This document shows, one piece after another, positions 1 to 64,000 of a DNA stretch of 64,000 nt (within the stretch, counting starts at the first letter, position 1; each line of letters starts with the position of its first letter). This stretch comes from an uncultured virus (IMG/VR IMGVR_UViG_3300032397_000009) (taxonomy: Duplodnaviria > Heunggongvirae > Uroviricota > Caudoviricetes). The notes beneath the pieces were generated by a model. That model was not told where the DNA came from. It searched no databases and saw only the letters and a list, made by a program, of their open reading frames with translations. The position numbers and the translations under genes were made by a program. The stretch is from the IMG/VR virus record IMGVR_UViG_3300032397_000009, one strand, 5' to 3'.

Positions 1-230
1 TTTCCGAAGAGCCCATCGCCCACTGAGAGAGACAGGCAAGAGAGGCCCAAAAAACGGGTCACCTTTCCGTTCCTGGTACAGGTGGAGTTCCCGACCGAGA
101 AGGCCGCACAAGCGGGCGCACAATACTGTGCTGGGTGCATCCAGCAAGCAACAAAACAACCGTAGTCGTTGTCGAAGGCTGCCAACCCCCATTTTTCGCT
201 TGCCTTTATTTTTATGCTCCTCATTTTCAT
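1..230 (-). CDS. hypothetical Cys-containing protein, runs off window start
   Basis: Hand-translated: AGGAG then ATG at 230, MKMRSIKIKASEKWG...; open to base 1. Confidence 0.5.
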   Translation of the reverse strand, partial: MKMRSIKIKASEKWGLAAFDNDYGCFVACWMHPAQYCAPACAAFSVGNSTCTRNGKVTRFLGLSCLSLSVGDGLFG

Positions 231-236
231 CTTCTC

Positions 237-569
237 CTACCTTTCCACTTCCCAACCAGGGACGAGCCGATCGATGAACCATATCGTGTAGTGCTGACCC
301 CCGAACTCGAATTGCCCAAGGACGCCTTGAAGGAGGAGATCTGTCGGCCTAGATACCGTCCATGGTGACCACAGCATCACGTTGACTTGAAATCCGGCGA
401 CGGGAATCTCCAACAACTCGTCCACCTCCCAGGGGTCGGGAGGATAGTGCAAGAGGGCTCCGGGCGCCTCACCATCGAGAATCATTTCCTCGATGCTCAG
501 CACGTCGTTGGCTACGCGCTCGAATTCGTTCGCGTCAGTGCGACCAGATATGAAGATCTGCATACACAT
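237..569 (-). CDS. hypothetical protein
   Basis: 110-aa ORF tightly packed in the leftward operon. Confidence 0.6.
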   Translation of the reverse strand: MCMQIFISGRTDANEFERVANDVLSIEEMILDGEAPGALLHYPPDPWEVDELLEIPVAGFQVNVMLWSPWTVSRPTDLLLQGVLGQFEFGGQHYTIWFIDRLVPGWEVER

Positions 570-570
570 C

Positions 571-1014
571 CTAGTAGTCGTAGAAACCGGGATCCCCTGG
601 TTTCAGTTCTGGCGCGGGCTCCACCACTGGCCGACCCGTGGGTGGAACCGGGTCGAACTCTATCTTGGTCGTGATGTTCTTCAGGTTCGCCCACCTCCCC
701 GAGTAGACGACGTCGCACTCGAAGATGACCCGCTCGCGGACGAGGAGGTCGGGATCGTCGAGCGACTTCTTCGAGGCGCCCATGCGGAGCAGATCTTTCT
801 TCGTGTACTTCTCCGCGTTCGGCGTCAGGTACATGCGCTTGCGCCACTCGCGGTCGAGCCACTTCAACACGTTCGACTCCGTGATGAGGAACACCACGGC
901 CAGGAACGGCTTATCGTCCTCGAGCGTGAGCTTCTTCTTGGCCTCGACGATCCGCATCGTGTAGTGGCCCGGCGGCGGGTCGTACTCCGACCGCTTCTGG
1001 TTATCATCGCTCAT
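571..1014 (-). CDS. DUF669-like phage protein (possible ssDNA-binding/recombination)
   Basis: YDPPPGHYTMRIVEAK N-terminal motif, Pro/acidic tail ending FYDY; start MSDDN overlaps upstream stop. Confidence 0.55.
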   Translation of the reverse strand: MSDDNQKRSEYDPPPGHYTMRIVEAKKKLTLEDDKPFLAVVFLITESNVLKWLDREWRKRMYLTPNAEKYTKKDLLRMGASKKSLDDPDLLVRERVIFECDVVYSGRWANLKNITTKIEFDPVPPTGRPVVEPAPELKPGDPGFYDY

Positions 1015-1187
1015 GGCCGCAACTCCTTGATCCAGACGGTCTTGGAATACCATGTTCCCGCAAACAGCGGCTCGGGCACGATGATGACCATGTGCTCACT
1101 GGGGAAGGCCTTGATGCGAACGACATCGTTGCCCCAGCGCACGATCTGGCCGACATGAAATCCCGCCTGTGTTTTCTTCCTTGCCAT
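1011..1187 (-). CDS. small hypothetical protein (58 aa, not in ORF track)
   Basis: MARKKTQAGFHVGQIVRW...ELRP*; GGGAG upstream; ATGA overlap with next gene. Confidence 0.55.
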   Translation of the reverse strand: MARKKTQAGFHVGQIVRWGNDVVRIKAFPSEHMVIIVPEPLFAGTWYSKTVWIKELRP

Positions 1188-1218
1188 GGCAGCACTCCCC
1201 TACCGCCCAGGCCGAGCG

Positions 1219-1524
1219 TCAGTTCAAAACAGTCGTATCTCGTCTCTCCGTCGCCTCGAGCATCTGGGCGAGCTTCTCGCCGGTGCGCTCGAAGAATTCA
1301 TCCGAGTCGATCGCGCTCTCGAGGCTGTGCCTGAAGATCGCGACCAAGCCGCCGACGAGCATGTTCCAGGCCATCTCACCGGTCATGGGCGTCTCGAGCT
1401 TCACGCCGAAGCCGGTCGACATGCCGCTGGGATGGGTGCTCGGTGCGATGACCGCCGAGATGGTGATCTTCTTCGGGCTGTCGTCGAGCATCTTCGCCCA
1501 GTCCCGCGGCGGGAACTCATTCAT
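1219..1524 (-). CDS. hypothetical protein
   Basis: 101-aa ORF overlapping upstream stop. Confidence 0.6.
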   Translation of the reverse strand: MNEFPPRDWAKMLDDSPKKITISAVIAPSTHPSGMSTGFGVKLETPMTGEMAWNMLVGGLVAIFRHSLESAIDSDEFFERTGEKLAQMLEATERRDTTVLN

Positions 1525-2026
1525 CGTCTTCCCCTATGAGCCCTTCCTTGCGGGCGCGGCGCAGCATCATAATGCCGCGTGGCAGCCACTCGCGCATCGA
1601 GATCCAGGCGATCTCGAACTGCGCCTCGATCGTCTCGAGGTCGGCCTTCTTGCGTTCGTAGGCCGAGGCCGCGACCGTGCCGATCACCGCGCCCATGATG
1701 AGCGCGAGCTCGGGCACGCCGAGCGGCCGGTTCTCCGGGCTCGGCGGGAACACTTCGCCGAAATAATTGATGGTGAGCCGCACGCTCTCGACGAGGGCCG
1801 CCTCGGGCGGCTTGCCGGCCTTGCCCGTGAGGAAGTCGGGATTGCAGTAGTCCGAGTTCCGGAAGCGGGCCAGGAGGCATGCCAGGGCCGCCTCGTAGTT
1901 CTGGCCACCGCGGTCCTTTTCGAGGATGAGGTCGCCGGCGATGTCGCGGAGCTCCGTGGGCACGGGCGCCTGGCCGAGGGAGCTGAGAACACTGCTGGTA
2001 TGCGGCTTGATGTGCTTCTGGCTCAT
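1517..2026 (-). CDS. hypothetical protein
   Basis: Start MSQKHIK after GGGGAG; 3' part of ORF 1517..2248. Confidence 0.6.
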   Translation of the reverse strand: MSQKHIKPHTSSVLSSLGQAPVPTELRDIAGDLILEKDRGGQNYEAALACLLARFRNSDYCNPDFLTGKAGKPPEAALVESVRLTINYFGEVFPPSPENRPLGVPELALIMGAVIGTVAASAYERKKADLETIEAQFEIAWISMREWLPRGIMMLRRARKEGLIGEDDE

Positions 2027-2034
2027 GGCTCCCC

Positions 2035-2265
2035 CTATTTGAACGTGAGCGTGTCCGCGTCCTTCATCGTACCGAACCCGAACACGACCCGCGCGACGTA
2101 AGTACAGCGCTGGTTCGAGCAGGCGGTCTTCTGGGTCGGGTGGTTGTGCTCGTCGAACGACGCGAACGGACCCACGATAGGGCTGCCGCACCGCGGGCAG
2201 ACCGGGCTGGGACCGGCCGTGGTGTCTGGCTGCATCGGATTGTTCCATACCCTCGGGTTGACCAT
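2035..2265 (-). CDS. zinc-ribbon protein
   Basis: CPRC...CSNQRC; GGAAGGAG RBS; first gene of leftward block. Confidence 0.6.
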   Translation of the reverse strand: MVNPRVWNNPMQPDTTAGPSPVCPRCGSPIVGPFASFDEHNHPTQKTACSNQRCTYVARVVFGFGTMKDADTLTFK

Positions 2266-2466
2266 GAGATCTCCTTCCTATTGTCGTTCCCGCGCACTCG
2301 AGTGCGCGCGACGTTGTCCTCTGAATGTGCGGGAGGCCGCCTCGGCTGGGGAGTCTCCGAGGCGGCCTCTAGGTGGAGAACGGAACGACGCGGCAGGTGT
2401 TCCCACGTCGTTTGTGCGCCGAGTGTTTGAATGATTCCTCACACCTGTAGCCCCGGCTACCATCGA

Positions 2467-2495
2467 TGAGTATCCGTCCGTGGACGGTTTGTCAA
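2467..2495 (-). promoter_or_regulatory. sigma70-like promoter with a palindrome in its spacer
   Basis: TTGACA-N17-TACTCA; CCGTCC-GT-GGACGG palindrome at 2474-2487. Confidence 0.6.
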
Positions 2496-2557
2496 GAATG
2501 CAGGTATTTCCTGCGCCGGCGGTTGTTTTCCTGAACATCTTCTCCCCTTGCCTGTGG

Positions 2558-2586
2558 GCGGTAGCAAAACGATTTCGCGAAGTCAA
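2558..2586 (-). promoter_or_regulatory. sigma70-like leftward promoter
   Basis: TTGACT-N17-TACCGC with TG before the -10. Confidence 0.55.
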
Positions 2587-2629
2587 GTTTTCCGAGTGCC
2601 CACTCAAGGGCGACATTAAAAGTCGCGGC

Positions 2630-2690
2630 GCGACTTTTCTGCGACAACTCCGCGACGGATCTGCGACGGATCTGCGACGGATCTGCGACG
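2630..2690 (+). repeat. 11-bp-period GCGAC array
   Basis: GCGAC at 2630, 2641, 2652, 2663, 2674, 2685; GCGACGGATCT exact x3. Confidence 0.9.
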
Positions 2691-2711
2691 CGGCGAAGCA
2701 CCGCAAAAAAG

Positions 2712-2740
2712 TTGACGCTTGCGATTCGTTTTGCTACCGC
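2712..2740 (+). promoter_or_regulatory. sigma70-like rightward promoter
   Basis: TTGACG-N17-TACCGC; mirror of 2558-2586. Confidence 0.55.
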
Positions 2741-2774
2741 CTCGGACGTGGAGAAAACCTCGGGTAGATCCCGC

Positions 2775-4055
2775 ATGCCTCTGGAGTCGTGGCATGTCGG
2801 TGATAACGAGGTGGAATCGTGTGTCCCAAAAACTGGTTTCGTTCGCGACTACCTAGAGTACGCGAAAACGACAACTGACGCTGCGGCCTGGTTCCACCTT
2901 GGTTCTATCCTGTCCGTGCTTTCAGTAGCTGCGGGCAACGCCGACTACTATGCGGTCATGCCCGACGGGCGCTACTCGACGCACGGCCTGCAGCTCTGGA
3001 GCGTGCTCGTGGGGTTGAGCGGCACGCGCAAGAGCCAGACGATGGACCCGGCGATGCGGATCCTGCGCGGCGCCGAGCCGACCCTCATCCTCTCGACCGA
3101 TTTTTCCCAAGAGGCGCTACACGACACACTCTGCTCCCGCGGCGGGATCGCCATGATCCAGCGCGACGAAATGCAGACTCTGTTCGCGCAGGCGCGGCGC
3201 TCCTACACCCAGGGTCTGATCGGCTGGCTGCTCGAGTCGTACAAGGGTGGGCCGATCTCCCGCGACACGAAGAGCGGCGGCACGACGGACGCCGACCGCG
3301 TGCGGCTATCTCTGCTGGGAGGCATTCCACCGAGCACCCTGCAGGGAGCCACGAGCCGAGAAGACTGGAGGAGCGGGTTCCTACCGAGGTTCTGCTTCTG
3401 GGGAGCTCGTCGCACCCGGTACTCGGAGTTCCCAACGCACGACGCGGCCATAGAGGCGGGCTTCTCGGCCTGGCTGCGGGACAATGTACTGAACCGGACC
3501 ATGCGCCTGATGATCCCCCGAGAGAGCGCCCGCCTCATCTCCGACTGGTATCGCGACCACGTCGAGCTGAGAAGCCACCTCGTGCCCGACGAGGTGTTCT
3601 CGACGCTGACGAGGCTGCAGGTCAAGGGGCTGCAGATCGCGGGGCTATTCGCGGCCTCCAGGCTGACCCCGGACGTCAAGGACGCGAAGGACATCTCGGT
3701 CGAGCTCGAGGACGTGCAGTGCGGCCTCAACGTGGTAAAACTCTTCCACAAGACCACGCTGGGGCTATTCACGACGGTCGGGTCAACGATCGACGCCACG
3801 GAGGAGAACTCGATGCTCCGGTGGCTGTCGAACCACCCTGGGTCGACCGTGCGGCAGATCGCCGAGGCCATGGGCATGAGCGCGCGGCACATCAACCGCA
3901 CCATGATCGAGTTCAACGCCGCCGGCGTCGTCGAGAGCATTTTATCGAACAACCACATCCAGGTCCGCGGTCCCAAGCCCCGGCTCTACTCCGTCGTGGC
4001 AGACGACAACGACCTTGCCGACCTTCTCCCTGGCCTCCCACCTCTTGATGATTGA
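2775..4055 (+). CDS. DUF3987-type P-loop helicase-like replication protein with C-terminal HTH
   Basis: Walker A-like GLSGTRKS, SQEAL, IQRDEM Walker B, SGFLPRF; C-terminal STVRQIAEAMGMSARHINR; probable start MPLESW. Confidence 0.75.
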   Translation: MPLESWHVGDNEVESCVPKTGFVRDYLEYAKTTTDAAAWFHLGSILSVLSVAAGNADYYAVMPDGRYSTHGLQLWSVLVGLSGTRKSQTMDPAMRILRGAEPTLILSTDFSQEALHDTLCSRGGIAMIQRDEMQTLFAQARRSYTQGLIGWLLESYKGGPISRDTKSGGTTDADRVRLSLLGGIPPSTLQGATSREDWRSGFLPRFCFWGARRTRYSEFPTHDAAIEAGFSAWLRDNVLNRTMRLMIPRESARLISDWYRDHVELRSHLVPDEVFSTLTRLQVKGLQIAGLFAASRLTPDVKDAKDISVELEDVQCGLNVVKLFHKTTLGLFTTVGSTIDATEENSMLRWLSNHPGSTVRQIAEAMGMSARHINRTMIEFNAAGVVESILSNNHIQVRGPKPRLYSVVADDNDLADLLPGLPPLDD

Positions 4056-4510
4056 TAACTACGACAGTTCCATACGATACTAAAAAGACTTGGTACTACG
4101 TCATTCCCACCGGTTATTAGAGACATCAAAACCCGATGTCACTATTGTTCTTGGTCGAATTTAGCTTTAATTCCGACCACTTACCTAATTAGAGACATAA
4201 ATAGAGACTTTGCACCAACTACTGTCCCCCCCCCTCCCCCCTCCCCTATGTACGCATGTGCGCGCGGATTTCGTGCAGATCTAATGTCTGTATTTTTTTT
4301 TATATATATATATACAGGGAATCACTAAGGAATTTGGCAAGGAAATAGAGACATCGGGCCATGTCTGAATAAAACCTGTGGCACTTCTAATAATGCGTAA
4401 TCATTGTAGAAATAATTCAGCAGACCTCTGGGTCTGAATAGTTTCTATTATTGGAAGCCTGACTTCCACCTGGAATCTCGGCTTCCACAGTTGGAAGCCT
4501 GACTTCCACC
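4056..4510. other. AT-rich non-coding region, candidate replication origin
   Basis: Abrupt AT enrichment, T and TA runs, TAGAGACAT at 4118, 4190, 4346, three palindromic boxes at 4451-4510. Confidence 0.55.
4451..4510. repeat. three tandem palindromic TGGAA(G/T)-N5-CTTCCA boxes
   Basis: TTGGAAGCCTGACTTCCACC at 4451 and 4491; variant at 4471. Confidence 0.85.
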
Positions 4511-4603
4511 CAGCCTTCCTTCCCTTCGTCGACGGCCCCGCGAGGAGCGGTTTGAGCCACCGCCCCTCCGCGACGAGGCCCTCCCTGCCCTGTTCCTATT
4601 TTC

Positions 4604-4632
4604 TTGACTTCCGCAGATCGTTCTTCTACGCC
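4604..4632 (+). promoter_or_regulatory. sigma70-like promoter
   Basis: TTGACT-N17-TACGCC; spacer resembles those at 2558 and 2712 (shared TCGTT). Confidence 0.55.
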
Positions 4633-4790
4633 ACGGCATGAAACCATGAGAAGAGGAGATGCAAGGGCACAAGGGGACCATAGGAACACTCGTTTCCATG
4701 GGCCCCCATGGGGGTGTGGAAACAACCAACTGAGGCCCTGGAGCTACAATTTTTGTTCGAAGAAGTTGAAAACGAGAGGAGACGGTAGCA

Positions 4791-5432
4791 GTGCAATACA
4801 AAGTGAAGATCATCACCAGGACTTTCGGGCCGGTCTGCCGAGAGACGGAAACCGTTTTCACAACGCCCGACGTGCTGGCGCCGTCGACGAAGGAAGTCCA
4901 GCACATGTTCGAGGAGGCCACGGCTCAGCGCTTTGCGGTGGGCGTGGTCGAGGAGCGGCCCATCGTGATGAACGGCTTCGGGCAGTTGTTCTTGGTGATG
5001 GGAGATGGCGAGGAGAAGCTCCTTGGCAAGAACGTGCCGCAGACCATCGGCTCGCTCGACTTCACCGCCGAGCTCGTGCGTGAGCCCTGGAAGCGCAAGG
5101 ATAACCGCAACCTCCTCCTGCGCCTCTGGCACTGGCTCATCGGGGCGCGCTGCCACAACTGCTTCTACTTCGACCAGCAGAGCGCCGTCGAGTGGCGGGA
5201 CAGGGTGACGCACACCTTCCAGGAGGGGCTCGTCGCGCGCATGTGGGACGATGTCACCAAGATCAGCGCCGAGCAGGCCTACGTCCCCGACATCCCCAAG
5301 GACGATTTCGGGTACTGCGCGAAGCAGACCAACGGGCTGTCGGGTTGCCTTCCGGCCTGCCGGTATTACAAGAGGATGTTGAAGACCAAGAAGAAGACGG
5401 CCGACAACACCGTGCTGCGCCGCTACTCTTGA
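4791..5432 (+). CDS. hypothetical Cys-cluster protein
   Basis: GAGGAG RBS; CHNC, GYC, C-x3-C; ends DNTVLRRYS. Confidence 0.7.
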   Translation: MQYKVKIITRTFGPVCRETETVFTTPDVLAPSTKEVQHMFEEATAQRFAVGVVEERPIVMNGFGQLFLVMGDGEEKLLGKNVPQTIGSLDFTAELVREPWKRKDNRNLLLRLWHWLIGARCHNCFYFDQQSAVEWRDRVTHTFQEGLVARMWDDVTKISAEQAYVPDIPKDDFGYCAKQTNGLSGCLPACRYYKRMLKTKKKTADNTVLRRYS

Positions 5433-5471
5433 TAGAGCGCGGGCACCGAGACAGAGCGTGAAAGGAACCGA
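5402..5471 (+). repeat. 70-bp direct repeat, copy 1
   Basis: 69/70 identical to 33119-33188. Confidence 0.95.
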
Positions 5472-5488
5472 GTAGAACGGAGGGCGGC

Positions 5489-5959
5489 GTGGCCTACAGG
5501 AAAAAAGGGTTCGAGCTCCAGACCAAGGAGCAGATGATGCAGAAGGGCAAGCATACTTGCGACGAGCACGGCCGCCCGCTCGTGGTGCTGCCCACCGAGT
5601 CCGAGGTGGGGCGGGCCCTGACCACGGACCGCCTGTGCATGTTCTGCAACAACTGGGACCAGGAGCTCGGCCAGCAGGAGTGCCTCAAGCAGAAGTTCTG
5701 GCAGAGGATGCTGCGCGAGGAGAAGTACAAGCCCGAGTGGTTCGAGAACCCCCACTCCTACGGCCTGTGCCGGGTGTTCGAGGGGAGGCTGATACCGTCG
5801 ATCGCGCCGGCGACCTGCGTCGCGAGCGACTTCAACGAGGAGATCTATGGGAAGCCTGGGGGCATGGATAAGCTCCCCTGCCCCTACTACAACGACAAGC
5901 GCGTGGTCGGCAGCAAGATGTTCATTGGGGTACACGCGAAGTCGAAGCTGGAGCACTGA
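5489..5959 (+). CDS. hypothetical Cys-rich protein
   Basis: GGAGG RBS, GTG start; CMFC, YGLC, CPYY. Confidence 0.7.
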   Translation: MAYRKKGFELQTKEQMMQKGKHTCDEHGRPLVVLPTESEVGRALTTDRLCMFCNNWDQELGQQECLKQKFWQRMLREEKYKPEWFENPHSYGLCRVFEGRLIPSIAPATCVASDFNEEIYGKPGGMDKLPCPYYNDKRVVGSKMFIGVHAKSKLEH

Positions 5960-6231
5960 TGACGAAGATCGCACACATCAACAAGGTGCAGGAGTTCCTC
6001 GAAGACGCGCTCGCTCGGAATCCGGAGCTCCTCATTATCGCGTTCAAGGACAAGAAGAGCGGGTGGATCACCGGCGTAGCGAACAAGAACGACAAAGGGC
6101 TGCCGTTGGAAGAAATACTCGGCATGCTCGAGATCCACAAGGCCCAAATACTCAGGTTCTTCTTCGATCAGTTCGAGTTTCCCGACCACGAGCGGATAAG
6201 CCGTGGTGACGACGAGAAGGAACCGGGATGA
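5959..6231 (+). CDS. hypothetical protein
   Basis: Start overlaps upstream stop. Confidence 0.65.
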   Translation: MTKIAHINKVQEFLEDALARNPELLIIAFKDKKSGWITGVANKNDKGLPLEEILGMLEIHKAQILRFFFDQFEFPDHERISRGDDEKEPG

Positions 6232-6416
6232 AGGTGAAGGTCAAGCGCTTGTCGGATGAAGATCGAGATCGACTGTCGGATGAGTTCGAAGCGGCGTGGC
6301 GCCAGCGCGTCGAACTCGCCAGGAAGAAGTACTGGTCGGAGCGCCCAGACCCACGGGGGACGTTCGAGAACGCGGCACCGAAAGTCGAAGGGGAGCAGGG
6401 GGATCGGAATGGATGA
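6228..6416 (+). CDS. hypothetical protein
   Basis: ATGA coupling. Confidence 0.55.
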   Translation: MKVKVKRLSDEDRDRLSDEFEAAWRQRVELARKKYWSERPDPRGTFENAAPKVEGEQGDRNG

Positions 6417-6771
6417 GATCGAAATAAGACTAGCCAGTGCTCTTCTCAGGGATCTCACGGATGCTGAATGGGACTTCCTCGAGGAGTACCGCAAGACAGA
6501 AGACTACAAGAGGGCGCTCTCCAACTGGCAGGCCGAGACGACGTGGCGCATCTCGCACCAGCGCGAGCTCACCGACGGCCGAAATGTGCTGTCCATTGAG
6601 TCATGGCACGGGATGCGCGTCACGGACCGGGTCATCGTCGAGGTGAATCAGCTCGACCGCTTCGTCGAGCGCGCACTTGAGTGCGCCGAACGGGTACGCG
6701 CTTCTGAGCAGAGCCGTAGGGCAGACGAAACCCAATCGATTACCACGAAGAAGCCGCGGGATGGGATATGA
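6409..6771 (+). CDS. hypothetical protein
   Basis: Start MDEIEIR within ORF 6256..6771. Confidence 0.55.
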   Translation: MDEIEIRLASALLRDLTDAEWDFLEEYRKTEDYKRALSNWQAETTWRISHQRELTDGRNVLSIESWHGMRVTDRVIVEVNQLDRFVERALECAERVRASEQSRRADETQSITTKKPRDGI

Positions 6772-6812
6772 GGACATTCGAGTAAGAAACAAAACTGGAG
6801 TATTAGGAGGAC

Positions 6813-7121
6813 ATGATGAAGTTCAAACCGGTTAGTGACAATGTTCTCGTCGTTCTCGACAAGCCGGTCGAGAAGACGGAGAGCGGCATCTTCTTGCCGT
6901 CCAACGGAGTAACCGAGAAGGACTCCCAGGCGCGCACCGGGGTTGTCGTCGCCGTCGGTGACGGCTACTTCGATCCCTCGATGAATAAGCTGCGCCCGAT
7001 GATGCTGAAGGTCGGGCAGCGGGTGGTGTTCACGAAGTTCGCTGGCACCGATCTGCGAATCAACGGAGAGGACATGATCGTGCTCGGCGAGTATGACATC
7101 CAGGGCATCATCGAGGAGTAG
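6813..7121 (+). CDS. groES: co-chaperonin GroES (Cpn10) homolog
   Basis: FKPVSDNVLV...KTESGIFLP...GVVVAVGDG...LKVGQRVVFTKFAGT...DIQGII; AGGAGG RBS. Confidence 0.92.
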   Translation: MMKFKPVSDNVLVVLDKPVEKTESGIFLPSNGVTEKDSQARTGVVVAVGDGYFDPSMNKLRPMMLKVGQRVVFTKFAGTDLRINGEDMIVLGEYDIQGIIEE

Positions 7122-7700
7122 ATGATGCACGACACCCTGATCAAGATGAAGGATGGACGGACGTTCTGCGGACCGATCTGGTTGTGGCGCCCGCAGTACG
7201 GCTACCTCACGCTCTCCGGTGAGGGTTGGGCCGCCAACTTCAACCACCCCATCCAGTTCTCGGAAATGGAGTCGGCGGTGACGAAGGGGCGGCGTGATCA
7301 TCTCGAGCAGAGCGTCGTGGAGATCGAGGCGGGTTGCGACGAACTCGCTCGAGCGAGGGGCGAGCAGAAATATCCGCACGAATTCACCGTCCACGGCAAC
7401 CTCGGACTGCAACTCTCCTCTGGAACCTTCGTGGTGGAGGAGTTCTCGGGATCGGAATCCGCGTTCTGGGAGTACATGAAGAAGGCCAGGACGCCTGGTA
7501 TCGCCGACCCGTGCCTGCTCGTGCGGACGCGCCCCGTCAACCTTCCTCTCGAGCGCGGCGAACTCGCTGGCTTCAAGGGTAGGCTACAGACAGGCTTCAA
7601 CATCCTGATGTTCTCGGAAGAGGTCGCGGACTACTCGTGGTTCTGGATACGCGACAGCTTCAGCGTCGACCCGAAGGACGCAAAGATGTTTGAGCGATGA
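7122..7700 (+). CDS. hypothetical protein
   Basis: 192-aa ORF abutting groES. Confidence 0.6.
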   Translation: MMHDTLIKMKDGRTFCGPIWLWRPQYGYLTLSGEGWAANFNHPIQFSEMESAVTKGRRDHLEQSVVEIEAGCDELARARGEQKYPHEFTVHGNLGLQLSSGTFVVEEFSGSESAFWEYMKKARTPGIADPCLLVRTRPVNLPLERGELAGFKGRLQTGFNILMFSEEVADYSWFWIRDSFSVDPKDAKMFER

Positions 7701-8038
7701 GACTCGCGAGCATGGACCTCGTGCTCCTCCTCGAGCTCGCGCTCTTCGCGGTAGGCATCGCCTACGTCGTGACCGGCTCGACCATCGGCTATCTGGTGCG
7801 CGTCATCGGCTACGCGGCCCTGAGTTGGTTGCCGATCGCGGCACACCGGGTGTTCTTCTGCCCGCCCTGCTGCGCCTTCTGGTGCGGGGCAGGGCTCGCC
7901 CTCTGGGCCGGGTGCGCCTGGCAGAACATCATCCAGGTCGCGTTCACGGCGTGCCTGGTCGGCATAGTCGTGCAACAGCAGTGGGAAATCGCAGCGAATG
8001 ACGAACAAGAGATCGCGGAGATCTTCGGGAGGAAGTAA
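7697..8038 (+). CDS. small membrane protein with CxxC (DUF1360-like)
   Basis: Hydrophobic helices with FFCPPCCAFWCG. Confidence 0.55.
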   Translation: MRLASMDLVLLLELALFAVGIAYVVTGSTIGYLVRVIGYAALSWLPIAAHRVFFCPPCCAFWCGAGLALWAGCAWQNIIQVAFTACLVGIVVQQQWEIAANDEQEIAEIFGRK

Positions 8039-9996
8039 TGACGACTGACATCGACAAAGAACTGGCCAAGAGGGTGGTGAAAGACGCCGCGAAGATCGTC
8101 GCCGCAGAGCACAAGGCGGGGGGCGCAGAGCTCACGGGCGACGCCAAGGCCATGAACGACGCGCTCAACGAAATCGTTTCGAAGCAGTTGAGCATGAAGA
8201 TCCAGATCTTCCGCATCGACCCGTTCAACCCAGCCGCCGACCCGCGCTACGTCTCGCAGATCGACAACCTGAACGCCCAGCTCCTGATCGAGCAGGGCCT
8301 GCACCCTACCATCAAGGCTTGGTGCGGAGGCGGGAAGTACCGCATCAAGGTCACGGCAGACGGAGTGACGGCGAGGGAGCGCACCATCGACATCGAGGGC
8401 GACCCGCTCCTGCCGATGCCCGAGCGCAACAAGGGCGGGCTGCCGGCGAACGCGCTCATGCCGACCGGGACGCCGGGGCAGTACACCGCCGGGCCCGGCT
8501 TCGCTGCCATGCTCGGGTTCCAGAACCCGGCGCCCGCGCCGACCGACTCCGCGGCCACGAAGGCGATGTCGACCATGGAGGGCATCACGAGCATCCTCTT
8601 GGCCAAGGCGCTCGGTGGCCAGGACGAACGACGCACCACGCAGGAAAGCGAGGAGCTCACAAAGACCAGAGAGCTCGTCGCCGAGCTTCGCCGGGAGAAA
8701 GATCTGGCGATTGCCAACGCCGCGCACCAGAAGGAGATGGCCGAGCTCAACGCGAAGCTCGAGAAGCTCGCTACGGCGCAGACACAGCCGAGGGCAGAGA
8801 GCTTGCTCGACAAGGTGCTCGCGGTCGCCATCGTCGCTCTGCCCGAGATGATCAAGTCCAAGACCGCTTCGGACCAGGCGCAGATGACTATACTCACGAC
8901 CCTCATCACCAGCGGCCAGAAGTCGGATCCCAACCAAGCCGCGATCCTCCAGGCGCTCCTCGCCAAGCCCTCCGAGCACGACCAGATGCTCAAGATGTAC
9001 GAGGCCATGGGCAGCATGATGGGCACGAGCGTTCAGTTGACGCAGGGCATCATCAACCAGATGGCGTCCCTCCAGGGCGGCGATAGGCCGTGGTGGCAGG
9101 ATCTCCTCATGAACCTCGCCGGCACGGTCGGCGACGTGGCGCAGACGGTTATGGGCAAGGGCCCCGCCGGCGAAACCATCGACGTGGAAACCGAGGAGAC
9201 AGACGACAAGCCCGACCTGGAGAAGGCCGCTACGGCCGCCGCCGCCGCTGCCAGGGCGAAGCTCTCCGCTCCCGCCGAGCAGCCGCAGCTCGCCGGGTAC
9301 GTCGGGCCGAGCCGCAAGGACAAGATGTTCATGAGGGACAGCTTCGTGAAGATCTTCGAGCTCATCGAGGACGGCAAGTCGAGCCCGCACGAGATCGCGT
9401 TCCGCGTCTGGAAGCACGCCAGTTCCGGTGACACGGCGGCGTTGGCATGGGTGCGCGACCCCGAGGGACATACCGCGCAGATCCTCCTGAGCTTCGTGCA
9501 GCGCGCCGAGATGGCGATCTCCGAGGAGCGCTACGACTCCATCGTGGCGGCCATGGTCGACATGAGCGACCACTTCCGGCACGGCGGCACGGCCGAGGGC
9601 TACATCGCGCACTACGGCATCAAGGTGTCGCTGCCCAAGAAGATCCACGTCGTGCCGATCCAGACGGCTACCAAGGAGGAGCTCGAGGAGGAGGAGGCCG
9701 AGGAGGAAGAGGAGGAAGAGGAGGAGGACGAGGAGACGCCGCCCGCAGTAGAAGCGCCCGAGACGCAGCCCGAGGTCGTTCCGACACCGGGCCTCGACCG
9801 GGTGCCGCCACCGCCGCGCGAGGACACCTCGGTGAAGCCGACGCCCGGCCTCGACCGGGTGCCGCCGCCGCCTCGTGAGGACGCCTCGGAGAAGCCGACG
9901 CCCGGACCCGATAGGGTGCCGCCGCCGCCGCGCTCCGAAATAGCCGATCCCTCCGGGGCGAGCCCCTCCGCCATCCCCGCCGCCGCCAAGTCCTGA
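8038..9996 (+). CDS. large coiled-coil protein with poly-Glu tract and Pro-rich repeats
   Basis: 652 aa; helical Met/Gln-rich middle, acidic run, PTPGxDRVPPPPR x3. Confidence 0.75.
   Translation: MTTDIDKELAKRVVKDAAKIVAAEHKAGGAELTGDAKAMNDALNEIVSKQLSMKIQIFRIDPFNPAADPRYVSQIDNLNAQLLIEQGLHPTIKAWCGGGKYRIKVTADGVTARERTIDIEGDPLLPMPERNKGGLPANALMPTGTPGQYTAGPGFAAMLGFQNPAPAPTDSAATKAMSTMEGITSILLAKALGGQDERRTTQESEELTKTRELVAELRREKDLAIANAAHQKEMAELNAKLEKLATAQTQPRAESLLDKVLAVAIVALPEMIKSKTASDQAQMTILTTLITSGQKSDPNQAAILQALLAKPSEHDQMLKMYEAMGSMMGTSVQLTQGIINQMASLQGGDRPWWQDLLMNLAGTVGDVAQTVMGKGPAGETIDVETEETDDKPDLEKAATAAAAAARAKLSAPAEQPQLAGYVGPSRKDKMFMRDSFVKIFELIEDGKSSPHEIAFRVWKHASSGDTAALAWVRDPEGHTAQILLSFVQRAEMAISEERYDSIVAAMVDMSDHFRHGGTAEGYIAHYGIKVSLPKKIHVVPIQTATKEELEEEEAEEEEEEEEEDEETPPAVEAPETQPEVVPTPGLDRVPPPPREDTSVKPTPGLDRVPPPPREDASEKPTPGPDRVPPPPRSEIADPSGASPSAIPAAAKS
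9781..9933 (+). repeat. 57-bp (19-aa) intragenic tandem repeat, about 2.7 copies
   Basis: Units start at 9781, 9838, 9895. Confidence 0.9.
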
Positions 9997-10040
9997 TCCC
10001 GTGGATTAATAATCCGATCTTCGAAATGTTGTAGACATTC

Positions 10041-10069
10041 TCGACTAGTCGAAATGCTGTCGCTAATCT
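10041..10069 (+). promoter_or_regulatory. candidate promoter of the structural module
   Basis: TCGACT-N17-TAATCT; -35 lies in palindrome TCGACTAGTCGA. Confidence 0.4.
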
Positions 10070-10078
10070 TGCTCCAGA

Positions 10079-10651
10079 ATGAGCGCACCAGCCACCGGAC
10101 GAGTTACAATCCACAACAACGTGCCTGACATCAGGCAGATGGTGCGCCTCGTCGCGCAGCAGGTCGAGGCCTCCATACGCGATCCGTGGACACGCGCCTA
10201 CGCCTCTGAGGTGATCAAGGGCCACACGCAGTTGGCAGTGGCAGGCGGTCCTTCAGAAGAAGATCAGATCGGTAAGATCTTCTGGCACATCAAGCACAAC
10301 GTCTCCTATCTGCAGGATCCCCGAGGCTACGAGTTCATCGCGACCGTGAAGCACACCATCCGCATCGGCAGCGGCGACTGCGACGATGCCACCGTGGCCG
10401 TGGCGAGTCTCCTGGGCAGCATAGGCTTCGCCACGGGGGCTCGCGTCATCAGCCCCGACAACTCGAACTGGCACATCTACGCGGTCTGCATGTACGACCC
10501 CATGTACAAGCCGAGCCGCTACATCGTGCTGGATACCACACAGAAAGACTCGTACCCCGGCTGGGAGCCGCCGCCCATGATGCGCCGTCATCAGATCGAC
10601 GTGACGTTCGCAAACGGCAAGGCGTACCTCTCGAACGGAAGGGAGCTGTAA
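10079..10651 (+). CDS. transglutaminase-like cysteine protease-fold protein
   Basis: YLQDPRG, GDCDD, WHIY, VLDTT give a Cys-His-Asp triad. Confidence 0.85.
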   Translation: MSAPATGRVTIHNNVPDIRQMVRLVAQQVEASIRDPWTRAYASEVIKGHTQLAVAGGPSEEDQIGKIFWHIKHNVSYLQDPRGYEFIATVKHTIRIGSGDCDDATVAVASLLGSIGFATGARVISPDNSNWHIYAVCMYDPMYKPSRYIVLDTTQKDSYPGWEPPPMMRRHQIDVTFANGKAYLSNGREL

Positions 10652-11898
10652 TGGAAGGAAACCTTTTGAACTGGGGATTCGAGCCCATCGGTACTCCCCT
10701 GGGCAGCGAGAGCTCCCAGTCGATGCCACAAGACCAGGCGACCGGCATGGAGAACCCGATCGAGACGACCGAGCGCATGCTCGGCGACTTCACCGAGCAG
10801 GTCGCGCGCCGCTACGGAAATGTCAGCGACCCGAGCGGCTCGCTCTGGGATCCCCGCGGCAACCGCGCGCTCTCGAGCGAGGTCGCGGACTACCGCACCA
10901 CGGACATGATGCGGCCCGACGAGATCCCCCTCTCCATCGCGGACCTCTCCCCGGAGCTCATGGGCGGTGAGGCGGTGCTCGCGCCCTATGCCGCGTCGAA
11001 CCAGCTCGACTCGAGCGCCCTGTACGACGCGGGGCTCGGCCTGAGCGAGGCCGGTGCGGCTTCCCTAGCAGACTCGCTCTCGGTCGTCGATCCGGCGTTC
11101 CTCAACATGATCCACCTGCCGCCGCAGTACGAGCCCAAGATCGTCAACGAGATGGGGCTCGTCACGGACCACGGCGGCCTCCCGGACGCCTTCTTCGACG
11201 CGCAGTCGGGCGTGCTGCACAAGGGCATGCCCGAGGCGGTCGATCGCGTGCTCGCCGGCCAGGGCGAGTACCAGTACGTCGACGAGAACGGCGTGGTGAA
11301 CAAGTACGCCCAGGGCACCGGCCCGTACGACGCCCCCGGCTTCACGCGCCCCGGCTCGCTGCTCGGCGCTCTTCCCGGCACGAGGTTCAAGACGCGCGAG
11401 GGCACGATGGTCAGGGCCCAGAACAGGATGCTGACGCCGGCGGTGATCGCCAGCACGCCGCGCCTCGCCATGCGCTTGGGCTACGTGCCCGGCGCAGGGC
11501 CCGGCATGCCCGCGCCGCTCTCCAGGGCGACCGCGTCCCGCGTCGCGAACACCGTAGCGGGAGACGCCCTGTCGAAGGCCACCGGGCAGCAGCAGTCGAC
11601 AGGCGGCACCTCGACCCAGTTCATGGACGACACGAGCGGCAAGACGCCGGCGTACGACAACACCAACCCGTCCGTCACCGGCGATGCCTCCGACACCTCG
11701 GGAGACACCGGGGCTCCGAACGGCGGCGGGTACTCCGACGAGCCCGTGTACGACCCTCTGGACACGGAGAGCGGCTACGGGGACGTGCCCGCGCCGACCG
11801 GCGGGAAGCGCAAGTGCCCGTGGATCATGATCGCCATCGGCGTGGCCACGGCCGCCGCCGGCGCGTACGTCATGTCCAGGAAGAAGGGCAAGAAGTAG
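10651..11898 (+). CDS. C-terminally membrane-anchored putative virion protein
   Basis: Ends PWIMIAIGVATAAAGAYVMSRKKGKK; no N-terminal signal. Confidence 0.7.
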   Translation: MEGNLLNWGFEPIGTPLGSESSQSMPQDQATGMENPIETTERMLGDFTEQVARRYGNVSDPSGSLWDPRGNRALSSEVADYRTTDMMRPDEIPLSIADLSPELMGGEAVLAPYAASNQLDSSALYDAGLGLSEAGAASLADSLSVVDPAFLNMIHLPPQYEPKIVNEMGLVTDHGGLPDAFFDAQSGVLHKGMPEAVDRVLAGQGEYQYVDENGVVNKYAQGTGPYDAPGFTRPGSLLGALPGTRFKTREGTMVRAQNRMLTPAVIASTPRLAMRLGYVPGAGPGMPAPLSRATASRVANTVAGDALSKATGQQQSTGGTSTQFMDDTSGKTPAYDNTNPSVTGDASDTSGDTGAPNGGGYSDEPVYDPLDTESGYGDVPAPTGGKRKCPWIMIAIGVATAAAGAYVMSRKKGKK

Positions 11899-12176
11899 TG
11901 GCCAAGGTGATCACACTCTCGGGCCTCGACCAGGCGAGCTCGCTGAAGGGCTGGGAGAGCTGTGATCCGGTCGAGGAGCAGGACACGAAGGGACACGCCG
12001 TGATCCGCTGCGCGGGGACACAGGCGATGACCCTGTCCGGGGCTCGAGCTCGAGCGTGCAGACCGCGGTCCGTGAAGACGAAAAATGGGAGGCGGTGCCG
12101 TTGTGGCAACCGCTTCGTGAAAAGTTCTCGATGTTCAAGAAGCTCTCGAGGCAAGACGCCGCGGGGCGATAACTGA
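11898..12176 (+). CDS. small protein with basic Cys-rich C-terminal half
   Basis: GTG overlapping stop; MAKVITLSGL...KTKNGRRCRCGNRFVKSSRC. Confidence 0.6.
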   Translation: MAKVITLSGLDQASSLKGWESCDPVEEQDTKGHAVIRCAGTQAMTLSGARARACRPRSVKTKNGRRCRCGNRFVKSSRCSRSSRGKTPRGDN

Positions 12177-12210
12177 CGTTGCAATTTCGCGGCGTCGAGT
12201 GGAGGAAGGC

Positions 12211-12831
12211 ATGACGAAGAAATGTGCTGAGTACGGCGTCAGCGCGAGCGGCAACAAGCGCTGCGTACGCTTCGAGGCGACCGAAGACGCAGACGTCGTG
12301 GTGGCGAAGACGGACGAGGAGAACCTCGGCTACTTCGACATCAAGGAGGTGGGGTCGGCCCTGCGCGGGCTGAAGAGCATCGGCTTCGCCGACATCGTCC
12401 CGCCCCTGGTCGGCAGCGCAGCGGCGCTCCTGACGACCCTGCTCATCAGGAAGTTCGTGACGGACGAGGAGTCCATCATCCGCAGGTTCGCCCCGGTGGG
12501 CGGCATCCTGGGCGGCGTTCTCGTGAGCATCCCGCTCTACTGGGCCTTCGGCAAGAAGGGCGTGATCACGAGTGCGGTGTCGGGTGCCCTGACCGGCGGT
12601 GTCCTCCTCGGGTGGGAGAACCTCAAGGAGGTCGCCTTCTTCAAGGGGACCGGGCTGATCAACGTGCAGTCGATGAAGGGTATGGGCCGCGCGAGGGGCC
12701 GCATGGGCGAGGCCGTGGCCACGCAGGTGCGTCGCCTGGGCGCAGTCAACATCCCGCCGACCGCGCGGGTGCCCGGAGCCGTGCAGAGCGCGATGGACAC
12801 GGCGGCGTTCGCCGGGAAGGCGAGCTACTAG
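12211..12831 (+). CDS. multi-pass membrane protein
   Basis: GGAGG RBS; three Gly-rich hydrophobic segments. Confidence 0.7.
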   Translation: MTKKCAEYGVSASGNKRCVRFEATEDADVVVAKTDEENLGYFDIKEVGSALRGLKSIGFADIVPPLVGSAAALLTTLLIRKFVTDEESIIRRFAPVGGILGGVLVSIPLYWAFGKKGVITSAVSGALTGGVLLGWENLKEVAFFKGTGLINVQSMKGMGRARGRMGEAVATQVRRLGAVNIPPTARVPGAVQSAMDTAAFAGKASY

Positions 12832-12909
12832 CTCGCGAGGCAGAGAAGAGAAGAAAAACCCAACGTGGGCGCATGAAGCCGTGAGCTTCTAGCCCAAGGA
12901 GAAACCCAG

Positions 12910-13614
12910 ATGGCAGTCATTCGCGAAATCACCTTCGGCGACGGCTCGGTCGTCAGGATCACCGATTGGGGCGATTACCCCCTGTGGTCGCGCCTCGTCA
13001 TCTCCCTGAACGAGCTCCAGCAGGAGCTCAGCCAGGCGTACTACCTCTTCAACTACAACGTCGGCATGCAGATGCCCGCGACGAACCAGAGGGCCACGTA
13101 CGCCGATTCGAACATGCCCGGCGCCGGCCAGCTCCCGATGGGGCACCAGATGCTGGTGTACTCCCTGCAGGTCGTCCCGGACGAGTTCGCGGCCCCCGGC
13201 TGGAACGGCCGGTACTACCCGCTGCTCCTCACCCCCGAGGCCACCTTCGCCGCCGCCATGTACAAGTGGCGGAAGATCTTCTACCAGACGCACCTGTCGC
13301 TCCGCGTGGAGCAGACGAAGTCCTTCGTGGAAGGTCGGCTCGACCACTTCCCGATGGGCGGCGGCTTCCTGATGGAAGGCGGCGGCGGCGCGGAGGGCGA
13401 CGCCGGTGCCTACGAGATCTTCAACGGCGACAGGACGTGGCTCGCGACGCGGCGCCTGGCGATGCCGGTCCACCTGGGCAGCCTGGAGATGTTCTACGTC
13501 TCCGTCGACTGGCCGCGCGGCGGCGTCGACTTCGACCAGACGTCCTACGAGTTCGAGCAGGGCTTCGGGCTGACGGTCCGGTTCACCGGCCCGCGGCAGC
13601 GCCCGACGGCCTAG
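12910..13614 (+). CDS. candidate major capsid protein (single jelly-roll-like)
   Basis: AAGGAG RBS, very strong C/G-ending codon bias, beta-rich, ADSNMPGAGQLP motif, downstream hairpin; fold inferred. Confidence 0.5.
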   Translation: MAVIREITFGDGSVVRITDWGDYPLWSRLVISLNELQQELSQAYYLFNYNVGMQMPATNQRATYADSNMPGAGQLPMGHQMLVYSLQVVPDEFAAPGWNGRYYPLLLTPEATFAAAMYKWRKIFYQTHLSLRVEQTKSFVEGRLDHFPMGGGFLMEGGGGAEGDAGAYEIFNGDRTWLATRRLAMPVHLGSLEMFYVSVDWPRGGVDFDQTSYEFEQGFGLTVRFTGPRQRPTA

Positions 13615-13649
13615 TCCGAGGAAGGATCGCGCATCGCGCGTTCTACCAT

Positions 13650-13688
13650 CTGCCCACGAGGGACACTCCCCTGTGCCTTCGTGGGCAG
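13650..13688 (+). other. intergenic stem-loop
   Basis: CTGCCCACGAGGG pairs with CCTTCGTGGGCAG (one G-U). Confidence 0.7.
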
Positions 13689-13723
13689 TCTAGGACGAAC
13701 GATTCGCACTGCGTGGAGGCATC

Positions 13724-14701
13724 ATGGGTGAGATCATCAAACAGTATGCTGTCCCCCGGTGGCTGCATACGCAGATCGCAGTACCCGCCGGCGAGGAGCA
13801 GAGGATCGACTCCGACGCTTTCTCGAACGACACCTGGCATCGCATGCGTTTGGTGGCGCTCACCTTCGGCAACAACCAGGGCGATCTCAATGTGGTGCTG
13901 AGCGGCTTCCCCATGCAGGACATCCACCCGACCTGGGCGAGCAACCTCATCGTCGACATCGGCAAGTCCCGGTGCTCGGACATGAACCTCGTGTCGGCCT
14001 CGCTGTCCTCGATGTGCGGGAACCCGCGCAGGCAGCGGCAGATGTTCGGTGTGATCAACATGGGTCGCAACTACCGCTTCCCGACGCCCTACATGCTGCC
14101 GCGAGACGAGGGACTCGCGGTGCGCGTCGAGTACGTGAGGTTCCCGTACGCCGACATCGGGGAGATCCCCGTCGGTCCCCGGATCACGGACGAGCTTACC
14201 TTCATCGCGAAGGGCTTCTATGAGGACGGCTACCCCGGCATGCTCGCGGGCAGGGCAGATCCGTTCAACATCTCCGCAGCGGCCACGCGGCCCAACCAGG
14301 GCGCCTCCACTGAAATGATTTCGGCCGACCTCTTCAATAGCGGCAAGGGACCGCTGTACCTCACGGAGCTCTGCTTCAAGGAAGAGGACATCCTCACGGG
14401 AGTAAACAAGGGCAAGGACTTCTACGCGTTCACGGGGAGCGGCATGACGTTCGCCTGGCTCGTCAACCCGACCGACCCGACTGCCACGAAGTGGATGCCG
14501 AGCTCGCAGTGCATACCCACGGGTCTGCTCACGCCGCAGTGCCGGAACTACGACGGCGGCAGCGAGGGCGCGCTCCCCTACTTCTTCCCGCCGGGGACGT
14601 ACCTGGATCCCAAGCAGGCGCTGTCGATTCGCCTGGGGAACACGGCGGTGGCCGACGTCGATCTGCGCGTCTGCCTCATCGGCGAACTGGAGGTGCGGTA
14701 A
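13724..14701 (+). CDS. capsid-like beta protein, two internal repeats (paralog 1)
   Basis: YRFPTPYMLPRDEGLAVRV mid-protein; YLDPKQALSIRLGN...LIGELEV at the end. Confidence 0.55.
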   Translation: MGEIIKQYAVPRWLHTQIAVPAGEEQRIDSDAFSNDTWHRMRLVALTFGNNQGDLNVVLSGFPMQDIHPTWASNLIVDIGKSRCSDMNLVSASLSSMCGNPRRQRQMFGVINMGRNYRFPTPYMLPRDEGLAVRVEYVRFPYADIGEIPVGPRITDELTFIAKGFYEDGYPGMLAGRADPFNISAAATRPNQGASTEMISADLFNSGKGPLYLTELCFKEEDILTGVNKGKDFYAFTGSGMTFAWLVNPTDPTATKWMPSSQCIPTGLLTPQCRNYDGGSEGALPYFFPPGTYLDPKQALSIRLGNTAVADVDLRVCLIGELEVR

Positions 14702-15570
14702 TGGCCCTGAACTACCTGCCGTTCGCGCGTAAGGAGATCCTGATCGTCCCTGCCAGAAAGGCCGAGCGCGTCGCGACCGGCGGGTTCGTGGTGTCCGACC
14801 TCGCGCGCATGGCGACCGGCGGGACGAGGCGGGCGATCCTCCACGACATCACCGTGCAGCAGGATACCGCTACGGCCTTCTCCATGAACCCAGGCCTGAT
14901 CAGGATCCGCATCGGGATAGACGGCCGCACCTATCTCACCGAGGATCTGTACGACTACCGGGTGTTCTGCGACCAGGGGCTCCCCATGTGGTCGACCTGG
15001 GACTGGAGCTGCGGCCGGCTCACGCCCTACCGCCTGTACCCCGGCCAGAAGATGACCGTGCTCATGGCGCACAGCCCGAGCGATCGCCGCCTGCAGGTCA
15101 ACGCTCCAGGCGCCCCGCTGGCCGCCATGTTCAACGGGATGAAGGTGGACCCCGGCTCCCCGGTCGGCACCAAGAAGGGCGAGCCCATCATGCTGCACGG
15201 CATGAAGCTGCCCACCTACGGCGAGACGCTCACCGACGAGCTCATGCTGATCGAGAGCATGCGGTTCCAGTGCCCGAAGGACAAGCCGGTCGACCTCTAC
15301 TCCGTTACTTACGCGGAGTGGCCCGGACGCACGGATCCGTGGCCGTCGTACATCCTGGACGGCAACGACCGGCCGCTCTGGGACAACCGGCAGTTCACGA
15401 ACATCGTCAACACCGCCGTGTCCCCCATCACCATGGGCTACGGCGGGCTGCTGCTCGACCCGGACGAGACGGTGCGCGTCGATCTTGAGAACGGGGACGC
15501 CACCAATCCCACAGACATGGACGTGACGGTCATGTACCGCGGCGTGCTGGAGGTCGACGATGGGCGATAA
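14701..15570 (+). CDS. capsid-like beta protein, two internal repeats (paralog 2)
   Basis: TPYRLYPGQKMTV mid-protein; LLDPDETVRVDLEN...YRGVLEV at the end; start MALNY. Confidence 0.55.
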   Translation: MALNYLPFARKEILIVPARKAERVATGGFVVSDLARMATGGTRRAILHDITVQQDTATAFSMNPGLIRIRIGIDGRTYLTEDLYDYRVFCDQGLPMWSTWDWSCGRLTPYRLYPGQKMTVLMAHSPSDRRLQVNAPGAPLAAMFNGMKVDPGSPVGTKKGEPIMLHGMKLPTYGETLTDELMLIESMRFQCPKDKPVDLYSVTYAEWPGRTDPWPSYILDGNDRPLWDNRQFTNIVNTAVSPITMGYGGLLLDPDETVRVDLENGDATNPTDMDVTVMYRGVLEVDDGR

Positions 15571-16585
15571 CAAAACGATGGTCTTCCTGCCCGGCGAGTC
15601 GCCCGGACCGTACGCCCTCGGCCTGCCCGACCAGCCGGCGATGGCCGGCGTGCTCGCGGCGTACCGTCTCAAGATGGAGAAGCTCCCCATCGGGAACAAG
15701 GTCACGGCCGAGTTCCCATGGCTCCGCAACTGCGTGGAGAACTTTACTCGCGCCGAGCAGCGCGTCATCATGCGCCAGGGCTGGCCGGCTACCTTCGTGA
15801 ACCAGAGCTCCCGACGCGTCTTCGTCCACGAAATTCGCTTCCGGCACGACATGGATCACAGCCTAGAAACCGAGCCGTACCAGACCGCGCTCTGGGTGAA
15901 GATGGACATCCCGGACCGTCGCGTCATCAACGAGGACTGGCTGCCTATCGGAGCTCTGAACACCGAGCTCGACCGCTTCTTGTTCGCGAACCTCGATACG
16001 TACTGCTACGAGCTCCCCGCGCCGTACTTCCTGCAGCGCGGGAACCCGTTCTTCGTCGATGTGCAGTTCGACAACGTGTACCTCGCGAACACCACTCCCG
16101 AGGACTACGTCATCATGGTGGGGTTGCACGGCTGGGGACAAGCGGACAAGGAGCCGATCTCCTTGATGAAGCCCGTCCGCGGGTGGCCGCAGATGGCCGG
16201 CGTCGCCGGGCAGTACCAGACCATCGTGTTCGACGAAGAGCAGGACCGGGCCATGCGGGACGCCTGGGTCACGCACCTGAGCGTCGGCTCCGCGCGCACG
16301 AACAACACCGACGGCGATTTGCAGCACGCCGTGTTCATACGGCCCATCGCGCCCGAGGGACCGCCCTGGCATACGCAGGAGTTCTTCAGGATCGATGACA
16401 TCTCCGAGCAGGTGGGCGCCCTCGAGACGAACAACGTGCAGGATTTCTACGTCATCCACCGCCCGATCGTCCCCTACATCCTCAATCCGGGCGAGGGCAT
16501 CAGGGTCCACCTGTGGAACCGCTCCAACCAGAAGGACGCGGTAAACGTGTCGATCACGCTGCGCGGAACGCAGGAGGTCTTCTGA
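15560..16585 (+). CDS. capsid-like beta protein, two internal repeats (paralog 3)
   Basis: YELPAPYFLQRGNPFFVDV mid-protein; PYILNPGEGIRVHLWN...LRGTQEV at the end. Confidence 0.55.
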   Translation: MGDNKTMVFLPGESPGPYALGLPDQPAMAGVLAAYRLKMEKLPIGNKVTAEFPWLRNCVENFTRAEQRVIMRQGWPATFVNQSSRRVFVHEIRFRHDMDHSLETEPYQTALWVKMDIPDRRVINEDWLPIGALNTELDRFLFANLDTYCYELPAPYFLQRGNPFFVDVQFDNVYLANTTPEDYVIMVGLHGWGQADKEPISLMKPVRGWPQMAGVAGQYQTIVFDEEQDRAMRDAWVTHLSVGSARTNNTDGDLQHAVFIRPIAPEGPPWHTQEFFRIDDISEQVGALETNNVQDFYVIHRPIVPYILNPGEGIRVHLWNRSNQKDAVNVSITLRGTQEVF

Positions 16586-16887
16586 TGGCAACCAAACTGG
16601 GACGCAAGGTCGTGCGGAGCGAGCCCACTCTTGTCTTCACTGCCACCGAAGAGTGCATCGTCAAGATGTTCGTGCCGCCCATCTCCCTCGACGAGGAGTC
16701 GAACAACCCCGTCGTCGTAGTGCAGATCGACGAGCCCCCGGCCGTGCCGTACGGAGACGAGAACTCCGCGCTCGTGCCGTTCACCTGGGGCTTCGAGGTA
16801 CACCTCGACGCGGGCCAGGCGCTCTGGGCGCTCTCTCCGGGGGAGTCGATGTTAGTATTCTCCGTCATTCCCAGGAGTGCGCGATGA
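16585..16887 (+). CDS. small beta-rich protein (penton/minor capsid candidate)
   Basis: 100 aa, coupled start; FEVHLDAGQALWA. Confidence 0.5.
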   Translation: MATKLGRKVVRSEPTLVFTATEECIVKMFVPPISLDEESNNPVVVVQIDEPPAVPYGDENSALVPFTWGFEVHLDAGQALWALSPGESMLVFSVIPRSAR

Positions 16888-17036
16888 CGAACGAGACGAA
16901 CGAACCGAAGCCGAAGCCCTCCTGGGGCGACATCGCGCGTGGCGTGATCGGCGGCATGAACAAGAACGACAAGCAGCGGCCGGCGCGTAGCGCGCCGAAG
17001 CCGAGGAAGCCCTGCGGCGGCTGCGGAGGGAAGTGA
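16884..17036 (+). CDS. small protein ending CGGCGGK
   Basis: AGGAG RBS, ATGA coupling, 50 aa. Confidence 0.55.
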   Translation: MTNETNEPKPKPSWGDIARGVIGGMNKNDKQRPARSAPKPRKPCGGCGGK

Positions 17037-17797
17037 TGGCAACCACAGTGAAGCACCCCGACTACCCGTCGCTCAACATCATCATTGCGAAGAACGCGGC
17101 AGACAAGCCGATCCCCGGCAACTTCTTCGTGACGCACCAGACGGTGAACCTGTCGGATGTCGCGTATCGCGCGTACGGCCCACCGACCGGAGGTGCGACG
17201 TTCCTGACCATCACCAAGCGGATCAACCGGTCGAAGTACAACATGCAGAAGTGCTTCTACCGGTACAAGTCCGACGACTGCTACTCGAGCCGCGTCAGCA
17301 GCGCCGGCGCCCCGAACACCAACAACTGGGGCCCCGGAGCTTGGTTGAGCCTCTGCAACGTCGACAAGGCCGGCGTAGACGGATTGGGCCTCGAGCTCGA
17401 GACGAAGTACCAGATCTTCTGGATACCGCCCGTGGACGGCAAGGAGCCCTGGGATCTCGACGTGCCGAAGACGCAGCCCGACATCCCGGCGCAGACGCCG
17501 AGTACCCCCGACATCAACGTAGTGATCCCGCCGTCGCTCCCGTCGATCCCCGACATCGACATCCACATCGGCGGCGACGAGGGCGGTGGCGAAACCGTCA
17601 CCGAGTACTCGAAGGTGTGCTCCGACGGCACGGTTCTGGCCTGGTCCGAGGGTCAGCAAGAGCCGGTGTGCCCCGAGGCACCTCCGAAGAAGGCGGGCGT
17701 CGGCTGGATCCTCGCGGCCGTGCTCGGGGTCGGCGCGATCGGCGCGGTGGTCTACTTGGCCGGCAAGGGCAAGAAGGGCAAGCGGGGAAAACGGTAA
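17036..17797 (+). CDS. C-terminally anchored protein with Pro-rich linker
   Basis: Ends KKAGVGWILAAVLGVGAIGAVVYLAGKGKKGKRGKR. Confidence 0.75.
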   Translation: MATTVKHPDYPSLNIIIAKNAADKPIPGNFFVTHQTVNLSDVAYRAYGPPTGGATFLTITKRINRSKYNMQKCFYRYKSDDCYSSRVSSAGAPNTNNWGPGAWLSLCNVDKAGVDGLGLELETKYQIFWIPPVDGKEPWDLDVPKTQPDIPAQTPSTPDINVVIPPSLPSIPDIDIHIGGDEGGGETVTEYSKVCSDGTVLAWSEGQQEPVCPEAPPKKAGVGWILAAVLGVGAIGAVVYLAGKGKKGKRGKR

Positions 17798-18027
17798 TGC
17801 GCGCACCTCGGAAATGTAGCTGGTGCAAGTACGATCCGGACGACGAGAGGCACCGGGACGATCCGCTCGAGATGCACCGCGTCTCGATCTTCGGTCGCGA
17901 GTTCACGCTGTGCCACGTCTGCTTCTCTACCTTCAGGGGTCTGATGGAGCGACTCAGCGCGCTGGGACACGAGTACAAGCGCCGCGGCGTACGTTTCGGA
18001 ACGCAACGAGGCGAGGCCAGGGAGTAA
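17797..18027 (+). CDS. small zinc-finger protein
   Basis: CSWC...CHVC; coupled start. Confidence 0.55.
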   Translation: MRAPRKCSWCKYDPDDERHRDDPLEMHRVSIFGREFTLCHVCFSTFRGLMERLSALGHEYKRRGVRFGTQRGEARE

Positions 18028-18031
18028 CAGC

Positions 18032-19366
18032 ATGCCAAACCGAAAAGATACGCGAACGAGTCCGCTCCAGGGTCGAGATCGCCTCGCGCCCTCGCAGATG
18101 ACGAGAATCGGGAACGGCATCCGCTGCGCGGCCCCGACGCTCGAGCCGCAGGACGAAACCGACGGCGTGCCGGTCATCGACTGGTCCTCCGTCCATGTCA
18201 TCTTCTACAGCGACAGGCCGAACAGCACGGGGATGTTCGCGAGGGTGCGCGCGTGGCGCTGGTACGCCAAGCAGCGGGACGGGCAGAGCGGCGCCGGCGG
18301 GGACGAGGTCGGGCGCTGGATCTTCGATTGCGATACCATCGTCGCGCTTGACCCGGCCCTCGCCGCGAACGGTCGCGGGGCGCACCACGTCTGGCAGACG
18401 CGCGGCTGCGAGAAGATGTACTGGCAGGTCGTCTCGATCCAGCTCGTGAGCGGAGACGAGCCCCACGACTACCCGTGGGTGATGATCCAGCCGTTCGGGT
18501 TCTCGAGGAACGATGAGCCACACGCCATCTCGACGTTCGATACGGGGTGCGGGGGTGAAGACCCGTCCTATGACCCGTGCTGCCCCCAGGACGCCACGCG
18601 CATGGCCTCGCTCGACCCGACGCACTGGTCGCCGAACGACGGCACGGTGACCTATCTCGGCGCGAGCACCCTGACCGCGGCCGGGTTCCCGTTCGTGGTG
18701 GACGACAGCAACTGCTACATCACGGGCATCATCGTCCGCAAGGCGGCGAACCTGTTAGTCGAGTACATCAACGGCCACGACGGGATCGCCATCGCCGCCG
18801 CCGCCGGCACCATCACCATCTCTGGCGTGACGACGCCCTTCGCCGTGGGAGACATGGACTACTACGTCTACATGGTCTACCAGGAGAAGGCGTACACCGA
18901 GGCGACGGACTCCCTGCGTACGGAAGAGAACCAGCCCCTCAACCACGAGCTCACGCAGCCCGCGTACATCATCAACGATCTGGCCGTCGTGGCGGGACCG
19001 GTCAACATCCCCGGCGACAACGGAATTGTCATGGATGGCTACAAGGACATCCAGTTCCAGATCCACATAGTAGGCGGCCAGTCCGACGGACACGTCAACC
19101 GCGTGGCCACGCTGAAGTTCCAGGGGAGCAACGACGTGGCCATCGGCGGCGTCAGGGAGTGGGTGGACCTCGCGGTAGGCTACGATCTCGGCTCGGATTC
19201 GACGATGGCGAGCTGGACGTCCACGGGCCTCACTGCCGTGGACGCGGAGATCGATTTCGACAACTGGATGGGGAAGCGGATCCGAGCGGTGCTCTCGTTC
19301 GACACGGCGCCACACGCCGATCATCCGGGGGCATGTGTCATCACCGAGCGTCGGAAGGCTCTGTAG
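18032..19366 (+). CDS. beta-rich putative spike/vertex protein
   Basis: 444 aa, beta-strand composition, structural context. Confidence 0.6.
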   Translation: MPNRKDTRTSPLQGRDRLAPSQMTRIGNGIRCAAPTLEPQDETDGVPVIDWSSVHVIFYSDRPNSTGMFARVRAWRWYAKQRDGQSGAGGDEVGRWIFDCDTIVALDPALAANGRGAHHVWQTRGCEKMYWQVVSIQLVSGDEPHDYPWVMIQPFGFSRNDEPHAISTFDTGCGGEDPSYDPCCPQDATRMASLDPTHWSPNDGTVTYLGASTLTAAGFPFVVDDSNCYITGIIVRKAANLLVEYINGHDGIAIAAAAGTITISGVTTPFAVGDMDYYVYMVYQEKAYTEATDSLRTEENQPLNHELTQPAYIINDLAVVAGPVNIPGDNGIVMDGYKDIQFQIHIVGGQSDGHVNRVATLKFQGSNDVAIGGVREWVDLAVGYDLGSDSTMASWTSTGLTAVDAEIDFDNWMGKRIRAVLSFDTAPHADHPGACVITERRKAL

Positions 19367-19377
19367 GTGAAACTTGA

Positions 19378-20772
19378 ATGAAGCCGCGTGGGAGAAACTG
19401 TGTTGATACGACGACTGCGCCGATGTCTCGGTACGTCGCGACCACTGGCAGCGATGTCAGCGGAAAGGGCACGGCGGCGATCCCCTACGCCTCCGTCGTC
19501 CGCGCGATGCAGGACATCCCTCCGCGCATAGCGCACCCCGTCAACATCTACATAGCGTCTGGCTCGTACGGTGGAGGCACCTTCCCGCGTCACATCGACA
19601 ATACTCTCATCGACGACGGCAGCCTGAGCATCTTTGGCGTCGGCGCACCGACTCGTAAAGCTGTCACGGGCGGTCCGCACACGGTGGCGTCTGTTGTCGA
19701 CATCGAGGAGATGGCTCGGCGGATCACGGTCGCAGGTGCCGTGTGGGCTGTCGATGAATTCTGTGGGTACTGGGTGCGGATCATCACTGGTGGTCACCCT
19801 GGGCAGACGTTCCCAGTGTATGGGAACGGCACGAACACGATCTGTGTGGACCGCGTGAACCCCGGCACCATCCACAACGGCGATACGATAGAGCTCATTG
19901 CGCCGAGCACGAAGATCACCATCGATACGGAGCTGGATCTGTTCTACGATCTGCACTCCCTGGCAGGGGATCCGGCAAATCCTCCGGGCGTCTCGCACCT
20001 CACCTTGGCGAACCTCTGGTTGGATGCTACGGCATCGACCAATGTGTTCGCCCAGTTGAGTCTGCACGGAATCGGCTTGAGCAACGGACCCAATCTGGAG
20101 TTCGTTCGGTTCGATGCCCAAGCATGGGGGGTCGTCGTAGAGGACATCCACCCCAACTGCTTACAGCCCATCGACGACACGTTTGTCGCAGCGTGTGGTT
20201 CTGGCATTGCCAACCTGGGAGCGTACGGGGAGACGCCTGGGCTCAGCCTGACATCGGCAGGGCTGCGCGCGGATCTCCTGGTCACCATGTACGGGGACAA
20301 CGTCCTCACCGCCGCAGTCAGCGGACAAGTGGAGAGCACCTCTGGTGGATATTGCAAGTTCATGGGGGGCGCTGCGAGCTTCAAGAGCTGGGTGTACGTC
20401 GGTGACGTGTACGCTTGGTTATCAGGAGTGAGCAACGCTAAACCAGGAGTTCACATTCTCGGTGGAGTGTGGACGTTGAACACCAGCATCGAGCGGGACT
20501 GCAACTACGCCATCGACACTGACGGTGGCGCGATTGTCCGCATACATGGCGACCTGCAGTGCAGTGCGACCCTCTGCGCCCTCTCGGCGGTCCGAATAGG
20601 TCCGATGTGCAAAGTTACGTCGGACCACGCGCTGGGTGGATTCCTCGGGGCGACGGTAGGTCAGCAGGCTTACATCTTCAAGATGAACGTAGCCGTCAAG
20701 TCGGCTACGTGGCCTGTTGCTGGAACCTACGTCACGGACACCAAGGGTGGTGAATTCCTGAGGGTGACCTGA
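19378..20772 (+). CDS. putative spike/fibre protein, beta-helix-like
   Basis: YVATTGSDxxGxGTxxxPYAS motif typical of beta-helix N-termini. Confidence 0.6.
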   Translation: MKPRGRNCVDTTTAPMSRYVATTGSDVSGKGTAAIPYASVVRAMQDIPPRIAHPVNIYIASGSYGGGTFPRHIDNTLIDDGSLSIFGVGAPTRKAVTGGPHTVASVVDIEEMARRITVAGAVWAVDEFCGYWVRIITGGHPGQTFPVYGNGTNTICVDRVNPGTIHNGDTIELIAPSTKITIDTELDLFYDLHSLAGDPANPPGVSHLTLANLWLDATASTNVFAQLSLHGIGLSNGPNLEFVRFDAQAWGVVVEDIHPNCLQPIDDTFVAACGSGIANLGAYGETPGLSLTSAGLRADLLVTMYGDNVLTAAVSGQVESTSGGYCKFMGGAASFKSWVYVGDVYAWLSGVSNAKPGVHILGGVWTLNTSIERDCNYAIDTDGGAIVRIHGDLQCSATLCALSAVRIGPMCKVTSDHALGGFLGATVGQQAYIFKMNVAVKSATWPVAGTYVTDTKGGEFLRVT

Positions 20773-21806
20773 TGAAGCCACATGGTGGACAGCGCAAGTT
20801 TCAGCTAGTCACCACGGTAGCGGATACGACCACCGTTCTGAACAGCTCCTATAGCTCTGACATCATCATCGGCGGCAACGCCGTCATGCAGGTCTACGAC
20901 CTCGGCGATGCGACGAAGTACCGCCCAGGTCGGACGCACTTCATCTTCTACAACAACACGCCAGAGTTAGTGGGCGTGGTGAATTCCAATGGCAGCGTGT
21001 GGCATCGTGTGCCGCCTCGTGGTCGATGCATCTGTGCTCTAGAGTCGAACGCTGCGGCGGCTGGGGTGTGGTGGTCAAGCGTCGTTAGGGATGTATCGCC
21101 AGCACAGGGGCTGGACGCCTTTGATGACTTTATGGGTCTGATTGCTACAACGGGTATATACGGCGCGATGGGATGGAACGTCGCTAAAGCTGGTGTTGGT
21201 TCGGCAGTCGCGTCGGGCGTGGCTGCGTGTCGCGCGACATCCGGCTTGCAGGGTGTTGCTATGTTCTCGGCCGGTGCGGTAGCTTCCTATGGATTGATGC
21301 ATGGTCCTGACGCCGCCAATTCAATATATCTTGGTTCTGGATGTCGAGCGTTTGAAACTTCTACAGTGCTCTATCAATTGTCTGTTGCGGCGCAAGAATT
21401 CATTTTTCGTCTTGGCCCCGGTGACAACATAACGGGTGGGGCACACACTAACGGGTGCTATTTTGTCTATGATCGTGCGACGTGGGGTGATTTTTGGGTT
21501 TGCCGCAACATTAATGCGGCCGGAAATAATACACTGGTAACAGCGGTAGTACCTGCCGTTTCCATCGTTGGTGTTGGATGGCAAAAGTTGCGTTTGGAGA
21601 TCGACAGTGTTGCGAGTCGGACAGATTGGTTTATTAATAACGCTCAGGTTTCTCCCGCAGGTGGACTGAATACAAGAGTTCCTCTCCCTGCTACTGCAGG
21701 CGTACGAGCGGCAAATTTAGGAATCACAAAAACGGTTGGGGCCACCGTGGTCTACACATTCTCTGAGTACGCTCGTGTGCAATCGTTCCCGACGGCTCTG
21801 AGGTAG
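20772..21806 (+). CDS. putative receptor-binding protein (lectin/beta-sandwich-like)
   Basis: AFDDFMG...GW, WQKLRLEI...DWFIN; visibly lower GC. Confidence 0.55.
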   Translation: MKPHGGQRKFQLVTTVADTTTVLNSSYSSDIIIGGNAVMQVYDLGDATKYRPGRTHFIFYNNTPELVGVVNSNGSVWHRVPPRGRCICALESNAAAAGVWWSSVVRDVSPAQGLDAFDDFMGLIATTGIYGAMGWNVAKAGVGSAVASGVAACRATSGLQGVAMFSAGAVASYGLMHGPDAANSIYLGSGCRAFETSTVLYQLSVAAQEFIFRLGPGDNITGGAHTNGCYFVYDRATWGDFWVCRNINAAGNNTLVTAVVPAVSIVGVGWQKLRLEIDSVASRTDWFINNAQVSPAGGLNTRVPLPATAGVRAANLGITKTVGATVVYTFSEYARVQSFPTALR

Positions 21807-21891
21807 CACATGTTAGACGCAGCAAAAAAGAAACTCCTTGACGACTTCGCCAGAGCGACGGTGGCCGGGGAGGAGACTCATAGGTGCTGAG

Positions 21892-22353
21892 ATGAAAGAC
21901 CTGGAGAAGCATCACCGTCTCAGGTTGCAGCGCTACGCCAAGGCGACACAACTCGGCGATGCCACCCCCGAGCTCTCCGAGGACATGATGTCGTCCCTTC
22001 AGGGGCTGCTCACCGAGGCCCGGCTCGACGCCGCGATGAAACAGGCCAAAGCCGGCGAGTACGACGAGTTCGACCTCGACGCGGAGTTGGCCATGGCCGA
22101 TGCCGAGGTTGAGGCCATCAAGGCCTCGGAGGAAGCCGTAAAGAAGGCCGAGGAGGAGCGGATCCTCCGAGACGCTCGAGAGGTCATGGGGCTGAGTGCG
22201 GATCTTCCCGCCGAGGTCGTCGAGGCCAAGGTGGAGGAGGCCGTCGCAGAGGCCGAGAAGGGTGCGACCGAAGACGAGAAGAAAGCCGGGTTCTGGAGCA
22301 GGATCGGATCCTTCTTCGCGAACCTGTTCAAGAGCAAGAAGGTCGAGGGATAG
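21892..22353 (+). CDS. acidic helical protein with C-terminal amphipathic helix
   Basis: Glu/Ala-rich; ends KKAGFWSRIGSFFANLFKSKKVEG. Confidence 0.65.
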   Translation: MKDLEKHHRLRLQRYAKATQLGDATPELSEDMMSSLQGLLTEARLDAAMKQAKAGEYDEFDLDAELAMADAEVEAIKASEEAVKKAEEERILRDAREVMGLSADLPAEVVEAKVEEAVAEAEKGATEDEKKAGFWSRIGSFFANLFKSKKVEG

Positions 22354-22356
22354 ACG

Positions 22357-23823
22357 ATGACGGCAGGAGGATTGACGGCGAGCGGCGCACTGGCACTGTG
22401 GCACGACTATCGCGCCGGGCACTGCGCGCACCTCGGGGGATACTCGGGCGGCGCGTTCGACGGCGTGGAGGCGGGTGCCCAGGGACGGTTCCGAACCGGC
22501 TACGGGTTCGAGACGAGCCACGATTTCGTCGGTGGTGGAGTCGACGCTTCGCTCGGCTACATTCGCGTCGCGGACAACCCGGCCTTCTATCCTCCGGTAG
22601 GCGGCATGTGCCTCATCGCGTCCTACCTGCAGTCGGACGATGCCCTCGACTGCCAGATCATCGGGCAGGGCGGCACCAACATCGGCGATACGTCTTGGAT
22701 GCTCATCCGGTCTGCGACCGACATCAAGTTCATGGTGTCCGACAACGTGGCGCTGTCGGCCTTCTCTTACACCATCCCGGCGGTGCCCGGTCAGATCGAG
22801 ACGGTCACCGTGCGGTACACCGGAGGAGTGGGTGTGGGAAACTGCACCATCTCCGTCATCTCTCCGACGCCCTCCTCCTCGACGGGTCAGATCTCGCGTG
22901 TTCCACAGGACGTCAAGCAGCCGGTGAGCGTGTGCTGCCTGTCCAACTCGACGCGGTATCCGTTCTTCGGGGTGATGCGCTACGTCGCCTTCGTCCGGGG
23001 CGCGCAGACCGACGCCATCCTCGCCGAGCTGGCGGCAGAGATCGAGAACACGCCGTGGCCAGACGCCGTCATCGCGTGCGACCGCGCGGGCTCCGTGGCT
23101 GACAGAGCCGTGCAGCTCCAGACGCGGTTTGGCGTGGACGCGTCCACCACCAACGAGGGTTTGGTGAACCACGATGAGATCTCCAACTCGGGCTGGATCT
23201 CGGGAAACGCTTTGAAGGCCGTCGGCGCGTGGAGGATCGCAACCAGGCACTTCGCAAACGTGGCGGCGGGTTCCCCTGCCGACATCCAGAAGATCTTGCA
23301 GTGTGGAGCGGCCGGCGGCGTCCTGTTGCCCATCACTCTATGGAGTGCTGAGGTCACGGATGCACTAGCCGCCTACGGCACCTGGGACTTCTGGGTGTAC
23401 GAAATCGCAGGGAACACTCCGGATACCTACGTTCTGCATCAGGTGATCCTGGGTGGCGACGGCGCCCTCCACGACGTCGGCTATGCCGTTCGCATCGAGG
23501 GGACGGGGGAGATCAAGCTCGTTAGGATCGACGAAGCGGCGCACACGGATCTCATCCTGACGGCTGCCGTCGTCGTCGGTTCTCGGGTTGTTCATTTCCG
23601 CGTGACTCGGACGGACGCGAACGTGTGGAAACTGTACTACCAGATCGTTGCGACGAACGGTGTGCAGGGTCCGTGGGTCTATGCCGGTGCAGCCGTCAGC
23701 GCGACGTACGTGGTGTCCGATGGCCTCTTCCTCGATTACGACGGCGGGGATGCTCTGCTGCTCGGAAACCACAGGAGCGAGAAGGCGTTGTTCAAGTGGA
23801 AGGGTGTCGTCAACCCGTTATGA
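22357..23823 (+). CDS. putative LamG/concanavalin-like structural protein
   Basis: AYGTWDFWVY, GYAVRI, HFRVTRT...WKLY strand pattern. Confidence 0.55.
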   Translation: MTAGGLTASGALALWHDYRAGHCAHLGGYSGGAFDGVEAGAQGRFRTGYGFETSHDFVGGGVDASLGYIRVADNPAFYPPVGGMCLIASYLQSDDALDCQIIGQGGTNIGDTSWMLIRSATDIKFMVSDNVALSAFSYTIPAVPGQIETVTVRYTGGVGVGNCTISVISPTPSSSTGQISRVPQDVKQPVSVCCLSNSTRYPFFGVMRYVAFVRGAQTDAILAELAAEIENTPWPDAVIACDRAGSVADRAVQLQTRFGVDASTTNEGLVNHDEISNSGWISGNALKAVGAWRIATRHFANVAAGSPADIQKILQCGAAGGVLLPITLWSAEVTDALAAYGTWDFWVYEIAGNTPDTYVLHQVILGGDGALHDVGYAVRIEGTGEIKLVRIDEAAHTDLILTAAVVVGSRVVHFRVTRTDANVWKLYYQIVATNGVQGPWVYAGAAVSATYVVSDGLFLDYDGGDALLLGNHRSEKALFKWKGVVNPL

Positions 23824-24308
23824 AAACTGGATGCAAACTTGCGCCCGCCGTATTAGCCGCTCTACAGGCGGATGTCACTGCCATAGACATCGCCACGGAG
23901 CTCATTCTCGAGCACGTTCATGGTATTTGCGAAGTCTACCCTAAAAATAACGGTTTAGCTCCTTGGGAAGCAGGAACCACGGTGGTCGCCGGCGGCGCCG
24001 GTGCCGGCACGTTCGGTGCGCCAGCGACCGTGTTGCCGGCCGCTGCCACCGCTGCCGAGTTTGATATTCATTGGATCAATATGGAAGTGCTGCCGGCCAA
24101 CGCTACCTACGAGATGGTATTCTACGCCGGTGCCACGGAAGTGGGCAGGGTGCGCTTTGCTAGAATCAACAATAACGAATCCGTGAACGGTGTGCCATTT
24201 ATGATGCCTTTGTATCCTGCTGGCACGGCGATTACGGCGAAGTGCGCTAATTCTGCAGGCAACACGGGGAATTTGGAGATCTCCGTGTATTACCATCAGT
24301 ATCCGTAG
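23820..24308 (+). CDS. beta-rich structural protein (162 aa)
   Basis: ATGA coupling; FDIHWI...YEMVFYAG...ISVYYHQY; lower GC. Confidence 0.6.
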   Translation: MKTGCKLAPAVLAALQADVTAIDIATELILEHVHGICEVYPKNNGLAPWEAGTTVVAGGAGAGTFGAPATVLPAAATAAEFDIHWINMEVLPANATYEMVFYAGATEVGRVRFARINNNESVNGVPFMMPLYPAGTAITAKCANSAGNTGNLEISVYYHQYP

Positions 24309-24337
24309 GCAGGATGTAGGGGAAGCAGGAGGACGTC

Positions 24338-24928
24338 ATGACCGACCACGACCTCGAAATCGCCCTGAAAGACCTCTCGAAATCTGTCACGGATCACAGG
24401 TACGAGATCGGTCGGGATCTGGCGACTCTCACGGCGAACGTCGGGACGCTGCAAACCTCTCACGAGACGAACGCGAAGAAGCTCGATGAAGTCCTTCGAC
24501 TCGAGATCGGATGTGCGGCGCGGGCCGGGTGGGATGGTATGGTCGGTCGGGTGGCAGGGCTCGAGGAGGACGGGAAGGTTCGAATCGAGTCCGAGCTCGA
24601 GCGCGCACGCGACGAGATCACGGGACAGCAGGACGTCATGCAGCGGCGCATCGGAGAGCGCAACTACTCCGAGACTCCGACCGGCCGGTTCTTCAAGATG
24701 ATCACGCCGTACCTGTGGAAGGGCCTCGTCATACTCGGGATCACTATCGGGGTTACTGTCGTCTCGCGTTGCACGGGAGAGGATCCGGCGACCACGGCAA
24801 ACGCCCTTCGCGCCGTCACGGACATGATGGTGAAGACCGCGGCCGAAGTCGAGTTTGTCAAGGAAACGCAGATCGAAGTCCTGGGGGTTGCCAATGGATT
24901 GCGGACAGATGGGGGGGTGCAGCCGTGA
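24338..24928 (+). CDS. coiled-coil plus transmembrane protein
   Basis: GGAGGA RBS; YLWKGLVILGITIGVTVV. Confidence 0.65.
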   Translation: MTDHDLEIALKDLSKSVTDHRYEIGRDLATLTANVGTLQTSHETNAKKLDEVLRLEIGCAARAGWDGMVGRVAGLEEDGKVRIESELERARDEITGQQDVMQRRIGERNYSETPTGRFFKMITPYLWKGLVILGITIGVTVVSRCTGEDPATTANALRAVTDMMVKTAAEVEFVKETQIEVLGVANGLRTDGGVQP

Positions 24929-25116
24929 ACCTCCGATGCCCCAGGGTGCGAGGGATCTCCACGGCGACCTGGCAGAAGGGGATCGCCGTCGAGCTCGAGC
25001 ACACCTCGTCGAGGCGCATCGCTCGGTGCATCGCCGCAGCCCACCTCGAAGAATCGCCGCGGTACTACGCCGAGCTCAAGAGGATGGAGCGGAAGCTCAA
25101 GGGGAGACGCGCATGA
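24925..25116 (+). CDS. DUF5661-like small protein
   Basis: KGIAVELEHT...IAAAHLEESPRYYAELKRME; GTGA coupling. Confidence 0.65.
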   Translation: MNLRCPRVRGISTATWQKGIAVELEHTSSRRIARCIAAAHLEESPRYYAELKRMERKLKGRRA

Positions 25117-25421
25117 CCGAGTTGAAGGGCAAGTGCCGGGTGATCCTCTCTCACGGCTACAACCCGGACATCGAGGGTGGGTACTGGGGTGCTCGTCCGG
25201 ACAGGGACGCGATCTCCGAACCCGTGAAGACACTTGCCGAAGCGAGCAAGGCATGCCGCCGCTACATCGAGGAGCACGGCCTCGGCGGCGGCAACTGGAC
25301 CGGCGGCAAGATCTACTGCGGCAGGAAACTGGTCGCCCGCGTCTCCTACAACGGCAAGGTGTGGTCGCCAGACGGCGCTCGCCTAGCCGGCACCCGGAGA
25401 CGCAGGAAGTCAGTGCGGTGA
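25113..25421 (+). CDS. phage-type hypothetical protein with basic tail
   Basis: EAS...LGGGNWTGG...ARVSYNGKVW; ends RRRRKSVR. Confidence 0.65.
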   Translation: MTELKGKCRVILSHGYNPDIEGGYWGARPDRDAISEPVKTLAEASKACRRYIEEHGLGGGNWTGGKIYCGRKLVARVSYNGKVWSPDGARLAGTRRRRKSVR

Positions 25422-25537
25422 TGGCGAAGAAGAGAAAGAGCAAGAAGGGCGCGAAGTGGTCGAAGTGGGGCTGGTTGGCCGGCCTCGTCGGCGTCGGCAT
25501 CGGCATGCTTGTTCTGAACGCCGTGGGAAAGAGGTAG
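25421..25537 (+). CDS. 38-aa basic peptide with TM helix
   Basis: MAKKRKSKKGAKWSKWGWLAGLVGVGIGMLVLNAVGKR. Confidence 0.6.
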   Translation: MAKKRKSKKGAKWSKWGWLAGLVGVGIGMLVLNAVGKR

Positions 25538-25759
25538 ATGTCTGAGACGACGTACATGGAGCCCGTGGTGAAGAGCCAGCCGATCCGGCTTCTGGACATG
25601 TTCATCGTGGGGCCGCTGATGATCGCCGGCGCGGTCGCGACGCGGAGGTCTGTGCCGCTCGTCGCCTATCCGCTGGCGTTCTTCGGCGTGACGACCATCC
25701 TGTACAACGCCTTGAACTACGCCAAGGTCAGCAATCTCGAGGCGGGAGGGACGGCATGA
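25538..25759 (+). CDS. small two-TM membrane protein
   Basis: KSQPIRLLDMFIVGPLMI...TILYNALNY. Confidence 0.65.
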   Translation: MSETTYMEPVVKSQPIRLLDMFIVGPLMIAGAVATRRSVPLVAYPLAFFGVTTILYNALNYAKVSNLEAGGTA

Positions 25760-26385
25760 ACGACTCGACAAAAGCCGTACTGCTCCTCGTCGCCGCCGGC
25801 GTCGTGCTCTTCACCGGGTGGAAGCTCATGGCCAGACCCGGCACCAAAGCGCTCAGGAAGGCCAAGAGGGTCGCCTGCCTGGGGGATAGCCTCACCCATG
25901 CGGGCCTGTACTGCGGCGACCTGGCGGCCTACGTGGGGGCCAGCGCGAAGGCCTTCGGGTACGAGGGCCAGGGCACCGGGGCAATCGGGTCGCACGTCGA
26001 CGACGTCCTCGACTGGTCCCCGGAGGCGGTCGTGGTGTTGGCCGGCGTCAACGATCTGCGCTCCCACAGCGGAGCCCAGACCGCGATCTCGGGGCTCACG
26101 AAGATCTACGCCAAGATTCACGAGGCCGGCCTCCCTGTTGTCGCGGTTGAGATCCTGCCGTGGCACGGCTACTTCGACGCCAAGGGCTGGGAGGAAAACA
26201 CCAGGATCGTCAACACCTGGATCCGGCGCGAGGCGAACGTCGAGGCGTTCGTCAGGACGAGCTCGATGGGGAACTCCGAGGGACGGTTGCTGCCCGAGTA
26301 CGACGACGGCAGCCATCTCCACTTGAACCGCGCCGGCCAGGGCGAGCTCGCGTCGCTCATCGCCGAGCAGGCGTTCGGGAGGTAG
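25756..26385 (+). CDS. SGNH/GDSL hydrolase with N-terminal TM anchor
   Basis: LGDSLT, LAGVND, DGSHLHLNRAG. Confidence 0.88.
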   Translation: MNDSTKAVLLLVAAGVVLFTGWKLMARPGTKALRKAKRVACLGDSLTHAGLYCGDLAAYVGASAKAFGYEGQGTGAIGSHVDDVLDWSPEAVVVLAGVNDLRSHSGAQTAISGLTKIYAKIHEAGLPVVAVEILPWHGYFDAKGWEENTRIVNTWIRREANVEAFVRTSSMGNSEGRLLPEYDDGSHLHLNRAGQGELASLIAEQAFGR

Positions 26386-26388
26386 AGG

Positions 26389-26916
26389 GTGAAGAAACGT
26401 TGCAGAGTGAGCGGCGTCGAGGACTACGCGATGTCCCATCGACCGCCAGGTGCCGACAACGGAGCTCCTCTGCACGATCTGAACGCCAACGCCGTGTACC
26501 CCAAGGACGTGTACGACCATCCCGAGTGGTACTCGGGCGGCGAAGAGAACTTTTGGGACGCTTGGTCGGCGGTGAGCAGAGCTCGCGGCAAACCAGACAA
26601 GAACGTCTCGATCTTTCGCGCGTTGCCCTGTGGCCGCGCAACCAAGACGCTGAACAACGGCGACTGGGTGACCACGGTACGGAAGTACGCTAGGGAGCAC
26701 AGCAAGCATGCCTCGGACCCTTCGAAGGACATGTGCGTGAAGTGGGCCAGGGTGAAGGCTTCATGCCTACACACCGCGGGCGACTCGCTGTTCGAGTGGG
26801 GCTACAACTGCGAGGACAAGCCGTTCTCTGGCACGGTATCGCGCCCGAGGAAGAAAAGGGAACGGCCCAGCAGAAGGCGCAGCAGCTACGACATCGCAAG
26901 GCATAGAGAGAGGTAG
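26389..26916 (+). CDS. phage domain, possible ADP-ribosyltransferase fold, with polybasic tail
   Basis: HRPP..GAPLHDL, IFRALP, GDWVT, FEWGY. Confidence 0.5.
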   Translation: MKKRCRVSGVEDYAMSHRPPGADNGAPLHDLNANAVYPKDVYDHPEWYSGGEENFWDAWSAVSRARGKPDKNVSIFRALPCGRATKTLNNGDWVTTVRKYAREHSKHASDPSKDMCVKWARVKASCLHTAGDSLFEWGYNCEDKPFSGTVSRPRKKRERPSRRRSSYDIARHRER

Positions 26917-26917
26917 C

Positions 26918-27319
26918 ATGGGAACCGGGTGGGAAGAATTTCCGGCGAAGAAGTCACGGTTCGGGTGGCGGGACGAGGTCGCACCGCCGTCTTACGATGA
27001 CGGTGCCCAGGGGTATTCGATCCCGCCGAAGCGCAAGGCGTCCAAGAGCGCGGGCCGTTGCAAGGTCGTCAGGAACAGTCCCGGCGATTTCAGCGCCTAC
27101 GTCAACGGGAAGAGCGTCGCATTCGAGCTGGATGATTCCGGCACAGAGGCCTATGGCGGTGCCAAGTGGGGCGTGATCGTGAGGTATCCGCGCCGCCTCG
27201 GTGGAAACCGGCTGTACCTGTTCGACACGAAGGGACAGGCCGAGAAGGCGATGCAGACCGAGCGGACCTTTGGCAGGAATGCCCCGGCGTGCAAGGTGCG
27301 CGTCGAGAAGGCGAGGTAG
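26918..27319 (+). CDS. hypothetical protein
   Basis: GAGG RBS, packed. Confidence 0.6.
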   Translation: MGTGWEEFPAKKSRFGWRDEVAPPSYDDGAQGYSIPPKRKASKSAGRCKVVRNSPGDFSAYVNGKSVAFELDDSGTEAYGGAKWGVIVRYPRRLGGNRLYLFDTKGQAEKAMQTERTFGRNAPACKVRVEKAR

Positions 27320-27321
27320 GG

Positions 27322-27594
27322 ATGCCGAGCACGTTCCCCCAGAGCTTTCTGTTCCCCACCGAGGAGTGGACGAGGACGACGGCCCTCTCCTGGCTGCGAA
27401 GCCACGCCTACGTCACGGAGAAGGTCGTCAGGGAAGGGAAGCACTGGAGGGCGCGGCAGTTTCCACCTGAGGAATGCAAGCCCGGCACCTACGGCACGAA
27501 GAGGTGGATCTCCCGACGTACGGCCGACGGCCGAGGTCGGTGGAAGCCCAAGAAGATCCTGGCGGTGTACTGCCGCCGGTCGTTCGAAAGGTAG
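27322..27594 (+). CDS. small basic viral protein
   Basis: QSFLF...WT...A..WL..H.Y...RARQ; start MPSTF. Confidence 0.6.
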   Translation: MPSTFPQSFLFPTEEWTRTTALSWLRSHAYVTEKVVREGKHWRARQFPPEECKPGTYGTKRWISRRTADGRGRWKPKKILAVYCRRSFER

Positions 27595-27600
27595 GAGAGC

Positions 27601-27819
27601 ATGTCCAAGAGCACCTGCAGCGCGTACCAGCGAGCGAAGGCCGCCGAGATCGCGAAGGAGATCCGCAAGGCGTCCAGGCGCGGAGACTGCGAGAGGGCGT
27701 CTCGCCTCATCTCCACGAACCAAGCGATGGGCGCCTCGCGCTGCATGCGGGTCAAGGGCTTCGCGCGGGTCGCGAAGTTGGTCCACGACTGCTACCGCCG
27801 CATCGGACAAGGAAGGTAG
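27601..27819 (+). CDS. small basic two-Cys family member
   Basis: IRKASRRGDCERA...VHDC; AGGAG RBS. Confidence 0.65.
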   Translation: MSKSTCSAYQRAKAAEIAKEIRKASRRGDCERASRLISTNQAMGASRCMRVKGFARVAKLVHDCYRRIGQGR

Positions 27820-27822
27820 ATC

Positions 27823-28401
27823 ATGCCGAAGGCGATCACGTTGACAGGACTGCGGATGGGCGCGGAGAACCCGGCTTCGGAGAACTGCCTCGCCCTGGGC
27901 GGCGAGGTCGAGATCCGCGAGGGTGACGGCGGCCAGTACGGCGTCTGCGTCTTCCCGAACGGATCCGAGTGCGAGGAGTGGTCGCTCTACCGCAAGGAGT
28001 GCGAGCCCCTCGTCGACGCCGTGCCGCTCGATCCCGGACCCGTCGGAGGGTCTTGCGCCGCGCAGGGAGCTCACGAGGTCGTCATCGGCGACATGACGTA
28101 CTGCATCTACCCGACGGCGCTCCACGGAGACGACTGCGGAAGCGGGGACTACGTCAAGGCCATCTACCAGGGCGAGGAGTGCTGCGTGCCGCCCGAGGTG
28201 GTCGCCGCCGGCCTGGCCACGCCGGTGTACTCGAAGCTTCTGAACTACGGGCTCTCCATGGGCGCAGGGGCCCTGGTGGGGCTCGTGGTGGCCGTCTCCA
28301 AGAGCAAGAAGGGGTCGGTGCGCGCAGCAGGCCTGGGCATCGGCGCGGCCGTCGGGGCCATCCTTCTCGCGATCACCTGGCCGAAGGCAAAGGGAGCTTG
28401 A
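27823..28401 (+). CDS. DUF333-like domain protein with C-terminal TM helices
   Basis: NPASENCLALGG...GVCVFPNGSECEEWSLYRKEC. Confidence 0.75.
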   Translation: MPKAITLTGLRMGAENPASENCLALGGEVEIREGDGGQYGVCVFPNGSECEEWSLYRKECEPLVDAVPLDPGPVGGSCAAQGAHEVVIGDMTYCIYPTALHGDDCGSGDYVKAIYQGEECCVPPEVVAAGLATPVYSKLLNYGLSMGAGALVGLVVAVSKSKKGSVRAAGLGIGAAVGAILLAITWPKAKGA

Positions 28402-28402
28402 A

Positions 28403-30298
28403 ATGAAAACCGCCACGATAGTAGCCCTCGGAGCCGGTGCTGCGGCAGTAGTCGGTGGTGTCGTTGTAGTTCAGAAGATCAGAAAGACAAACGCAGACAA
28501 ATTGGAATTCGAGCAGGCGGTTAAAAGTGTACAAATCGAGCAGATCGCTCCTCCGATAGAGTCGGTTTCATTCAAAAGCGTGAAGCCGAAGATCAAACCA
28601 CTACAATCCATCGAACCTCGTGGTTGGCTGGGACAACTCATAGAACACGGGGGGCGGTGTATCAATTTTTCCGTCCAGTACATGACTTCCAAGAAATACG
28701 GCGACCATTGGCACCTGTTGCCGCAGTTGCTGGCATCCAGAGACAACTGGGGAAATATGCACGCTGATTGGAAGCGCAAAACCCTCATGGTGAACAGGTT
28801 CGCCGAATGGCCATGCCCCGCGTTTCCCAGGTGTCAGCCGATGTTTGTGTCCTACGATGCTGACAGGTCGGCAAACCAGTGGGGCAAAAACGGGGGCACC
28901 GCCGAGCAGTGGCTGTCCGTGATTTCGGAGATCAAGAAGGGGCATGCTTTTAAACACGTCTCTGGTTTGGTTGACGGTGGTCGAGCTTCCGAGATGGAGA
29001 TGTACGGGGTTATGGGTACGATCTTACATCCGACGACAGATCCTACCTCAGCTCCCATACCGAAGCTTTCTACAAATTCCGACGGAATTCTCAGTGTGTC
29101 TATAGAGGGGCATTCTCATAACGTATTCCCAGCCCTTAACACGATACGCTGGGTCCAGCAATCCATGGGGAATACCCATCTGGTCAAGGACAAAGGCTTG
29201 GAGATGACTCCGATAGCTATCATGGCCGCAGCGGGGCCGGGGGCTACCACCAGAGCGTTGAAGGTGCCCAGCTACTTCCGGATGAACGATCAGAGAATGC
29301 ACACATGGTTGGATCGGATTTCCCGGTGGTACTACAACGCGCAGTGGTTGGTGTGGGCGGGAGAGATGCTGCGCCTCCACTGTCCGGACACGCGAGCCAA
29401 GTCGGCACCAGGATGGTGGCGGATGCACTGCGCCTCGTGGGCCATCGGAGTGCCTACCTTCAGCCAGCAGAAGAGCCGGGAGGTGTATTACAACAGGGAG
29501 GCAACGCTGAACACCAGCTACATTCCGCCTGAGAAGTTGCCCTATTATATTTCTCATCCTGAGGCATCTCGCGATCTCACGGAGAGAGAAATAGAAATGA
29601 TACTAAAGCTGGTCGTCCACCACACTCCTTGCCCTGGGACCGAGGGTTTCACTGGCGAGCAGATCACTTCTCCAAGTGCAAAAAGGACGCTCTGTGACAT
29701 ACCGGACGAAGCCGGATCGATGCAGCCAATCTCTTCGTTCTTGGGTGAAGACAATAACTGCTGGTGGCCCGAGTACTCCTGTACCTATTGGGCATCCAAG
29801 TCGAGTTCGTTCCAGTGGGGCAGGGACGTGCTCATGCCCGTGGTGAACGCCATCGCCTCCATCGCCTCGTCTGCCGCGGGCAGCGCTGTCTCTGCTGCGG
29901 CCAACGCCGCCACGCAGGTCGTCGAGAAGATAGTCCTCAAGGTCTGCACCACAATGATCCAGGCCTTGGGACGCATGGCCCAGGGAAACAAGCCGTTCAA
30001 CGCAGGGGACATCGTCGGGGCGGTGGGCGACGCGCTGAACATGTCCGGGGTGGCCGACGCGATAGATCTGAAACAGATTCCAGACGGTTTGTGGTCTGCC
30101 CTGAAGAACGCGGGGGAGGCGCTGCCCAAAATCTCGGGTGTCGACTGGGAGGAGATGAAAAACTCGCTGCTCAGTGCCCAGTCTCAGCTATCGAATTTGA
30201 GGGACAACCTCCACTGGGACTACCTGGATCAGGCGTATGGAGGTTTGGGTTTGGGAGGAGCGGAGCAGGACGCCTTTGACCACAACCCGATAAGTTGA
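28403..30298 (+). CDS. large N-anchored protein of unknown function
   Basis: 631 aa; N-terminal hydrophobic helix, Trp/Cys-rich lower-GC core. Confidence 0.7.
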   Translation: MKTATIVALGAGAAAVVGGVVVVQKIRKTNADKLEFEQAVKSVQIEQIAPPIESVSFKSVKPKIKPLQSIEPRGWLGQLIEHGGRCINFSVQYMTSKKYGDHWHLLPQLLASRDNWGNMHADWKRKTLMVNRFAEWPCPAFPRCQPMFVSYDADRSANQWGKNGGTAEQWLSVISEIKKGHAFKHVSGLVDGGRASEMEMYGVMGTILHPTTDPTSAPIPKLSTNSDGILSVSIEGHSHNVFPALNTIRWVQQSMGNTHLVKDKGLEMTPIAIMAAAGPGATTRALKVPSYFRMNDQRMHTWLDRISRWYYNAQWLVWAGEMLRLHCPDTRAKSAPGWWRMHCASWAIGVPTFSQQKSREVYYNREATLNTSYIPPEKLPYYISHPEASRDLTEREIEMILKLVVHHTPCPGTEGFTGEQITSPSAKRTLCDIPDEAGSMQPISSFLGEDNNCWWPEYSCTYWASKSSSFQWGRDVLMPVVNAIASIASSAAGSAVSAAANAATQVVEKIVLKVCTTMIQALGRMAQGNKPFNAGDIVGAVGDALNMSGVADAIDLKQIPDGLWSALKNAGEALPKISGVDWEEMKNSLLSAQSQLSNLRDNLHWDYLDQAYGGLGLGGAEQDAFDHNPIS

Positions 30299-30330
30299 GG
30301 TGAACGAAGACAAACAACTTGTCAAGATTA

Positions 30331-30359
30331 CTGACAAGACCGTCTCGGATCTCTAGGAT
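30331..30359 (+). promoter_or_regulatory. sigma70-like promoter with overlapping inverted repeat
   Basis: CTGACA-N17-TAGGAT; CTTGTCA-N7-TGACAAG at 30318-30338; AGGAGG RBS follows. Confidence 0.5.
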
Positions 30360-30377
30360 CCGCGTAGGAGGACGAAA

Positions 30378-31169
30378 ATGGCAACGAAGTGCAAATGGTA
30401 TCCCGTCGCGCTGGAGGCAGTTCCGCCCGAGCTGATGACCGGTGACGGCAAGATCAACGAGGGGATGTTCGTCGGCGGCGACGCCGCGGCTGCCGCGGTG
30501 GGCTCCGAGAACTTCGGCATCATCCGGGACGCGGTCGTCTCGGAGTTCGTGGGCGGCGGCGAGAGCAGGGACGACGCCATCGCGGTCTACCTGCAGGCCA
30601 GCGTCAGCATCGCCTCCCTGGGCAGCGACAGGTTCGCCCTGGTCGACGCCTCGGGGGTCGAGGCCTACCCGTGGGCCGGCATGTACAAGCTGCAGTGCCT
30701 CAGCGCCAGCGTCGTGATGGGGAAGGCCCCGTGGCTCATCGGCGGCGCGATCGTCGTCGGCGCGGCCGGGTACTTCGTCGGCTCGAAGTGGAACAAGGGC
30801 AAGAAGAAGGGGATCGGCACGGGCTCGCTCCTGGGCGCGGCCTCGGGCGCGGCGCTCGGCCTCGGCGTCGGCCTCCTCGCCTCGAACCTCTCGATACCGT
30901 CGATGTACAAGTCGGCCGGGCTCGGGGCAGTCGCGCACAAGGCGTACAGGTGGCAATTCTTGACGGACGGGGAGTTCGCCACGATGGAGGGGGGCAACAT
31001 GCACAACTGGACGAAAGTGCGGAGGCGTCCGCACCTGCCCAAGACCCCGAATCCGATCCTGTTCCACGTACGCGGAAACAATACGGGATATTACTACGCG
31101 CTGGGAGACGAATACGCCTATCTGCTATTGCGATGGAACGGCTCGTCCTGGGTCAGGGTGAAGGCGTAG
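30378..31169 (+). CDS. membrane protein with two central TM helices
   Basis: TM-KGKKKG-TM arrangement. Confidence 0.7.
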   Translation: MATKCKWYPVALEAVPPELMTGDGKINEGMFVGGDAAAAAVGSENFGIIRDAVVSEFVGGGESRDDAIAVYLQASVSIASLGSDRFALVDASGVEAYPWAGMYKLQCLSASVVMGKAPWLIGGAIVVGAAGYFVGSKWNKGKKKGIGTGSLLGAASGAALGLGVGLLASNLSIPSMYKSAGLGAVAHKAYRWQFLTDGEFATMEGGNMHNWTKVRRRPHLPKTPNPILFHVRGNNTGYYYALGDEYAYLLLRWNGSSWVRVKA

Positions 31170-31219
31170 ACATGAACTAGTAACGAGGCGGCGCGAGCCT
31201 CGAGAGGTAGGGGATCTCC

Positions 31220-31453
31220 ATGAAGGGAACCAAGGTCATCGGAGGCGTGCTCGTCGTCGCCGGGCTCGGCATCGCCGGGTACTTCGGGTACAAGCTCTAC
31301 AGCCAGACGAAGGGTGCGCCGGTCGTGAGCGGGCTCGGGGCGTTCGTCGACGGAAACTTCGTCGACCACAACGCTCTGATCGCCCACAAGTACTGGGCGC
31401 ACCAGCGCGGCCTCGAGCTCGAGCGGCGGCGCCTGCAGGCGATGGGGCGGTAG
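31220..31453 (+). CDS. small N-anchored membrane protein
   Basis: MKGTKVIGGVLVVAGLGIAGYFGY. Confidence 0.65.
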   Translation: MKGTKVIGGVLVVAGLGIAGYFGYKLYSQTKGAPVVSGLGAFVDGNFVDHNALIAHKYWAHQRGLELERRRLQAMGR

Positions 31454-31454
31454 G

Positions 31455-32204
31455 ATGAAGAGCAGCACCATCGGCGCGACGATAGGGGCCCTCTCCGGGG
31501 GGCTCGTCGCGTACTACGTCACGCGCATGAAGCCCTGGGCGACCCTCAAGAAGGTCGCTGCAGTGCTCGGCGGCGCGGCCGGTGGTGGCATCGTCGGCTA
31601 CGGCATCTCCAAGATCCCCACGGAGAGCAGGCAGTACTCGAGGGTCGGCGGCTACTACCCGCCCTACGAGTCGTCCTCGTCCGTCATCCAGGAGGCCGCC
31701 CTCGACGACCCGGTGCGTCTCAAACCGAGCACGAGGCGCTCCGCGTATCAACGGCCCAGCGACGAGCTCCGCGGCAAGATGCTGCAGTGGGTCGAGCTCG
31801 TGGGCAACCCGAAGGCGGTGTGGACGGGCAAGCCCCTGCAGAGCTCGGCCGACGTGTACCGCTACTTCCGCGACGCGCACCTCTCCCCGCAGGAGAACTT
31901 CTACGCGCTCGCCGTGAACAACGCGGGGATCCCCCTCGGGCACGTCCTGGTGTCGCGGGGATCCGCGACCGAGACGCTGATCAATCCCGCGGACGCCCTT
32001 CGACCCGCGCTGCTCTCGGGCGCGGTCCGGATCATCGTGGCGCACAACCATCCGAGCGGAGATCCGCAGCCGAGCTCGGCCGATGTCGAAGTGACGAAGC
32101 GAATCAACGAGGCCGGGAAGGCCATCGGGATCACCCTGCTCGACCATGTGGTGATCGGCAGAAACGGGTACGCGTCCCTGCGGGACATGGGTTTGTTCAA
32201 GTAA
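31455..32204 (+). CDS. RadC-like JAB/MPN domain fused to two N-terminal TM helices
   Basis: QENF...AHNHPSGDPQPSSAD...LLDHVVIG. Confidence 0.88.
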   Translation: MKSSTIGATIGALSGGLVAYYVTRMKPWATLKKVAAVLGGAAGGGIVGYGISKIPTESRQYSRVGGYYPPYESSSSVIQEAALDDPVRLKPSTRRSAYQRPSDELRGKMLQWVELVGNPKAVWTGKPLQSSADVYRYFRDAHLSPQENFYALAVNNAGIPLGHVLVSRGSATETLINPADALRPALLSGAVRIIVAHNHPSGDPQPSSADVEVTKRINEAGKAIGITLLDHVVIGRNGYASLRDMGLFK

Positions 32205-32214
32205 AGGAGCCAGA

Positions 32215-32685
32215 ATGGTAATCCATCGAGTTTCCGTTCCGACGAAAAAGAAGATTCGCAAGGCCCTGAAGGCCGCAGGACTCGCCCAGTACAGACATTG
32301 CTGGGAGCATTTCAAGATGATGTGCAACGTGTTCTACGGTCGTGGCGCCTGGAGGATCACTCCCAGGGGCGTGAGCGTGAACGGCGAGATCAAGGTTCCG
32401 GTAGAGGATTACAAGATCTTCGTCGAGAACATGCCGCGCGACACGAACCCGGAGGTGCTCAAAGAGCTCTCCGACGTGCCCAAAGAGGAGTCGGAGCCGC
32501 AGACGGACGCTCTCAAGTCTGACGATCCCAAGCCGCAGGAGGAGATCTCGTCGAAGCGCACGGAAGAGGTGGAGATCGAGGCCGACGACGAGAAGCCGAC
32601 CTTCAAGTGCTCGAAGCGCGGCTGCGACTACGTCGGCTACACGGAGAAGGCGCTCAAGGCGCACAAGACGCGGATGGATCACTGA
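32215..32685 (+). CDS. protein with C-terminal C2H2 zinc finger
   Basis: FKCSKRGCDY...LKAHKTRMDH. Confidence 0.65.
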   Translation: MVIHRVSVPTKKKIRKALKAAGLAQYRHCWEHFKMMCNVFYGRGAWRITPRGVSVNGEIKVPVEDYKIFVENMPRDTNPEVLKELSDVPKEESEPQTDALKSDDPKPQEEISSKRTEEVEIEADDEKPTFKCSKRGCDYVGYTEKALKAHKTRMDH

Positions 32686-32840
32686 TGAAGCGCGCGGGAA
32701 AGGTCACGATCAAGACGGCCCTGTTCTTCGCGGGGGCCACGGTCCTCACGGGGCTGTTCTTCGCGGCCGGATACGACCTGTACGCGTGGCTCAAGGGCAA
32801 GGCGGCCAAGCCGAGCGGCGTGCTGCCGCCCGCGGCGTAG
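32685..32840 (+). CDS. small TM protein
   Basis: MKRAGK...ALFFAGATVLTGLFFAAGY. Confidence 0.6.
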   Translation: MKRAGKVTIKTALFFAGATVLTGLFFAAGYDLYAWLKGKAAKPSGVLPPAA

Positions 32841-32849
32841 GAGACGATC

Positions 32850-33149
32850 ATGAACTTCGGCGAAATCGGGGCAGTTGCCATCACCAGCGCCATCTCGGGT
32901 GCGATCACCACGGGCACGTTCTATGCCTATGACATGGCGAAGAAGAAGAAGAAGAGCAGCCTGAAGTCGGCGATCTTCGCCGGGGCCGTCTCCGGGGCGG
33001 TCAGCCTGATCTCGGGCATGATCGCGGTCGCGTACTACAACTCGAGGCAGATCCCTCCGCAGACGGCCGGCGTGCATCGCCTGGGGCAGTACATGCCGGC
33101 TCCGCGGATCGTGACGTACGACAACACCGTACTGCGCCGCTACTCTTGA
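32850..33149 (+). CDS. two-TM protein ending DNTVLRRYS
   Basis: TM-KKKKK-TM; AGGAG RBS. Confidence 0.65.
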   Translation: MNFGEIGAVAITSAISGAITTGTFYAYDMAKKKKKSSLKSAIFAGAVSGAVSLISGMIAVAYYNSRQIPPQTAGVHRLGQYMPAPRIVTYDNTVLRRYS

Positions 33150-33188
33150 TAGAGCGCGGGCACCGAGACAGAGCGTGAAAGGAACCGA
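33119..33188 (+). repeat. 70-bp direct repeat, copy 2
   Basis: 69/70 identical to 5402-5471. Confidence 0.95.
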
Positions 33189-33190
33189 AA

Positions 33191-33643
33191 ATGAACGCAT
33201 CGAACGTGGGAAAAGTACTGGGCGCGGCTGCGCTGACCGCCATTCCGTTCACGGCCGGCTTCTACGCCTTCGGGCGCATGAAGCAGAGCAAGGCGTCCAA
33301 CGGGGCGGCGTCGCTCGTAGGCGGCCTCGTCGCGACGGTCCTCGGCGTCGGGGTGGCGTTCGCCGATTTCTATCTCCTCGGGCTTGACACCGAGAACCCG
33401 GTGATGAGCGCGGCGAGCATGGCCGGCCTCCTCAGGGCCCGGAGCCCGTTCTCGAGCTCGTCCTACGTCGTCGGGCAGCTCCCCGATCGCGTCTACGCGC
33501 CGTTCCACCCGAACTTCCGGCAGGTGGGGCTGCTCGACGTGCAGCGGGCCAAGACGCTCGGCATGCTCGCGATCCAGCGCGGCCAGAGGACGTCCAAGCT
33601 CGGCATGCTCGACGTCCAGCGCGTCGGCTGCTGCGGTCGGTAG
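33191..33643 (+). CDS. two-TM protein with triple GxLxxQR repeat
   Basis: VGLLDVQR, LGMLAIQR, LGMLDVQR; ends VGCCGR. Confidence 0.65.
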   Translation: MNASNVGKVLGAAALTAIPFTAGFYAFGRMKQSKASNGAASLVGGLVATVLGVGVAFADFYLLGLDTENPVMSAASMAGLLRARSPFSSSSYVVGQLPDRVYAPFHPNFRQVGLLDVQRAKTLGMLAIQRGQRTSKLGMLDVQRVGCCGR

Positions 33644-33646
33644 GTC

Positions 33647-33934
33647 ATGATCGGGAAGGTGCTCATCGCGGCAGGGCTCGGCATCGGCGTGTACTGGATG
33701 TACACCAGGGCCAAGCCCGAGAGGCAGTACGCCCCCAAGGGTTCTCCTCGAAATACCCGCGAGGACTACGAGGACAACGTCCCGAAGGCGTGCAAGGAGT
33801 GGCCGTTCCGGCACAAGGGGCACTGCGTGTGCCTGAATCGGTCTGCCAGGCCTCTGAGGATCAAGGGGACCAAGTGCTCCAGGCCGCTGCCCAACTGGGC
33901 AGACACGAGCAGGGCGCGCTCGAGGAAGAAGTAG
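33647..33934 (+). CDS. N-anchored basic Cys-rich protein
   Basis: TM then C...HCVC...C; ends RARSRKK. Confidence 0.6.
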   Translation: MIGKVLIAAGLGIGVYWMYTRAKPERQYAPKGSPRNTREDYEDNVPKACKEWPFRHKGHCVCLNRSARPLRIKGTKCSRPLPNWADTSRARSRKK

Positions 33935-33940
33935 GAGAAG

Positions 33941-34189
33941 ATGTCCAGCGGATACTGCAATCGCAAGACGGTCGCCATGAAACTGCGCTTGGTCCGACGC
34001 GCGCTGAAAGTATACGAGTGCAGGCTCGCGGGCAGCCTCGTGGACGGCATCAGGGAGTGCGGCGTCTCCGTGAAGCCGGGCACGTTGAGGGCGCTGGACT
34101 CGAAGGTTCGTAGCTGCCTGCGCCACAGCGGGGGACGGCAGCGGGCGTTGCGGCTGGGCTCGACACGCAGGCGGCGCAGGAGAGGCTAA
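33941..34189 (+). CDS. small basic two-Cys family member
   Basis: VRRALKVYECRLA...VRSC. Confidence 0.6.
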   Translation: MSSGYCNRKTVAMKLRLVRRALKVYECRLAGSLVDGIRECGVSVKPGTLRALDSKVRSCLRHSGGRQRALRLGSTRRRRRRG

Positions 34190-34192
34190 GAG

Positions 34193-34435
34193 ATGTCGAG
34201 CGGCATGGACAGCGACTTCCGGTACTGGCGCAAGGAACTTGCGGGCAAGGTTCGCAGGATCCGATCTCTCGTTCGTGGCGGCAAGTGTGCGGAAGCGGTG
34301 CATCTCTACAAGGAGACATTCCGCGAGAGCGGTACGAGCCTCGTCGGCTGGGATACCTGGGGCAGGCTCGGAAACGACCTCGCGAAACGGTGCAAGTTGG
34401 ACCGTCGTGGACGGCTGAAGAGGAAGAGGGGCTGA
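34193..34435 (+). CDS. small basic two-Cys family member
   Basis: IRSLVRGGKCAEA...AKRC...RKRG. Confidence 0.65.
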   Translation: MSSGMDSDFRYWRKELAGKVRRIRSLVRGGKCAEAVHLYKETFRESGTSLVGWDTWGRLGNDLAKRCKLDRRGRLKRKRG

Positions 34436-34438
34436 GAG

Positions 34439-34672
34439 ATGGCGAAGAGGCACGGCACCCTATCTCCTTCCATGCGACGGCGTGCGCTGGCGAACCGCGT
34501 GCGCGCTATCAAGGAGGCTCTGCGCCGCAACGATTGCTATCGCGCAGAGGCACTTTTTACGGATATGCAGATCCGTGTGGAGCACAGTGAGTACGGAGTA
34601 GCCCCGAGTTTTGAATCGTTCTCGTCGTTGCTCAAGAGGGTTCGCCACTGTCATAGACGGAAGAGGGGCTGA
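34439..34672 (+). CDS. small basic two-Cys family member
   Basis: IKEALRRNDCYRA...VRHC...RKRG. Confidence 0.65.
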   Translation: MAKRHGTLSPSMRRRALANRVRAIKEALRRNDCYRAEALFTDMQIRVEHSEYGVAPSFESFSSLLKRVRHCHRRKRG

Positions 34673-34675
34673 AAG

Positions 34676-34897
34676 ATGGCACGCAAGAAAAGAGTGAGCC
34701 CGCAGCGGTGGTACAACCGCAAGCATTTGTCTGTGGGAGTCAAGAACGCAGTGCGCTTCGCACGAAGAGGTCTTTGTGAGCAGGCTCACGAGGTCTACCG
34801 TGCGCTCGTCGTGTCTCCCGGCAACAAGGAGATCAAACTCGCCACCTGGGAACGGATCAAGAAAGAGATTCGTGCCTGCGACAGGCGAGAGAGGTAG
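34676..34897 (+). CDS. small basic two-Cys family member
   Basis: AVRFARRGLCEQA...IRAC. Confidence 0.65.
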   Translation: MARKKRVSPQRWYNRKHLSVGVKNAVRFARRGLCEQAHEVYRALVVSPGNKEIKLATWERIKKEIRACDRRER

Positions 34898-34900
34898 AAC

Positions 34901-35338
34901 ATGACCCTCGACAAGCGCGCAATCATCCGGATCATCGGAGCCATCGTGGGCGCCGGCGTGACCGCGGCCTTCGCGATCAAGAAGATGCAGCACAACACCG
35001 TCGGCCAGAAGGTGATCGGCGGCATGGCGACGCTCGGCGGCGCGACCGTGGGCTACTACGTCTCGGGCTGGGTGGCCGACCGGATCATGAAGGACGATGT
35101 CGAGAAGCTCCCACAGGACCAGGCAACCTCTCTGACGAGCGGCGAGACGCCGGCCGAGACGCCGAGCTCCGAGGCGGCCATGGGCGCGGTCGCGGAGCGC
35201 ACTGCTGCAGTAACCCCACCCGTGAGCCGGGAGGAAGTCGCCAAGGGCCGGGTGGTCGACATCCCTCCGGAGCCGTCGAACGTACTGCCGTTCAAGCCCG
35301 GCATGGACACGAGCGCGTTCGGAAGCGAGCAGCAATGA
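34901..35338 (+). CDS. two-TM protein with low-complexity tail
   Basis: Two Gly-rich hydrophobic helices. Confidence 0.65.
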   Translation: MTLDKRAIIRIIGAIVGAGVTAAFAIKKMQHNTVGQKVIGGMATLGGATVGYYVSGWVADRIMKDDVEKLPQDQATSLTSGETPAETPSSEAAMGAVAERTAAVTPPVSREEVAKGRVVDIPPEPSNVLPFKPGMDTSAFGSEQQ

Positions 35339-35339
35339 C

Positions 35340-36248
35340 ATGGCGTTCCTTGGCCCAAATGCCTACCTCGAGCTCGACAGGTACTACCAGGCCATCGTCG
35401 TCCTCCCCGCCGGCCTGAGCGGCGGTGAACTGTCCAAGATCTTCAAGGAGAACCACATCTGGTGGTGGGAGCTCTCGAGCGGCGACTACGAGAAGATCCC
35501 CGGAACCACCTGGCACTACGCGATGATGAAGAACGTCGGCGCGAACGTAAGGCCGTCGAGCATCCAGAGGGTGCTGGGGCCGAGCATCATCGCGATCAGC
35601 GACGCCCCGGTCAACGACGCGGTTGAGCTGTTCTTCATCGGCCTCGAGCACTGGGCAGCGTTCGGGGCCGGGTTCGACCCCGAGGAGGGCGCCACCATGG
35701 CGGCCGAGGAGCCGCTGGCCGCCAACGCCTACTACGCTGTCACGGTGGAGTGGGCCTCCAAGAGGCCGGCGCTGAAGCAGGAGGAGATCGCCGGGCTGCT
35801 CGAGCCTCTCGGGATTTCGATTTTCGACATCGACAAGTGCTTGCCGACGCTGCCCATCCCGTACTTCGAGGGCACGGGGAACCTCCTCGCCGACACCGTC
35901 AAGTACTACGAGGAGTACCCGAATTTCGCCTCGTTCGTCATGGTCGGCGGGACCGACGGTCGCACGGTGAGAGACGTCCGGGACGCGCTCGGTGCGAGGA
36001 ACATCTACGTCGCGAGGAAGAAGATCGCGGGCGTCATCGACGGCGCGGCGCTCGCGAAGCTCTGCGGGTTCTACGTCGCGCTCCAGAACATCGCGTTCTT
36101 CTCCTCGAGAACCCTCGAAGAGGTCATCAAGAAGGGCGGCAACTTGGTAGACCCGAAGAATTTCAGCGCCTTGTTCGGAGTCGCGTCGGGATTCGGGCTC
36201 GCCTGGATCGGCTACAAGATCTTCTCCCGAGGAAGGGGGAAGAGATGA
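35340..36248 (+). CDS. C-terminally anchored protein
   Basis: Ends FGLAWIGYKIFSRGRGKR. Confidence 0.7.
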   Translation: MAFLGPNAYLELDRYYQAIVVLPAGLSGGELSKIFKENHIWWWELSSGDYEKIPGTTWHYAMMKNVGANVRPSSIQRVLGPSIIAISDAPVNDAVELFFIGLEHWAAFGAGFDPEEGATMAAEEPLAANAYYAVTVEWASKRPALKQEEIAGLLEPLGISIFDIDKCLPTLPIPYFEGTGNLLADTVKYYEEYPNFASFVMVGGTDGRTVRDVRDALGARNIYVARKKIAGVIDGAALAKLCGFYVALQNIAFFSSRTLEEVIKKGGNLVDPKNFSALFGVASGFGLAWIGYKIFSRGRGKR

Positions 36249-36715
36249 TCGGCAGCGTTGCCACCGGCACGATCATCCAGATCCCAGAGGGATGGGCCCC
36301 GATGCCCGCGGGGGACGACGTCATCGCTGCCATTCCACTGAGCGCGTCCGTCCCGATCGTGGAATATCCCAACTACTACCAGCAGTTGCGACTCGACGAG
36401 CGCGACGTCGCGAAAAATGATTTCGCAACGAGGGCCTGGTGGCTGCTCGTGGCGCGCTCGCTCGACGGCGGGAGCACCTTCGACGACTTCGAGGCGTTCC
36501 TGCAGATCTCGGCCACCCAGCCGGCGTTCCCGATCAACTGGACCGACGAGATCGCGAAGACCAAGAAGTACGTCGAGGAGCACGGCTGCGAGTTCGAGCC
36601 GGGTGGATGCCCCAAGAAGACGTCCGTCTGGCTGTGGGTCGGCGCGGGTGCCGTCTTGGGCGTCGCCACGCTCATCCTGGCAGCGGCCGTCGGGGCCAAG
36701 GGGAAGAGGCGATGA
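36245..36715 (+). CDS. C-terminally anchored protein
   Basis: Start MIGSVA (ATGA); ends WLWVGAGAVLGVATLILAAAVGAKGKRR. Confidence 0.65.
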   Translation: MIGSVATGTIIQIPEGWAPMPAGDDVIAAIPLSASVPIVEYPNYYQQLRLDERDVAKNDFATRAWWLLVARSLDGGSTFDDFEAFLQISATQPAFPINWTDEIAKTKKYVEEHGCEFEPGGCPKKTSVWLWVGAGAVLGVATLILAAAVGAKGKRR

Positions 36716-36933
36716 GCTATCGAGTACGGCGTATAGGCGGCCTGTTGGACGACGCAGGGGGCACCCTGGCCACGCTCAACACCGGAATTGCGTCCATGCA
36801 GGCAGACTCCGCGTCGATTTCGACGGACGTGCATGCGATGCGCGAGTCGGTCGACCTCTGGCTCAAGATCATCGGCGGCTCGCTCCTGGGAATCGGAGCC
36901 GTGCTGCTCGTTGGACAGTTTCTCAGGAAGTGA
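36712..36933 (+). CDS. small coiled-coil plus C-terminal TM protein
   Basis: Start MSYRVRR (ATGA); ends LLGIGAVLLVGQFLRK. Confidence 0.6.
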   Translation: MSYRVRRIGGLLDDAGGTLATLNTGIASMQADSASISTDVHAMRESVDLWLKIIGGSLLGIGAVLLVGQFLRK

Positions 36934-36965
36934 GCTGCGCCACGGCGCAAGAAGGGAAGATCGAT

Positions 36966-37646
<681 letters not shown>

Positions 37647-37649
37647 GTC

Positions 37650-37949
37650 ATGGCGGCGACATGCAAGATCCGAGGGACGCGCAAGCTCGGCCTCAGGATG
37701 CAGGACTGGCACGGATCGATGGGAGATCCGATATACGCAGTGGGCTCTCACTGGTTCGCCGGCCGCCCCGTCGGCTGCGACGTAGCGGAGAGGGCCCTGT
37801 CCGAGCTCGAGCGCCTGCGGCTCAACTACATGGTCCTGAAGGGCAAGAGGAAGGTGACCCGTGAGGGGCGCGCCCTCGAGGCGTCGAACCGACGGTCGCT
37901 GGAAATCCTGATACGCGCCCTGAGGACGAGACTCGCGAAGAAAAGGTAG
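37650..37949 (+). CDS. basic hypothetical protein
   Basis: GGAGG RBS; WHGSMGDPIYAVGS. Confidence 0.6.
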   Translation: MAATCKIRGTRKLGLRMQDWHGSMGDPIYAVGSHWFAGRPVGCDVAERALSELERLRLNYMVLKGKRKVTREGRALEASNRRSLEILIRALRTRLAKKR

Positions 37950-37955
37950 GGCGAG

Positions 37956-38177
37956 ATGCCCCGCAACAGAGGATTGTGCTGGGTGAAGGACCGAATCGCA
38001 GCGACCAACATGGTCAAGAACATCATACGCGCCGTGCGCTCTGGTAACTGCAAGCGCGCCGAGCATATCTTCGACCATCGCGAGTACCACTGGGTGACGC
38101 AGTGTACGTCCTACGCCACCCAGGCCCGCGTCCACCGCCTGGTGCGCGAGTGCGGTGAGAAGAGGAGGGGGCGGTAG
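37956..38177 (+). CDS. small basic two-Cys family member
   Basis: IIRAVRSGNCKRA...VREC. Confidence 0.65.
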   Translation: MPRNRGLCWVKDRIAATNMVKNIIRAVRSGNCKRAEHIFDHREYHWVTQCTSYATQARVHRLVRECGEKRRGR

Positions 38178-38178
38178 A

Positions 38179-38436
38179 ATGGCACGCAGGAAACGCAAGG
38201 TAACGCACTACAGGGGGTATCAGAAGCACCTCAAGTCCACAATCGAGCGCTGCGAGCGCGAGTGCGACTACCTCAAGTACAAGGCCCTCGACGCCGACCT
38301 CTGGAGCAAGAAGGGCAAGGCGCTCACGAAGATGTTCCACAAGTGCCAACGCGAGTGCCAGGGCGCGAAGGTCGGCCGCAGGTGGCGGAAGGCCGCGAAC
38401 CAAGCGCTGCACATGCCCGAGTGGTCGCAGCGATAG
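38179..38436 (+). CDS. basic protein with twin CxxxC
   Basis: CEREC...CQREC. Confidence 0.6.
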   Translation: MARRKRKVTHYRGYQKHLKSTIERCERECDYLKYKALDADLWSKKGKALTKMFHKCQRECQGAKVGRRWRKAANQALHMPEWSQR

Positions 38437-38448
38437 AGGGGATCGGCG

Positions 38449-39894
38449 ATGGCCAAGCGCAGAGCTCGTCGAGACAAGTGGAGGGCCGGGTTCATCGACC
38501 TGTGCCGCGTCGACGACCACGGCGAGGTCCACTGCGACGACAACCCGAAGACCGCCAAGAAGTTCGGCGTGGACCGCTACCTGCCCATCGACAAGAACAA
38601 GAAGGTCTGCGCGGACTGGGACACCAGCATCCCCCTGACGAAAGAGGGGAACCGATCTCCCAAGGCCTGCCGCAAGTGGGTGATGAAGAAGTACGCCGAG
38701 GAGGTCAAGGGCAAGCCAGGCCCTCGGACTCGCAAGGTCGGCGGCAAGTGGGGCTCGAAGCAGGGCGCGCCGTTCTTCTCGAGCACGAGCAAGGTGCATG
38801 CGGCGACGTTCGGGGTGCCGCCGGCCGCGTCGTGCCCGGCGATCCAGACGCCGGTCCTCACCTGGCTCAAGGACGCCATCGACGACCCGAAATTGCAGAA
38901 GCCGGATGCGATGATCAACCGGCTCTTCGAGCAGATCCCGCGCAAGTGCCTGGCCTGCTACGCCACGAGCGGGAACTACGCCTACGCCGAGACGCAGCAG
39001 GCGATGGCGAACCGCATGGAGTTTTTCAACAAGACGCCGAAGAAGGATGTCGTCAAGCAACTCGTGTACGCGATCTCTCACGCCGGCGAGGAGAACTGCA
39101 TCCCTGGGAAGGGCTGCAAGTTCACACCAGGCGTGCAGCCGTCGCACTTCCGAGCGTTCGACAGCGGCGACTTCCAGGGCATCCGCGACGTCGAGATCTG
39201 GACCGACGTCGTCAAGGCGATGCCCGAGACGAAATTCTGGTTCCCGACGACCGCGTACGCCGGGCTGTGCCACTCCTCTCCGCAGGCGACGGCGAAGTTT
39301 CTGCGGGCCCTCCGCGCGCTCAACGCCCGACCGAACGCCGTGGTGCGGCCGAGCTCGAGGGGCCTCGACGTGCCGGCCGCCAAGGTCAAGGGGCTCGGTC
39401 CCGGCTCGGCGGTCGTCGAGAAGGTGACATCGGCCAGGGGATCCGAATCCTTCTACACCGAGGGCAAGAACCTGTACGCCAAGCCCGGCAAGGAGAGCAA
39501 CCGGACGAAGATCTGCGACGAGGCGGGATCCTGCACGTCGCACTGGATCTGCCCCGGCAACTGTGCGATCTGCCGAAAATGCTGGAACAAGGTCGACCCG
39601 GTGGTCTACCGCCGGCACGGCCTGAAGCCGTACGCGAAGAACATCCAGAGGCTCGTGCGGAAGGTCACGGGGCTCGAGGAGCACCTGGCGACGTCAGAGA
39701 CGACCAAGAAGTCGCGCGAGAAGATCCCGATATTCGACGCGGCTAACGCCAAGATCCAGGAGACGTTCGGCAAGTTGTTCAACGAGATGTTCGACGGGCC
39801 GGCGCCGCCCAAGCTTGTGTGGAAGAAGATCGTCAAGCGCGCCACGCCGTTGGCTCCCGCGAAAGTCCCGAAGGGAAAGGCAGAGGCAGAGTGA
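38449..39894 (+). CDS. GP88-like (radical-SAM-related) protein with basic N-terminal extension
   Basis: SCP...CLACYAxxGNY, FRAFDSGDF, FWFPT, CPGNCAICRKCW. Confidence 0.7.
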   Translation: MAKRRARRDKWRAGFIDLCRVDDHGEVHCDDNPKTAKKFGVDRYLPIDKNKKVCADWDTSIPLTKEGNRSPKACRKWVMKKYAEEVKGKPGPRTRKVGGKWGSKQGAPFFSSTSKVHAATFGVPPAASCPAIQTPVLTWLKDAIDDPKLQKPDAMINRLFEQIPRKCLACYATSGNYAYAETQQAMANRMEFFNKTPKKDVVKQLVYAISHAGEENCIPGKGCKFTPGVQPSHFRAFDSGDFQGIRDVEIWTDVVKAMPETKFWFPTTAYAGLCHSSPQATAKFLRALRALNARPNAVVRPSSRGLDVPAAKVKGLGPGSAVVEKVTSARGSESFYTEGKNLYAKPGKESNRTKICDEAGSCTSHWICPGNCAICRKCWNKVDPVVYRRHGLKPYAKNIQRLVRKVTGLEEHLATSETTKKSREKIPIFDAANAKIQETFGKLFNEMFDGPAPPKLVWKKIVKRATPLAPAKVPKGKAEAE

Positions 39895-40562
39895 TGGACC
39901 GGCGCTACTATCTGGCGAGCTACCCGAGATCTGGGAATACGCTCGCGCGCCTCCTGCTGCGGCACCACTTCGGTCTGAACGTACCGACGATCTACTATCT
40001 GGATCGCTCGAAGATCCCAACCTCTCCTGCCGAGCCATTGGGCTCTGGAGATGTAGATCCAGTGACCAGCCCTTCTCCACCGATCGGATTGTGGAAAACC
40101 CATGAAATCGTTCCCGAGGAAGGCGTCATCGGGGCCATCTTGGTCGTGCGCGACGCTCGCGACGCCGAGGTGTCGTTCGCGCATTTCAAGCGTGACATCG
40201 AGGGGAAGAAGAATTGCAACCTTCGCCACCACCTAAAGCGCCTCTGCCGCAGCACCAGATGGTCGGAATTCAACGAGCATTGGCTGAGCCAGAAGAACGT
40301 CGCCGTGGTTCGATACGAAAATCTGATCGACTACAAGGTCGTCATCTCAATCCTAGGCGAGGCACTCGAGAAGATCGGGATCGAGCCCAAGGTCCGCACC
40401 AGTGAGCCAATCGAGACGTTCGCCGAGCTCTCTGTCGGGAATCCTAACTTCTTCAGGCGCGGCATCGTGGGATCTTGGAAGGATGAGATGCCGAACTCCG
40501 TGAAGAGGTATTTTTGGTCGACACACGGAGCGATGATGCTGCGTTTGGGGTATGGTGGGTAA
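39894..40562 (+). CDS. sulfotransferase domain protein
   Basis: LASYPRSGNT PAPS loop, KTH, VRDARDAEVS, RYENL, FFRRGIVGSWK. Confidence 0.9.
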   Translation: MDRRYYLASYPRSGNTLARLLLRHHFGLNVPTIYYLDRSKIPTSPAEPLGSGDVDPVTSPSPPIGLWKTHEIVPEEGVIGAILVVRDARDAEVSFAHFKRDIEGKKNCNLRHHLKRLCRSTRWSEFNEHWLSQKNVAVVRYENLIDYKVVISILGEALEKIGIEPKVRTSEPIETFAELSVGNPNFFRRGIVGSWKDEMPNSVKRYFWSTHGAMMLRLGYGG

Positions 40563-40572
40563 GGAGAAAAAC

Positions 40573-40758
40573 ATGAAAACAGGAACGAAGGTGATGATCG
40601 GGGCGGGGGTCGTGGCGCTCGGCGTCGGCGGCTACCTGCTGTACAACTACTTCTCGAGGGGAACAGGCGCGCTCACTCGGAACGCGCAGATAGCCCTGCA
40701 GTCGAGACGACCGGTCTACTCCGTAACCACCCCCAGGGGGATGAAATCGACGGTCTAG
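40573..40758 (+). CDS. small N-anchored membrane protein, similar N-terminus to 31220
   Basis: MKTGTKVMIGAGVVALGVGGYLLY; AAGGAG RBS. Confidence 0.65.
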   Translation: MKTGTKVMIGAGVVALGVGGYLLYNYFSRGTGALTRNAQIALQSRRPVYSVTTPRGMKSTV

Positions 40759-40836
40759 ATCCTTGAAGGTGTCGCGCGCAGGAGTTATCCTTCAGACACG
40801 CAGAGCTGCCAGGGCAGTAGCGAAAGGGAGACGGAA

Positions 40837-41106
40837 ATGGCAAAGTCGAAGGGATATCGCACCCATCGCGGTTACACAGCCGCCGTTCGGCGTGGCCTGA
40901 GATCCGGCAAGTACAAGACGACTTACAAGAAGATCACGCGCGACTTCTGCTACACGAAGCGCGGCCGGCCGGTGCGCTGCGGGCTCTACGGCGCGCAGTA
41001 CAAGAAGCCGATCCGGAGGTCGTTCTACCGCTGCATCGACGCCGTCACGAAGCGGTTCGCGTCGAAGTGGATGTGCAACTGCAAGCGCAAGAACAAGAAG
41101 CGGTAG
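40837..41106 (+). CDS. very basic Cys-rich small protein
   Basis: K/R-rich; CYTKRGRPVRC. Confidence 0.65.
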   Translation: MAKSKGYRTHRGYTAAVRRGLRSGKYKTTYKKITRDFCYTKRGRPVRCGLYGAQYKKPIRRSFYRCIDAVTKRFASKWMCNCKRKNKKR

Positions 41107-41110
41107 GGCC

Positions 41111-41383
41111 ATGCGTGAGAAGATCAAGCACCACTGGGGCAGGTTCAGCACCTGGGTGAGCTCCAAGGTCCGCAGGAAGGGCCGCAAGCCCGTGTGCGTC
41201 GACCTCTTTCGCCTCAAGACCAAGCGCGGCCTGCGGTGCGTCTGCGCCGCCATGACGCGCGACGGCCGCTTCTCGACGATACCGAGGAAGAAACACCTGT
41301 GCCCGAGCCGCTCGAAGGCCATGACCTGGAAGCAGGCTCAGGCGCACTACGCGAACAGGAAGTGCTGCCCGTGTCCAAAGTAA
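41111..41383 (+). CDS. basic Cys-rich TKRG-family protein
   Basis: FRLKTKRGLRCVC...DGRF...TWKQA. Confidence 0.65.
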   Translation: MREKIKHHWGRFSTWVSSKVRRKGRKPVCVDLFRLKTKRGLRCVCAAMTRDGRFSTIPRKKHLCPSRSKAMTWKQAQAHYANRKCCPCPK

Positions 41384-41550
41384 GGTGCCAGGCCCATTTC
41401 CGGTTGCGGACCAAGCGCGGAGAGCGCTGCGCCTGCGCGGCGACATCGAGCGACGGGCGCTTCGTGACCGTGTTTCAGAAGGACGGTGCCTGCCAGGTCG
41501 GATCTCCTGTGCTGACCTGGGAACAGGCCAAGGCGCGCTACGGCAAGTAG
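41371..41550 (+). CDS. basic Cys-rich TKRG-family protein
   Basis: GTG start; FRLRTKRGERCAC...DGRF...TWEQA. Confidence 0.6.
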   Translation: MSKVRCQAHFRLRTKRGERCACAATSSDGRFVTVFQKDGACQVGSPVLTWEQAKARYGK

Positions 41551-41562
41551 CGGAGGTATGAC

Positions 41563-41772
41563 ATGAGAAAAAGAGGACGTCGGCGCGGTCGGAGGATCGG
41601 CAAGCGCGTGGTCTGCTCGGTGAAGAGCTACAAGATGAGCACGAAGCGCGGACCGCGCTGCGTCGCGGTCTGCAGCACGCCGGGCGGCTGGAAGATCCCG
41701 CGGTTCCGCAAGAGCTCGAGTTGCGCGCGGGGCAAGGCGCGGAGCTGGAAGAGCATCCGGGGCGCTCGCTGA
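41563..41772 (+). CDS. basic Cys-rich TKRG-family protein
   Basis: GGAGG RBS; STKRGPRCV...RFRKSSSC. Confidence 0.65.
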   Translation: MRKRGRRRGRRIGKRVVCSVKSYKMSTKRGPRCVAVCSTPGGWKIPRFRKSSSCARGKARSWKSIRGAR

Positions 41773-41948
41773 TGACGCGCCGTCGCTGCACCATGCGCGC
41801 AGAGCCCAAGGGCAACCGCAAGCGCGGTCGCTGTCTGCGCTGGGCGCGGCCGACGGCACAGAAGAAGTCCGATGCGAAGAAGATCTTCAAGCTCGGCGAG
41901 CACGCGAGGAAGCGCGTCAGGAAGACGAGGAAACGCCATGCGTCGTAG
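41772..41948 (+). CDS. very basic small protein
   Basis: MTRRRC...RKRVRKTRKRHAS; coupled start. Confidence 0.55.
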   Translation: MTRRRCTMRAEPKGNRKRGRCLRWARPTAQKKSDAKKIFKLGEHARKRVRKTRKRHAS

Positions 41949-42150
41949 ATCGTCGAACCGCTGCCGGCGCTACAAGCGAGGAGATCTCACGTTCAAGTGG
42001 TGTGGCAGCCGCACCATCAACGTGTTCGAGAACGGCCGAGAGATCGACGTGATTTCCTTCGGCTACAACGAGGGCGACGAGCGCCCCACCGCCGCGGACG
42101 CCCGTGCCGCCATCGCGCGACACCTGAAGTACCGGCGGGGAGAAGACTGA
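41938..42150 (+). CDS. small protein with basic N-terminus
   Basis: GAGGA RBS; MRRRSSNRCRRYKRG. Confidence 0.55.
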   Translation: MRRRSSNRCRRYKRGDLTFKWCGSRTINVFENGREIDVISFGYNEGDERPTAADARAAIARHLKYRRGED

Positions 42151-42220
42151 AGAACCTCGGCCGGCGGCTACAGTTGCCGCCGCCGATAACGCTGGCCGAG
42201 GGGCCAGAGGAGAGACGAAG

Positions 42221-42358
42221 ATGGCCAGGAAACGCTGCACCACGAAACGCGCTCGCAAGGGGCTCTGCTCCAAGAAGTCCTCGAAGTCCAAGAAGGGCCA
42301 CTGCGTGAAGCGGGCGAAGACCGGTCGCCGGCGCTGCATCAAGCGCTCGAAGCGATAG
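42221..42358 (+). CDS. protamine-like peptide (45 aa, not in ORF track)
   Basis: GAGGAG RBS; MARKRCTTKRARKGLCSKKSSKSKKGHCVKRAKTGRRRCIKRSKR: 22 K/R, 4 Cys, no acidic residue. Confidence 0.7.
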   Translation: MARKRCTTKRARKGLCSKKSSKSKKGHCVKRAKTGRRRCIKRSKR

Positions 42359-42417
42359 ACGAACACCTTCAGCGACGAGCCAGCCGAGGCGACTAACCCT
42401 CCCGCGGCGAGCTTGGG

Positions 42418-42457
42418 ACGCCCCCAGGAACCCTCAGGCACCTGGGGGCGTTTCTTT
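42418..42457 (+). terminator. Rho-independent terminator
   Basis: 11-bp stem ACGCCCCCAGG/CCTGGGGGCGT followed by TTCTTT. Confidence 0.7.
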
Positions 42458-42470
42458 CGACGAGGGGAGC

Positions 42471-43139
42471 ATGAAGAACGACCTCTGGCAGTCAAACCTG
42501 CGTTTTCTTCTCCGGTCGCCCAAGCACATCATCGACGCCGGCGCGAACACCGGCCAGACGGTCGATAGATACCGGAGGTGGTGGCCCAACTCCGAGATCC
42601 ACTGCCTCGAGCCCGTTCAGAGCGCCTACAACATCCTCGAGAAGAACTGGAAGTCCCAGCCCGGTGTCCACCTCCACCAGTGCGCCCTCGGCGCCTCCTG
42701 TGGGCGTGCAGAGATTCACACGGGCAAGAACACCGAGGTGTCGTCCCTCCTGCCGCACATGGTGGAGTACAGCGGCGAGTTCGCGATCGACGAGCACTAC
42801 GCCGTGGACGTCCTGACACTCGACGCGTTCATGGACGCCAAGGGGCTCGACCACGTCGACCTCCTGAAGATGGATCTCCAGGGTGGTGAGCTCGCGGCGC
42901 TAGAGGGGGCGCAATGGGCGCTCGAGCGAAATGCTTTCGACGCGATCTTCTCCGAGATCTGGCTGGTCGCCCCATACCAGGGAGCTCCCCACTACTGGGA
43001 GATCGCGCTCCACCTAGCGCAGTTCGACTACCTGACGTGGTGGATCAATATCGAGCAGGGCATACCGGGCGAGGGGCGCTGGGGCGACGTGCTGTTCGTG
43101 AGCCGGGCTCTGGCCAAGAAGAACGGATACGGGGACTGA
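42471..43139 (+). CDS. FkbM-family methyltransferase
   Basis: IIDAGANTG, CLEP, TLD, DLLKMDLQGGELAALEGA. Confidence 0.9.
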   Translation: MKNDLWQSNLRFLLRSPKHIIDAGANTGQTVDRYRRWWPNSEIHCLEPVQSAYNILEKNWKSQPGVHLHQCALGASCGRAEIHTGKNTEVSSLLPHMVEYSGEFAIDEHYAVDVLTLDAFMDAKGLDHVDLLKMDLQGGELAALEGAQWALERNAFDAIFSEIWLVAPYQGAPHYWEIALHLAQFDYLTWWINIEQGIPGEGRWGDVLFVSRALAKKNGYGD

Positions 43140-43143
43140 TCCA

Positions 43144-43821
43144 GTGGACGGCGACCTTAGACGGTATTCTCACCAGGCCCATCGCCCAGATCTCTGGATG
43201 AAGAATTCGAAGGCCAATGTCGTTGTCGTGACCCACTGCAACCGCAAGTGTCCACGCTGCTGCATGTCCGACATGGTGCGCGGACAACCACCGCACTTCG
43301 TCGATCCCGATGTCGTTTTCCGTGACGTCGAGGCGCTGGGAGATGTTGGCGAGGTGATAATCACCGGAGGCGAGGCCACGCTCCATCCAGAATTTCTTGC
43401 CGTGGCAGAGTGCGCTCGCATCGCCCGCGGCGACCGCCTCCTCTCGCTGTTCACGAACGGAGCGATGGTCCTACGACACCAGAAGGCACTTCAGTTTTTC
43501 GACCAGATCTACATGAGCGTTTACAGCTCAACGTCGAACGCCGGCACCCCGACCGACTGGGGGCTCATCAAGAAAATTCGCGCTGCGTGCTCCCAAAAGG
43601 TCAAGCTCAAGCTCTGGCACATGATCCATAAAGTCGGTGTTGGCGGGCATCGACCCTGTGTACGCCTATTCGATACGGTCAGCGTGCTCGAGGGCCGCGT
43701 GTACTCTTGTTGTGTAGCAAACGGCATTGCCGGCGCACAGTCGACCGAGCTCGGTCCGGGCTGGGCAAAGAGGCTCCTCAGGGTGCCGGCGCCGTGCGAA
43801 CGATGCGTCTTTTCGAAGTAG
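43144..43821 (+). CDS. radical SAM protein
   Basis: CNRKCPRC, ITGGEATLHP, FTNG, C-terminal Cys cluster; alternative start 43198. Confidence 0.85.
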   Translation: MDGDLRRYSHQAHRPDLWMKNSKANVVVVTHCNRKCPRCCMSDMVRGQPPHFVDPDVVFRDVEALGDVGEVIITGGEATLHPEFLAVAECARIARGDRLLSLFTNGAMVLRHQKALQFFDQIYMSVYSSTSNAGTPTDWGLIKKIRAACSQKVKLKLWHMIHKVGVGGHRPCVRLFDTVSVLEGRVYSCCVANGIAGAQSTELGPGWAKRLLRVPAPCERCVFSK

Positions 43822-43829
43822 GCGAGAAC

Positions 43830-44789
43830 ATGGTGCATAAAAACAGGCGGATATGGATCCAGAGGGTTCTGCACTCGAACGACGAGCTCCCCAGGACCAA
43901 CGAGGAGCTATTCAAGAACGCCGGATTCGAGATCGTGGACAGTCCCAAGGATGCGGACTACGGAATCATCAACCACATGTGGGGGGACAGCTACTTCGCA
44001 CCGCTTCCCAGGAAACGGGTCATCGCTCTCTACGACGAGCCGCCGGCCATTTGTCACGTTCCGATCTACCGGAACCCTCAGTCGTTCCACACATGGTTCA
44101 CGTTTGTCTCGATGACGGGGAAGAACGTGTTCCAGCTGACCGACGATCCGATTGTGTATCCGTACCCGCCGGAAACCTGGCGCGACAGGACACGCACGGA
44201 CACGACACTGAGAACGCGCGGAGTCTTTGCCCGCTACACGACCAGGAAGGAATGCGCGGCCACGGCCGCAGAGTTCGGGAGCGTTCCTCTCTACCAATTG
44301 CGGCACCGTTTTCTTCTGGAACTACACAAGTACGGAACATTTTTAGACTGTGCAGGAAAGGGGATCAGCGGGGCGCAAACTCCTCTCGGAAACTGGCCGA
44401 ACGTGAAGAGGTTCAGCCTCGAGCACACCAAGGCCGACTTCTGTCTCTGCTCCGAAAACTCGGCGATCGACAACTACATCACCGAGAAGATCCACCACGC
44501 CATGCAGCGCGACTTCGTTGCGCTCTACCTGGGGAGCCCGCGGATCGCGGAGTTCGTGCCGCCTGGCGCGTTCATAAACCTCAACGAGTACTTCTCGAAG
44601 TCCAAGTGCCGCGTCGACTCCCGCGCCGTCCACGAGCTATTGCAGGGGATGACCCAGGACGAGTACGACCGGATCCTTCGCACGGCCAGAAATTGGCGTC
44701 GCACGGATCTGCTCGAGGAGCGGTATACCGCGGCGCGGGACAAGATCACTCGGGCCGTAATTTCAAGACTGAACGAAGATCCTCGATGA
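43830..44789 (+). CDS. GT10 (alpha-1,3-fucosyltransferase-like) glycosyltransferase
   Basis: FCLCSENSAIDNYITEKIHHA...LYLG...FIN. Confidence 0.8.
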   Translation: MVHKNRRIWIQRVLHSNDELPRTNEELFKNAGFEIVDSPKDADYGIINHMWGDSYFAPLPRKRVIALYDEPPAICHVPIYRNPQSFHTWFTFVSMTGKNVFQLTDDPIVYPYPPETWRDRTRTDTTLRTRGVFARYTTRKECAATAAEFGSVPLYQLRHRFLLELHKYGTFLDCAGKGISGAQTPLGNWPNVKRFSLEHTKADFCLCSENSAIDNYITEKIHHAMQRDFVALYLGSPRIAEFVPPGAFINLNEYFSKSKCRVDSRAVHELLQGMTQDEYDRILRTARNWRRTDLLEERYTAARDKITRAVISRLNEDPR

Positions 44790-45585
44790 GGCGCCACGTC
44801 TCGGTCCACTCCTCACGACCCACATCCTTTGGAGGATAGGTGTACAGCGGGAGGCCGGCGACGGTATCGAGGGTGGGCTGCCGAGGAGCGACACCCTGCC
44901 ACACGTTCCTGCCGTGAACCAGGAGCAGGCCGCCCAGGTTCGGATCGTTGTAGGTCATGTTCCACTTGATGCGGTCGTACGGGATCCAGGGCTTACGGAA
45001 ATCCGTGTTGATTTCGAAGCCGGGATCCTTTCCTATCAACTGTGCCCAGGCAGGCACCGGCATGCCGATGATCTCGTGGATCCAGACGCAGTCCTCTCCG
45101 CATGACAGGGTAGAGAACCGCACGTTGGCGGCCAAGGAGCGCCTCCACGCCGTGCCCTGGATGTGGAGCCCGACGCCGTCTCCCATGGGCCACAGCATCA
45201 TGGATCTCAGGTAGAGCCGGTGCGTCATCGGCATCGCCGTGGCGTCGGCGAGGCCGGCCTCGATGGGGCCGGCGAGGAGCTCGACACGCCGTGGGTGATA
45301 CCAGTCGTCGTCATCGAACCAGAGGATGATGTCCGCGTCCGTCGCGTCGAGGGCCATCTGCCTGAGCTCGCCGAGGGTCAGGCTCTCCGGTTCGGCATCG
45401 GACACGACCGACAGATCGGCCTCGTCCAGTTTGTCGACGAGCACATTGCAGAAGACGTTCGGATCTTTGTAGTTCGTGGCGACGATGACCTCGTCGACCT
45501 GGCGCGTCTGCTTCCTGATCTGGTGCGTCCACCACGGGATGAACTCCGGTCGGTTCGTGACGACGAGGGCGGCGACGGTGCTCAT
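44746..45585 (-). CDS. GT2/GT-A glycosyltransferase
   Basis: QT..VDEVIV, TLGELR, WFDDDDWYHPRR, GED. Confidence 0.8.
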   Translation of the reverse strand: MSTVAALVVTNRPEFIPWWTHQIRKQTRQVDEVIVATNYKDPNVFCNVLVDKLDEADLSVVSDAEPESLTLGELRQMALDATDADIILWFDDDDWYHPRRVELLAGPIEAGLADATAMPMTHRLYLRSMMLWPMGDGVGLHIQGTAWRRSLAANVRFSTLSCGEDCVWIHEIIGMPVPAWAQLIGKDPGFEINTDFRKPWIPYDRIKWNMTYNDPNLGGLLLVHGRNVWQGVAPRQPTLDTVAGLPLYTYPPKDVGREEWTETWRLIEDLRSVLKLRPE

Positions 45586-45586
45586 G

Positions 45587-45889
45587 TCACATCTCCTTCG
45601 GTTGGAAGCGCGCCGTAAACCCGCAGGTCGGGCACGTCGCCTCGTGATCGCCCATCCCCACTGGCATCATGCCACCGAACATTACGTCGATGAGCGGGAA
45701 CTGCCCCTTCAAAGACGGGCACAATTCCCAGGTCGCCGAGTTGAACATCTCCCCGCACCAGGGGCACTTTGGATTCCCGCGGATCTCCCCGATCTGCGCG
45801 ACCATGCGCTCGCGCGCCGCCGCCCGGCGCTGCGCCCGCTCATCCGCCTCTGCCTGTGCCCGATCCGCGTCCTGCTGCGTCGCCATCAC
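45587..45889 (-). CDS. zinc-finger protein
   Basis: CPWC...CPTC; GGAGG RBS. Confidence 0.6.
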   Translation of the reverse strand: MMATQQDADRAQAEADERAQRRAAARERMVAQIGEIRGNPKCPWCGEMFNSATWELCPSLKGQFPLIDVMFGGMMPVGMGDHEATCPTCGFTARFQPKEM

Positions 45890-46197
45890 ACCTCCTTCGA
45901 CTGCACGGAGAGCACCTCGGCGGCGCGGTGTAGATCGTCCGGTGTCCAGTTGCGCGGAATGAAGCAGTGCGCGTCGGGCCCCACCTGCAGGATCGTGAAC
46001 CCGCTCGTGGGCAGCATCCGTCGCTCGCCCATCTGCGGGGCTGCCAGGTAGATCTCCATGGCGCGCAGGAAGTAGGCGCTCAGTCGCGAGCCCTCCTTCT
46101 GGGCCTCGGCATCGATGAGCTCGAGCGTCTCACGCGGCACGGTGATCGTGATGTTGAGCTTGTCTCGCTGCGCGTGCGGTTCTCTCGGTCGACTCAT
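45886..46197 (-). CDS. ribbon-helix-helix (CopG-like) DNA-binding protein
   Basis: NITITVPRETLELIDAEAQKEGSRLSAYFLRAM. Confidence 0.7.
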   Translation of the reverse strand: MSRPREPHAQRDKLNITITVPRETLELIDAEAQKEGSRLSAYFLRAMEIYLAAPQMGERRMLPTSGFTILQVGPDAHCFIPRNWTPDDLHRAAEVLSVQSKEV

Positions 46198-46532
46198 ATC
46201 ATGGTCCTTTCGTAGGCGAGCCAGCGAATGGCATCGCCTCTGTCGTTGTCGAGCGCCAGTCGGTAGTTCCGCTCCACCGGCGGCGCCTGGCGCATCAGGG
46301 TCACGAAGTCGGCGTAGATCTGCTGCCGGGTGCGGTGCTCCAGGTCGCCTACCGCGAGGCGCGTGCGGGCCCAGGGCTTGCCCTTGATGCCGGCGCGGAC
46401 GAGCAGGAGGTACTCGCGCTCGATCACGAGCGGGAAGGCGAGCACCATGCCTTCCTGGTGCTTGACGACCACCCGCCACACCGCGCCGTCGACGAAGTTG
46501 TCGAGCGGCGGCCTGGGCTTCCGCGGGCGCAT
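46194..46532 (-). CDS. hypothetical protein
   Basis: Start MRPRKP coupled to upstream stop. Confidence 0.55.
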   Translation of the reverse strand: MRPRKPRPPLDNFVDGAVWRVVVKHQEGMVLAFPLVIEREYLLLVRAGIKGKPWARTRLAVGDLEHRTRQQIYADFVTLMRQAPPVERNYRLALDNDRGDAIRWLAYERTMI

Positions 46533-47098
46533 CAGGTCGTCTGAGTCCCGTGCAACTCGATGACGACCGCCGACTCCGGGGGCTTCGGCCGGATCGTGCC
46601 GTTCACCGGACTGAAGATCCGCGACATGGACGCCATGGGCTCGACGATCATGATGCGCGGCATCGGCTCGTACACCTGATCGTAGACCACCACGCCGGTC
46701 GGCGCGGGATCGACGAGATAGGCCCACTGCGGCTCCTCGACGAGCTCGGGAACACCGGCGACCCGGAACCACGTCTTGTGGTCGAGGATGCAGTAGCCTG
46801 CCTCGACGGTGATCCCCGCGCGCTCCTCCTCGGTCCAGCCGTCCCAGAGACGCTGCGCGAGCTCCTCGCCCGGCATGGGCAGGAACTGGTTGTCGAGGCG
46901 GCCCTCGTCGACGCCCTCGACCGTGTTCTTCATCTCGAGCCCGAGCTGCTCGAGCACCCTGGTGCGGTCGCGCGCGATGAGCTTGTGCAGCCGCTGCACG
47001 ACGCCGTGCAGCTTCATCTTGTGGTACTCGGGGAGCGACTGCCGAGGGGCGTGCATCTCGCGACGGGCCTCTTCGAGCACTTCGTTGACATCGTCCAT
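46532..47098 (-). CDS. hypothetical protein
   Basis: GGAGG RBS before MDDVNE. Confidence 0.6.
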   Translation of the reverse strand: MDDVNEVLEEARREMHAPRQSLPEYHKMKLHGVVQRLHKLIARDRTRVLEQLGLEMKNTVEGVDEGRLDNQFLPMPGEELAQRLWDGWTEEERAGITVEAGYCILDHKTWFRVAGVPELVEEPQWAYLVDPAPTGVVVYDQVYEPMPRIMIVEPMASMSRIFSPVNGTIRPKPPESAVVIELHGTQTT

Positions 47099-47148
47099 GT
47101 TCACCTCCATGCGGGAGGTGCCGGAAATTGTAGTGCGCGTCAAGTTTA

Positions 47149-47478
47149 TTACAGGAGGTTCGGTTCGGGAGGGGAGGGCTTGATGGTCAGGAGGGTTTCC
47201 CACCATGTGGGATCCTTGATCAGGTCGTCGAACAGCCGCACCAGGAGGTAGGACAGCCCGCCGACGGCCGAGGCGCTGCGGATGTAGTCGATCAGGAAAT
47301 CGAGCTTCTCAGGATGACGCCTGATGGCCTCCTCGAGCCCGGCGAGGGTCTGGAGTGCGGCCCCCTGGGGAACGGTCTGGTGAGCCTCCCAGCGCCGTAA
47401 GGTGCGAAGGTCGGTGTTGAGCAGCCGACAGAACTCCTCTTCTGTCATGCGGAGCAGGGAGCGCAAGTTTGTTTCCAT
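47149..47478 (-). CDS. XRE-type HTH regulator
   Basis: LRMTEEEFCRLLNTDLRTLRRWE...P. Confidence 0.75.
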   Translation of the reverse strand: METNLRSLLRMTEEEFCRLLNTDLRTLRRWEAHQTVPQGAALQTLAGLEEAIRRHPEKLDFLIDYIRSASAVGGLSYLLVRLFDDLIKDPTWWETLLTIKPSPPEPNLL

Positions 47479-47488
47479 GTCATTCCTC

Positions 47489-49093
47489 CTATGCGACGTT
47501 GGCGCGCACCACGGCCTCAGCGACCTGTGGACACACCGAGTTTCCTACCAGAGCGATCTGCGCCGTCTTCGTGAGCCGGCGCCCGTTGTACTCGGGATCG
47601 ATCTCGTATCCTTCCGGGAATCCCTGCGCCCGGTACAACTCGTGCGGCTGGAGCATCCGCATTCCGATATCCGCGATCTCGTACGGCTCGCCCTCCACCA
47701 TCACCAGACCGAATCTCGCCTTCGACGTCAGCGTGTGCAGAGGCTCGTCGAGCGACGCGCCGATCGCCGTCCCGTAGTACTTCACCAGGAACGCCCGGAC
47801 CTCGCCGAGGTGCCCTCCCCAGGCTTGGCCCGTCACGGTCGGCACCGGCGAGTCCATGCTCGAGCCCACGGCCGTTCCGTAGAACTTCGTCAGGAACGCG
47901 GTCGTCAGGGCGTGGTGGTCGCGCGCCGTCACCGTCCCCATGGGCCTCCTAAGTCCGTGACCCACGACCCCGCCGTAGTGCTTCGTCATCAGCGCCGCCA
48001 CGAGCGCCTGATGCCCACCTCCCCCGGCCGTGATCGTCCCCACGGGACGCTGGAGGTTCCTTCCCACGCTATTTCCGTGGTGGATCATCAGCGACGCCGC
48101 GACCAGGGCGTGCTTGACTCCTCCCGAGACGATCGTCCCGAGCGGCTTCTCCAGCCCCGGCACCCTCGGTGTCTGCCCCAGACGCTCGCCCCAGCCTCGA
48201 GCGATGAGGGTCGGCACGATCAGCGACAGTTCACCTCGGTGCGCTGCCGTGATCGTTGCCATCGGATCGTCGACAGATCGCCCACGGAATCCTCCTTGGT
48301 GCGTCAGCGGCACGATGAACGGATTCGCCGCTTCGAGCACGTACCGCTTGATGCCCTCCGCGATGCGCCGCATCGTGGCCTCTGCCAGCGGGCGCTGTCG
48401 CTCGAAGATCGACGGGCAGTCCAGACTCCAATCGATCACCTCGGCCGCGGACCGCCACGACTTCTCCCTGCCCTTTCCATGACTCGGTTTTGGCCATGCA
48501 CTCCTCGACCCGTCTCTTCTCGCCACGAGGAACAGGCGCTTGCGCGTCGTCGGCGTGCCGTAGTCCGCGGCAACCAGCGACTTGAACTCGATGCTGTAGC
48601 CCAGGTCTGTCAACTGCGACATCCACGCGCGGAACGTCTCGCCCTCCCGATCCGGATCCGGAGTCCCATCAGGACCGAGCGGCCCCCAGGTCTGGAACTC
48701 CTCCACGTTCTCGAGAATGATGACCCGCGGCTTCACCGTCTGAGCCCACCGGATCACCACCCATGCCAGCCCGCGGATCGTCTTGTCCCTGGGCTTCCCG
48801 CCACGCGCCCGTGAGAAGTGCGTGCAGTCCGGAGAAAACCACGCCAGACCGACCGGCGTCGACCCACACGCCTCCTTCGGATCCACGGTCCAGATGTCCT
48901 CGCAGTAGTGCTTCGTCTCGGGGTGGTTCGCGCGGTGCATCGCGATGGCCTCGGGGCTGTGGTTGATCGCGATGTCCACCGGGCGACCGAGCGCGGCCTC
49001 GATGCCCGTGCTAGCCCCGCCACCTCCGGCGAAGTTGTCGACGACGAGCTCCCCAGGGAGAGCTCTGAACAGCCGAATCTCGATGTTTCTCAT
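47489..49093 (-). CDS. C5 cytosine DNA methyltransferase
   Basis: DNFAGGGG, SPDC, ENV, RKRLF, GNSVCP; repeated TIT/TVT variable region; start MRNIE. Confidence 0.93.
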   Translation of the reverse strand: MRNIEIRLFRALPGELVVDNFAGGGGASTGIEAALGRPVDIAINHSPEAIAMHRANHPETKHYCEDIWTVDPKEACGSTPVGLAWFSPDCTHFSRARGGKPRDKTIRGLAWVVIRWAQTVKPRVIILENVEEFQTWGPLGPDGTPDPDREGETFRAWMSQLTDLGYSIEFKSLVAADYGTPTTRKRLFLVARRDGSRSAWPKPSHGKGREKSWRSAAEVIDWSLDCPSIFERQRPLAEATMRRIAEGIKRYVLEAANPFIVPLTHQGGFRGRSVDDPMATITAAHRGELSLIVPTLIARGWGERLGQTPRVPGLEKPLGTIVSGGVKHALVAASLMIHHGNSVGRNLQRPVGTITAGGGGHQALVAALMTKHYGGVVGHGLRRPMGTVTARDHHALTTAFLTKFYGTAVGSSMDSPVPTVTGQAWGGHLGEVRAFLVKYYGTAIGASLDEPLHTLTSKARFGLVMVEGEPYEIADIGMRMLQPHELYRAQGFPEGYEIDPEYNGRRLTKTAQIALVGNSVCPQVAEAVVRANVA

Positions 49094-49094
49094 C

Positions 49095-49325
49095 CTACAC
49101 CTCGCCGGCGAGGCGCTTGTAGACCAGACCGGGGACGTCGTCCTGCTCGGCGCTGCCGTCCTCGCCCTCGGTCCAGAGCACGCGGCGGCCGGCGCGGATC
49201 GTGGCACCCTCGTCGAGCCCGGCGACGAGCACGGCGGCGTCCTCGACGTGAACAGTTGCACCGCAGAGCTCGCCGTCGTCGTTGTACACGCGCCAGCGGA
49301 GTGTGCTGAGTGTCGTGCGTGTCAT
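49095..49325 (-). CDS. hypothetical protein
   Basis: AAGGAG RBS, packed. Confidence 0.6.
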   Translation of the reverse strand: MTRTTLSTLRWRVYNDDGELCGATVHVEDAAVLVAGLDEGATIRAGRRVLWTEGEDGSAEQDDVPGLVYKRLAGEV

Positions 49326-49328
49326 GGT

Positions 49329-49907
49329 TTACTCCTTCTCGATGTTCGACTCGATGGTTCCGTCGATGTACGCGACGACACGATCGAACAACCAGCGAGC
49401 CTCGATGACAGGATCGAGGTCGAGGTCGAGGTCGAGGTCGAGGTCGAGGGCGCGGGCGAGGGCGAGGTCGAGGGCGAGGTCGAGGTCGAGGTCGAGGGCG
49501 CGGGCGAGGGCGAGGTCGAGGGCGCGGGCGAGGGCGAGGTCGAGGTCGCGGGCGAGGTCGAGGGCGCGGTACGCTTGGCGCATTTCCAAATACGTGGCGC
49601 GCCCGAACGCAAACCGTCGGGCGACGGCCACGTATTCGGAAATGCGCCCCCCCCATTTCGGATCGCGCGTCGCCACGTATCCGGCCGCGCGATCGAGGAT
49701 GTCGCAGATGAGCAGAACGGCGTCGCGGTTGGTCGGCAGCAGCCGCGCGAGCACCCAACAGCGGTCAGACTCGGAAATGTCGAGCGCTGCGATCTGCGTT
49801 GCCGATAGCTCGCCATTCGGACCACCCATGAGTTCCTCGAGCCTAGAGCGAGGATACCTGTCACAGGGGTTGAGATGTTCGATGTGGTCTACGTTGAATG
49901 TTCTCAT
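49329..49907 (-). CDS. Imm5-like helical protein with DL/AL/AR dipeptide repeat
   Basis: ICDILDR...VARRFAFGRAT then (LDLA/LARA)n; GGAGGAG upstream. Confidence 0.6.
   Translation of the reverse strand: MRTFNVDHIEHLNPCDRYPRSRLEELMGGPNGELSATQIAALDISESDRCWVLARLLPTNRDAVLLICDILDRAAGYVATRDPKWGGRISEYVAVARRFAFGRATYLEMRQAYRALDLARDLDLALARALDLALARALDLDLDLALDLALARALDLDLDLDLDLDPVIEARWLFDRVVAYIDGTIESNIEKE
49413..49569. repeat. degenerate hexamer tandem repeat
   Basis: GTCGAG/GGCGAG/GCGCGG units. Confidence 0.9.
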
Positions 49908-50106
49908 CTACTCCTCCTTGCACTTCGCGCTCGCTTCGAGCGCCTCCTTGAGGGCGTCCGCGAACGTGGCGTGCTCGGAGAACGTGAAGCGCCCGTCGTT
50001 GTAGCGGATCGTCAACAACCAGATCCCCTCCTGCTTGCTCATGTACACGGATTTTATGTGCCTCTCCTTGTTGTGCGGCCCCCGCCGCTGTGCCTACCTG
50101 TACGAC

Positions 50107-50135
50107 ATGGTATTCGAGTGTTTTATTCAGCGCAA
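50107..50135 (-). promoter_or_regulatory. sigma70-like leftward promoter
   Basis: TTGCGC-N17-TACCAT. Confidence 0.5.
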
Positions 50136-50164
50136 GATAATTTACCTAACCAGGCCCAAAACGT

Positions 50165-50186
50165 CAGGTCTACCATGGTAGACCTG
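50165..50186. promoter_or_regulatory. perfect 22-bp palindrome, candidate operator
   Basis: CAGGTCTACCATGGTAGACCTG between divergent blocks. Confidence 0.55.
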
Positions 50187-50310
50187 CCAGTTGGATAATG
50201 CACCCTTATGACCCCGGTCGACGCATTTTTAAAATAATCTTGCCATTTCTGCGTCTGTCTTGGTAGCGTGCCAATGCGGCCGGCACGGCCGGCAACACAG
50301 GGAGGTCGTC

Positions 50311-50973
50311 ATGAATAAGCTGCTGCTGTCGATGGTTGTTCTCCTCGCCGGGTGCGGCGACGACCCTGGGTGGTATCCGGAAAGCGACGGGGGTGATGCC
50401 GACACGGACACCGACACGGACACCGATACCGATACGGACACCGATACCGATACGGACACCGACACCGACACGGATACCGACACGGACACCGATACCGACA
50501 CTGATACGGATACCGACACCGACACCGACACGGATACCGACATCGACACGGATACCGACACCGACAGCGACCCGGAGTGCGTCGAGGGCAGCCTCGACAC
50601 CTCCACGGGGCTATGCTGGAGCCCTGCAACCGACAGCACGACGTCAGTCTGGGGCGCGACTGACTACTGCGACGCCATGACGCTCGACGGGCAGGACGAC
50701 TGGCGCCTCCCTACCCGCGCGGAGATGATCGGGATCCTCTCAGGTTGCGACAGCGACGTCTCCGGGGGTGGCAGTGGTATGTGCAACTCGTGCGAGGAAA
50801 GCCCGACGTGCGCGGCCCTCCTCGGGTGGAATCCGTACGATTTCTGGACCGGTACGCCGCAGAGCGGTGACGGCTGGAGCTATTGGTGGGTGGTCGACTA
50901 CGGGACCGGCAGTGTCAGTTGGGATTACTGCGGCGGCGCGCATCGCACACACTGCGTGCGCTCGACGCTGTAG
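50311..50973 (+). CDS. lipoprotein with Asp-Thr repeat and DUF1566/Lcl-like domain
   Basis: GGAGG RBS; LLAGC lipobox; DTSTGLCW, DDWRLPTRAEM, FWT, HCVR. Confidence 0.85.
   Translation: MNKLLLSMVVLLAGCGDDPGWYPESDGGDADTDTDTDTDTDTDTDTDTDTDTDTDTDTDTDTDTDTDTDTDTDTDTDIDTDTDTDSDPECVEGSLDTSTGLCWSPATDSTTSVWGATDYCDAMTLDGQDDWRLPTRAEMIGILSGCDSDVSGGGSGMCNSCEESPTCAALLGWNPYDFWTGTPQSGDGWSYWWVVDYGTGSVSWDYCGGAHRTHCVRSTL
50401..50562 (+). repeat. GAYACN hexamer repeat (27 units, Asp-Thr, one Asp-Ile)
   Basis: Direct reading. Confidence 0.92.
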
Positions 50974-50977
50974 ACCG

Positions 50978-51074
50978 GGGATTGCCCCCTGGACGGTGCT
51001 CTCGAGGCGCGGCGTGCGGGCCTCTCGAGCGCCACGCTCCCCCAACTCGGGGGCACCGTCGAGGGGGCGATCCC
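50978..51074 (+). other. long intergenic RNA hairpin
   Basis: 29-nt arms 50978-51006 and 51046-51074 with 3 G-U pairs and 1 mismatch. Confidence 0.7.
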
Positions 51075-51086
51075 GAGGAGGGTAAG

Positions 51087-51437
51087 ATGATACCGAAATG
51101 TAACAATTGTCCGTGCCTGTTCTTTGACCCTGCATCGGACAGACCCCCGTGCGCCGAGCTGATAGATGAGAAGCACGCTCTCACCGCGCGGCTGGACGAG
51201 GCCGAGGCGAAGCACCTGAAAGCGTTTGAGGACTGCCTTGAGATCGTCCGCAAAGCGAACGCGAGACAGGCTGCGATGCAGAGGAAGTGCAAGGCGGCAG
51301 AGGAACTCGGAGCGAAGATCGTGCTCGACACGATAGCCGACACGGGGTTCTTCGGCATCACTGGAGAATACGGCGACCAGAGGAAGCGCGACGCTTTCGT
51401 TCATGCCGTCCTGACAAAGAAAGGTGGAGTGAGATGA
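51087..51437 (+). CDS. hypothetical protein (CxxC plus coiled coil)
   Basis: GAGGAGG RBS; MIPKCNNCPC. Confidence 0.6.
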   Translation: MIPKCNNCPCLFFDPASDRPPCAELIDEKHALTARLDEAEAKHLKAFEDCLEIVRKANARQAAMQRKCKAAEELGAKIVLDTIADTGFFGITGEYGDQRKRDAFVHAVLTKKGGVR

Positions 51438-51715
51438 GCCGCTGCACCCAGACCTACGGCGTCGGCCCCCAGTGCTGCCTCGACGAGGGACACGAGGGCG
51501 ATCACCTGTTCAAGTGCTGCTCGAGCACCTGTCCAGGTCTGCCCATCCCGGCGAGCACCATCGCCCATCCACCCAACTGTGGTGCCGGCGGCGCGAAGAA
51601 CCTGAAGCTCGTCGGGCGCCTCTGCTACCTGTGTGAGGCCCAGTTCGACGCGGAGCCCGGCGACGCGCGCGTGCTCTGCAACCGATGCGAGGAGGAGACA
51701 GGATGTCGACGATGA
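51434..51715 (+). CDS. Cys-rich small protein
   Basis: ATGA coupling; CxLxxGHxGxH, CYLC, CNRC. Confidence 0.6.
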   Translation: MSRCTQTYGVGPQCCLDEGHEGDHLFKCCSSTCPGLPIPASTIAHPPNCGAGGAKNLKLVGRLCYLCEAQFDAEPGDARVLCNRCEEETGCRR

Positions 51716-52200
51716 GGATCGTGTGTTCCGCCTGCGGCGGGACCGGGCTCTACGCGGGCTCGAGTGAGTGGGGGGACTGCGCGGTCGTCTGCACGCGCTG
51801 CCGAGGGACCGGGGGCGTCGATCTCGAGTACGAGGAGTTCAAGAACCGCAGGCCGGCCCAGCACATCAAGCGCGTGTTCAGGCAGATCGCCGGCGCGAAG
51901 CACACCCACAAGGACGCGGAGGGCATCAGGTTCTCGAAGGCCGGCTGCACCTATGCCAACTGGATCACCGGGACCGAGCCGCTCCCCGTCCGCGATCTCT
52001 ACTGTCCGTACCGCTGGACTGGACAGATGATGAAGCTGGAGTCCCACGAGGCGCACGAGCAGTACGAGCAGATGTGCTCGGACCACATCAACGCCCTGCT
52101 CGGCGAGAAAATCGAGCGCTGCCCGCGTCACCAGGATCCCGAAAAGCTCGCCGCTTGCTGGCGGCGTTTCGACGAGCTCACCAAAGGAGGGAAGTCATGA
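51703..52200 (+). CDS. protein with DnaJ-type CxxCxGxG zinc knuckles
   Basis: CSACGGTG...CTRCRGTG. Confidence 0.65.
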   Translation: MSTMRIVCSACGGTGLYAGSSEWGDCAVVCTRCRGTGGVDLEYEEFKNRRPAQHIKRVFRQIAGAKHTHKDAEGIRFSKAGCTYANWITGTEPLPVRDLYCPYRWTGQMMKLESHEAHEQYEQMCSDHINALLGEKIERCPRHQDPEKLAACWRRFDELTKGGKS

Positions 52201-52781
52201 TCACCAACCTGCCGAAGGCACACAACCTGCTATCGGCCCCGTTCGTCCTCACAGGAAAGGACATCATCAACAACCGGCACCTCTTCGCGGCTGAACTATT
52301 CGACACCGTCGAGCTGCGCCTCCACATCGAGTACCAGACCCACGAGCCCGAGGAGCCCGACGACTTCGACGACCTGATGGAGATCCGCAACTCCAAGCAC
52401 TTCGGCTTCGCCGGCAAGGTCACCTGCCCCGGCTGCGAGGAGGTCGACGACGACGAGACGTGCGAGTGGTGCGGCGGCAACGGCTTGGTGACCGTCGAGG
52501 CCTGGGACGAGTGGCTCGAGCAGGAGAAGGGCTGCAAGTCCTACGTCAAGGGCTGCGAGCGGGGCTGCAAGCGGAAATCGTGCCCCCACGACGAGCTGCG
52601 CTGCCTCCTCGACGTGCCCGTCCTGGTGCTCGAGGCGCGCAAGATGAGTGGCAACTGGACGTCCCGTGGGGACAGCGTGCAGGGCTTCAAGCTGAAGGGG
52701 ATAGTCGGAAAACCGGATGCGCTGCGTCGGTATCTATCCCTCGTCGCCACCTCCATCGGCTTCGGCCTCCTGGACGACTGA
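52197..52781 (+). CDS. Cys-rich hypothetical protein
   Basis: AGGAGG RBS; CPGC...CEWCGGNG. Confidence 0.6.
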   Translation: MITNLPKAHNLLSAPFVLTGKDIINNRHLFAAELFDTVELRLHIEYQTHEPEEPDDFDDLMEIRNSKHFGFAGKVTCPGCEEVDDDETCEWCGGNGLVTVEAWDEWLEQEKGCKSYVKGCERGCKRKSCPHDELRCLLDVPVLVLEARKMSGNWTSRGDSVQGFKLKGIVGKPDALRRYLSLVATSIGFGLLDD

Positions 52782-53822
52782 GCGTCTCCTCCGCTTCGGT
52801 TTCATGGTCTTCTCGCGCTCCTTCTGTCTCGCCATCATAGTTACCAGATGGGACTGGACCCGCTTGATGTCGCGGAGGCCCGAGAGGTGGGAAACGCCCA
52901 CGAAATTCTTCGTGAGCTCGAAGTAACGAAGCGCCGAGGCCCAGCGGCATGACAGGATCCAGTGCTTGGTCCACTCGACGCCGGCCTTGTCGAAAACGAA
53001 GTGCGCGACGCGGCGGATCGCGGTGTTCGCCGACTGCTCCCGCCATTCCCTGCTCGACTGCGGGGAAATGATATCGGCCACGGTCGTCCAGGTCCATGGC
53101 CACGCGAGGAGCGCCTCGAGCTCGGAACGCACGATCTCCGTCGGGATCGAGCGGGGGCCCCTCTTGGGACGCCACAGCACCAGGGATTCGGTGGACAGCG
53201 CGTGGGAGATCTGCTCGCGAGTCAGCACGCAGAGCTCGAGGATGCTCACGCCGGCCTTGAGGATCATGCGGAACGTCGGCCACCCCCAGGGCCACCGCGG
53301 GTCGTCGCGCAGCACCTCGGCCGCCTCGAGCAGCGCCTGGATCTCGGACCTCGTGTAGGGGCAGTACTGTGTTGCCTCGGCCTTGCGCTCGTAGACGATC
53401 TTCTTCTGCGAGCCCCTGATCTCCTGGATCTTGGCGATGAGATCGAGGTTCTTCGAGAAGCGCGCGTAGCGGAGCAGGCAGGTCTGAAAATTGGCGAGTG
53501 TGCTCTGCTTGTACGTCGTCGACAGGAGGATCTTCTCCGGATAGCTGCGGCTCTCGTCGTGGTTCCAGGTCAGACAGCACACGTTCCATACAGTGGCGGC
53601 GGCGTTCTGGGCGGTGCTCTCGTTCAGGCCCTCGTGCCGTACCAGCCAGCGCACGAAGTCCCTGAGGGCCTCCTGACCCTCCCGGTAGTGCTCGTGGACC
53701 GCCGTGACCAGGCGCTTGCTGTTGATCGTGCCGAACTCGACCTCCTGGCCCTCGAGTAGGCACTTGCCGCGGTCGAGCACATCGGGCCTGGTGTCGATCA
53801 TCCACTCCTTGAATTTTCTCAT
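52734..53822 (-). CDS. tyrosine-recombinase-fold protein, catalytic residues degenerate
   Basis: YTRSEIQALL, AGVSILELCVL, PKRGPRSIP, LSCRWASA, VSHLSGLRDIKRVQSH follow integrase box order. Confidence 0.7.
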   Translation of the reverse strand: MRKFKEWMIDTRPDVLDRGKCLLEGQEVEFGTINSKRLVTAVHEHYREGQEALRDFVRWLVRHEGLNESTAQNAAATVWNVCCLTWNHDESRSYPEKILLSTTYKQSTLANFQTCLLRYARFSKNLDLIAKIQEIRGSQKKIVYERKAEATQYCPYTRSEIQALLEAAEVLRDDPRWPWGWPTFRMILKAGVSILELCVLTREQISHALSTESLVLWRPKRGPRSIPTEIVRSELEALLAWPWTWTTVADIISPQSSREWREQSANTAIRRVAHFVFDKAGVEWTKHWILSCRWASALRYFELTKNFVGVSHLSGLRDIKRVQSHLVTMMARQKEREKTMKPKRRRRSVVQEAEADGGGDEG

Positions 53823-54601
53823 TCCACCACTCGCAGCGCGACTGACCCGCACCTCGGGCAAGCGCCGTAGAAGCCGGGGAGATCTGGCAGGTCGCCGAGG
53901 GACACCACCTCGAACGTGGACTGCTGCGGGCAGTCACAGCGCCAGACGTAGATCAGGTCGAAGTTGTCGAGTACGGGAGGAGGAGATCCCCCGCAGAACT
54001 CATCGAGGAACGCCTGGGCGGTCGGCCGGTGGAGCTCGAGGCCGATCCCGCCGGGAACGCCCGGAGGAACCTGAACGGCCACCAGAGAGGCGGATACGGG
54101 GCTCCAGGCGAAGGCCTTGGCCTCGGCCGACACGTCGGCGATCCGCTCGTCCTCGACCTCGTCGAAGTCGCGCTCGAGCACGTCGTCGAACGCGAGTTCC
54201 TCGGTGTACTCCCGAGTCTCCTCGTCGTACTCGAGGTCGGCGCCCATCACGAATGCTGTCGTCTTGTGGTGCCCATGCTCGCGTGCTCGACGCTTCCTAG
54301 TCCTCGGAACCAGGAACGAGAGCGACACGCAGGCCGGATCTCCACACGTCAGGGCCTCCCACCACTCCCCGCTCCGATGCCCCGAGGAGGGCGGGGGCTT
54401 GGGCCCTCCGCAGACGCCGCAGTAGTGCCGAGGCGACAGTGGTGTGCTCTTCGGAACCCGTCCGGGCTCGATGCCGGCGGCGCGCAGCACCGCGTACAGC
54501 GTCGACCGCGGCACACCGTGTCGAGCGGCCAGGGGCGCCACGCGCTCGCCGGCTAGGTACGAGGCGATCATGTCGTCCTTCGCTGACTGATCGAGGGGCA
54601 T
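53819..54601 (-). CDS. HTH plus zinc-finger protein
   Basis: YLAGERVAPLAARHGVPRSTLY; CGVC, CDC, CPRC. Confidence 0.65.
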   Translation of the reverse strand: MPLDQSAKDDMIASYLAGERVAPLAARHGVPRSTLYAVLRAAGIEPGRVPKSTPLSPRHYCGVCGGPKPPPSSGHRSGEWWEALTCGDPACVSLSFLVPRTRKRRAREHGHHKTTAFVMGADLEYDEETREYTEELAFDDVLERDFDEVEDERIADVSAEAKAFAWSPVSASLVAVQVPPGVPGGIGLELHRPTAQAFLDEFCGGSPPPVLDNFDLIYVWRCDCPQQSTFEVVSLGDLPDLPGFYGACPRCGSVALRVVE

Positions 54602-54602
54602 T

Positions 54603-55463
54603 TCACCTCTGCACCGGGAACTGCCTCGGCCACTCCCAGGCCGTACTGGGGCCGAGCGTCCACCGCCTCGCGTTGTCCTTCACGAAACAGGGTACTCCGT
54701 AATCGGCGCACCACGAAACGATCCGCCTCGCCGCAGCGATCATAGGCCAGGCATCGGAAGCCCCCGGTCCAGTCTGAAATCCGACGACAACCCAATCGAG
54801 GCCGGCGAGGAGGTCGGGGTCGAAGACGGTATCGAGGAGCGGCTCGACGCTCGCCCACAACACGCTCGGACCGCGCTTTCCCCCGAGACATGAAGGACCG
54901 ACCTGCTCTCGCATGACCCGCACCTTGTCGAGTAGCGTCGCGATGCGCTCCGTGTCCGCGTTGCTCGTGACGCTCACACCGAGGTGGACATTGGCGGGCC
55001 AACGGATATTGAGGCTAAGCAGGTCGGGGCGCTTCGTGAGGAGGAGAACCGTGTGACCGGCCGCGCCCACTCGCTCGGACCACTTGGCTGTCTCGTTCTG
55101 CACCTCAAGGGTAAAGAGATCGCTGAAACGCTCTCCGTTCCCTCCGAAGCTCCGGGCCGTTCCCTTGAAGCACATGTCTCCCATGCTGCCGACGAACACG
55201 CGCCGGGGTCGCACCGTGTATCCCGCGTGCATGCCACCGCGCCGGTACTTGGTCAGGCGCTCCTGCTCGCGTTGTAGAACGTCCCAGTGGAACGCGACCT
55301 CGAACGGGTCTTCGTCGATGCCGCTGTTCTTGACCCGCTCGTACACGGAGCCTGGGATCGATCCCAACCGACGTGCCATGCGCCGAGCGTAGCACCACGA
55401 GCAGCCACCGCGACAGCCGGTGAAGGGGTTGATGGTGATGTCACACCAGTCGATCTTGGTCAT
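54603..55463 (-). CDS. phage Gp37/Gp68 (DUF5131) radical-SAM-like protein
   Basis: TKIDWCD...NPFTGCRGGCSWCYA, VFVGSMGD, LLTKRP, SVEPLL, WVVVG. Confidence 0.88.
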   Translation of the reverse strand: MTKIDWCDITINPFTGCRGGCSWCYARRMARRLGSIPGSVYERVKNSGIDEDPFEVAFHWDVLQREQERLTKYRRGGMHAGYTVRPRRVFVGSMGDMCFKGTARSFGGNGERFSDLFTLEVQNETAKWSERVGAAGHTVLLLTKRPDLLSLNIRWPANVHLGVSVTSNADTERIATLLDKVRVMREQVGPSCLGGKRGPSVLWASVEPLLDTVFDPDLLAGLDWVVVGFQTGPGASDAWPMIAAARRIVSWCADYGVPCFVKDNARRWTLGPSTAWEWPRQFPVQR

Positions 55464-56314
55464 CGCGCAACCTCTTCTTCCACCACCGTGGGCACAACCC
55501 TGGACTGCTCATCTTTACTCTCAATGTCAGCAAGCGACTTGAGCATGTCCTTCGCACCTTTCTCGACGCAACGCAGGCTGTCCACCATGTTTCGGATGCT
55601 GCCCCCATGGTACTCGCCGTCCAGCGCGGAACCGAGACGATAGCAGTGCGAGATCCTCGCCACGTCGACGCGCCAGTTGAAGGGGTCGGTGAGGTCGATT
55701 CCAGTTCCGATCTTGAAATCCTCGACTCGTTTCTGTAGGTGTCCGAAATCGCGTTTGACGATCCCAGCCTCTATCGGAGCCAACGTCTTCCCGTGTTCGA
55801 TCGCTTTATTGATTTCGTCCTGAATATTCTCGCGCCTGACCCAGCCCTCGTTCTCCTTGGCGACCATTCCCTGGGCCCGGCGCAGGATCGACGCGAGAAA
55901 TCCTCTGGATATCGGTGCCGCCTCCGTCATCGTCGCCGCACGCGCGACGCGCAGCCCACCCTTCTCCTTCGCAACCATGAGCCCCCAGGCCGGAGGGAGC
56001 TCGAGGTCGACGTCCCGCACGAGATCGGGTGGAGCGACCACCCACCACTCGTCGCAGTACTTCGCCACGGTTTCGGCCTTCATCGGGTCGGCGGCCTCTT
56101 TCTTCAGATCCTGACGAGAAACCTTGACCTCGAACCCTCGCAGCGTCAGCCCCCTCGACGGCCAGAGAGACATCGCGACAGCGTCGGCGTAGCGCCGCAC
56201 GTTGCTGCCGGTGGAGTTCGCCACCTCGAAGAAGCAGGCCCACTCCGGTGGCGCGTGGACGGCGGCGATGCGCTTACAAAGATCGCCTGCGGTGATGCGG
56301 TCGTTTCGGTTCAT
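55460..56314 (-). CDS. MmcB-like PD-(D/E)xK nuclease-fold protein
   Basis: FEV...RYADA...LWPSRG...GFEVKVSRQD...WGL. Confidence 0.75.
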   Translation of the reverse strand: MNRNDRITAGDLCKRIAAVHAPPEWACFFEVANSTGSNVRRYADAVAMSLWPSRGLTLRGFEVKVSRQDLKKEAADPMKAETVAKYCDEWWVVAPPDLVRDVDLELPPAWGLMVAKEKGGLRVARAATMTEAAPISRGFLASILRRAQGMVAKENEGWVRRENIQDEINKAIEHGKTLAPIEAGIVKRDFGHLQKRVEDFKIGTGIDLTDPFNWRVDVARISHCYRLGSALDGEYHGGSIRNMVDSLRCVEKGAKDMLKSLADIESKDEQSRVVPTVVEEEVAR

Positions 56315-56934
56315 CAGATCCTCCGCTCTGCGACCTCGAACCCGTACGCCCAGACCCACTCATTCTTGATGACGTGTCGATTCTTCTTCGGATAGACACT
56401 GAGCCACAACTGGAAGAACGCATCGCTGGCGCGCGCCGGCGGTGTCGGTGGTGGCATCTCGCGCCTTCCCTGCCACCACCAGAGGGCGCCCTCCCGCTCC
56501 GCGTCTGCATCCGTGATCTCGCCGAGCCGCTCGGCCTTCACCTCTGTGATCCGCAGAACGAACGGCGCCAGAGCGGCCGGCATGATGCGGGAGGTCTTCC
56601 AGGCGTATTTGAACGGCTTCAGTTCTTCCTCTTTCACCCTGATGGTGTTTGCGAATCGATAATGCAATTCGGTCTTGTCACCGTTTTGAATGTACGCGCA
56701 CGTCGCCGCCACGAACTCGCCGACCTTGAAGCGAGGACGGAGCACGGAGATGTTTCCATCCCACCGGATAGACGGGGCCGGGAGTCCATTCGGATCCTCG
56801 GTGTAAAACTTCCAGAACATGCGGCCCTTAGCATCCGGCGTCGCCCGCTTCTCCGGCCTGCGAGTCATGGACTTCTGCGACGGATTCGCCGCGATCGCCC
56901 TCATCATGTCGTCGCTGAACGCCAGGCGCTTCAT
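56314..56934 (-). CDS. ASCH/PUA-like phage protein
   Basis: FSDDMMRAI...KSMTRR, IMP...LRITEVKAERLGEITDADAEREG...WVW. Confidence 0.7.
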   Translation of the reverse strand: MKRLAFSDDMMRAIAANPSQKSMTRRPEKRATPDAKGRMFWKFYTEDPNGLPAPSIRWDGNISVLRPRFKVGEFVAATCAYIQNGDKTELHYRFANTIRVKEEELKPFKYAWKTSRIMPAALAPFVLRITEVKAERLGEITDADAEREGALWWWQGRREMPPPTPPARASDAFFQLWLSVYPKKNRHVIKNEWVWAYGFEVAERRI

Positions 56935-57179
56935 GGGTTCACCTCCTCGATGTCGTGACCGGGACAACCCTCGGCGTCGGTCCAGCCCTCGCAAGGCTGT
57001 CCGATCGGGAGGTACTTCACGCCCTTGGACAGCAGACCGGCGAGAGCGCTCCTCATCTCGTGAATGGTCTTGGGCTTCCTGCCCTCGACCCTGAGCGCGC
57101 CCATCGCCCGGCGCAGGAACCTCGTATCGGCAGCGAGGAGGCCAGCCACGTCGACCTGGAAGTGCATCTGGTTCCTCAC
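56931..57179 (-). CDS. hypothetical protein
   Basis: C..W....GCPGH tail; coupled. Confidence 0.6.
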   Translation of the reverse strand: MRNQMHFQVDVAGLLAADTRFLRRAMGALRVEGRKPKTIHEMRSALAGLLSKGVKYLPIGQPCEGWTDAEGCPGHDIEEVNP

Positions 57180-57730
57180 TCCACGCCCCCGTCGACATCG
57201 AGATCGGTTTCCGAGGAGCCCGCCCGCACACCGTCAGCGCGCGGCTCCTCGTCCGAGGCCGGGTGCTCGTCAGGCGCCGGTCGCTCGGTTCGGCAGTTCT
57301 GCTCGTACCTCGCGGTCATGCTCTTGATCGTCCCGGCGATGATCGCGGTGGCGACCCCGAAGCCCAGGGTCAACGAGCCGAACGTGATCTCCATCGCCTC
57401 CTTCTTCTCCTTCTCCATGTCCTTCGGGATCACCGTGGTCAGCCCGCTGCCGCCGGTCAGCACGCCGAGGCCCAGGTTGAGTTTCGCGAGCAGATCCCGC
57501 TTGTCGAGGAGCTCCTGACAGCGCGCGTCGTTCCAGTAGAGGTCGACGAACGGATTCTCAGCCATGGACGCCATGACCTTGGGGCCGCCGGCGAAGTGCT
57601 CCTCGGCCGCGGTGTACTCCTCGACCGTGATCTGGTCGTAGACCGCAGCGGGCTCGGCCACGCGGGCGACAGGCCCCCCACAGCCAAGAATGGTGAGAGT
57701 TGCCAGGAATGTGATGAGAGTAGGTTTCAT
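57176..57730 (-). CDS. putative lipoprotein/membrane protein
   Basis: ILGC lipobox-like; two hydrophobic segments. Confidence 0.6.
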   Translation of the reverse strand: MKPTLITFLATLTILGCGGPVARVAEPAAVYDQITVEEYTAAEEHFAGGPKVMASMAENPFVDLYWNDARCQELLDKRDLLAKLNLGLGVLTGGSGLTTVIPKDMEKEKKEAMEITFGSLTLGFGVATAIIAGTIKSMTARYEQNCRTERPAPDEHPASDEEPRADGVRAGSSETDLDVDGGVE

Positions 57731-57732
57731 CT

Positions 57733-58158
57733 TTACGCGCTCCTCTTGGCGATCCTATCGCCCCTTGTGGCCTCGAGCTCGCCCGGCTCGAGGCGTCTGA
57801 ACACCCGGTACTCCCGGTTCAACGGCCGATACCACGCCACGTCACCGAGGATCGGCTCGTAGTGGAGGGCGAGCACGCGACCGTCGTACTCCGACCCCAG
57901 CAGACGCAACGCCTCGTTGTACTGGGCGTTGCGGGAGTTGTACTGGTTCTCGAGCAGGCTCGTTTTCCGGTGCTCAGACTGCGTGAACGCCCGGAGCGCC
58001 TCGCGGCCCATCTGCCCGCACCGCAGCCACTCGTTCTCGTAGCGGTTGACGGCGTTGACGTACGCCTCCTCGACGTGCGCCCGACGGGCCGAGTACTCTC
58101 GTACCCTGCGGAGATATTCGCGACCATCGTCGGTGCTGATGCAGAATCCTGGTGTCAT
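57733..58158 (-). CDS. hypothetical protein
   Basis: GAGGAG RBS, start MTPGF. Confidence 0.55.
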   Translation of the reverse strand: MTPGFCISTDDGREYLRRVREYSARRAHVEEAYVNAVNRYENEWLRCGQMGREALRAFTQSEHRKTSLLENQYNSRNAQYNEALRLLGSEYDGRVLALHYEPILGDVAWYRPLNREYRVFRRLEPGELEATRGDRIAKRSA

Positions 58159-58457
58159 CGGATCTCCTCGTACAAGTACGACCAGTCGAGAGAGGTGGCG
58201 ACATCGAACGCGGTACTCGGCGGTGGGATGGTGGATTCGAGGTGTTCCATCTCTCCGTTTATCCACGCCTGGGCGGCGCAGTAGTCTTTCCTCGCCGCGT
58301 CCCGCTCTGCCAGCAGCTCCGAGACGTGGGAGAGGAGGGCGAGGCGGGCGGCGTTGACACGCTCGATATTGAGCGGCCTAGCCATCCCGGTCCTCATCGC
58401 ATTGCAGACGGCTACCTCGAATTCATCCAGCAGCTCCTCGAACTTCTTGTCGCTCAT
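58155..58457 (-). CDS. hypothetical protein
   Basis: Start MSDKK after GGAGG. Confidence 0.55.
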   Translation of the reverse strand: MSDKKFEELLDEFEVAVCNAMRTGMARPLNIERVNAARLALLSHVSELLAERDAARKDYCAAQAWINGEMEHLESTIPPPSTAFDVATSLDWSYLYEEIR

Positions 58458-58711
58458 CTTCCCCCTCCATCGCTGTCGGGCGGGGTGTTCCACGCTACGA
58501 CGCCGCGCTTTCGCGAATCCTCCCCATTCGACACGTCGCTCATTGGATACCCGTCGTTGACGTGTCTTCCCTCTGCATCACGGCGCAATCCGTGCACATA
58601 GCACCGATGCTTCCCTTTGTGCCCGCGCCATCCATCGCAACGGAATTCGACGAGCGCATCCGGCCCGATGGACGCATTGACCAAGAGTAAGTCTCCGCAA
58701 AGTTTCCTCAT
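58454..58711 (-). CDS. hypothetical protein
   Basis: CxxxxGHxGxH; coupled. Confidence 0.5.
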   Translation of the reverse strand: MRKLCGDLLLVNASIGPDALVEFRCDGWRGHKGKHRCYVHGLRRDAEGRHVNDGYPMSDVSNGEDSRKRGVVAWNTPPDSDGGGR

Positions 58712-59208
58712 GGCGTCCCCTTCTCTCCCGGCGTCGGTATGCGGACGGGCCAGTATTCGCGCGGCCGTCCCTCGAATTCAAATGGGTAGCCCGCGTCGTC
58801 ATCTTCCAGTTCGAGGACGTGAACTTCCGTGCTGCCGACGAATCGCCAGAACCACAGCCCCGGCTCCGTCGGCGGCTCCCCCATCCACTCCACCGCCGGT
58901 CCCGGCACGGCGTCGGATGCGGCGAGGATGCGACACCGCTCGACAACGTACTCGACGCACCCCTCGGGGCGCATCATGTGGACGTCGTGCATCAAATGCC
59001 AAACCGGGTCGGGCGGTCCTATCTGCCGTCGCCATCGAGAAACAATGTATTCCAGTGCCTCCCGCGCCGCCCTCTCCTCCTCCGTCACCTGCCCGTGGCC
59101 GGGGGCGGCTGCCGTACATGATGCACCGTTTAGTTTTCCGTCGAGGCAGATGTGATTCGGCACCGATTTCTCGAACGGAAAACGCGCATTGCAAATCGAA
59201 CACCTCAT
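58708..59208 (-). CDS. hypothetical protein
   Basis: CSIC; PTEPGLWFW; GGAGG RBS. Confidence 0.55.
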   Translation of the reverse strand: MRCSICNARFPFEKSVPNHICLDGKLNGASCTAAAPGHGQVTEEERAAREALEYIVSRWRRQIGPPDPVWHLMHDVHMMRPEGCVEYVVERCRILAASDAVPGPAVEWMGEPPTEPGLWFWRFVGSTEVHVLELEDDDAGYPFEFEGRPREYWPVRIPTPGEKGTP

Positions 59209-59516
59209 GCTCCCTCCTCTTTCTGTCCCTCTCCCGTTGCAAGCCCCGTGCCGGGGCGGGGCGGGAGGCGGCGATCTCTGCGTCCGAGGAAATGGACGAG
59301 CACGTATTCAATCCACGACACCGTCTCGTTCGTGACGGTGTGCTCTTGCAACTTCTCCGCGAACCGCCGCGCGCCCTCCTCCACGCCCGCAGCGTGGCCG
59401 TCCACCCATCCGGCTGCGTACCCCACGTTCCATCCACGAGCCTCGCCAACGGTGGACAGCCGCTCGGGTCGCAGGGCTTCTATCTCTTCGTGCGTCGGGG
59501 TCTTCACATCACACAT
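59205..59516 (-). CDS. hypothetical protein
   Basis: Start MCDVK; GxxxG repeats. Confidence 0.5.
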   Translation of the reverse strand: MCDVKTPTHEEIEALRPERLSTVGEARGWNVGYAAGWVDGHAAGVEEGARRFAEKLQEHTVTNETVSWIEYVLVHFLGRRDRRLPPRPGTGLATGEGQKEEGA

Positions 59517-60663
59517 CGGTCGGCTCCTTTCGAGCGAGGTAGCTGGCGGCTGCCTCCGCGATTTCTTTCTGCGTTTCCGTGTCGAACTCGGTTCGGCACA
59601 CCTCCGCGAACTCTCGAACCGCTTCGTCGCGCGCGGCGGCGAGCGCGGCAATAGCCTTTTCATATCGCCTAATCAGTTCATGTAAGCACCCCTCAATACC
59701 TACGGCCTCCAATAACGTAACTCCCTCCTCTGAGAGAAAGGGCTCATCTATAAGTACCTTTTTGAGAAGTATTTCACAGCGCCCAAACATTGAATGTTCG
59801 GGGACATCGACAAACGTTGACCCGGTATTTGATTCGCGCAGACGCCTAACTTCCTCCTTTAATTCATGCACTTCCTTGTCCCAGGGTCCAGCAAGTTTCA
59901 TATACAATTCTAATCGCTGTTGTGCTTCATCCCGATCTCCCTCCGCCTTCACCGCATCGGCTCGCGCGGCGGCGAGGGCGGATGGAATGTAGTCGAAGAA
60001 CGAGCGACCCACCGGAGTGAATTTCTCGCAGTGCTTCTGGGCGATCTCACACGCCTTCACCCACTGCTTATTCAGTCCCTCGTACCGTTCGACTATGCGT
60101 TCAACGTGCGCCACAATGGCCGTCGAATCGATTCCCCTGTCGCACGGATCTCCATCTTCGTCGCGCTCGACCACAGAGGTGATCCGTCCGTCGTCGGTCG
60201 TGTAAATGGCGAGTTTGATCGGACCGGACGCCGCATTGGCCTCCTTCCATGCCTCCTCGATCTCAATGTCGCGATCCTTGATGATCGCCTGTGACTCGTC
60301 GAACCCCTCCCGCAGCCTATCCCGCTCGGCCTCCGCAGCACGCAGCGAGGCCAGTGCGGCGGCTCCGTTCGCGCGTGATTCGTGTAGCATCCGTGCCGCG
60401 AACTCCGGCACGCACGTCCCGCCATCGTCCGGGTAGCCGAACTCGGTCAGCAGCACGGCGAGGAGCGGTTCGTTGCGCGCTTTCATCCTTTCCGCCCGCT
60501 CCTCGGCTGCGGCAAGGCGGGAGGTGAGAGAGGCGATTTCTGTGGCGTCTGCCTCGGCGGTTCGCTGGAGTTGCAATTCCAGATTGGCGTTCTTAGATTC
60601 GAGGTCGTTCACGATTCGCCGCAGTGTCATCGGGTTGTCGCTCCCTGCGAAATTCTGTCCCAT
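59509..60663 (-). CDS. coiled-coil mosaic phage protein
   Basis: Start MGQNF after GAGGAG; repeated AE(A/G)xRD heptads; AT-rich patch near 59650-59930. Confidence 0.6.
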   Translation of the reverse strand: MGQNFAGSDNPMTLRRIVNDLESKNANLELQLQRTAEADATEIASLTSRLAAAEERAERMKARNEPLLAVLLTEFGYPDDGGTCVPEFAARMLHESRANGAAALASLRAAEAERDRLREGFDESQAIIKDRDIEIEEAWKEANAASGPIKLAIYTTDDGRITSVVERDEDGDPCDRGIDSTAIVAHVERIVERYEGLNKQWVKACEIAQKHCEKFTPVGRSFFDYIPSALAAARADAVKAEGDRDEAQQRLELYMKLAGPWDKEVHELKEEVRRLRESNTGSTFVDVPEHSMFGRCEILLKKVLIDEPFLSEEGVTLLEAVGIEGCLHELIRRYEKAIAALAAARDEAVREFAEVCRTEFDTETQKEIAEAAASYLARKEPTDV

Positions 60664-60667
60664 CTCC

Positions 60668-61066
60668 TCACTCCTCTCCCCGACTCGCCGCGAGGGCGGG
60701 CACACCAAGGTGCAGTGCGTCCACGCGCTCTCTGTAGTTGTTCGACCGGATCCGCTCGAGTTCGCGCTCCCGACACTCGAGGCGGTGCCTGGTCTTGTCG
60801 TGCGCTGCCGTTTCGTCGAGGAAGCGGCGCTCCAGGCGGGTGACCTCGTCTTGAAGGTCGCGCATTTTCCATTCGAAATCGACCTGCTCGTAGTGATACG
60901 AGTCGAGCATCTCGGCCATCCCGGTGATGAGTTCGAATAGACACGCCGCGCAGAAGTATTTGCGCCCTCCACATACCGGCTCGACAATGATGTACTCGCC
61001 CGCGTGCTTCTCACAGACCGTTCCTGCAAAGACACGACAGGAGTCCCAGGGTTGCGGCGTATCCAT
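60668..61066 (-). CDS. Cys-rich plus coiled-coil protein
   Basis: GGAGGAG upstream; CAAC. Confidence 0.55.
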   Translation of the reverse strand: MDTPQPWDSCRVFAGTVCEKHAGEYIIVEPVCGGRKYFCAACLFELITGMAEMLDSYHYEQVDFEWKMRDLQDEVTRLERRFLDETAAHDKTRHRLECRERELERIRSNNYRERVDALHLGVPALAASRGEE

Positions 61067-61384
61067 CTACTCCTCCGCGTCCGCTGCGGCCAGGATCTCT
61101 TTGTAGAGGTACTGCCAGCCGTGCTCGTCGGCGACTCCCTTGGGAGATGCACGCCTGTCGTCCTTGTTCTTCCATTCGACATGTCGAGAGTGCGCCTCCA
61201 TGAGGCATAGTCCCCAGCGTGCCTCATCCCGGTCGCGGCGCAGAGCGGGGACACAGGTTTCTCCTGCGCGAATGGTCACACAAACCATCCCGCTGACAGC
61301 ACAATTTAAGATGCACAAGCAGTCGTTAGAGCACACGGGCTCCCCATCGACGTAGACCGGGTTGATGTCTTTGGTGTCAGTCAT
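61067..61384 (-). CDS. hypothetical Cys-rich protein
   Basis: Start MTDTK. Confidence 0.5.
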   Translation of the reverse strand: MTDTKDINPVYVDGEPVCSNDCLCILNCAVSGMVCVTIRAGETCVPALRRDRDEARWGLCLMEAHSRHVEWKNKDDRRASPKGVADEHGWQYLYKEILAAADAEE

Positions 61385-61530
61385 CTTTGCTCTCCGTATA
61401 TCCAAACAGGTAGTCGAAAGGTTCCTCGATCACCGGAGCCAAATCCCTCTCGGCCCGCAGATCTTCTACCTCACGCGACAGCCGAGCCGTCGTACTGTTC
61501 GGGTGGTACTTCCGCATGTGCTGCTCGAAG

Positions 61531-61860
61531 TCAGTCTTCATCGTCATACCCCTTGATGCGAACGTGCTGGAACCTCGGGTCGCCCGCGCCGCGCAGCATT
61601 AGGATCATGCGGTCGTTGGACACGTCCTCGGGAGCCAGCGCGTTCAGCCGGTTCTCCCACCAGTCATGCACGGCTTCCTGCTGGGAGTCGCCACTACCAC
61701 AGATCTCCATATCTCCCGCAGGCTCCATCCGCTCCGCGACCCATTCATTCGGGGAGATCTCTTTCAGCCTCCCGTGGTAGTCCTGCTCGAACTCCCTCAC
61801 GCTCGGCGTGCGCTTCCAGTCTTCTTCCCAGAGGCGCAAGTCTTTGTAGGAGGCGGTCAC
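61531..61860 (-). CDS. hypothetical protein
   Basis: GTG start after AAGGAG. Confidence 0.45.
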   Translation of the reverse strand: MTASYKDLRLWEEDWKRTPSVREFEQDYHGRLKEISPNEWVAERMEPAGDMEICGSGDSQQEAVHDWWENRLNALAPEDVSNDRMILMLRGAGDPRFQHVRIKGYDDED

Positions 61861-62014
61861 CTCAGTGCTCCTTCGATCCAGGCAGCCAGGTCGCGGACAT
61901 GCTGCTCGAGCACCACCCTCCACACAAGATTTCGGAACCTCCTCTTGCACTCTTTCAGGATTCGCCGATTCCACTTTATGGTGTTGGCGATGTCCCGTGG
62001 AATGCGAGTGTATT

Positions 62015-62305
62015 TCACTTCGGGTTCTCCTTCGCGGGTTGATCTGGCGTCTTGCCGTGTCCCCAGAACTGCTGCCGGTACGCCCGCAGCCGGGTCGACA
62101 GGCAGTTCATTTGGCGGATGATTTCCGAAACCTCCAGGTCCAGACACTCCTGACAGATCTCCAGTGGCCTTTTCTCGAGGATGGAGATCGCGACGGCCTC
62201 CATGGCGTCCCAGGTCGTCTCCTTGAACGGCCTCTGTAGCCCGCACCGCGTCCTGAGCTCCGCACCCTCCTCACACGACTGGCCTACTTCTCGCAGGTGC
62301 ATCAA
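62015..62305 (-). CDS. hypothetical zinc-binding protein
   Basis: AAGGAG RBS; H...RCG...CQEC. Confidence 0.5.
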   Translation of the reverse strand: MMHLREVGQSCEEGAELRTRCGLQRPFKETTWDAMEAVAISILEKRPLEICQECLDLEVSEIIRQMNCLSTRLRAYRQQFWGHGKTPDQPAKENPK

Positions 62306-62335
62306 TTTTTGTTCTCCTTCGTGTCGGGCTTGCTG

Positions 62336-62623
62336 TCAGTCATCGTCCTCGTCCTCCTCGTCGTCCTCGTCCTCATCCTCTGGCTCCGGAACCGACCACG
62401 TCTCGGCGTTGCGAAGCGCCCATATCACCTTGCGTGGCACGTCGGTGATCTCGATCCTGGTGTGCCGCAGCACGTTGTCGCGCACTCCGCTGAAGTCGAA
62501 CCCGATGAACGCGGGATCGTGGACGAAGTACACGCCTTCGCCCAACTCGATGCGCCGCCCGGTGTCCAGGTCGACGAGGCCGAAGCGCAGCGTGTACTTA
62601 TCGTCCTCTCGGGAGTCGATCAT
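62336..62623 (-). CDS. hypothetical protein with acidic tail
   Basis: Start MIDSRED; ends EDEDEDDEEDEDDD. Confidence 0.55.
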   Translation of the reverse strand: MIDSREDDKYTLRFGLVDLDTGRRIELGEGVYFVHDPAFIGFDFSGVRDNVLRHTRIEITDVPRKVIWALRNAETWSVPEPEDEDEDDEEDEDDD

Positions 62624-62916
62624 CTGGTCCTTCCCTGCAACGGATGGTTGTTCGCGTACCGCGTCTCCTGTTCTTTTTTCTTCGCGAACGGACGAAGCCA
62701 CTCGAGGTACGTCGGGCAGCTCTTGGACAGGATGTAGTTGTACGCGGCGAGACAGGCGTGGTGATAGTCGACGCCGTCGAACTCGTACACGTCGAGGTAC
62801 ATGCAGTCGTTTCTCATGGTCGTCAGGCCATGGGCCGAGGCGCTGTAGAAGCCGACGTCCGTCACCTTCAGCGTCCTGGTGTCCAGCGTTGCAACGACGT
62901 AGCAGGTTTCCGACAT
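62620..62916 (-). CDS. hypothetical protein
   Basis: Packed in leftward operon. Confidence 0.55.
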   Translation of the reverse strand: MSETCYVVATLDTRTLKVTDVGFYSASAHGLTTMRNDCMYLDVYEFDGVDYHHACLAAYNYILSKSCPTYLEWLRPFAKKKEQETRYANNHPLQGRTR

Positions 62917-62918
62917 GA

Positions 62919-63242
62919 CTAACCCCTGTCCTTGGGAACGATCTCCAGGTTGACGACGTCGAGCATCTCACCCCAGGAGAGACGCGTCTGCGCCATGATG
63001 GCGGCCTCGATCTCCCTGACCCGCGCCTCCGCTTTTCTCTGCTTCCCCTGGGCGGCGAGCAGATCGTCGCGCATCCGGGTCAATTCGCGCACCGCGTTCG
63101 TCTCGGCGCGTTCACGGAGGCTCGACATGTTCTCGAACTCAGCCAGGAGCCCGACGATGATCGACGGATCCTCGACCACGGCTTGGCATTGATCCTCGTA
63201 CGACAGGTTTCTAAGGCGTTGACAAATTGATTTCCAGTCCAT
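62919..63242 (-). CDS. coiled-coil hypothetical protein
   Basis: AAGGAG RBS. Confidence 0.6.
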   Translation of the reverse strand: MDWKSICQRLRNLSYEDQCQAVVEDPSIIVGLLAEFENMSSLRERAETNAVRELTRMRDDLLAAQGKQRKAEARVREIEAAIMAQTRLSWGEMLDVVNLEIVPKDRG

Positions 63243-63245
63243 CGA

Positions 63246-63476
63246 TTACTCCTTGATGTCCTCGGGCCTTGTCTGTGCCACTGCGAGCCCTACCGCCTCG
63301 GTGATCCCGAGAATCTTCGGCATGCCCCACTCGGCGTACTTCGAGGTGTCGCCGTCGTTCTCGACGCGCACGATGATCTCCGCACGCGAGGTGCGCGCGT
63401 AGGCCCGCAGACGCCGCTCGCCCTCGAGCCCTTCCACGATGACCACCTTCTCGAGTTGCCATTTGATTTTCGCCAT
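63246..63476 (-). CDS. hypothetical protein
   Basis: AAGGAG RBS. Confidence 0.6.
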   Translation of the reverse strand: MAKIKWQLEKVVIVEGLEGERRLRAYARTSRAEIIVRVENDGDTSKYAEWGMPKILGITEAVGLAVAQTRPEDIKE

Positions 63477-63479
63477 TTT

Positions 63480-63938
63480 TCACTCCTTCGGCCACAGCCG
63501 GTAGTACTCGGCGGTGTAGAGATCGTTGAGCTTGGCGAGGAGCGCGTCGGCCGCCTCGTTGAACGGCTCGACCTGTCTGTCTATGTGCGCCTCCAAAGCC
63601 TTCCACCAGATCGATCCGTTGTTGTTGCAGCCTTTTCCCGAGCGACCGATCGGGCAGATGTCGCAGCCGTCGATGGGATCCTTGTCCTTGTTCCGCTTGT
63701 TCCGCTTCTCCGCGACCTCGGACCAGTACATGCAGAGGCCGCAGGAGTCGTCGTACAAGTCTTCGCGGTCGCCGTGGAAGAGTCCGCAGCGATTGTCGAC
63801 GCTCCACTTGGCACACGAGAGGCCGAGGGCCATGAGCGGACGGAGCCTGCGCCCGACGCTATCGAGGGCCTCGAAGATGCGACCGCTATGGACGGCGTGG
63901 AGCAGCATGTCCCAGGTCCAGATCTTGATCGGTTTCAT
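63480..63938 (-). CDS. Cys-rich hypothetical protein
   Basis: GGAGG RBS; KW...CGLC...CDICPI...C. Confidence 0.6.
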   Translation of the reverse strand: MKPIKIWTWDMLLHAVHSGRIFEALDSVGRRLRPLMALGLSCAKWSVDNRCGLFHGDREDLYDDSCGLCMYWSEVAEKRNKRNKDKDPIDGCDICPIGRSGKGCNNNGSIWWKALEAHIDRQVEPFNEAADALLAKLNDLYTAEYYRLWPKE

Positions 63939-64000
63939 GGTCTACCTCCCTTGGGGTAGCAGTCGAACGTCGGGTGGACGTGCGCTCGTATCTCGTAGTG

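Follow-up and report, generated by a model that had tools for sequence, protein, structure and literature searches.

Few cases are documented in which dead tyrosine recombinases have been re-used as DNA binders: MrpR/YopR/SroF, TnsF and, by its role, VLF-1. VLF-1 of baculoviruses and nudiviruses is a very-late transcription factor of the recombinase family that functions in gene expression, and it retains the tyrosine of the active site. MrpR (YopR) of Bacillus phage SPbeta and SroF of phi3T are integrase-fold master repressors (PDB 8a0a, 8bj6, 8bpz, 9rgl, 9rd5). As its authors describe it, MrpR retains a recombinase fold but no recombinase function and represses by binding to repeated boxes, and they suggest that recruitment of this kind is commoner than had been expected (PMC10516654). 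SroF is presented in section 5 of a bioRxiv preprint as a monomer that clamps a 26-bp box. In Tn6022-like Tn7 transposons, TnsF is reported to use an inactivated tyrosine-recombinase domain as a target selector (PMC10293859).

Here we compare with these systems P0001, a 362-aa protein of an uncultivated phage, encoded in a 64-kb window (the whole stretch of DNA that was analysed, 64,000 nucleotides) of a 76-kb contig, which extends about 12 kb beyond it. Judged by its family profile and its predicted fold, P0001 is a tyrosine-recombinase homolog.

Gene, fold and phage setting

The P0001 gene occupies 52734..53822 on the minus strand, stop codon included, and is the last gene of a leftward, early-type operon. 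The initial annotation had described an unbroken and translationally coupled frame, which is borne out by the ORF itself, by a GC3 of 0.87 against a GC2 of 0.46, as expected of coding sequence in 63% GC DNA, and by an ATGA overlap with the upstream gene (53819..53822, minus strand), in which the P0001 ATG lies at 53822-53820 and the upstream TGA at 53821-53819. This ATG is favoured over a TTG at 53861 because the seven full-length homologs start from the same Met. At its other end the gene meets a convergent Cys-rich gene (52197..52781, plus strand), and the two 3′ ends overlap by 48 nt. The same arrangement is found in L001, a short metagenomic locus (59% identity to L001 757-1353). Promoter and terminator scans around the P0001 gene stayed at chance level and gave it no promoter-like signal of its own. 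A classical stand-alone repressor gene would be expected neither to lack such a signal nor to close a long operon, as this one does.

The setting is that of a phage: products of the window include a tape-measure-like protein, a tail protein, a DUF3987 primase/helicase, a DUF5131 protein and a C5 methylase, and P0001 lies among early or DNA-metabolism-type genes, not structural ones. When the 84 window ORFs were compared with Pfam, no active tyrosine or serine recombinase was recognised in this 64-kb part of the contig, nor any integrase, CI-type repressor or transposase-type family. Searches for tRNAs and Rfam families returned none, and no evident att-type site lies beside the gene.

Queried alone, P0001 gave sub-threshold noise against Pfam and PHROGs, with no PF00589 match even at E 10, nothing against NCBIfam and PADLOC, and nothing at E 10 in a phmmer search of PDB sequences. 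A profile built from 80 relatives hits both XerC-like 4a8e (E 4.8e-22) and XerD 1a0p (E 1.3e-19). The structural model (pLDDT 91.4, pTM 0.79) predicts that both the core-binding domain and the catalytic-type domain are present, and structural alignments of this model cover residues 49-339 only.

All segments of the protein are given here with minus-strand coordinates. Residues 1-48 (53679..53822) are an N-terminal extension outside every structural match; in the model it consists of one helix, a beta hairpin (16-33) and the beginning of a further helix. Residues 49-138 (53409..53678) form a predicted helical core-binding-type domain that aligns to the N-terminal domains of XerA, XerH, IntI4, lambda Int and Cre, and XerC-like 4a8e aligns here in the profile comparison as well. 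A low-confidence linker, residues 139-157 (53352..53408; a pLDDT block of 58 at 141-150, no secondary structure), leads to residues 158-340 (52803..53351), the catalytic-type domain without a catalytic centre, which ends in a long helix at 319-339. The protein closes with a disordered, basic-then-acidic tail, residues 341-362 (KPKRRRRSVV...GGGDEG; 52737..52802), with pLDDT below 50 at 348-362. This tail is conserved in close homologs, and its final 16 codons make up the overlap with the convergent gene.

Catalytic positions and the degenerate clade

Alignment of the 80 sequences against their intact members agrees with the motif states first read from the DNA, namely GVS for GxR, LSCR for HxxR, SGL for LGH, and VQSH around the nucleophile. 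On the minus strand, S193 (AGC, 53244..53246) stands at the Arg I position, P219 (CCC, 53166..53168) at the position of the catalytic lysine in the beta-hairpin, L316 (CTC, 52875..52877) at the His II/Trp position and H325 (CAT, 52848..52850) at that of the nucleophilic tyrosine. Within LSCR (52944..52955), L290 (CTG) takes the place of His I and R293 (CGC) is Arg II. The lysine position was absent from the initial annotation; K220 adjoins P219 but varies among relatives.

One catalytic residue in six is thus kept. The description of an erased active site is right for the five that have been replaced and goes too far for the rest, as Arg II, invariant across the eight close relatives, remains in place alongside the auxiliary Glu196. 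The codons of S193, L316 and H325 are, as had been pointed out, one base from Arg, His and Tyr codons, and that of L290 is two bases from His. These one-base distances are coincidental, since the homologs have other residues at the same positions. Y300 (in LRYF), the sole tyrosine of the catalytic-type domain, had been raised as a possible substitute nucleophile and is rejected: it aligns with a Leu of the intact members, which read RLY here, and falls off the active-site positions.

The seven close homologs (44-52% identity) are all full length and all lack the nucleophilic tyrosine. They keep one to three of the six catalytic positions, and where P0001 has H at the nucleophile position they have K, K, K, E, R, R and R. 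Across these eight full-length clade members 71 columns are invariant, and invariant residues flank the variable catalytic positions (G191, R224, P227, R293, W294, H312 and R317). In the tree of 80 representatives, 46 degenerate sequences (counted at the 50%-identity level) and one that retains five of the six residues form one side, and all 33 of the 33 intact sequences form the other; the branch between the two sides has an SH-aLRT of 100. All six catalytic residues occur in 31 of the 80 relatives and PF00589 is matched by 35, and at E ≤ 0.01 PF00589 is matched by one of 44 degenerate-clade members. Both sides of the tree are basic: the 47 degenerate-side rows have a median pI of 9.72 and the 33 intact rows one of 9.48, and P0001 itself has a pI of 9.41.

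The initial annotation proposed repurposing and allowed for the opposite case, that close homologs might be intact and this copy in decay. The open, Tyr-less homologs, the degenerate side of the tree, and the kept fold and basic charge all favour the former, which also has structurally solved precedents in MrpR/YopR/SroF. That P0001 is a repurposed protein and not a decaying copy is well supported, and its residues indicate that it no longer cuts DNA. Against L001, the only relative with DNA, the dN/dS of the gene is 0.68 (0.40 for a neighbouring gene), a weak sign of moderate constraint from a pairwise test on one relative that we judge unreliable, synonymous sites being probably saturated and GC3-constrained.

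A profile search with 44 degenerate members found no sequence beyond the set already collected, tblastn of P0001 against GenBank phages and plasmids gave no match, and species-representative genomes contained no related loci. Metagenome contigs yielded the single short locus L001, and viral contigs, queried with several family alignments, yielded one locus, L002, which encodes an intact relative. An intact member, P0020, matches only generic Gordonia and Clostridioides phage integrases, at 30% identity over half its length.

Possible roles in the phage

The best reading, drawn by analogy with MrpR/YopR/SroF of SPbeta-like phages and with an independent origin for P0001, is that P0001 is a non-cutting, site-specific DNA-binding regulator or architectural factor of the phage early or replication programme, probably acting with the product of the upstream gene, P0087. 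We put the probability of this reading at roughly 0.55. The ancestor would have been a phage Xer/integrase-type tyrosine recombinase, whose two-domain DNA-clamping fold was kept whole while cleavage was lost along with the nucleophilic Tyr, Arg I, the catalytic Lys and both His residues. The protein would close its core-binding and catalytic-type domains around the duplex and hold phage DNA uncut, with R293 and nearby basic residues gripping the backbone at the former scissile-phosphate site. It is as a clamp of this kind, probably together with P0087, that it could regulate or shape the early or replication programme.

The P0087 gene (260 aa; 53819..54601, minus strand) encodes an N-terminal helix-turn-helix and two Cys clusters, and the cysteines are invariant in an alignment with its six homologs (46-57% identity). 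Homologs of P0001 and of P0087 both occur on contigs of 30052, 4789 and 10038 nt, where their linkage rests on the equal contig sizes. The P0087 zinc ribbon also matches a gene in L002 (E 9e-11), one that precedes the intact relative there by about 2.4 kb. A predicted P0001-P0087 complex scored a median of 0.36 (runs of 0.20, 0.36 and 0.44), against 0.00 for the best of three controls, with a pLDDT of 59-62 for P0087. In calibration the pass mark was reached by 116 of 157 solved complexes and 2 of 215 mismatches, and passes at or below 0.60 comprised 18 of the 157 solved complexes and both mismatches. A pass at so low a score is more often wrong than right unless the pair was likely beforehand, so the model hints only weakly at a direct pairing.

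The palindromes at 2618, 4451 and 50165, put forward earlier as candidate targets, do exist, but none could be tied to P0001, and the 22-bp one at 50165 has no second copy. Boxes and dyads recur across the window no more often than in shuffled controls, and no SPBRE-like dispersed operator set was found. Intergenic k-mer enrichment picked out only one 10-mer, which is GC-rich and whose flanks are unrelated. There are two copies of the dyad GCGCACT-N2-AGTGCGC, a count reached in 16 of 100 shuffles at 2 mismatches. Local repeat clusters lie at 2638-2690, 4117-4354, 4452-4508 and 50165-50186, with no assignment to P0001.

A further and unlikely reading extends the regulator to a whole domesticated site-specific recombination module, in which the integrase became a dead clamp and P0087, perhaps a former directionality or accessory factor, its co-factor. 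The two proteins would form a switch that binds on either side of the primase/helicase gene, at 2249-2711 and 4056-4790, where the DNA is repeat-rich and origin-like, and controls replication or the early-to-late transition. The module would then mark a deep clade in uncultivated phages, invisible to Pfam and, among the representatives found, larger than its active sister.

Of the rival explanations, the one that survives best, although we consider it unlikely, makes P0001 a non-catalytic accessory subunit that binds or bends a recombination site or pairs with an active recombinase, either phage-encoded outside the window or the host XerC/XerD, like the inactive protomers of recombinase tetramers. 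Such a role would account for the whole recombinase architecture being kept, long C-terminal helix included, beside a sister side of intact recombinases, one of which, in L002, has a similar operon position and the same kind of HTH/zinc-ribbon gene. It also has a precedent in the account of TnsF, in which an inactivated recombinase domain serves as a DNA-targeting subunit (PMC10293859). However, Pfam recognised no active tyrosine or serine partner among the 84 window ORFs, neither a tRNA nor an evident att-type site adjoins the gene, and a degenerate clade so old and diverse is more readily explained by an autonomous function than by reliance on one particular partner enzyme.

The fold might instead have been re-used away from DNA, in a protein scaffold or in a virion or injected protein. 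The conserved, disordered and highly charged C-terminal tail could serve interaction or targeting, and the window searches turned up no DNA site. Nevertheless, basic pI is kept across the clade, Arg II is present in all eight close relatives, and the gene sits among early, DNA-metabolism-type neighbours, all of which makes this role improbable.

The roles first suggested for P0001 included dominant-negative inhibition, in which the protein would block the sites of host Xer or rival integrases or poison the tetramers that these form. The absence of catalysis and the relation to the Xer family at the profile level agree with such a role, but nothing specific favours it, as neither dif-like sites nor host specificity is in evidence. 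In Cre-type enzymes the region after the tyrosine mediates protomer contacts, and in P0001 that region is replaced by the long helix and the charged tail. The conserved coupling to an HTH protein points instead to a DNA-site function on the phage itself, and we regard inhibition of foreign recombinases as highly improbable.

There is even less to recommend a recombinase- or topoisomerase-like enzyme with a non-canonical nucleophile such as His325. Histidine can be a phosphoryl-transfer nucleophile in other enzyme families, and P0001 retains Arg II and Glu196, but across the eight close relatives the nucleophile position reads H, K, K, K, E, R, R and R, the positions of Arg I, Lys and both His residues vary too, and Y300 aligns outside the catalytic set. 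Finally, a recently inactivated integrase pseudogene, still open by chance, could have been suspected from the three substitutions one base off canonical codons, but it is refuted by the seven full-length Tyr-less homologs at 44-52% identity, by a degenerate state that marks a tree side of 47 representatives, and by the GC3 of 0.87, and has a negligible chance of being correct.

Relation to known systems

A dead recombinase that serves as a DNA binder is a category already known from a few phages, and P0001 adds an independent origin to it. The inactivation is independent of that in MrpR/YopR/SroF, as the P0001 family is Xer-related and has intact sister proteins. Its history is unusually clear, with live and dead lineages of one family across a well-supported branch, and this pair amounts to a natural experiment on which recombinase features serve DNA recognition and which serve chemistry. 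The dead lineage is diverse, and because Pfam detects next to nothing of it, its members carry hypothetical-protein annotations. The conserved HTH/zinc-ribbon partner offers a concrete experimental handle.

The best profile and structural matches of P0001 are Xer and integrase enzymes (XerA 5hxy/4a8e, XerD 1a0p, XerH 5jk0, IntI4 2a3v and lambda Int), which have the same domain order. P0001 shares with the active enzymes Arg II and the auxiliary acidic residue, and differs from them in the replacement of five of six catalytic residues, the absence of a PF00589 match, an extra 48-residue N-terminal element and the charged C-terminal tail. Heterobivalent integrases of the lambda type have an N-terminal arm-binding domain; in P0001 the helix and beta hairpin of residues 1-48 fall outside all structural alignments.

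TnsF, like P0001, is an inactive derivative of an active recombinase lineage, and the report on it describes its re-use in DNA recognition (PMC10293859). As described there, TnsF carries several zinc fingers at its N-terminus and operates alongside the Tn7 core proteins, whereas the P0001 N-terminus has no Cys cluster and its setting is a phage, with no transposon genes in the 84 window ORFs scanned. The viral fold matches of P0001 include a nudivirus VLF-1 model (rank 23, E 2.6e-4); VLF-1 is a protein of eukaryotic viruses, and the likeness is at the fold level only.

MrpR/YopR and SroF are the proposed functional counterparts, each likewise having an integrase-like fold with catalytic residues lost. 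MrpR is described as keeping Tyr and Lys (PMC10516654), both of which P0001 has lost. P0001 further differs from MrpR and SroF in a window where no SPBRE-like dispersed box was found, in a high-GC uncultivated host and in its HTH/zinc-ribbon partner, and its repressor function is putative. The P0001 family profile matches YopR/MrpR at E 0.34-0.36 over about 55 residues, which is not significant, and phmmer finds nothing; the functional analogy with these repressors therefore rests on the shared fold and the parallel loss of catalytic residues.

An unbroken gene for a catalytically degenerate tyrosine-recombinase homolog

P0001 is encoded on the minus strand at 52734-53822, in an unbroken ORF of 362 codons plus a stop. 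Its codon composition (GC3 0.87 versus GC2 0.46, in DNA of 63% GC) identifies it as a real coding sequence. Its ATG (53822-53820) and the TGA that ends the upstream gene (53821-53819) share bases as ATGA. A longer, 375-aa form starting at TTG was rejected, since all full-length homologs share the start Met of the 362-aa form in the alignment. Together, the ORF, GC3, ATGA overlap and shared start bear out the coordinates, length and translational coupling proposed in the initial annotation.

Searches with P0001 alone were silent: PF00589 did not match even at E 10, PHROGs, NCBIfam and PADLOC gave no match, and phmmer found nothing among PDB sequences. A word-indexed search returned 7 homologs at 44-52% identity, and exhaustive phmmer against 1.84 billion representatives returned 79 proteins at E <= 0.001. 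P0001 and its 7 close homologs were aligned with 72 of these 79 phmmer matches. PF00589 is matched by 35 of these 80 sequences, and the profile built from all of them matches archaeal XerC-like 4a8e (E 4.8e-22), XerD (1.3e-19) and XerH (5.6e-19). The AlphaFold2 model made from the same alignment is confident (mean pLDDT 91.4, pTM 0.79); Foldseek placed XerA, lambda Int, IntI4 and Tn1549 Int at the top (best E 8.6e-6), and the BFVD matches are phage proteins named integrase. The relatives' PF00589 matches, the profile matches and the fold matches establish P0001 as a true tyrosine-recombinase homolog in which both domains of the fold, core-binding and catalytic-type, are present. A 48-residue N-terminal element is covered by no structural match, and the C-terminal tail is charged and disordered. 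Because the representatives come from a single-sequence search only, the family is certainly larger than this sample.

The complete catalytic set of Arg, Lys, His, Arg, His/Trp and Tyr is present in 31 of the 80 proteins, and in the HMMER profile-to-XerD alignment the catalytic columns fall on the XerD GLR, GKG, LRH, LGH and Y motifs. P0001 has lost five of the six residues, including the nucleophile: Arg I is S193 (codon AGC), Lys is P219 (CCC), His I is L290 (CTG), His II/Trp is L316 (CTC) and Tyr is H325 (CAT). Arg II is kept as R293 (CGC), as is the auxiliary acid E196, three residues past the Arg I position. The motifs given for the catalytic positions in the initial annotation (GVS, LSCR, SGL and VQSH) coincide exactly with these columns. 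The codons AGC, CTC and CAT are each one base from a codon for the canonical residue, as had been claimed; CTG of L290 is two bases away. The sole Tyr of the catalytic-type domain, Y300 in LRYF, had been named as a possible substitute nucleophile. The intact relatives have Leu at this column (in their RLY), so the alignment gives no support for Y300 at the active site.

An old and conserved degenerate lineage

All seven close homologs of P0001 are open and full length, 71 alignment columns are invariant across the eight proteins, and none of the seven has Tyr at the nucleophile position. With P0001 first, the residues there are H, K, K, K, E, R, R and R, making the position His, Lys or Arg in seven of the eight. 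The Arg I (S, R, K, R, S, R, R, R), Lys (P, P, P, P, A, H, Q, V), His I (L, H, K, Y, P, I, I, S) and His II (L, S, S, T, V, S, S, T) positions also drift, while Arg II is R in 8/8 and the neighbours G191, R224, P227, R293, W294, H312 and R317 are fixed. This is the pattern predicted for a long-standing loss of chemistry with structure retained. Given this pattern, the one-base distance of three codons is coincidental.

In the maximum likelihood tree (IQ-TREE, LG+G4, quick search, midpoint root), the 80 sequences fall on two sides of a branch with SH-aLRT 100. Every one of the 33 rows on the intact side has at least 5 of the 6 catalytic residues. On the degenerate side, 46 of 47 rows have at most 4 (45 have at most 3), and one homolog, P0014, has 5. 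Two changes suffice to explain catalytic state on the tree, and P0001 groups with its 7 homologs at a support of 100. Because rooting was at the midpoint, we take the direction in which the state changed from the wider superfamily, which is catalytic. Of 44 degenerate members compared with PF00589, a single one matches at E <= 0.01, which makes this lineage invisible to routine annotation.

The sole codon-level comparison is between the window and L001, a short metagenome locus encoding a degenerate relative. dN/dS is 0.68 for the P0001 gene and 0.40 for its convergent neighbour, with dS ~0.8 at 43% protein identity; the synonymous sites are probably saturated and are GC3-constrained, so 0.68 is read only as not above 1. 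The difference is a sign that P0001 evolves faster than its neighbour. The initial annotation had proposed a repurposed protein and had raised decay of a single copy beside intact homologs as the alternative. The open, full-length homologs without Tyr and the deep degenerate side of the tree argue for the former.

Genomic setting, partner gene and candidate DNA targets

The window has a phage-like gene content. On the plus strand, a long block carries a DUF3987 primase/helicase, GroES, a tape-measure-like protein, a tail protein, RadC, GP88 and sugar-modification enzymes; on the minus strand, another block carries a C5 DNA methylase, DUF5131 and several PHROG families. P0001 is encoded by the final gene of a leftward phage early operon running from ~64000 down to 52734. 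No tRNA genes or Rfam families were found in the window, and at the sensitivity used, searches of GenBank phages, PLSDB plasmids and one-genome-per-species prokaryote contigs found no member of the P0001 family. The same operon includes, at 54603-56359, a DUF5131 (Gp37/Gp68, radical-SAM-like) gene and, after it, a 'DNA repair protein'-like gene of phrog_14517/phrog_5429. Two PADLOC candidate-defence models, PDC-M41B and PDC-M30B, likewise match DUF5131. Elsewhere, a cluster at 39819-45585 encodes a sulfotransferase, an FkbM methyltransferase, a radical SAM protein, a GT10 fucosyltransferase-like protein and a GT2 protein, enzymes that may decorate the host surface or virion with glycans.

Context comes from three loci: the window, L001 and L002. 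The 1,973-nt L001 contig encodes the close homolog P0004 and repeats the layout of the window, with the recombinase-fold gene convergent with a homolog (59% identity) of the Cys-rich gene and a homolog of the small zinc-finger gene preceding the latter. The 3′ ends overlap by 48 nt in the window (52734-52781) and by 180 nt in L001 (757-936), so part of the constraint on the conserved acidic tail encoded by the recombinase-fold gene may come from the C-terminus of the Cys-rich gene. Convergent transcription could also couple expression of the two genes. L002, from a 65.6-kb IMG/VR contig, encodes an intact family member (6/6 residues, PF00589 E 9e-15), also near an operon end.

Directly upstream of P0001, and linked to it, is the gene for P0087 (53819-54601), a 260-aa protein with an N-terminal helix-turn-helix and two invariant Cys clusters. 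A language-model lookup returned HTH_23/HTH_7-type viral proteins with scores under 0.9, and at such scores is a lead only. In L002, a 351-aa protein of similar build lies ~2.4 kb upstream of the intact recombinase; it matches HTH_7/HTH_23/HTH_38 at or just below Pfam cut-offs, and its C-terminal zinc ribbon is 45% identical to that of P0087 over 42 residues (E 9e-11). Contigs of the same size are recorded for members of both families in three cases: P0008 and P0091 (30,052 nt), P0094 and P0095 (4,789 nt), and P0096 and P0089 (10,038 nt). Equal size, as distinct from adjacency, is indirect evidence that the two genes travel together. Complex prediction for P0001 and P0087 gave a median of 0.36 (runs 0.20, 0.36 and 0.44; best of three controls 0.00), with P0087 at pLDDT 59-62. 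In calibration the mark was reached by 116 of 157 solved complexes and 2 of 215 mismatches; scores at or below 0.60 comprised 18 of the 157 and both mismatches, and a pass in that range is more often wrong than right unless the interaction is likely beforehand. The prediction thus lends weak support to an interaction, and we hypothesize a partnership on the basis of coupling and linkage.

The 15-bp element bound by MrpR recurs in some ten promoter regions (PMC10516654), and a SroF monomer clamps an asymmetric 26-bp box (bioRxiv 10.1101/2025.11.27.690993), so we searched for recurring boxes. No k-mer or dyad recurred across the intergenic DNA of the window above shuffled controls. At 2638-2690, in the 463-nt gap directly upstream of the primase/helicase gene (2712-4055), 11-bp direct repeats form 3.5 perfect copies of GCGACGGATCT in a looser array of 22-bp period; they look like replication-origin iterons or a regulator array. 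Next to them lies a hairpin that carries a T-run (2618-2638). Downstream of the same gene is a 735-nt non-coding AT-rich region (4056-4790). Here, six copies of the ~10-bp WTAGAGACAT lie in both orientations around an AT-rich T-run/TA-repeat stretch (4117-4354; 7 matches in the whole window versus 1.4 expected, with 0 of 100 shuffles reaching 7), and three 17-bp dyads, TGGAAG-N5-CTTCCA, are spaced by 19 and 21 bp (4452-4508). The region resembles an origin or an array of operators. A perfect and unique 22-bp palindrome (50165-50186) sits in an AT-rich gap, in a divergent promoter region between a small minus-strand ORF starting near 50043 and an Lcl_C lipoprotein gene at 50260, and is likely an operator for some regulator. 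All four elements are reasonable candidate binding substrates; no tie between any of them and P0001 was found.

Other repeats were also seen. A 76-nt repeat (5396-5471 and 33113-33188, 96% identical) spans the last codons of two genes and the leaders of the next (5489 and 33191), whose proteins are unrelated; the two places may thus have a terminator, promoter or leader in common. On either side of the divergent region, and facing each other, are two long coding repeats of hexanucleotide period: 49372-49593 on the minus strand, read only in the opposite-strand frame as an Arg/Ser/Ala run, and 50377-50604, an Asp-Thr run of ~30 dipeptides in the Lcl_C-domain protein (50260-50973).

A probable non-cutting DNA-binding role and its precedents

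We favour, at a probability of roughly 55%, the reading that P0001 is a non-cutting, DNA-binding, site-specific regulator or architectural factor of the phage, probably working with P0087. Its two domains would still close around duplex DNA, as in active relatives and SroF, with R293 and neighbouring basic residues holding the backbone. The former Tyr position is His, Lys or Arg in all but one of the eight close relatives, and the protein would be unable to form the covalent intermediate. Perhaps a third of this reading falls to a genuine MrpR-type master repressor of lysogeny.

Among the alternatives, a role as non-catalytic accessory subunit, serving a recombinase whose gene lies elsewhere, is much less likely. 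A Pfam scan of the 84 window ORFs found no tyrosine or serine recombinase and no recognisable CI-type repressor; ~12 kb of the single 76,106-nt contig recorded for P0001 lies beyond the window. A function without DNA involvement is unlikely: Arg II is kept in all eight close relatives, and both tree sides are basic (median pI 9.72 degenerate versus 9.48 intact). The dominant-negative inhibition of Xer offered by the initial annotation is improbable, given the conserved operon partner. Residual non-canonical catalysis, for which R293 and E196 are what is left, is very improbable, with the other catalytic positions drifting among the close relatives. That the gene is a pseudogene can be practically dismissed given its open, conserved homologs.

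By descent, P0001 belongs to an Xer/integrase-type family whose intact branch still occurs in viral contigs. In working mode the closest systems are MrpR, YopR and SroF, described as phage-encoded, integrase-fold, non-catalytic DNA binders, a binding activity that P0001 would share. With a profile E of ~0.35, P0001 falls outside that family; Tyr and Lys, kept in MrpR as described (PMC10516654), are lost in P0001. The reported use of an inactivated recombinase domain for DNA targeting by TnsF of Tn6022-like transposons (PMC10293859) is a second precedent for such re-use. P0001 is an independently derived case of an already known kind of repurposing. Baculovirus VLF-1, another re-used recombinase-fold protein, provides a third precedent. 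What the P0001 family adds to these is a clean split between live and dead members inside one family, a large dead lineage that is invisible to annotation, and a conserved partner gene.
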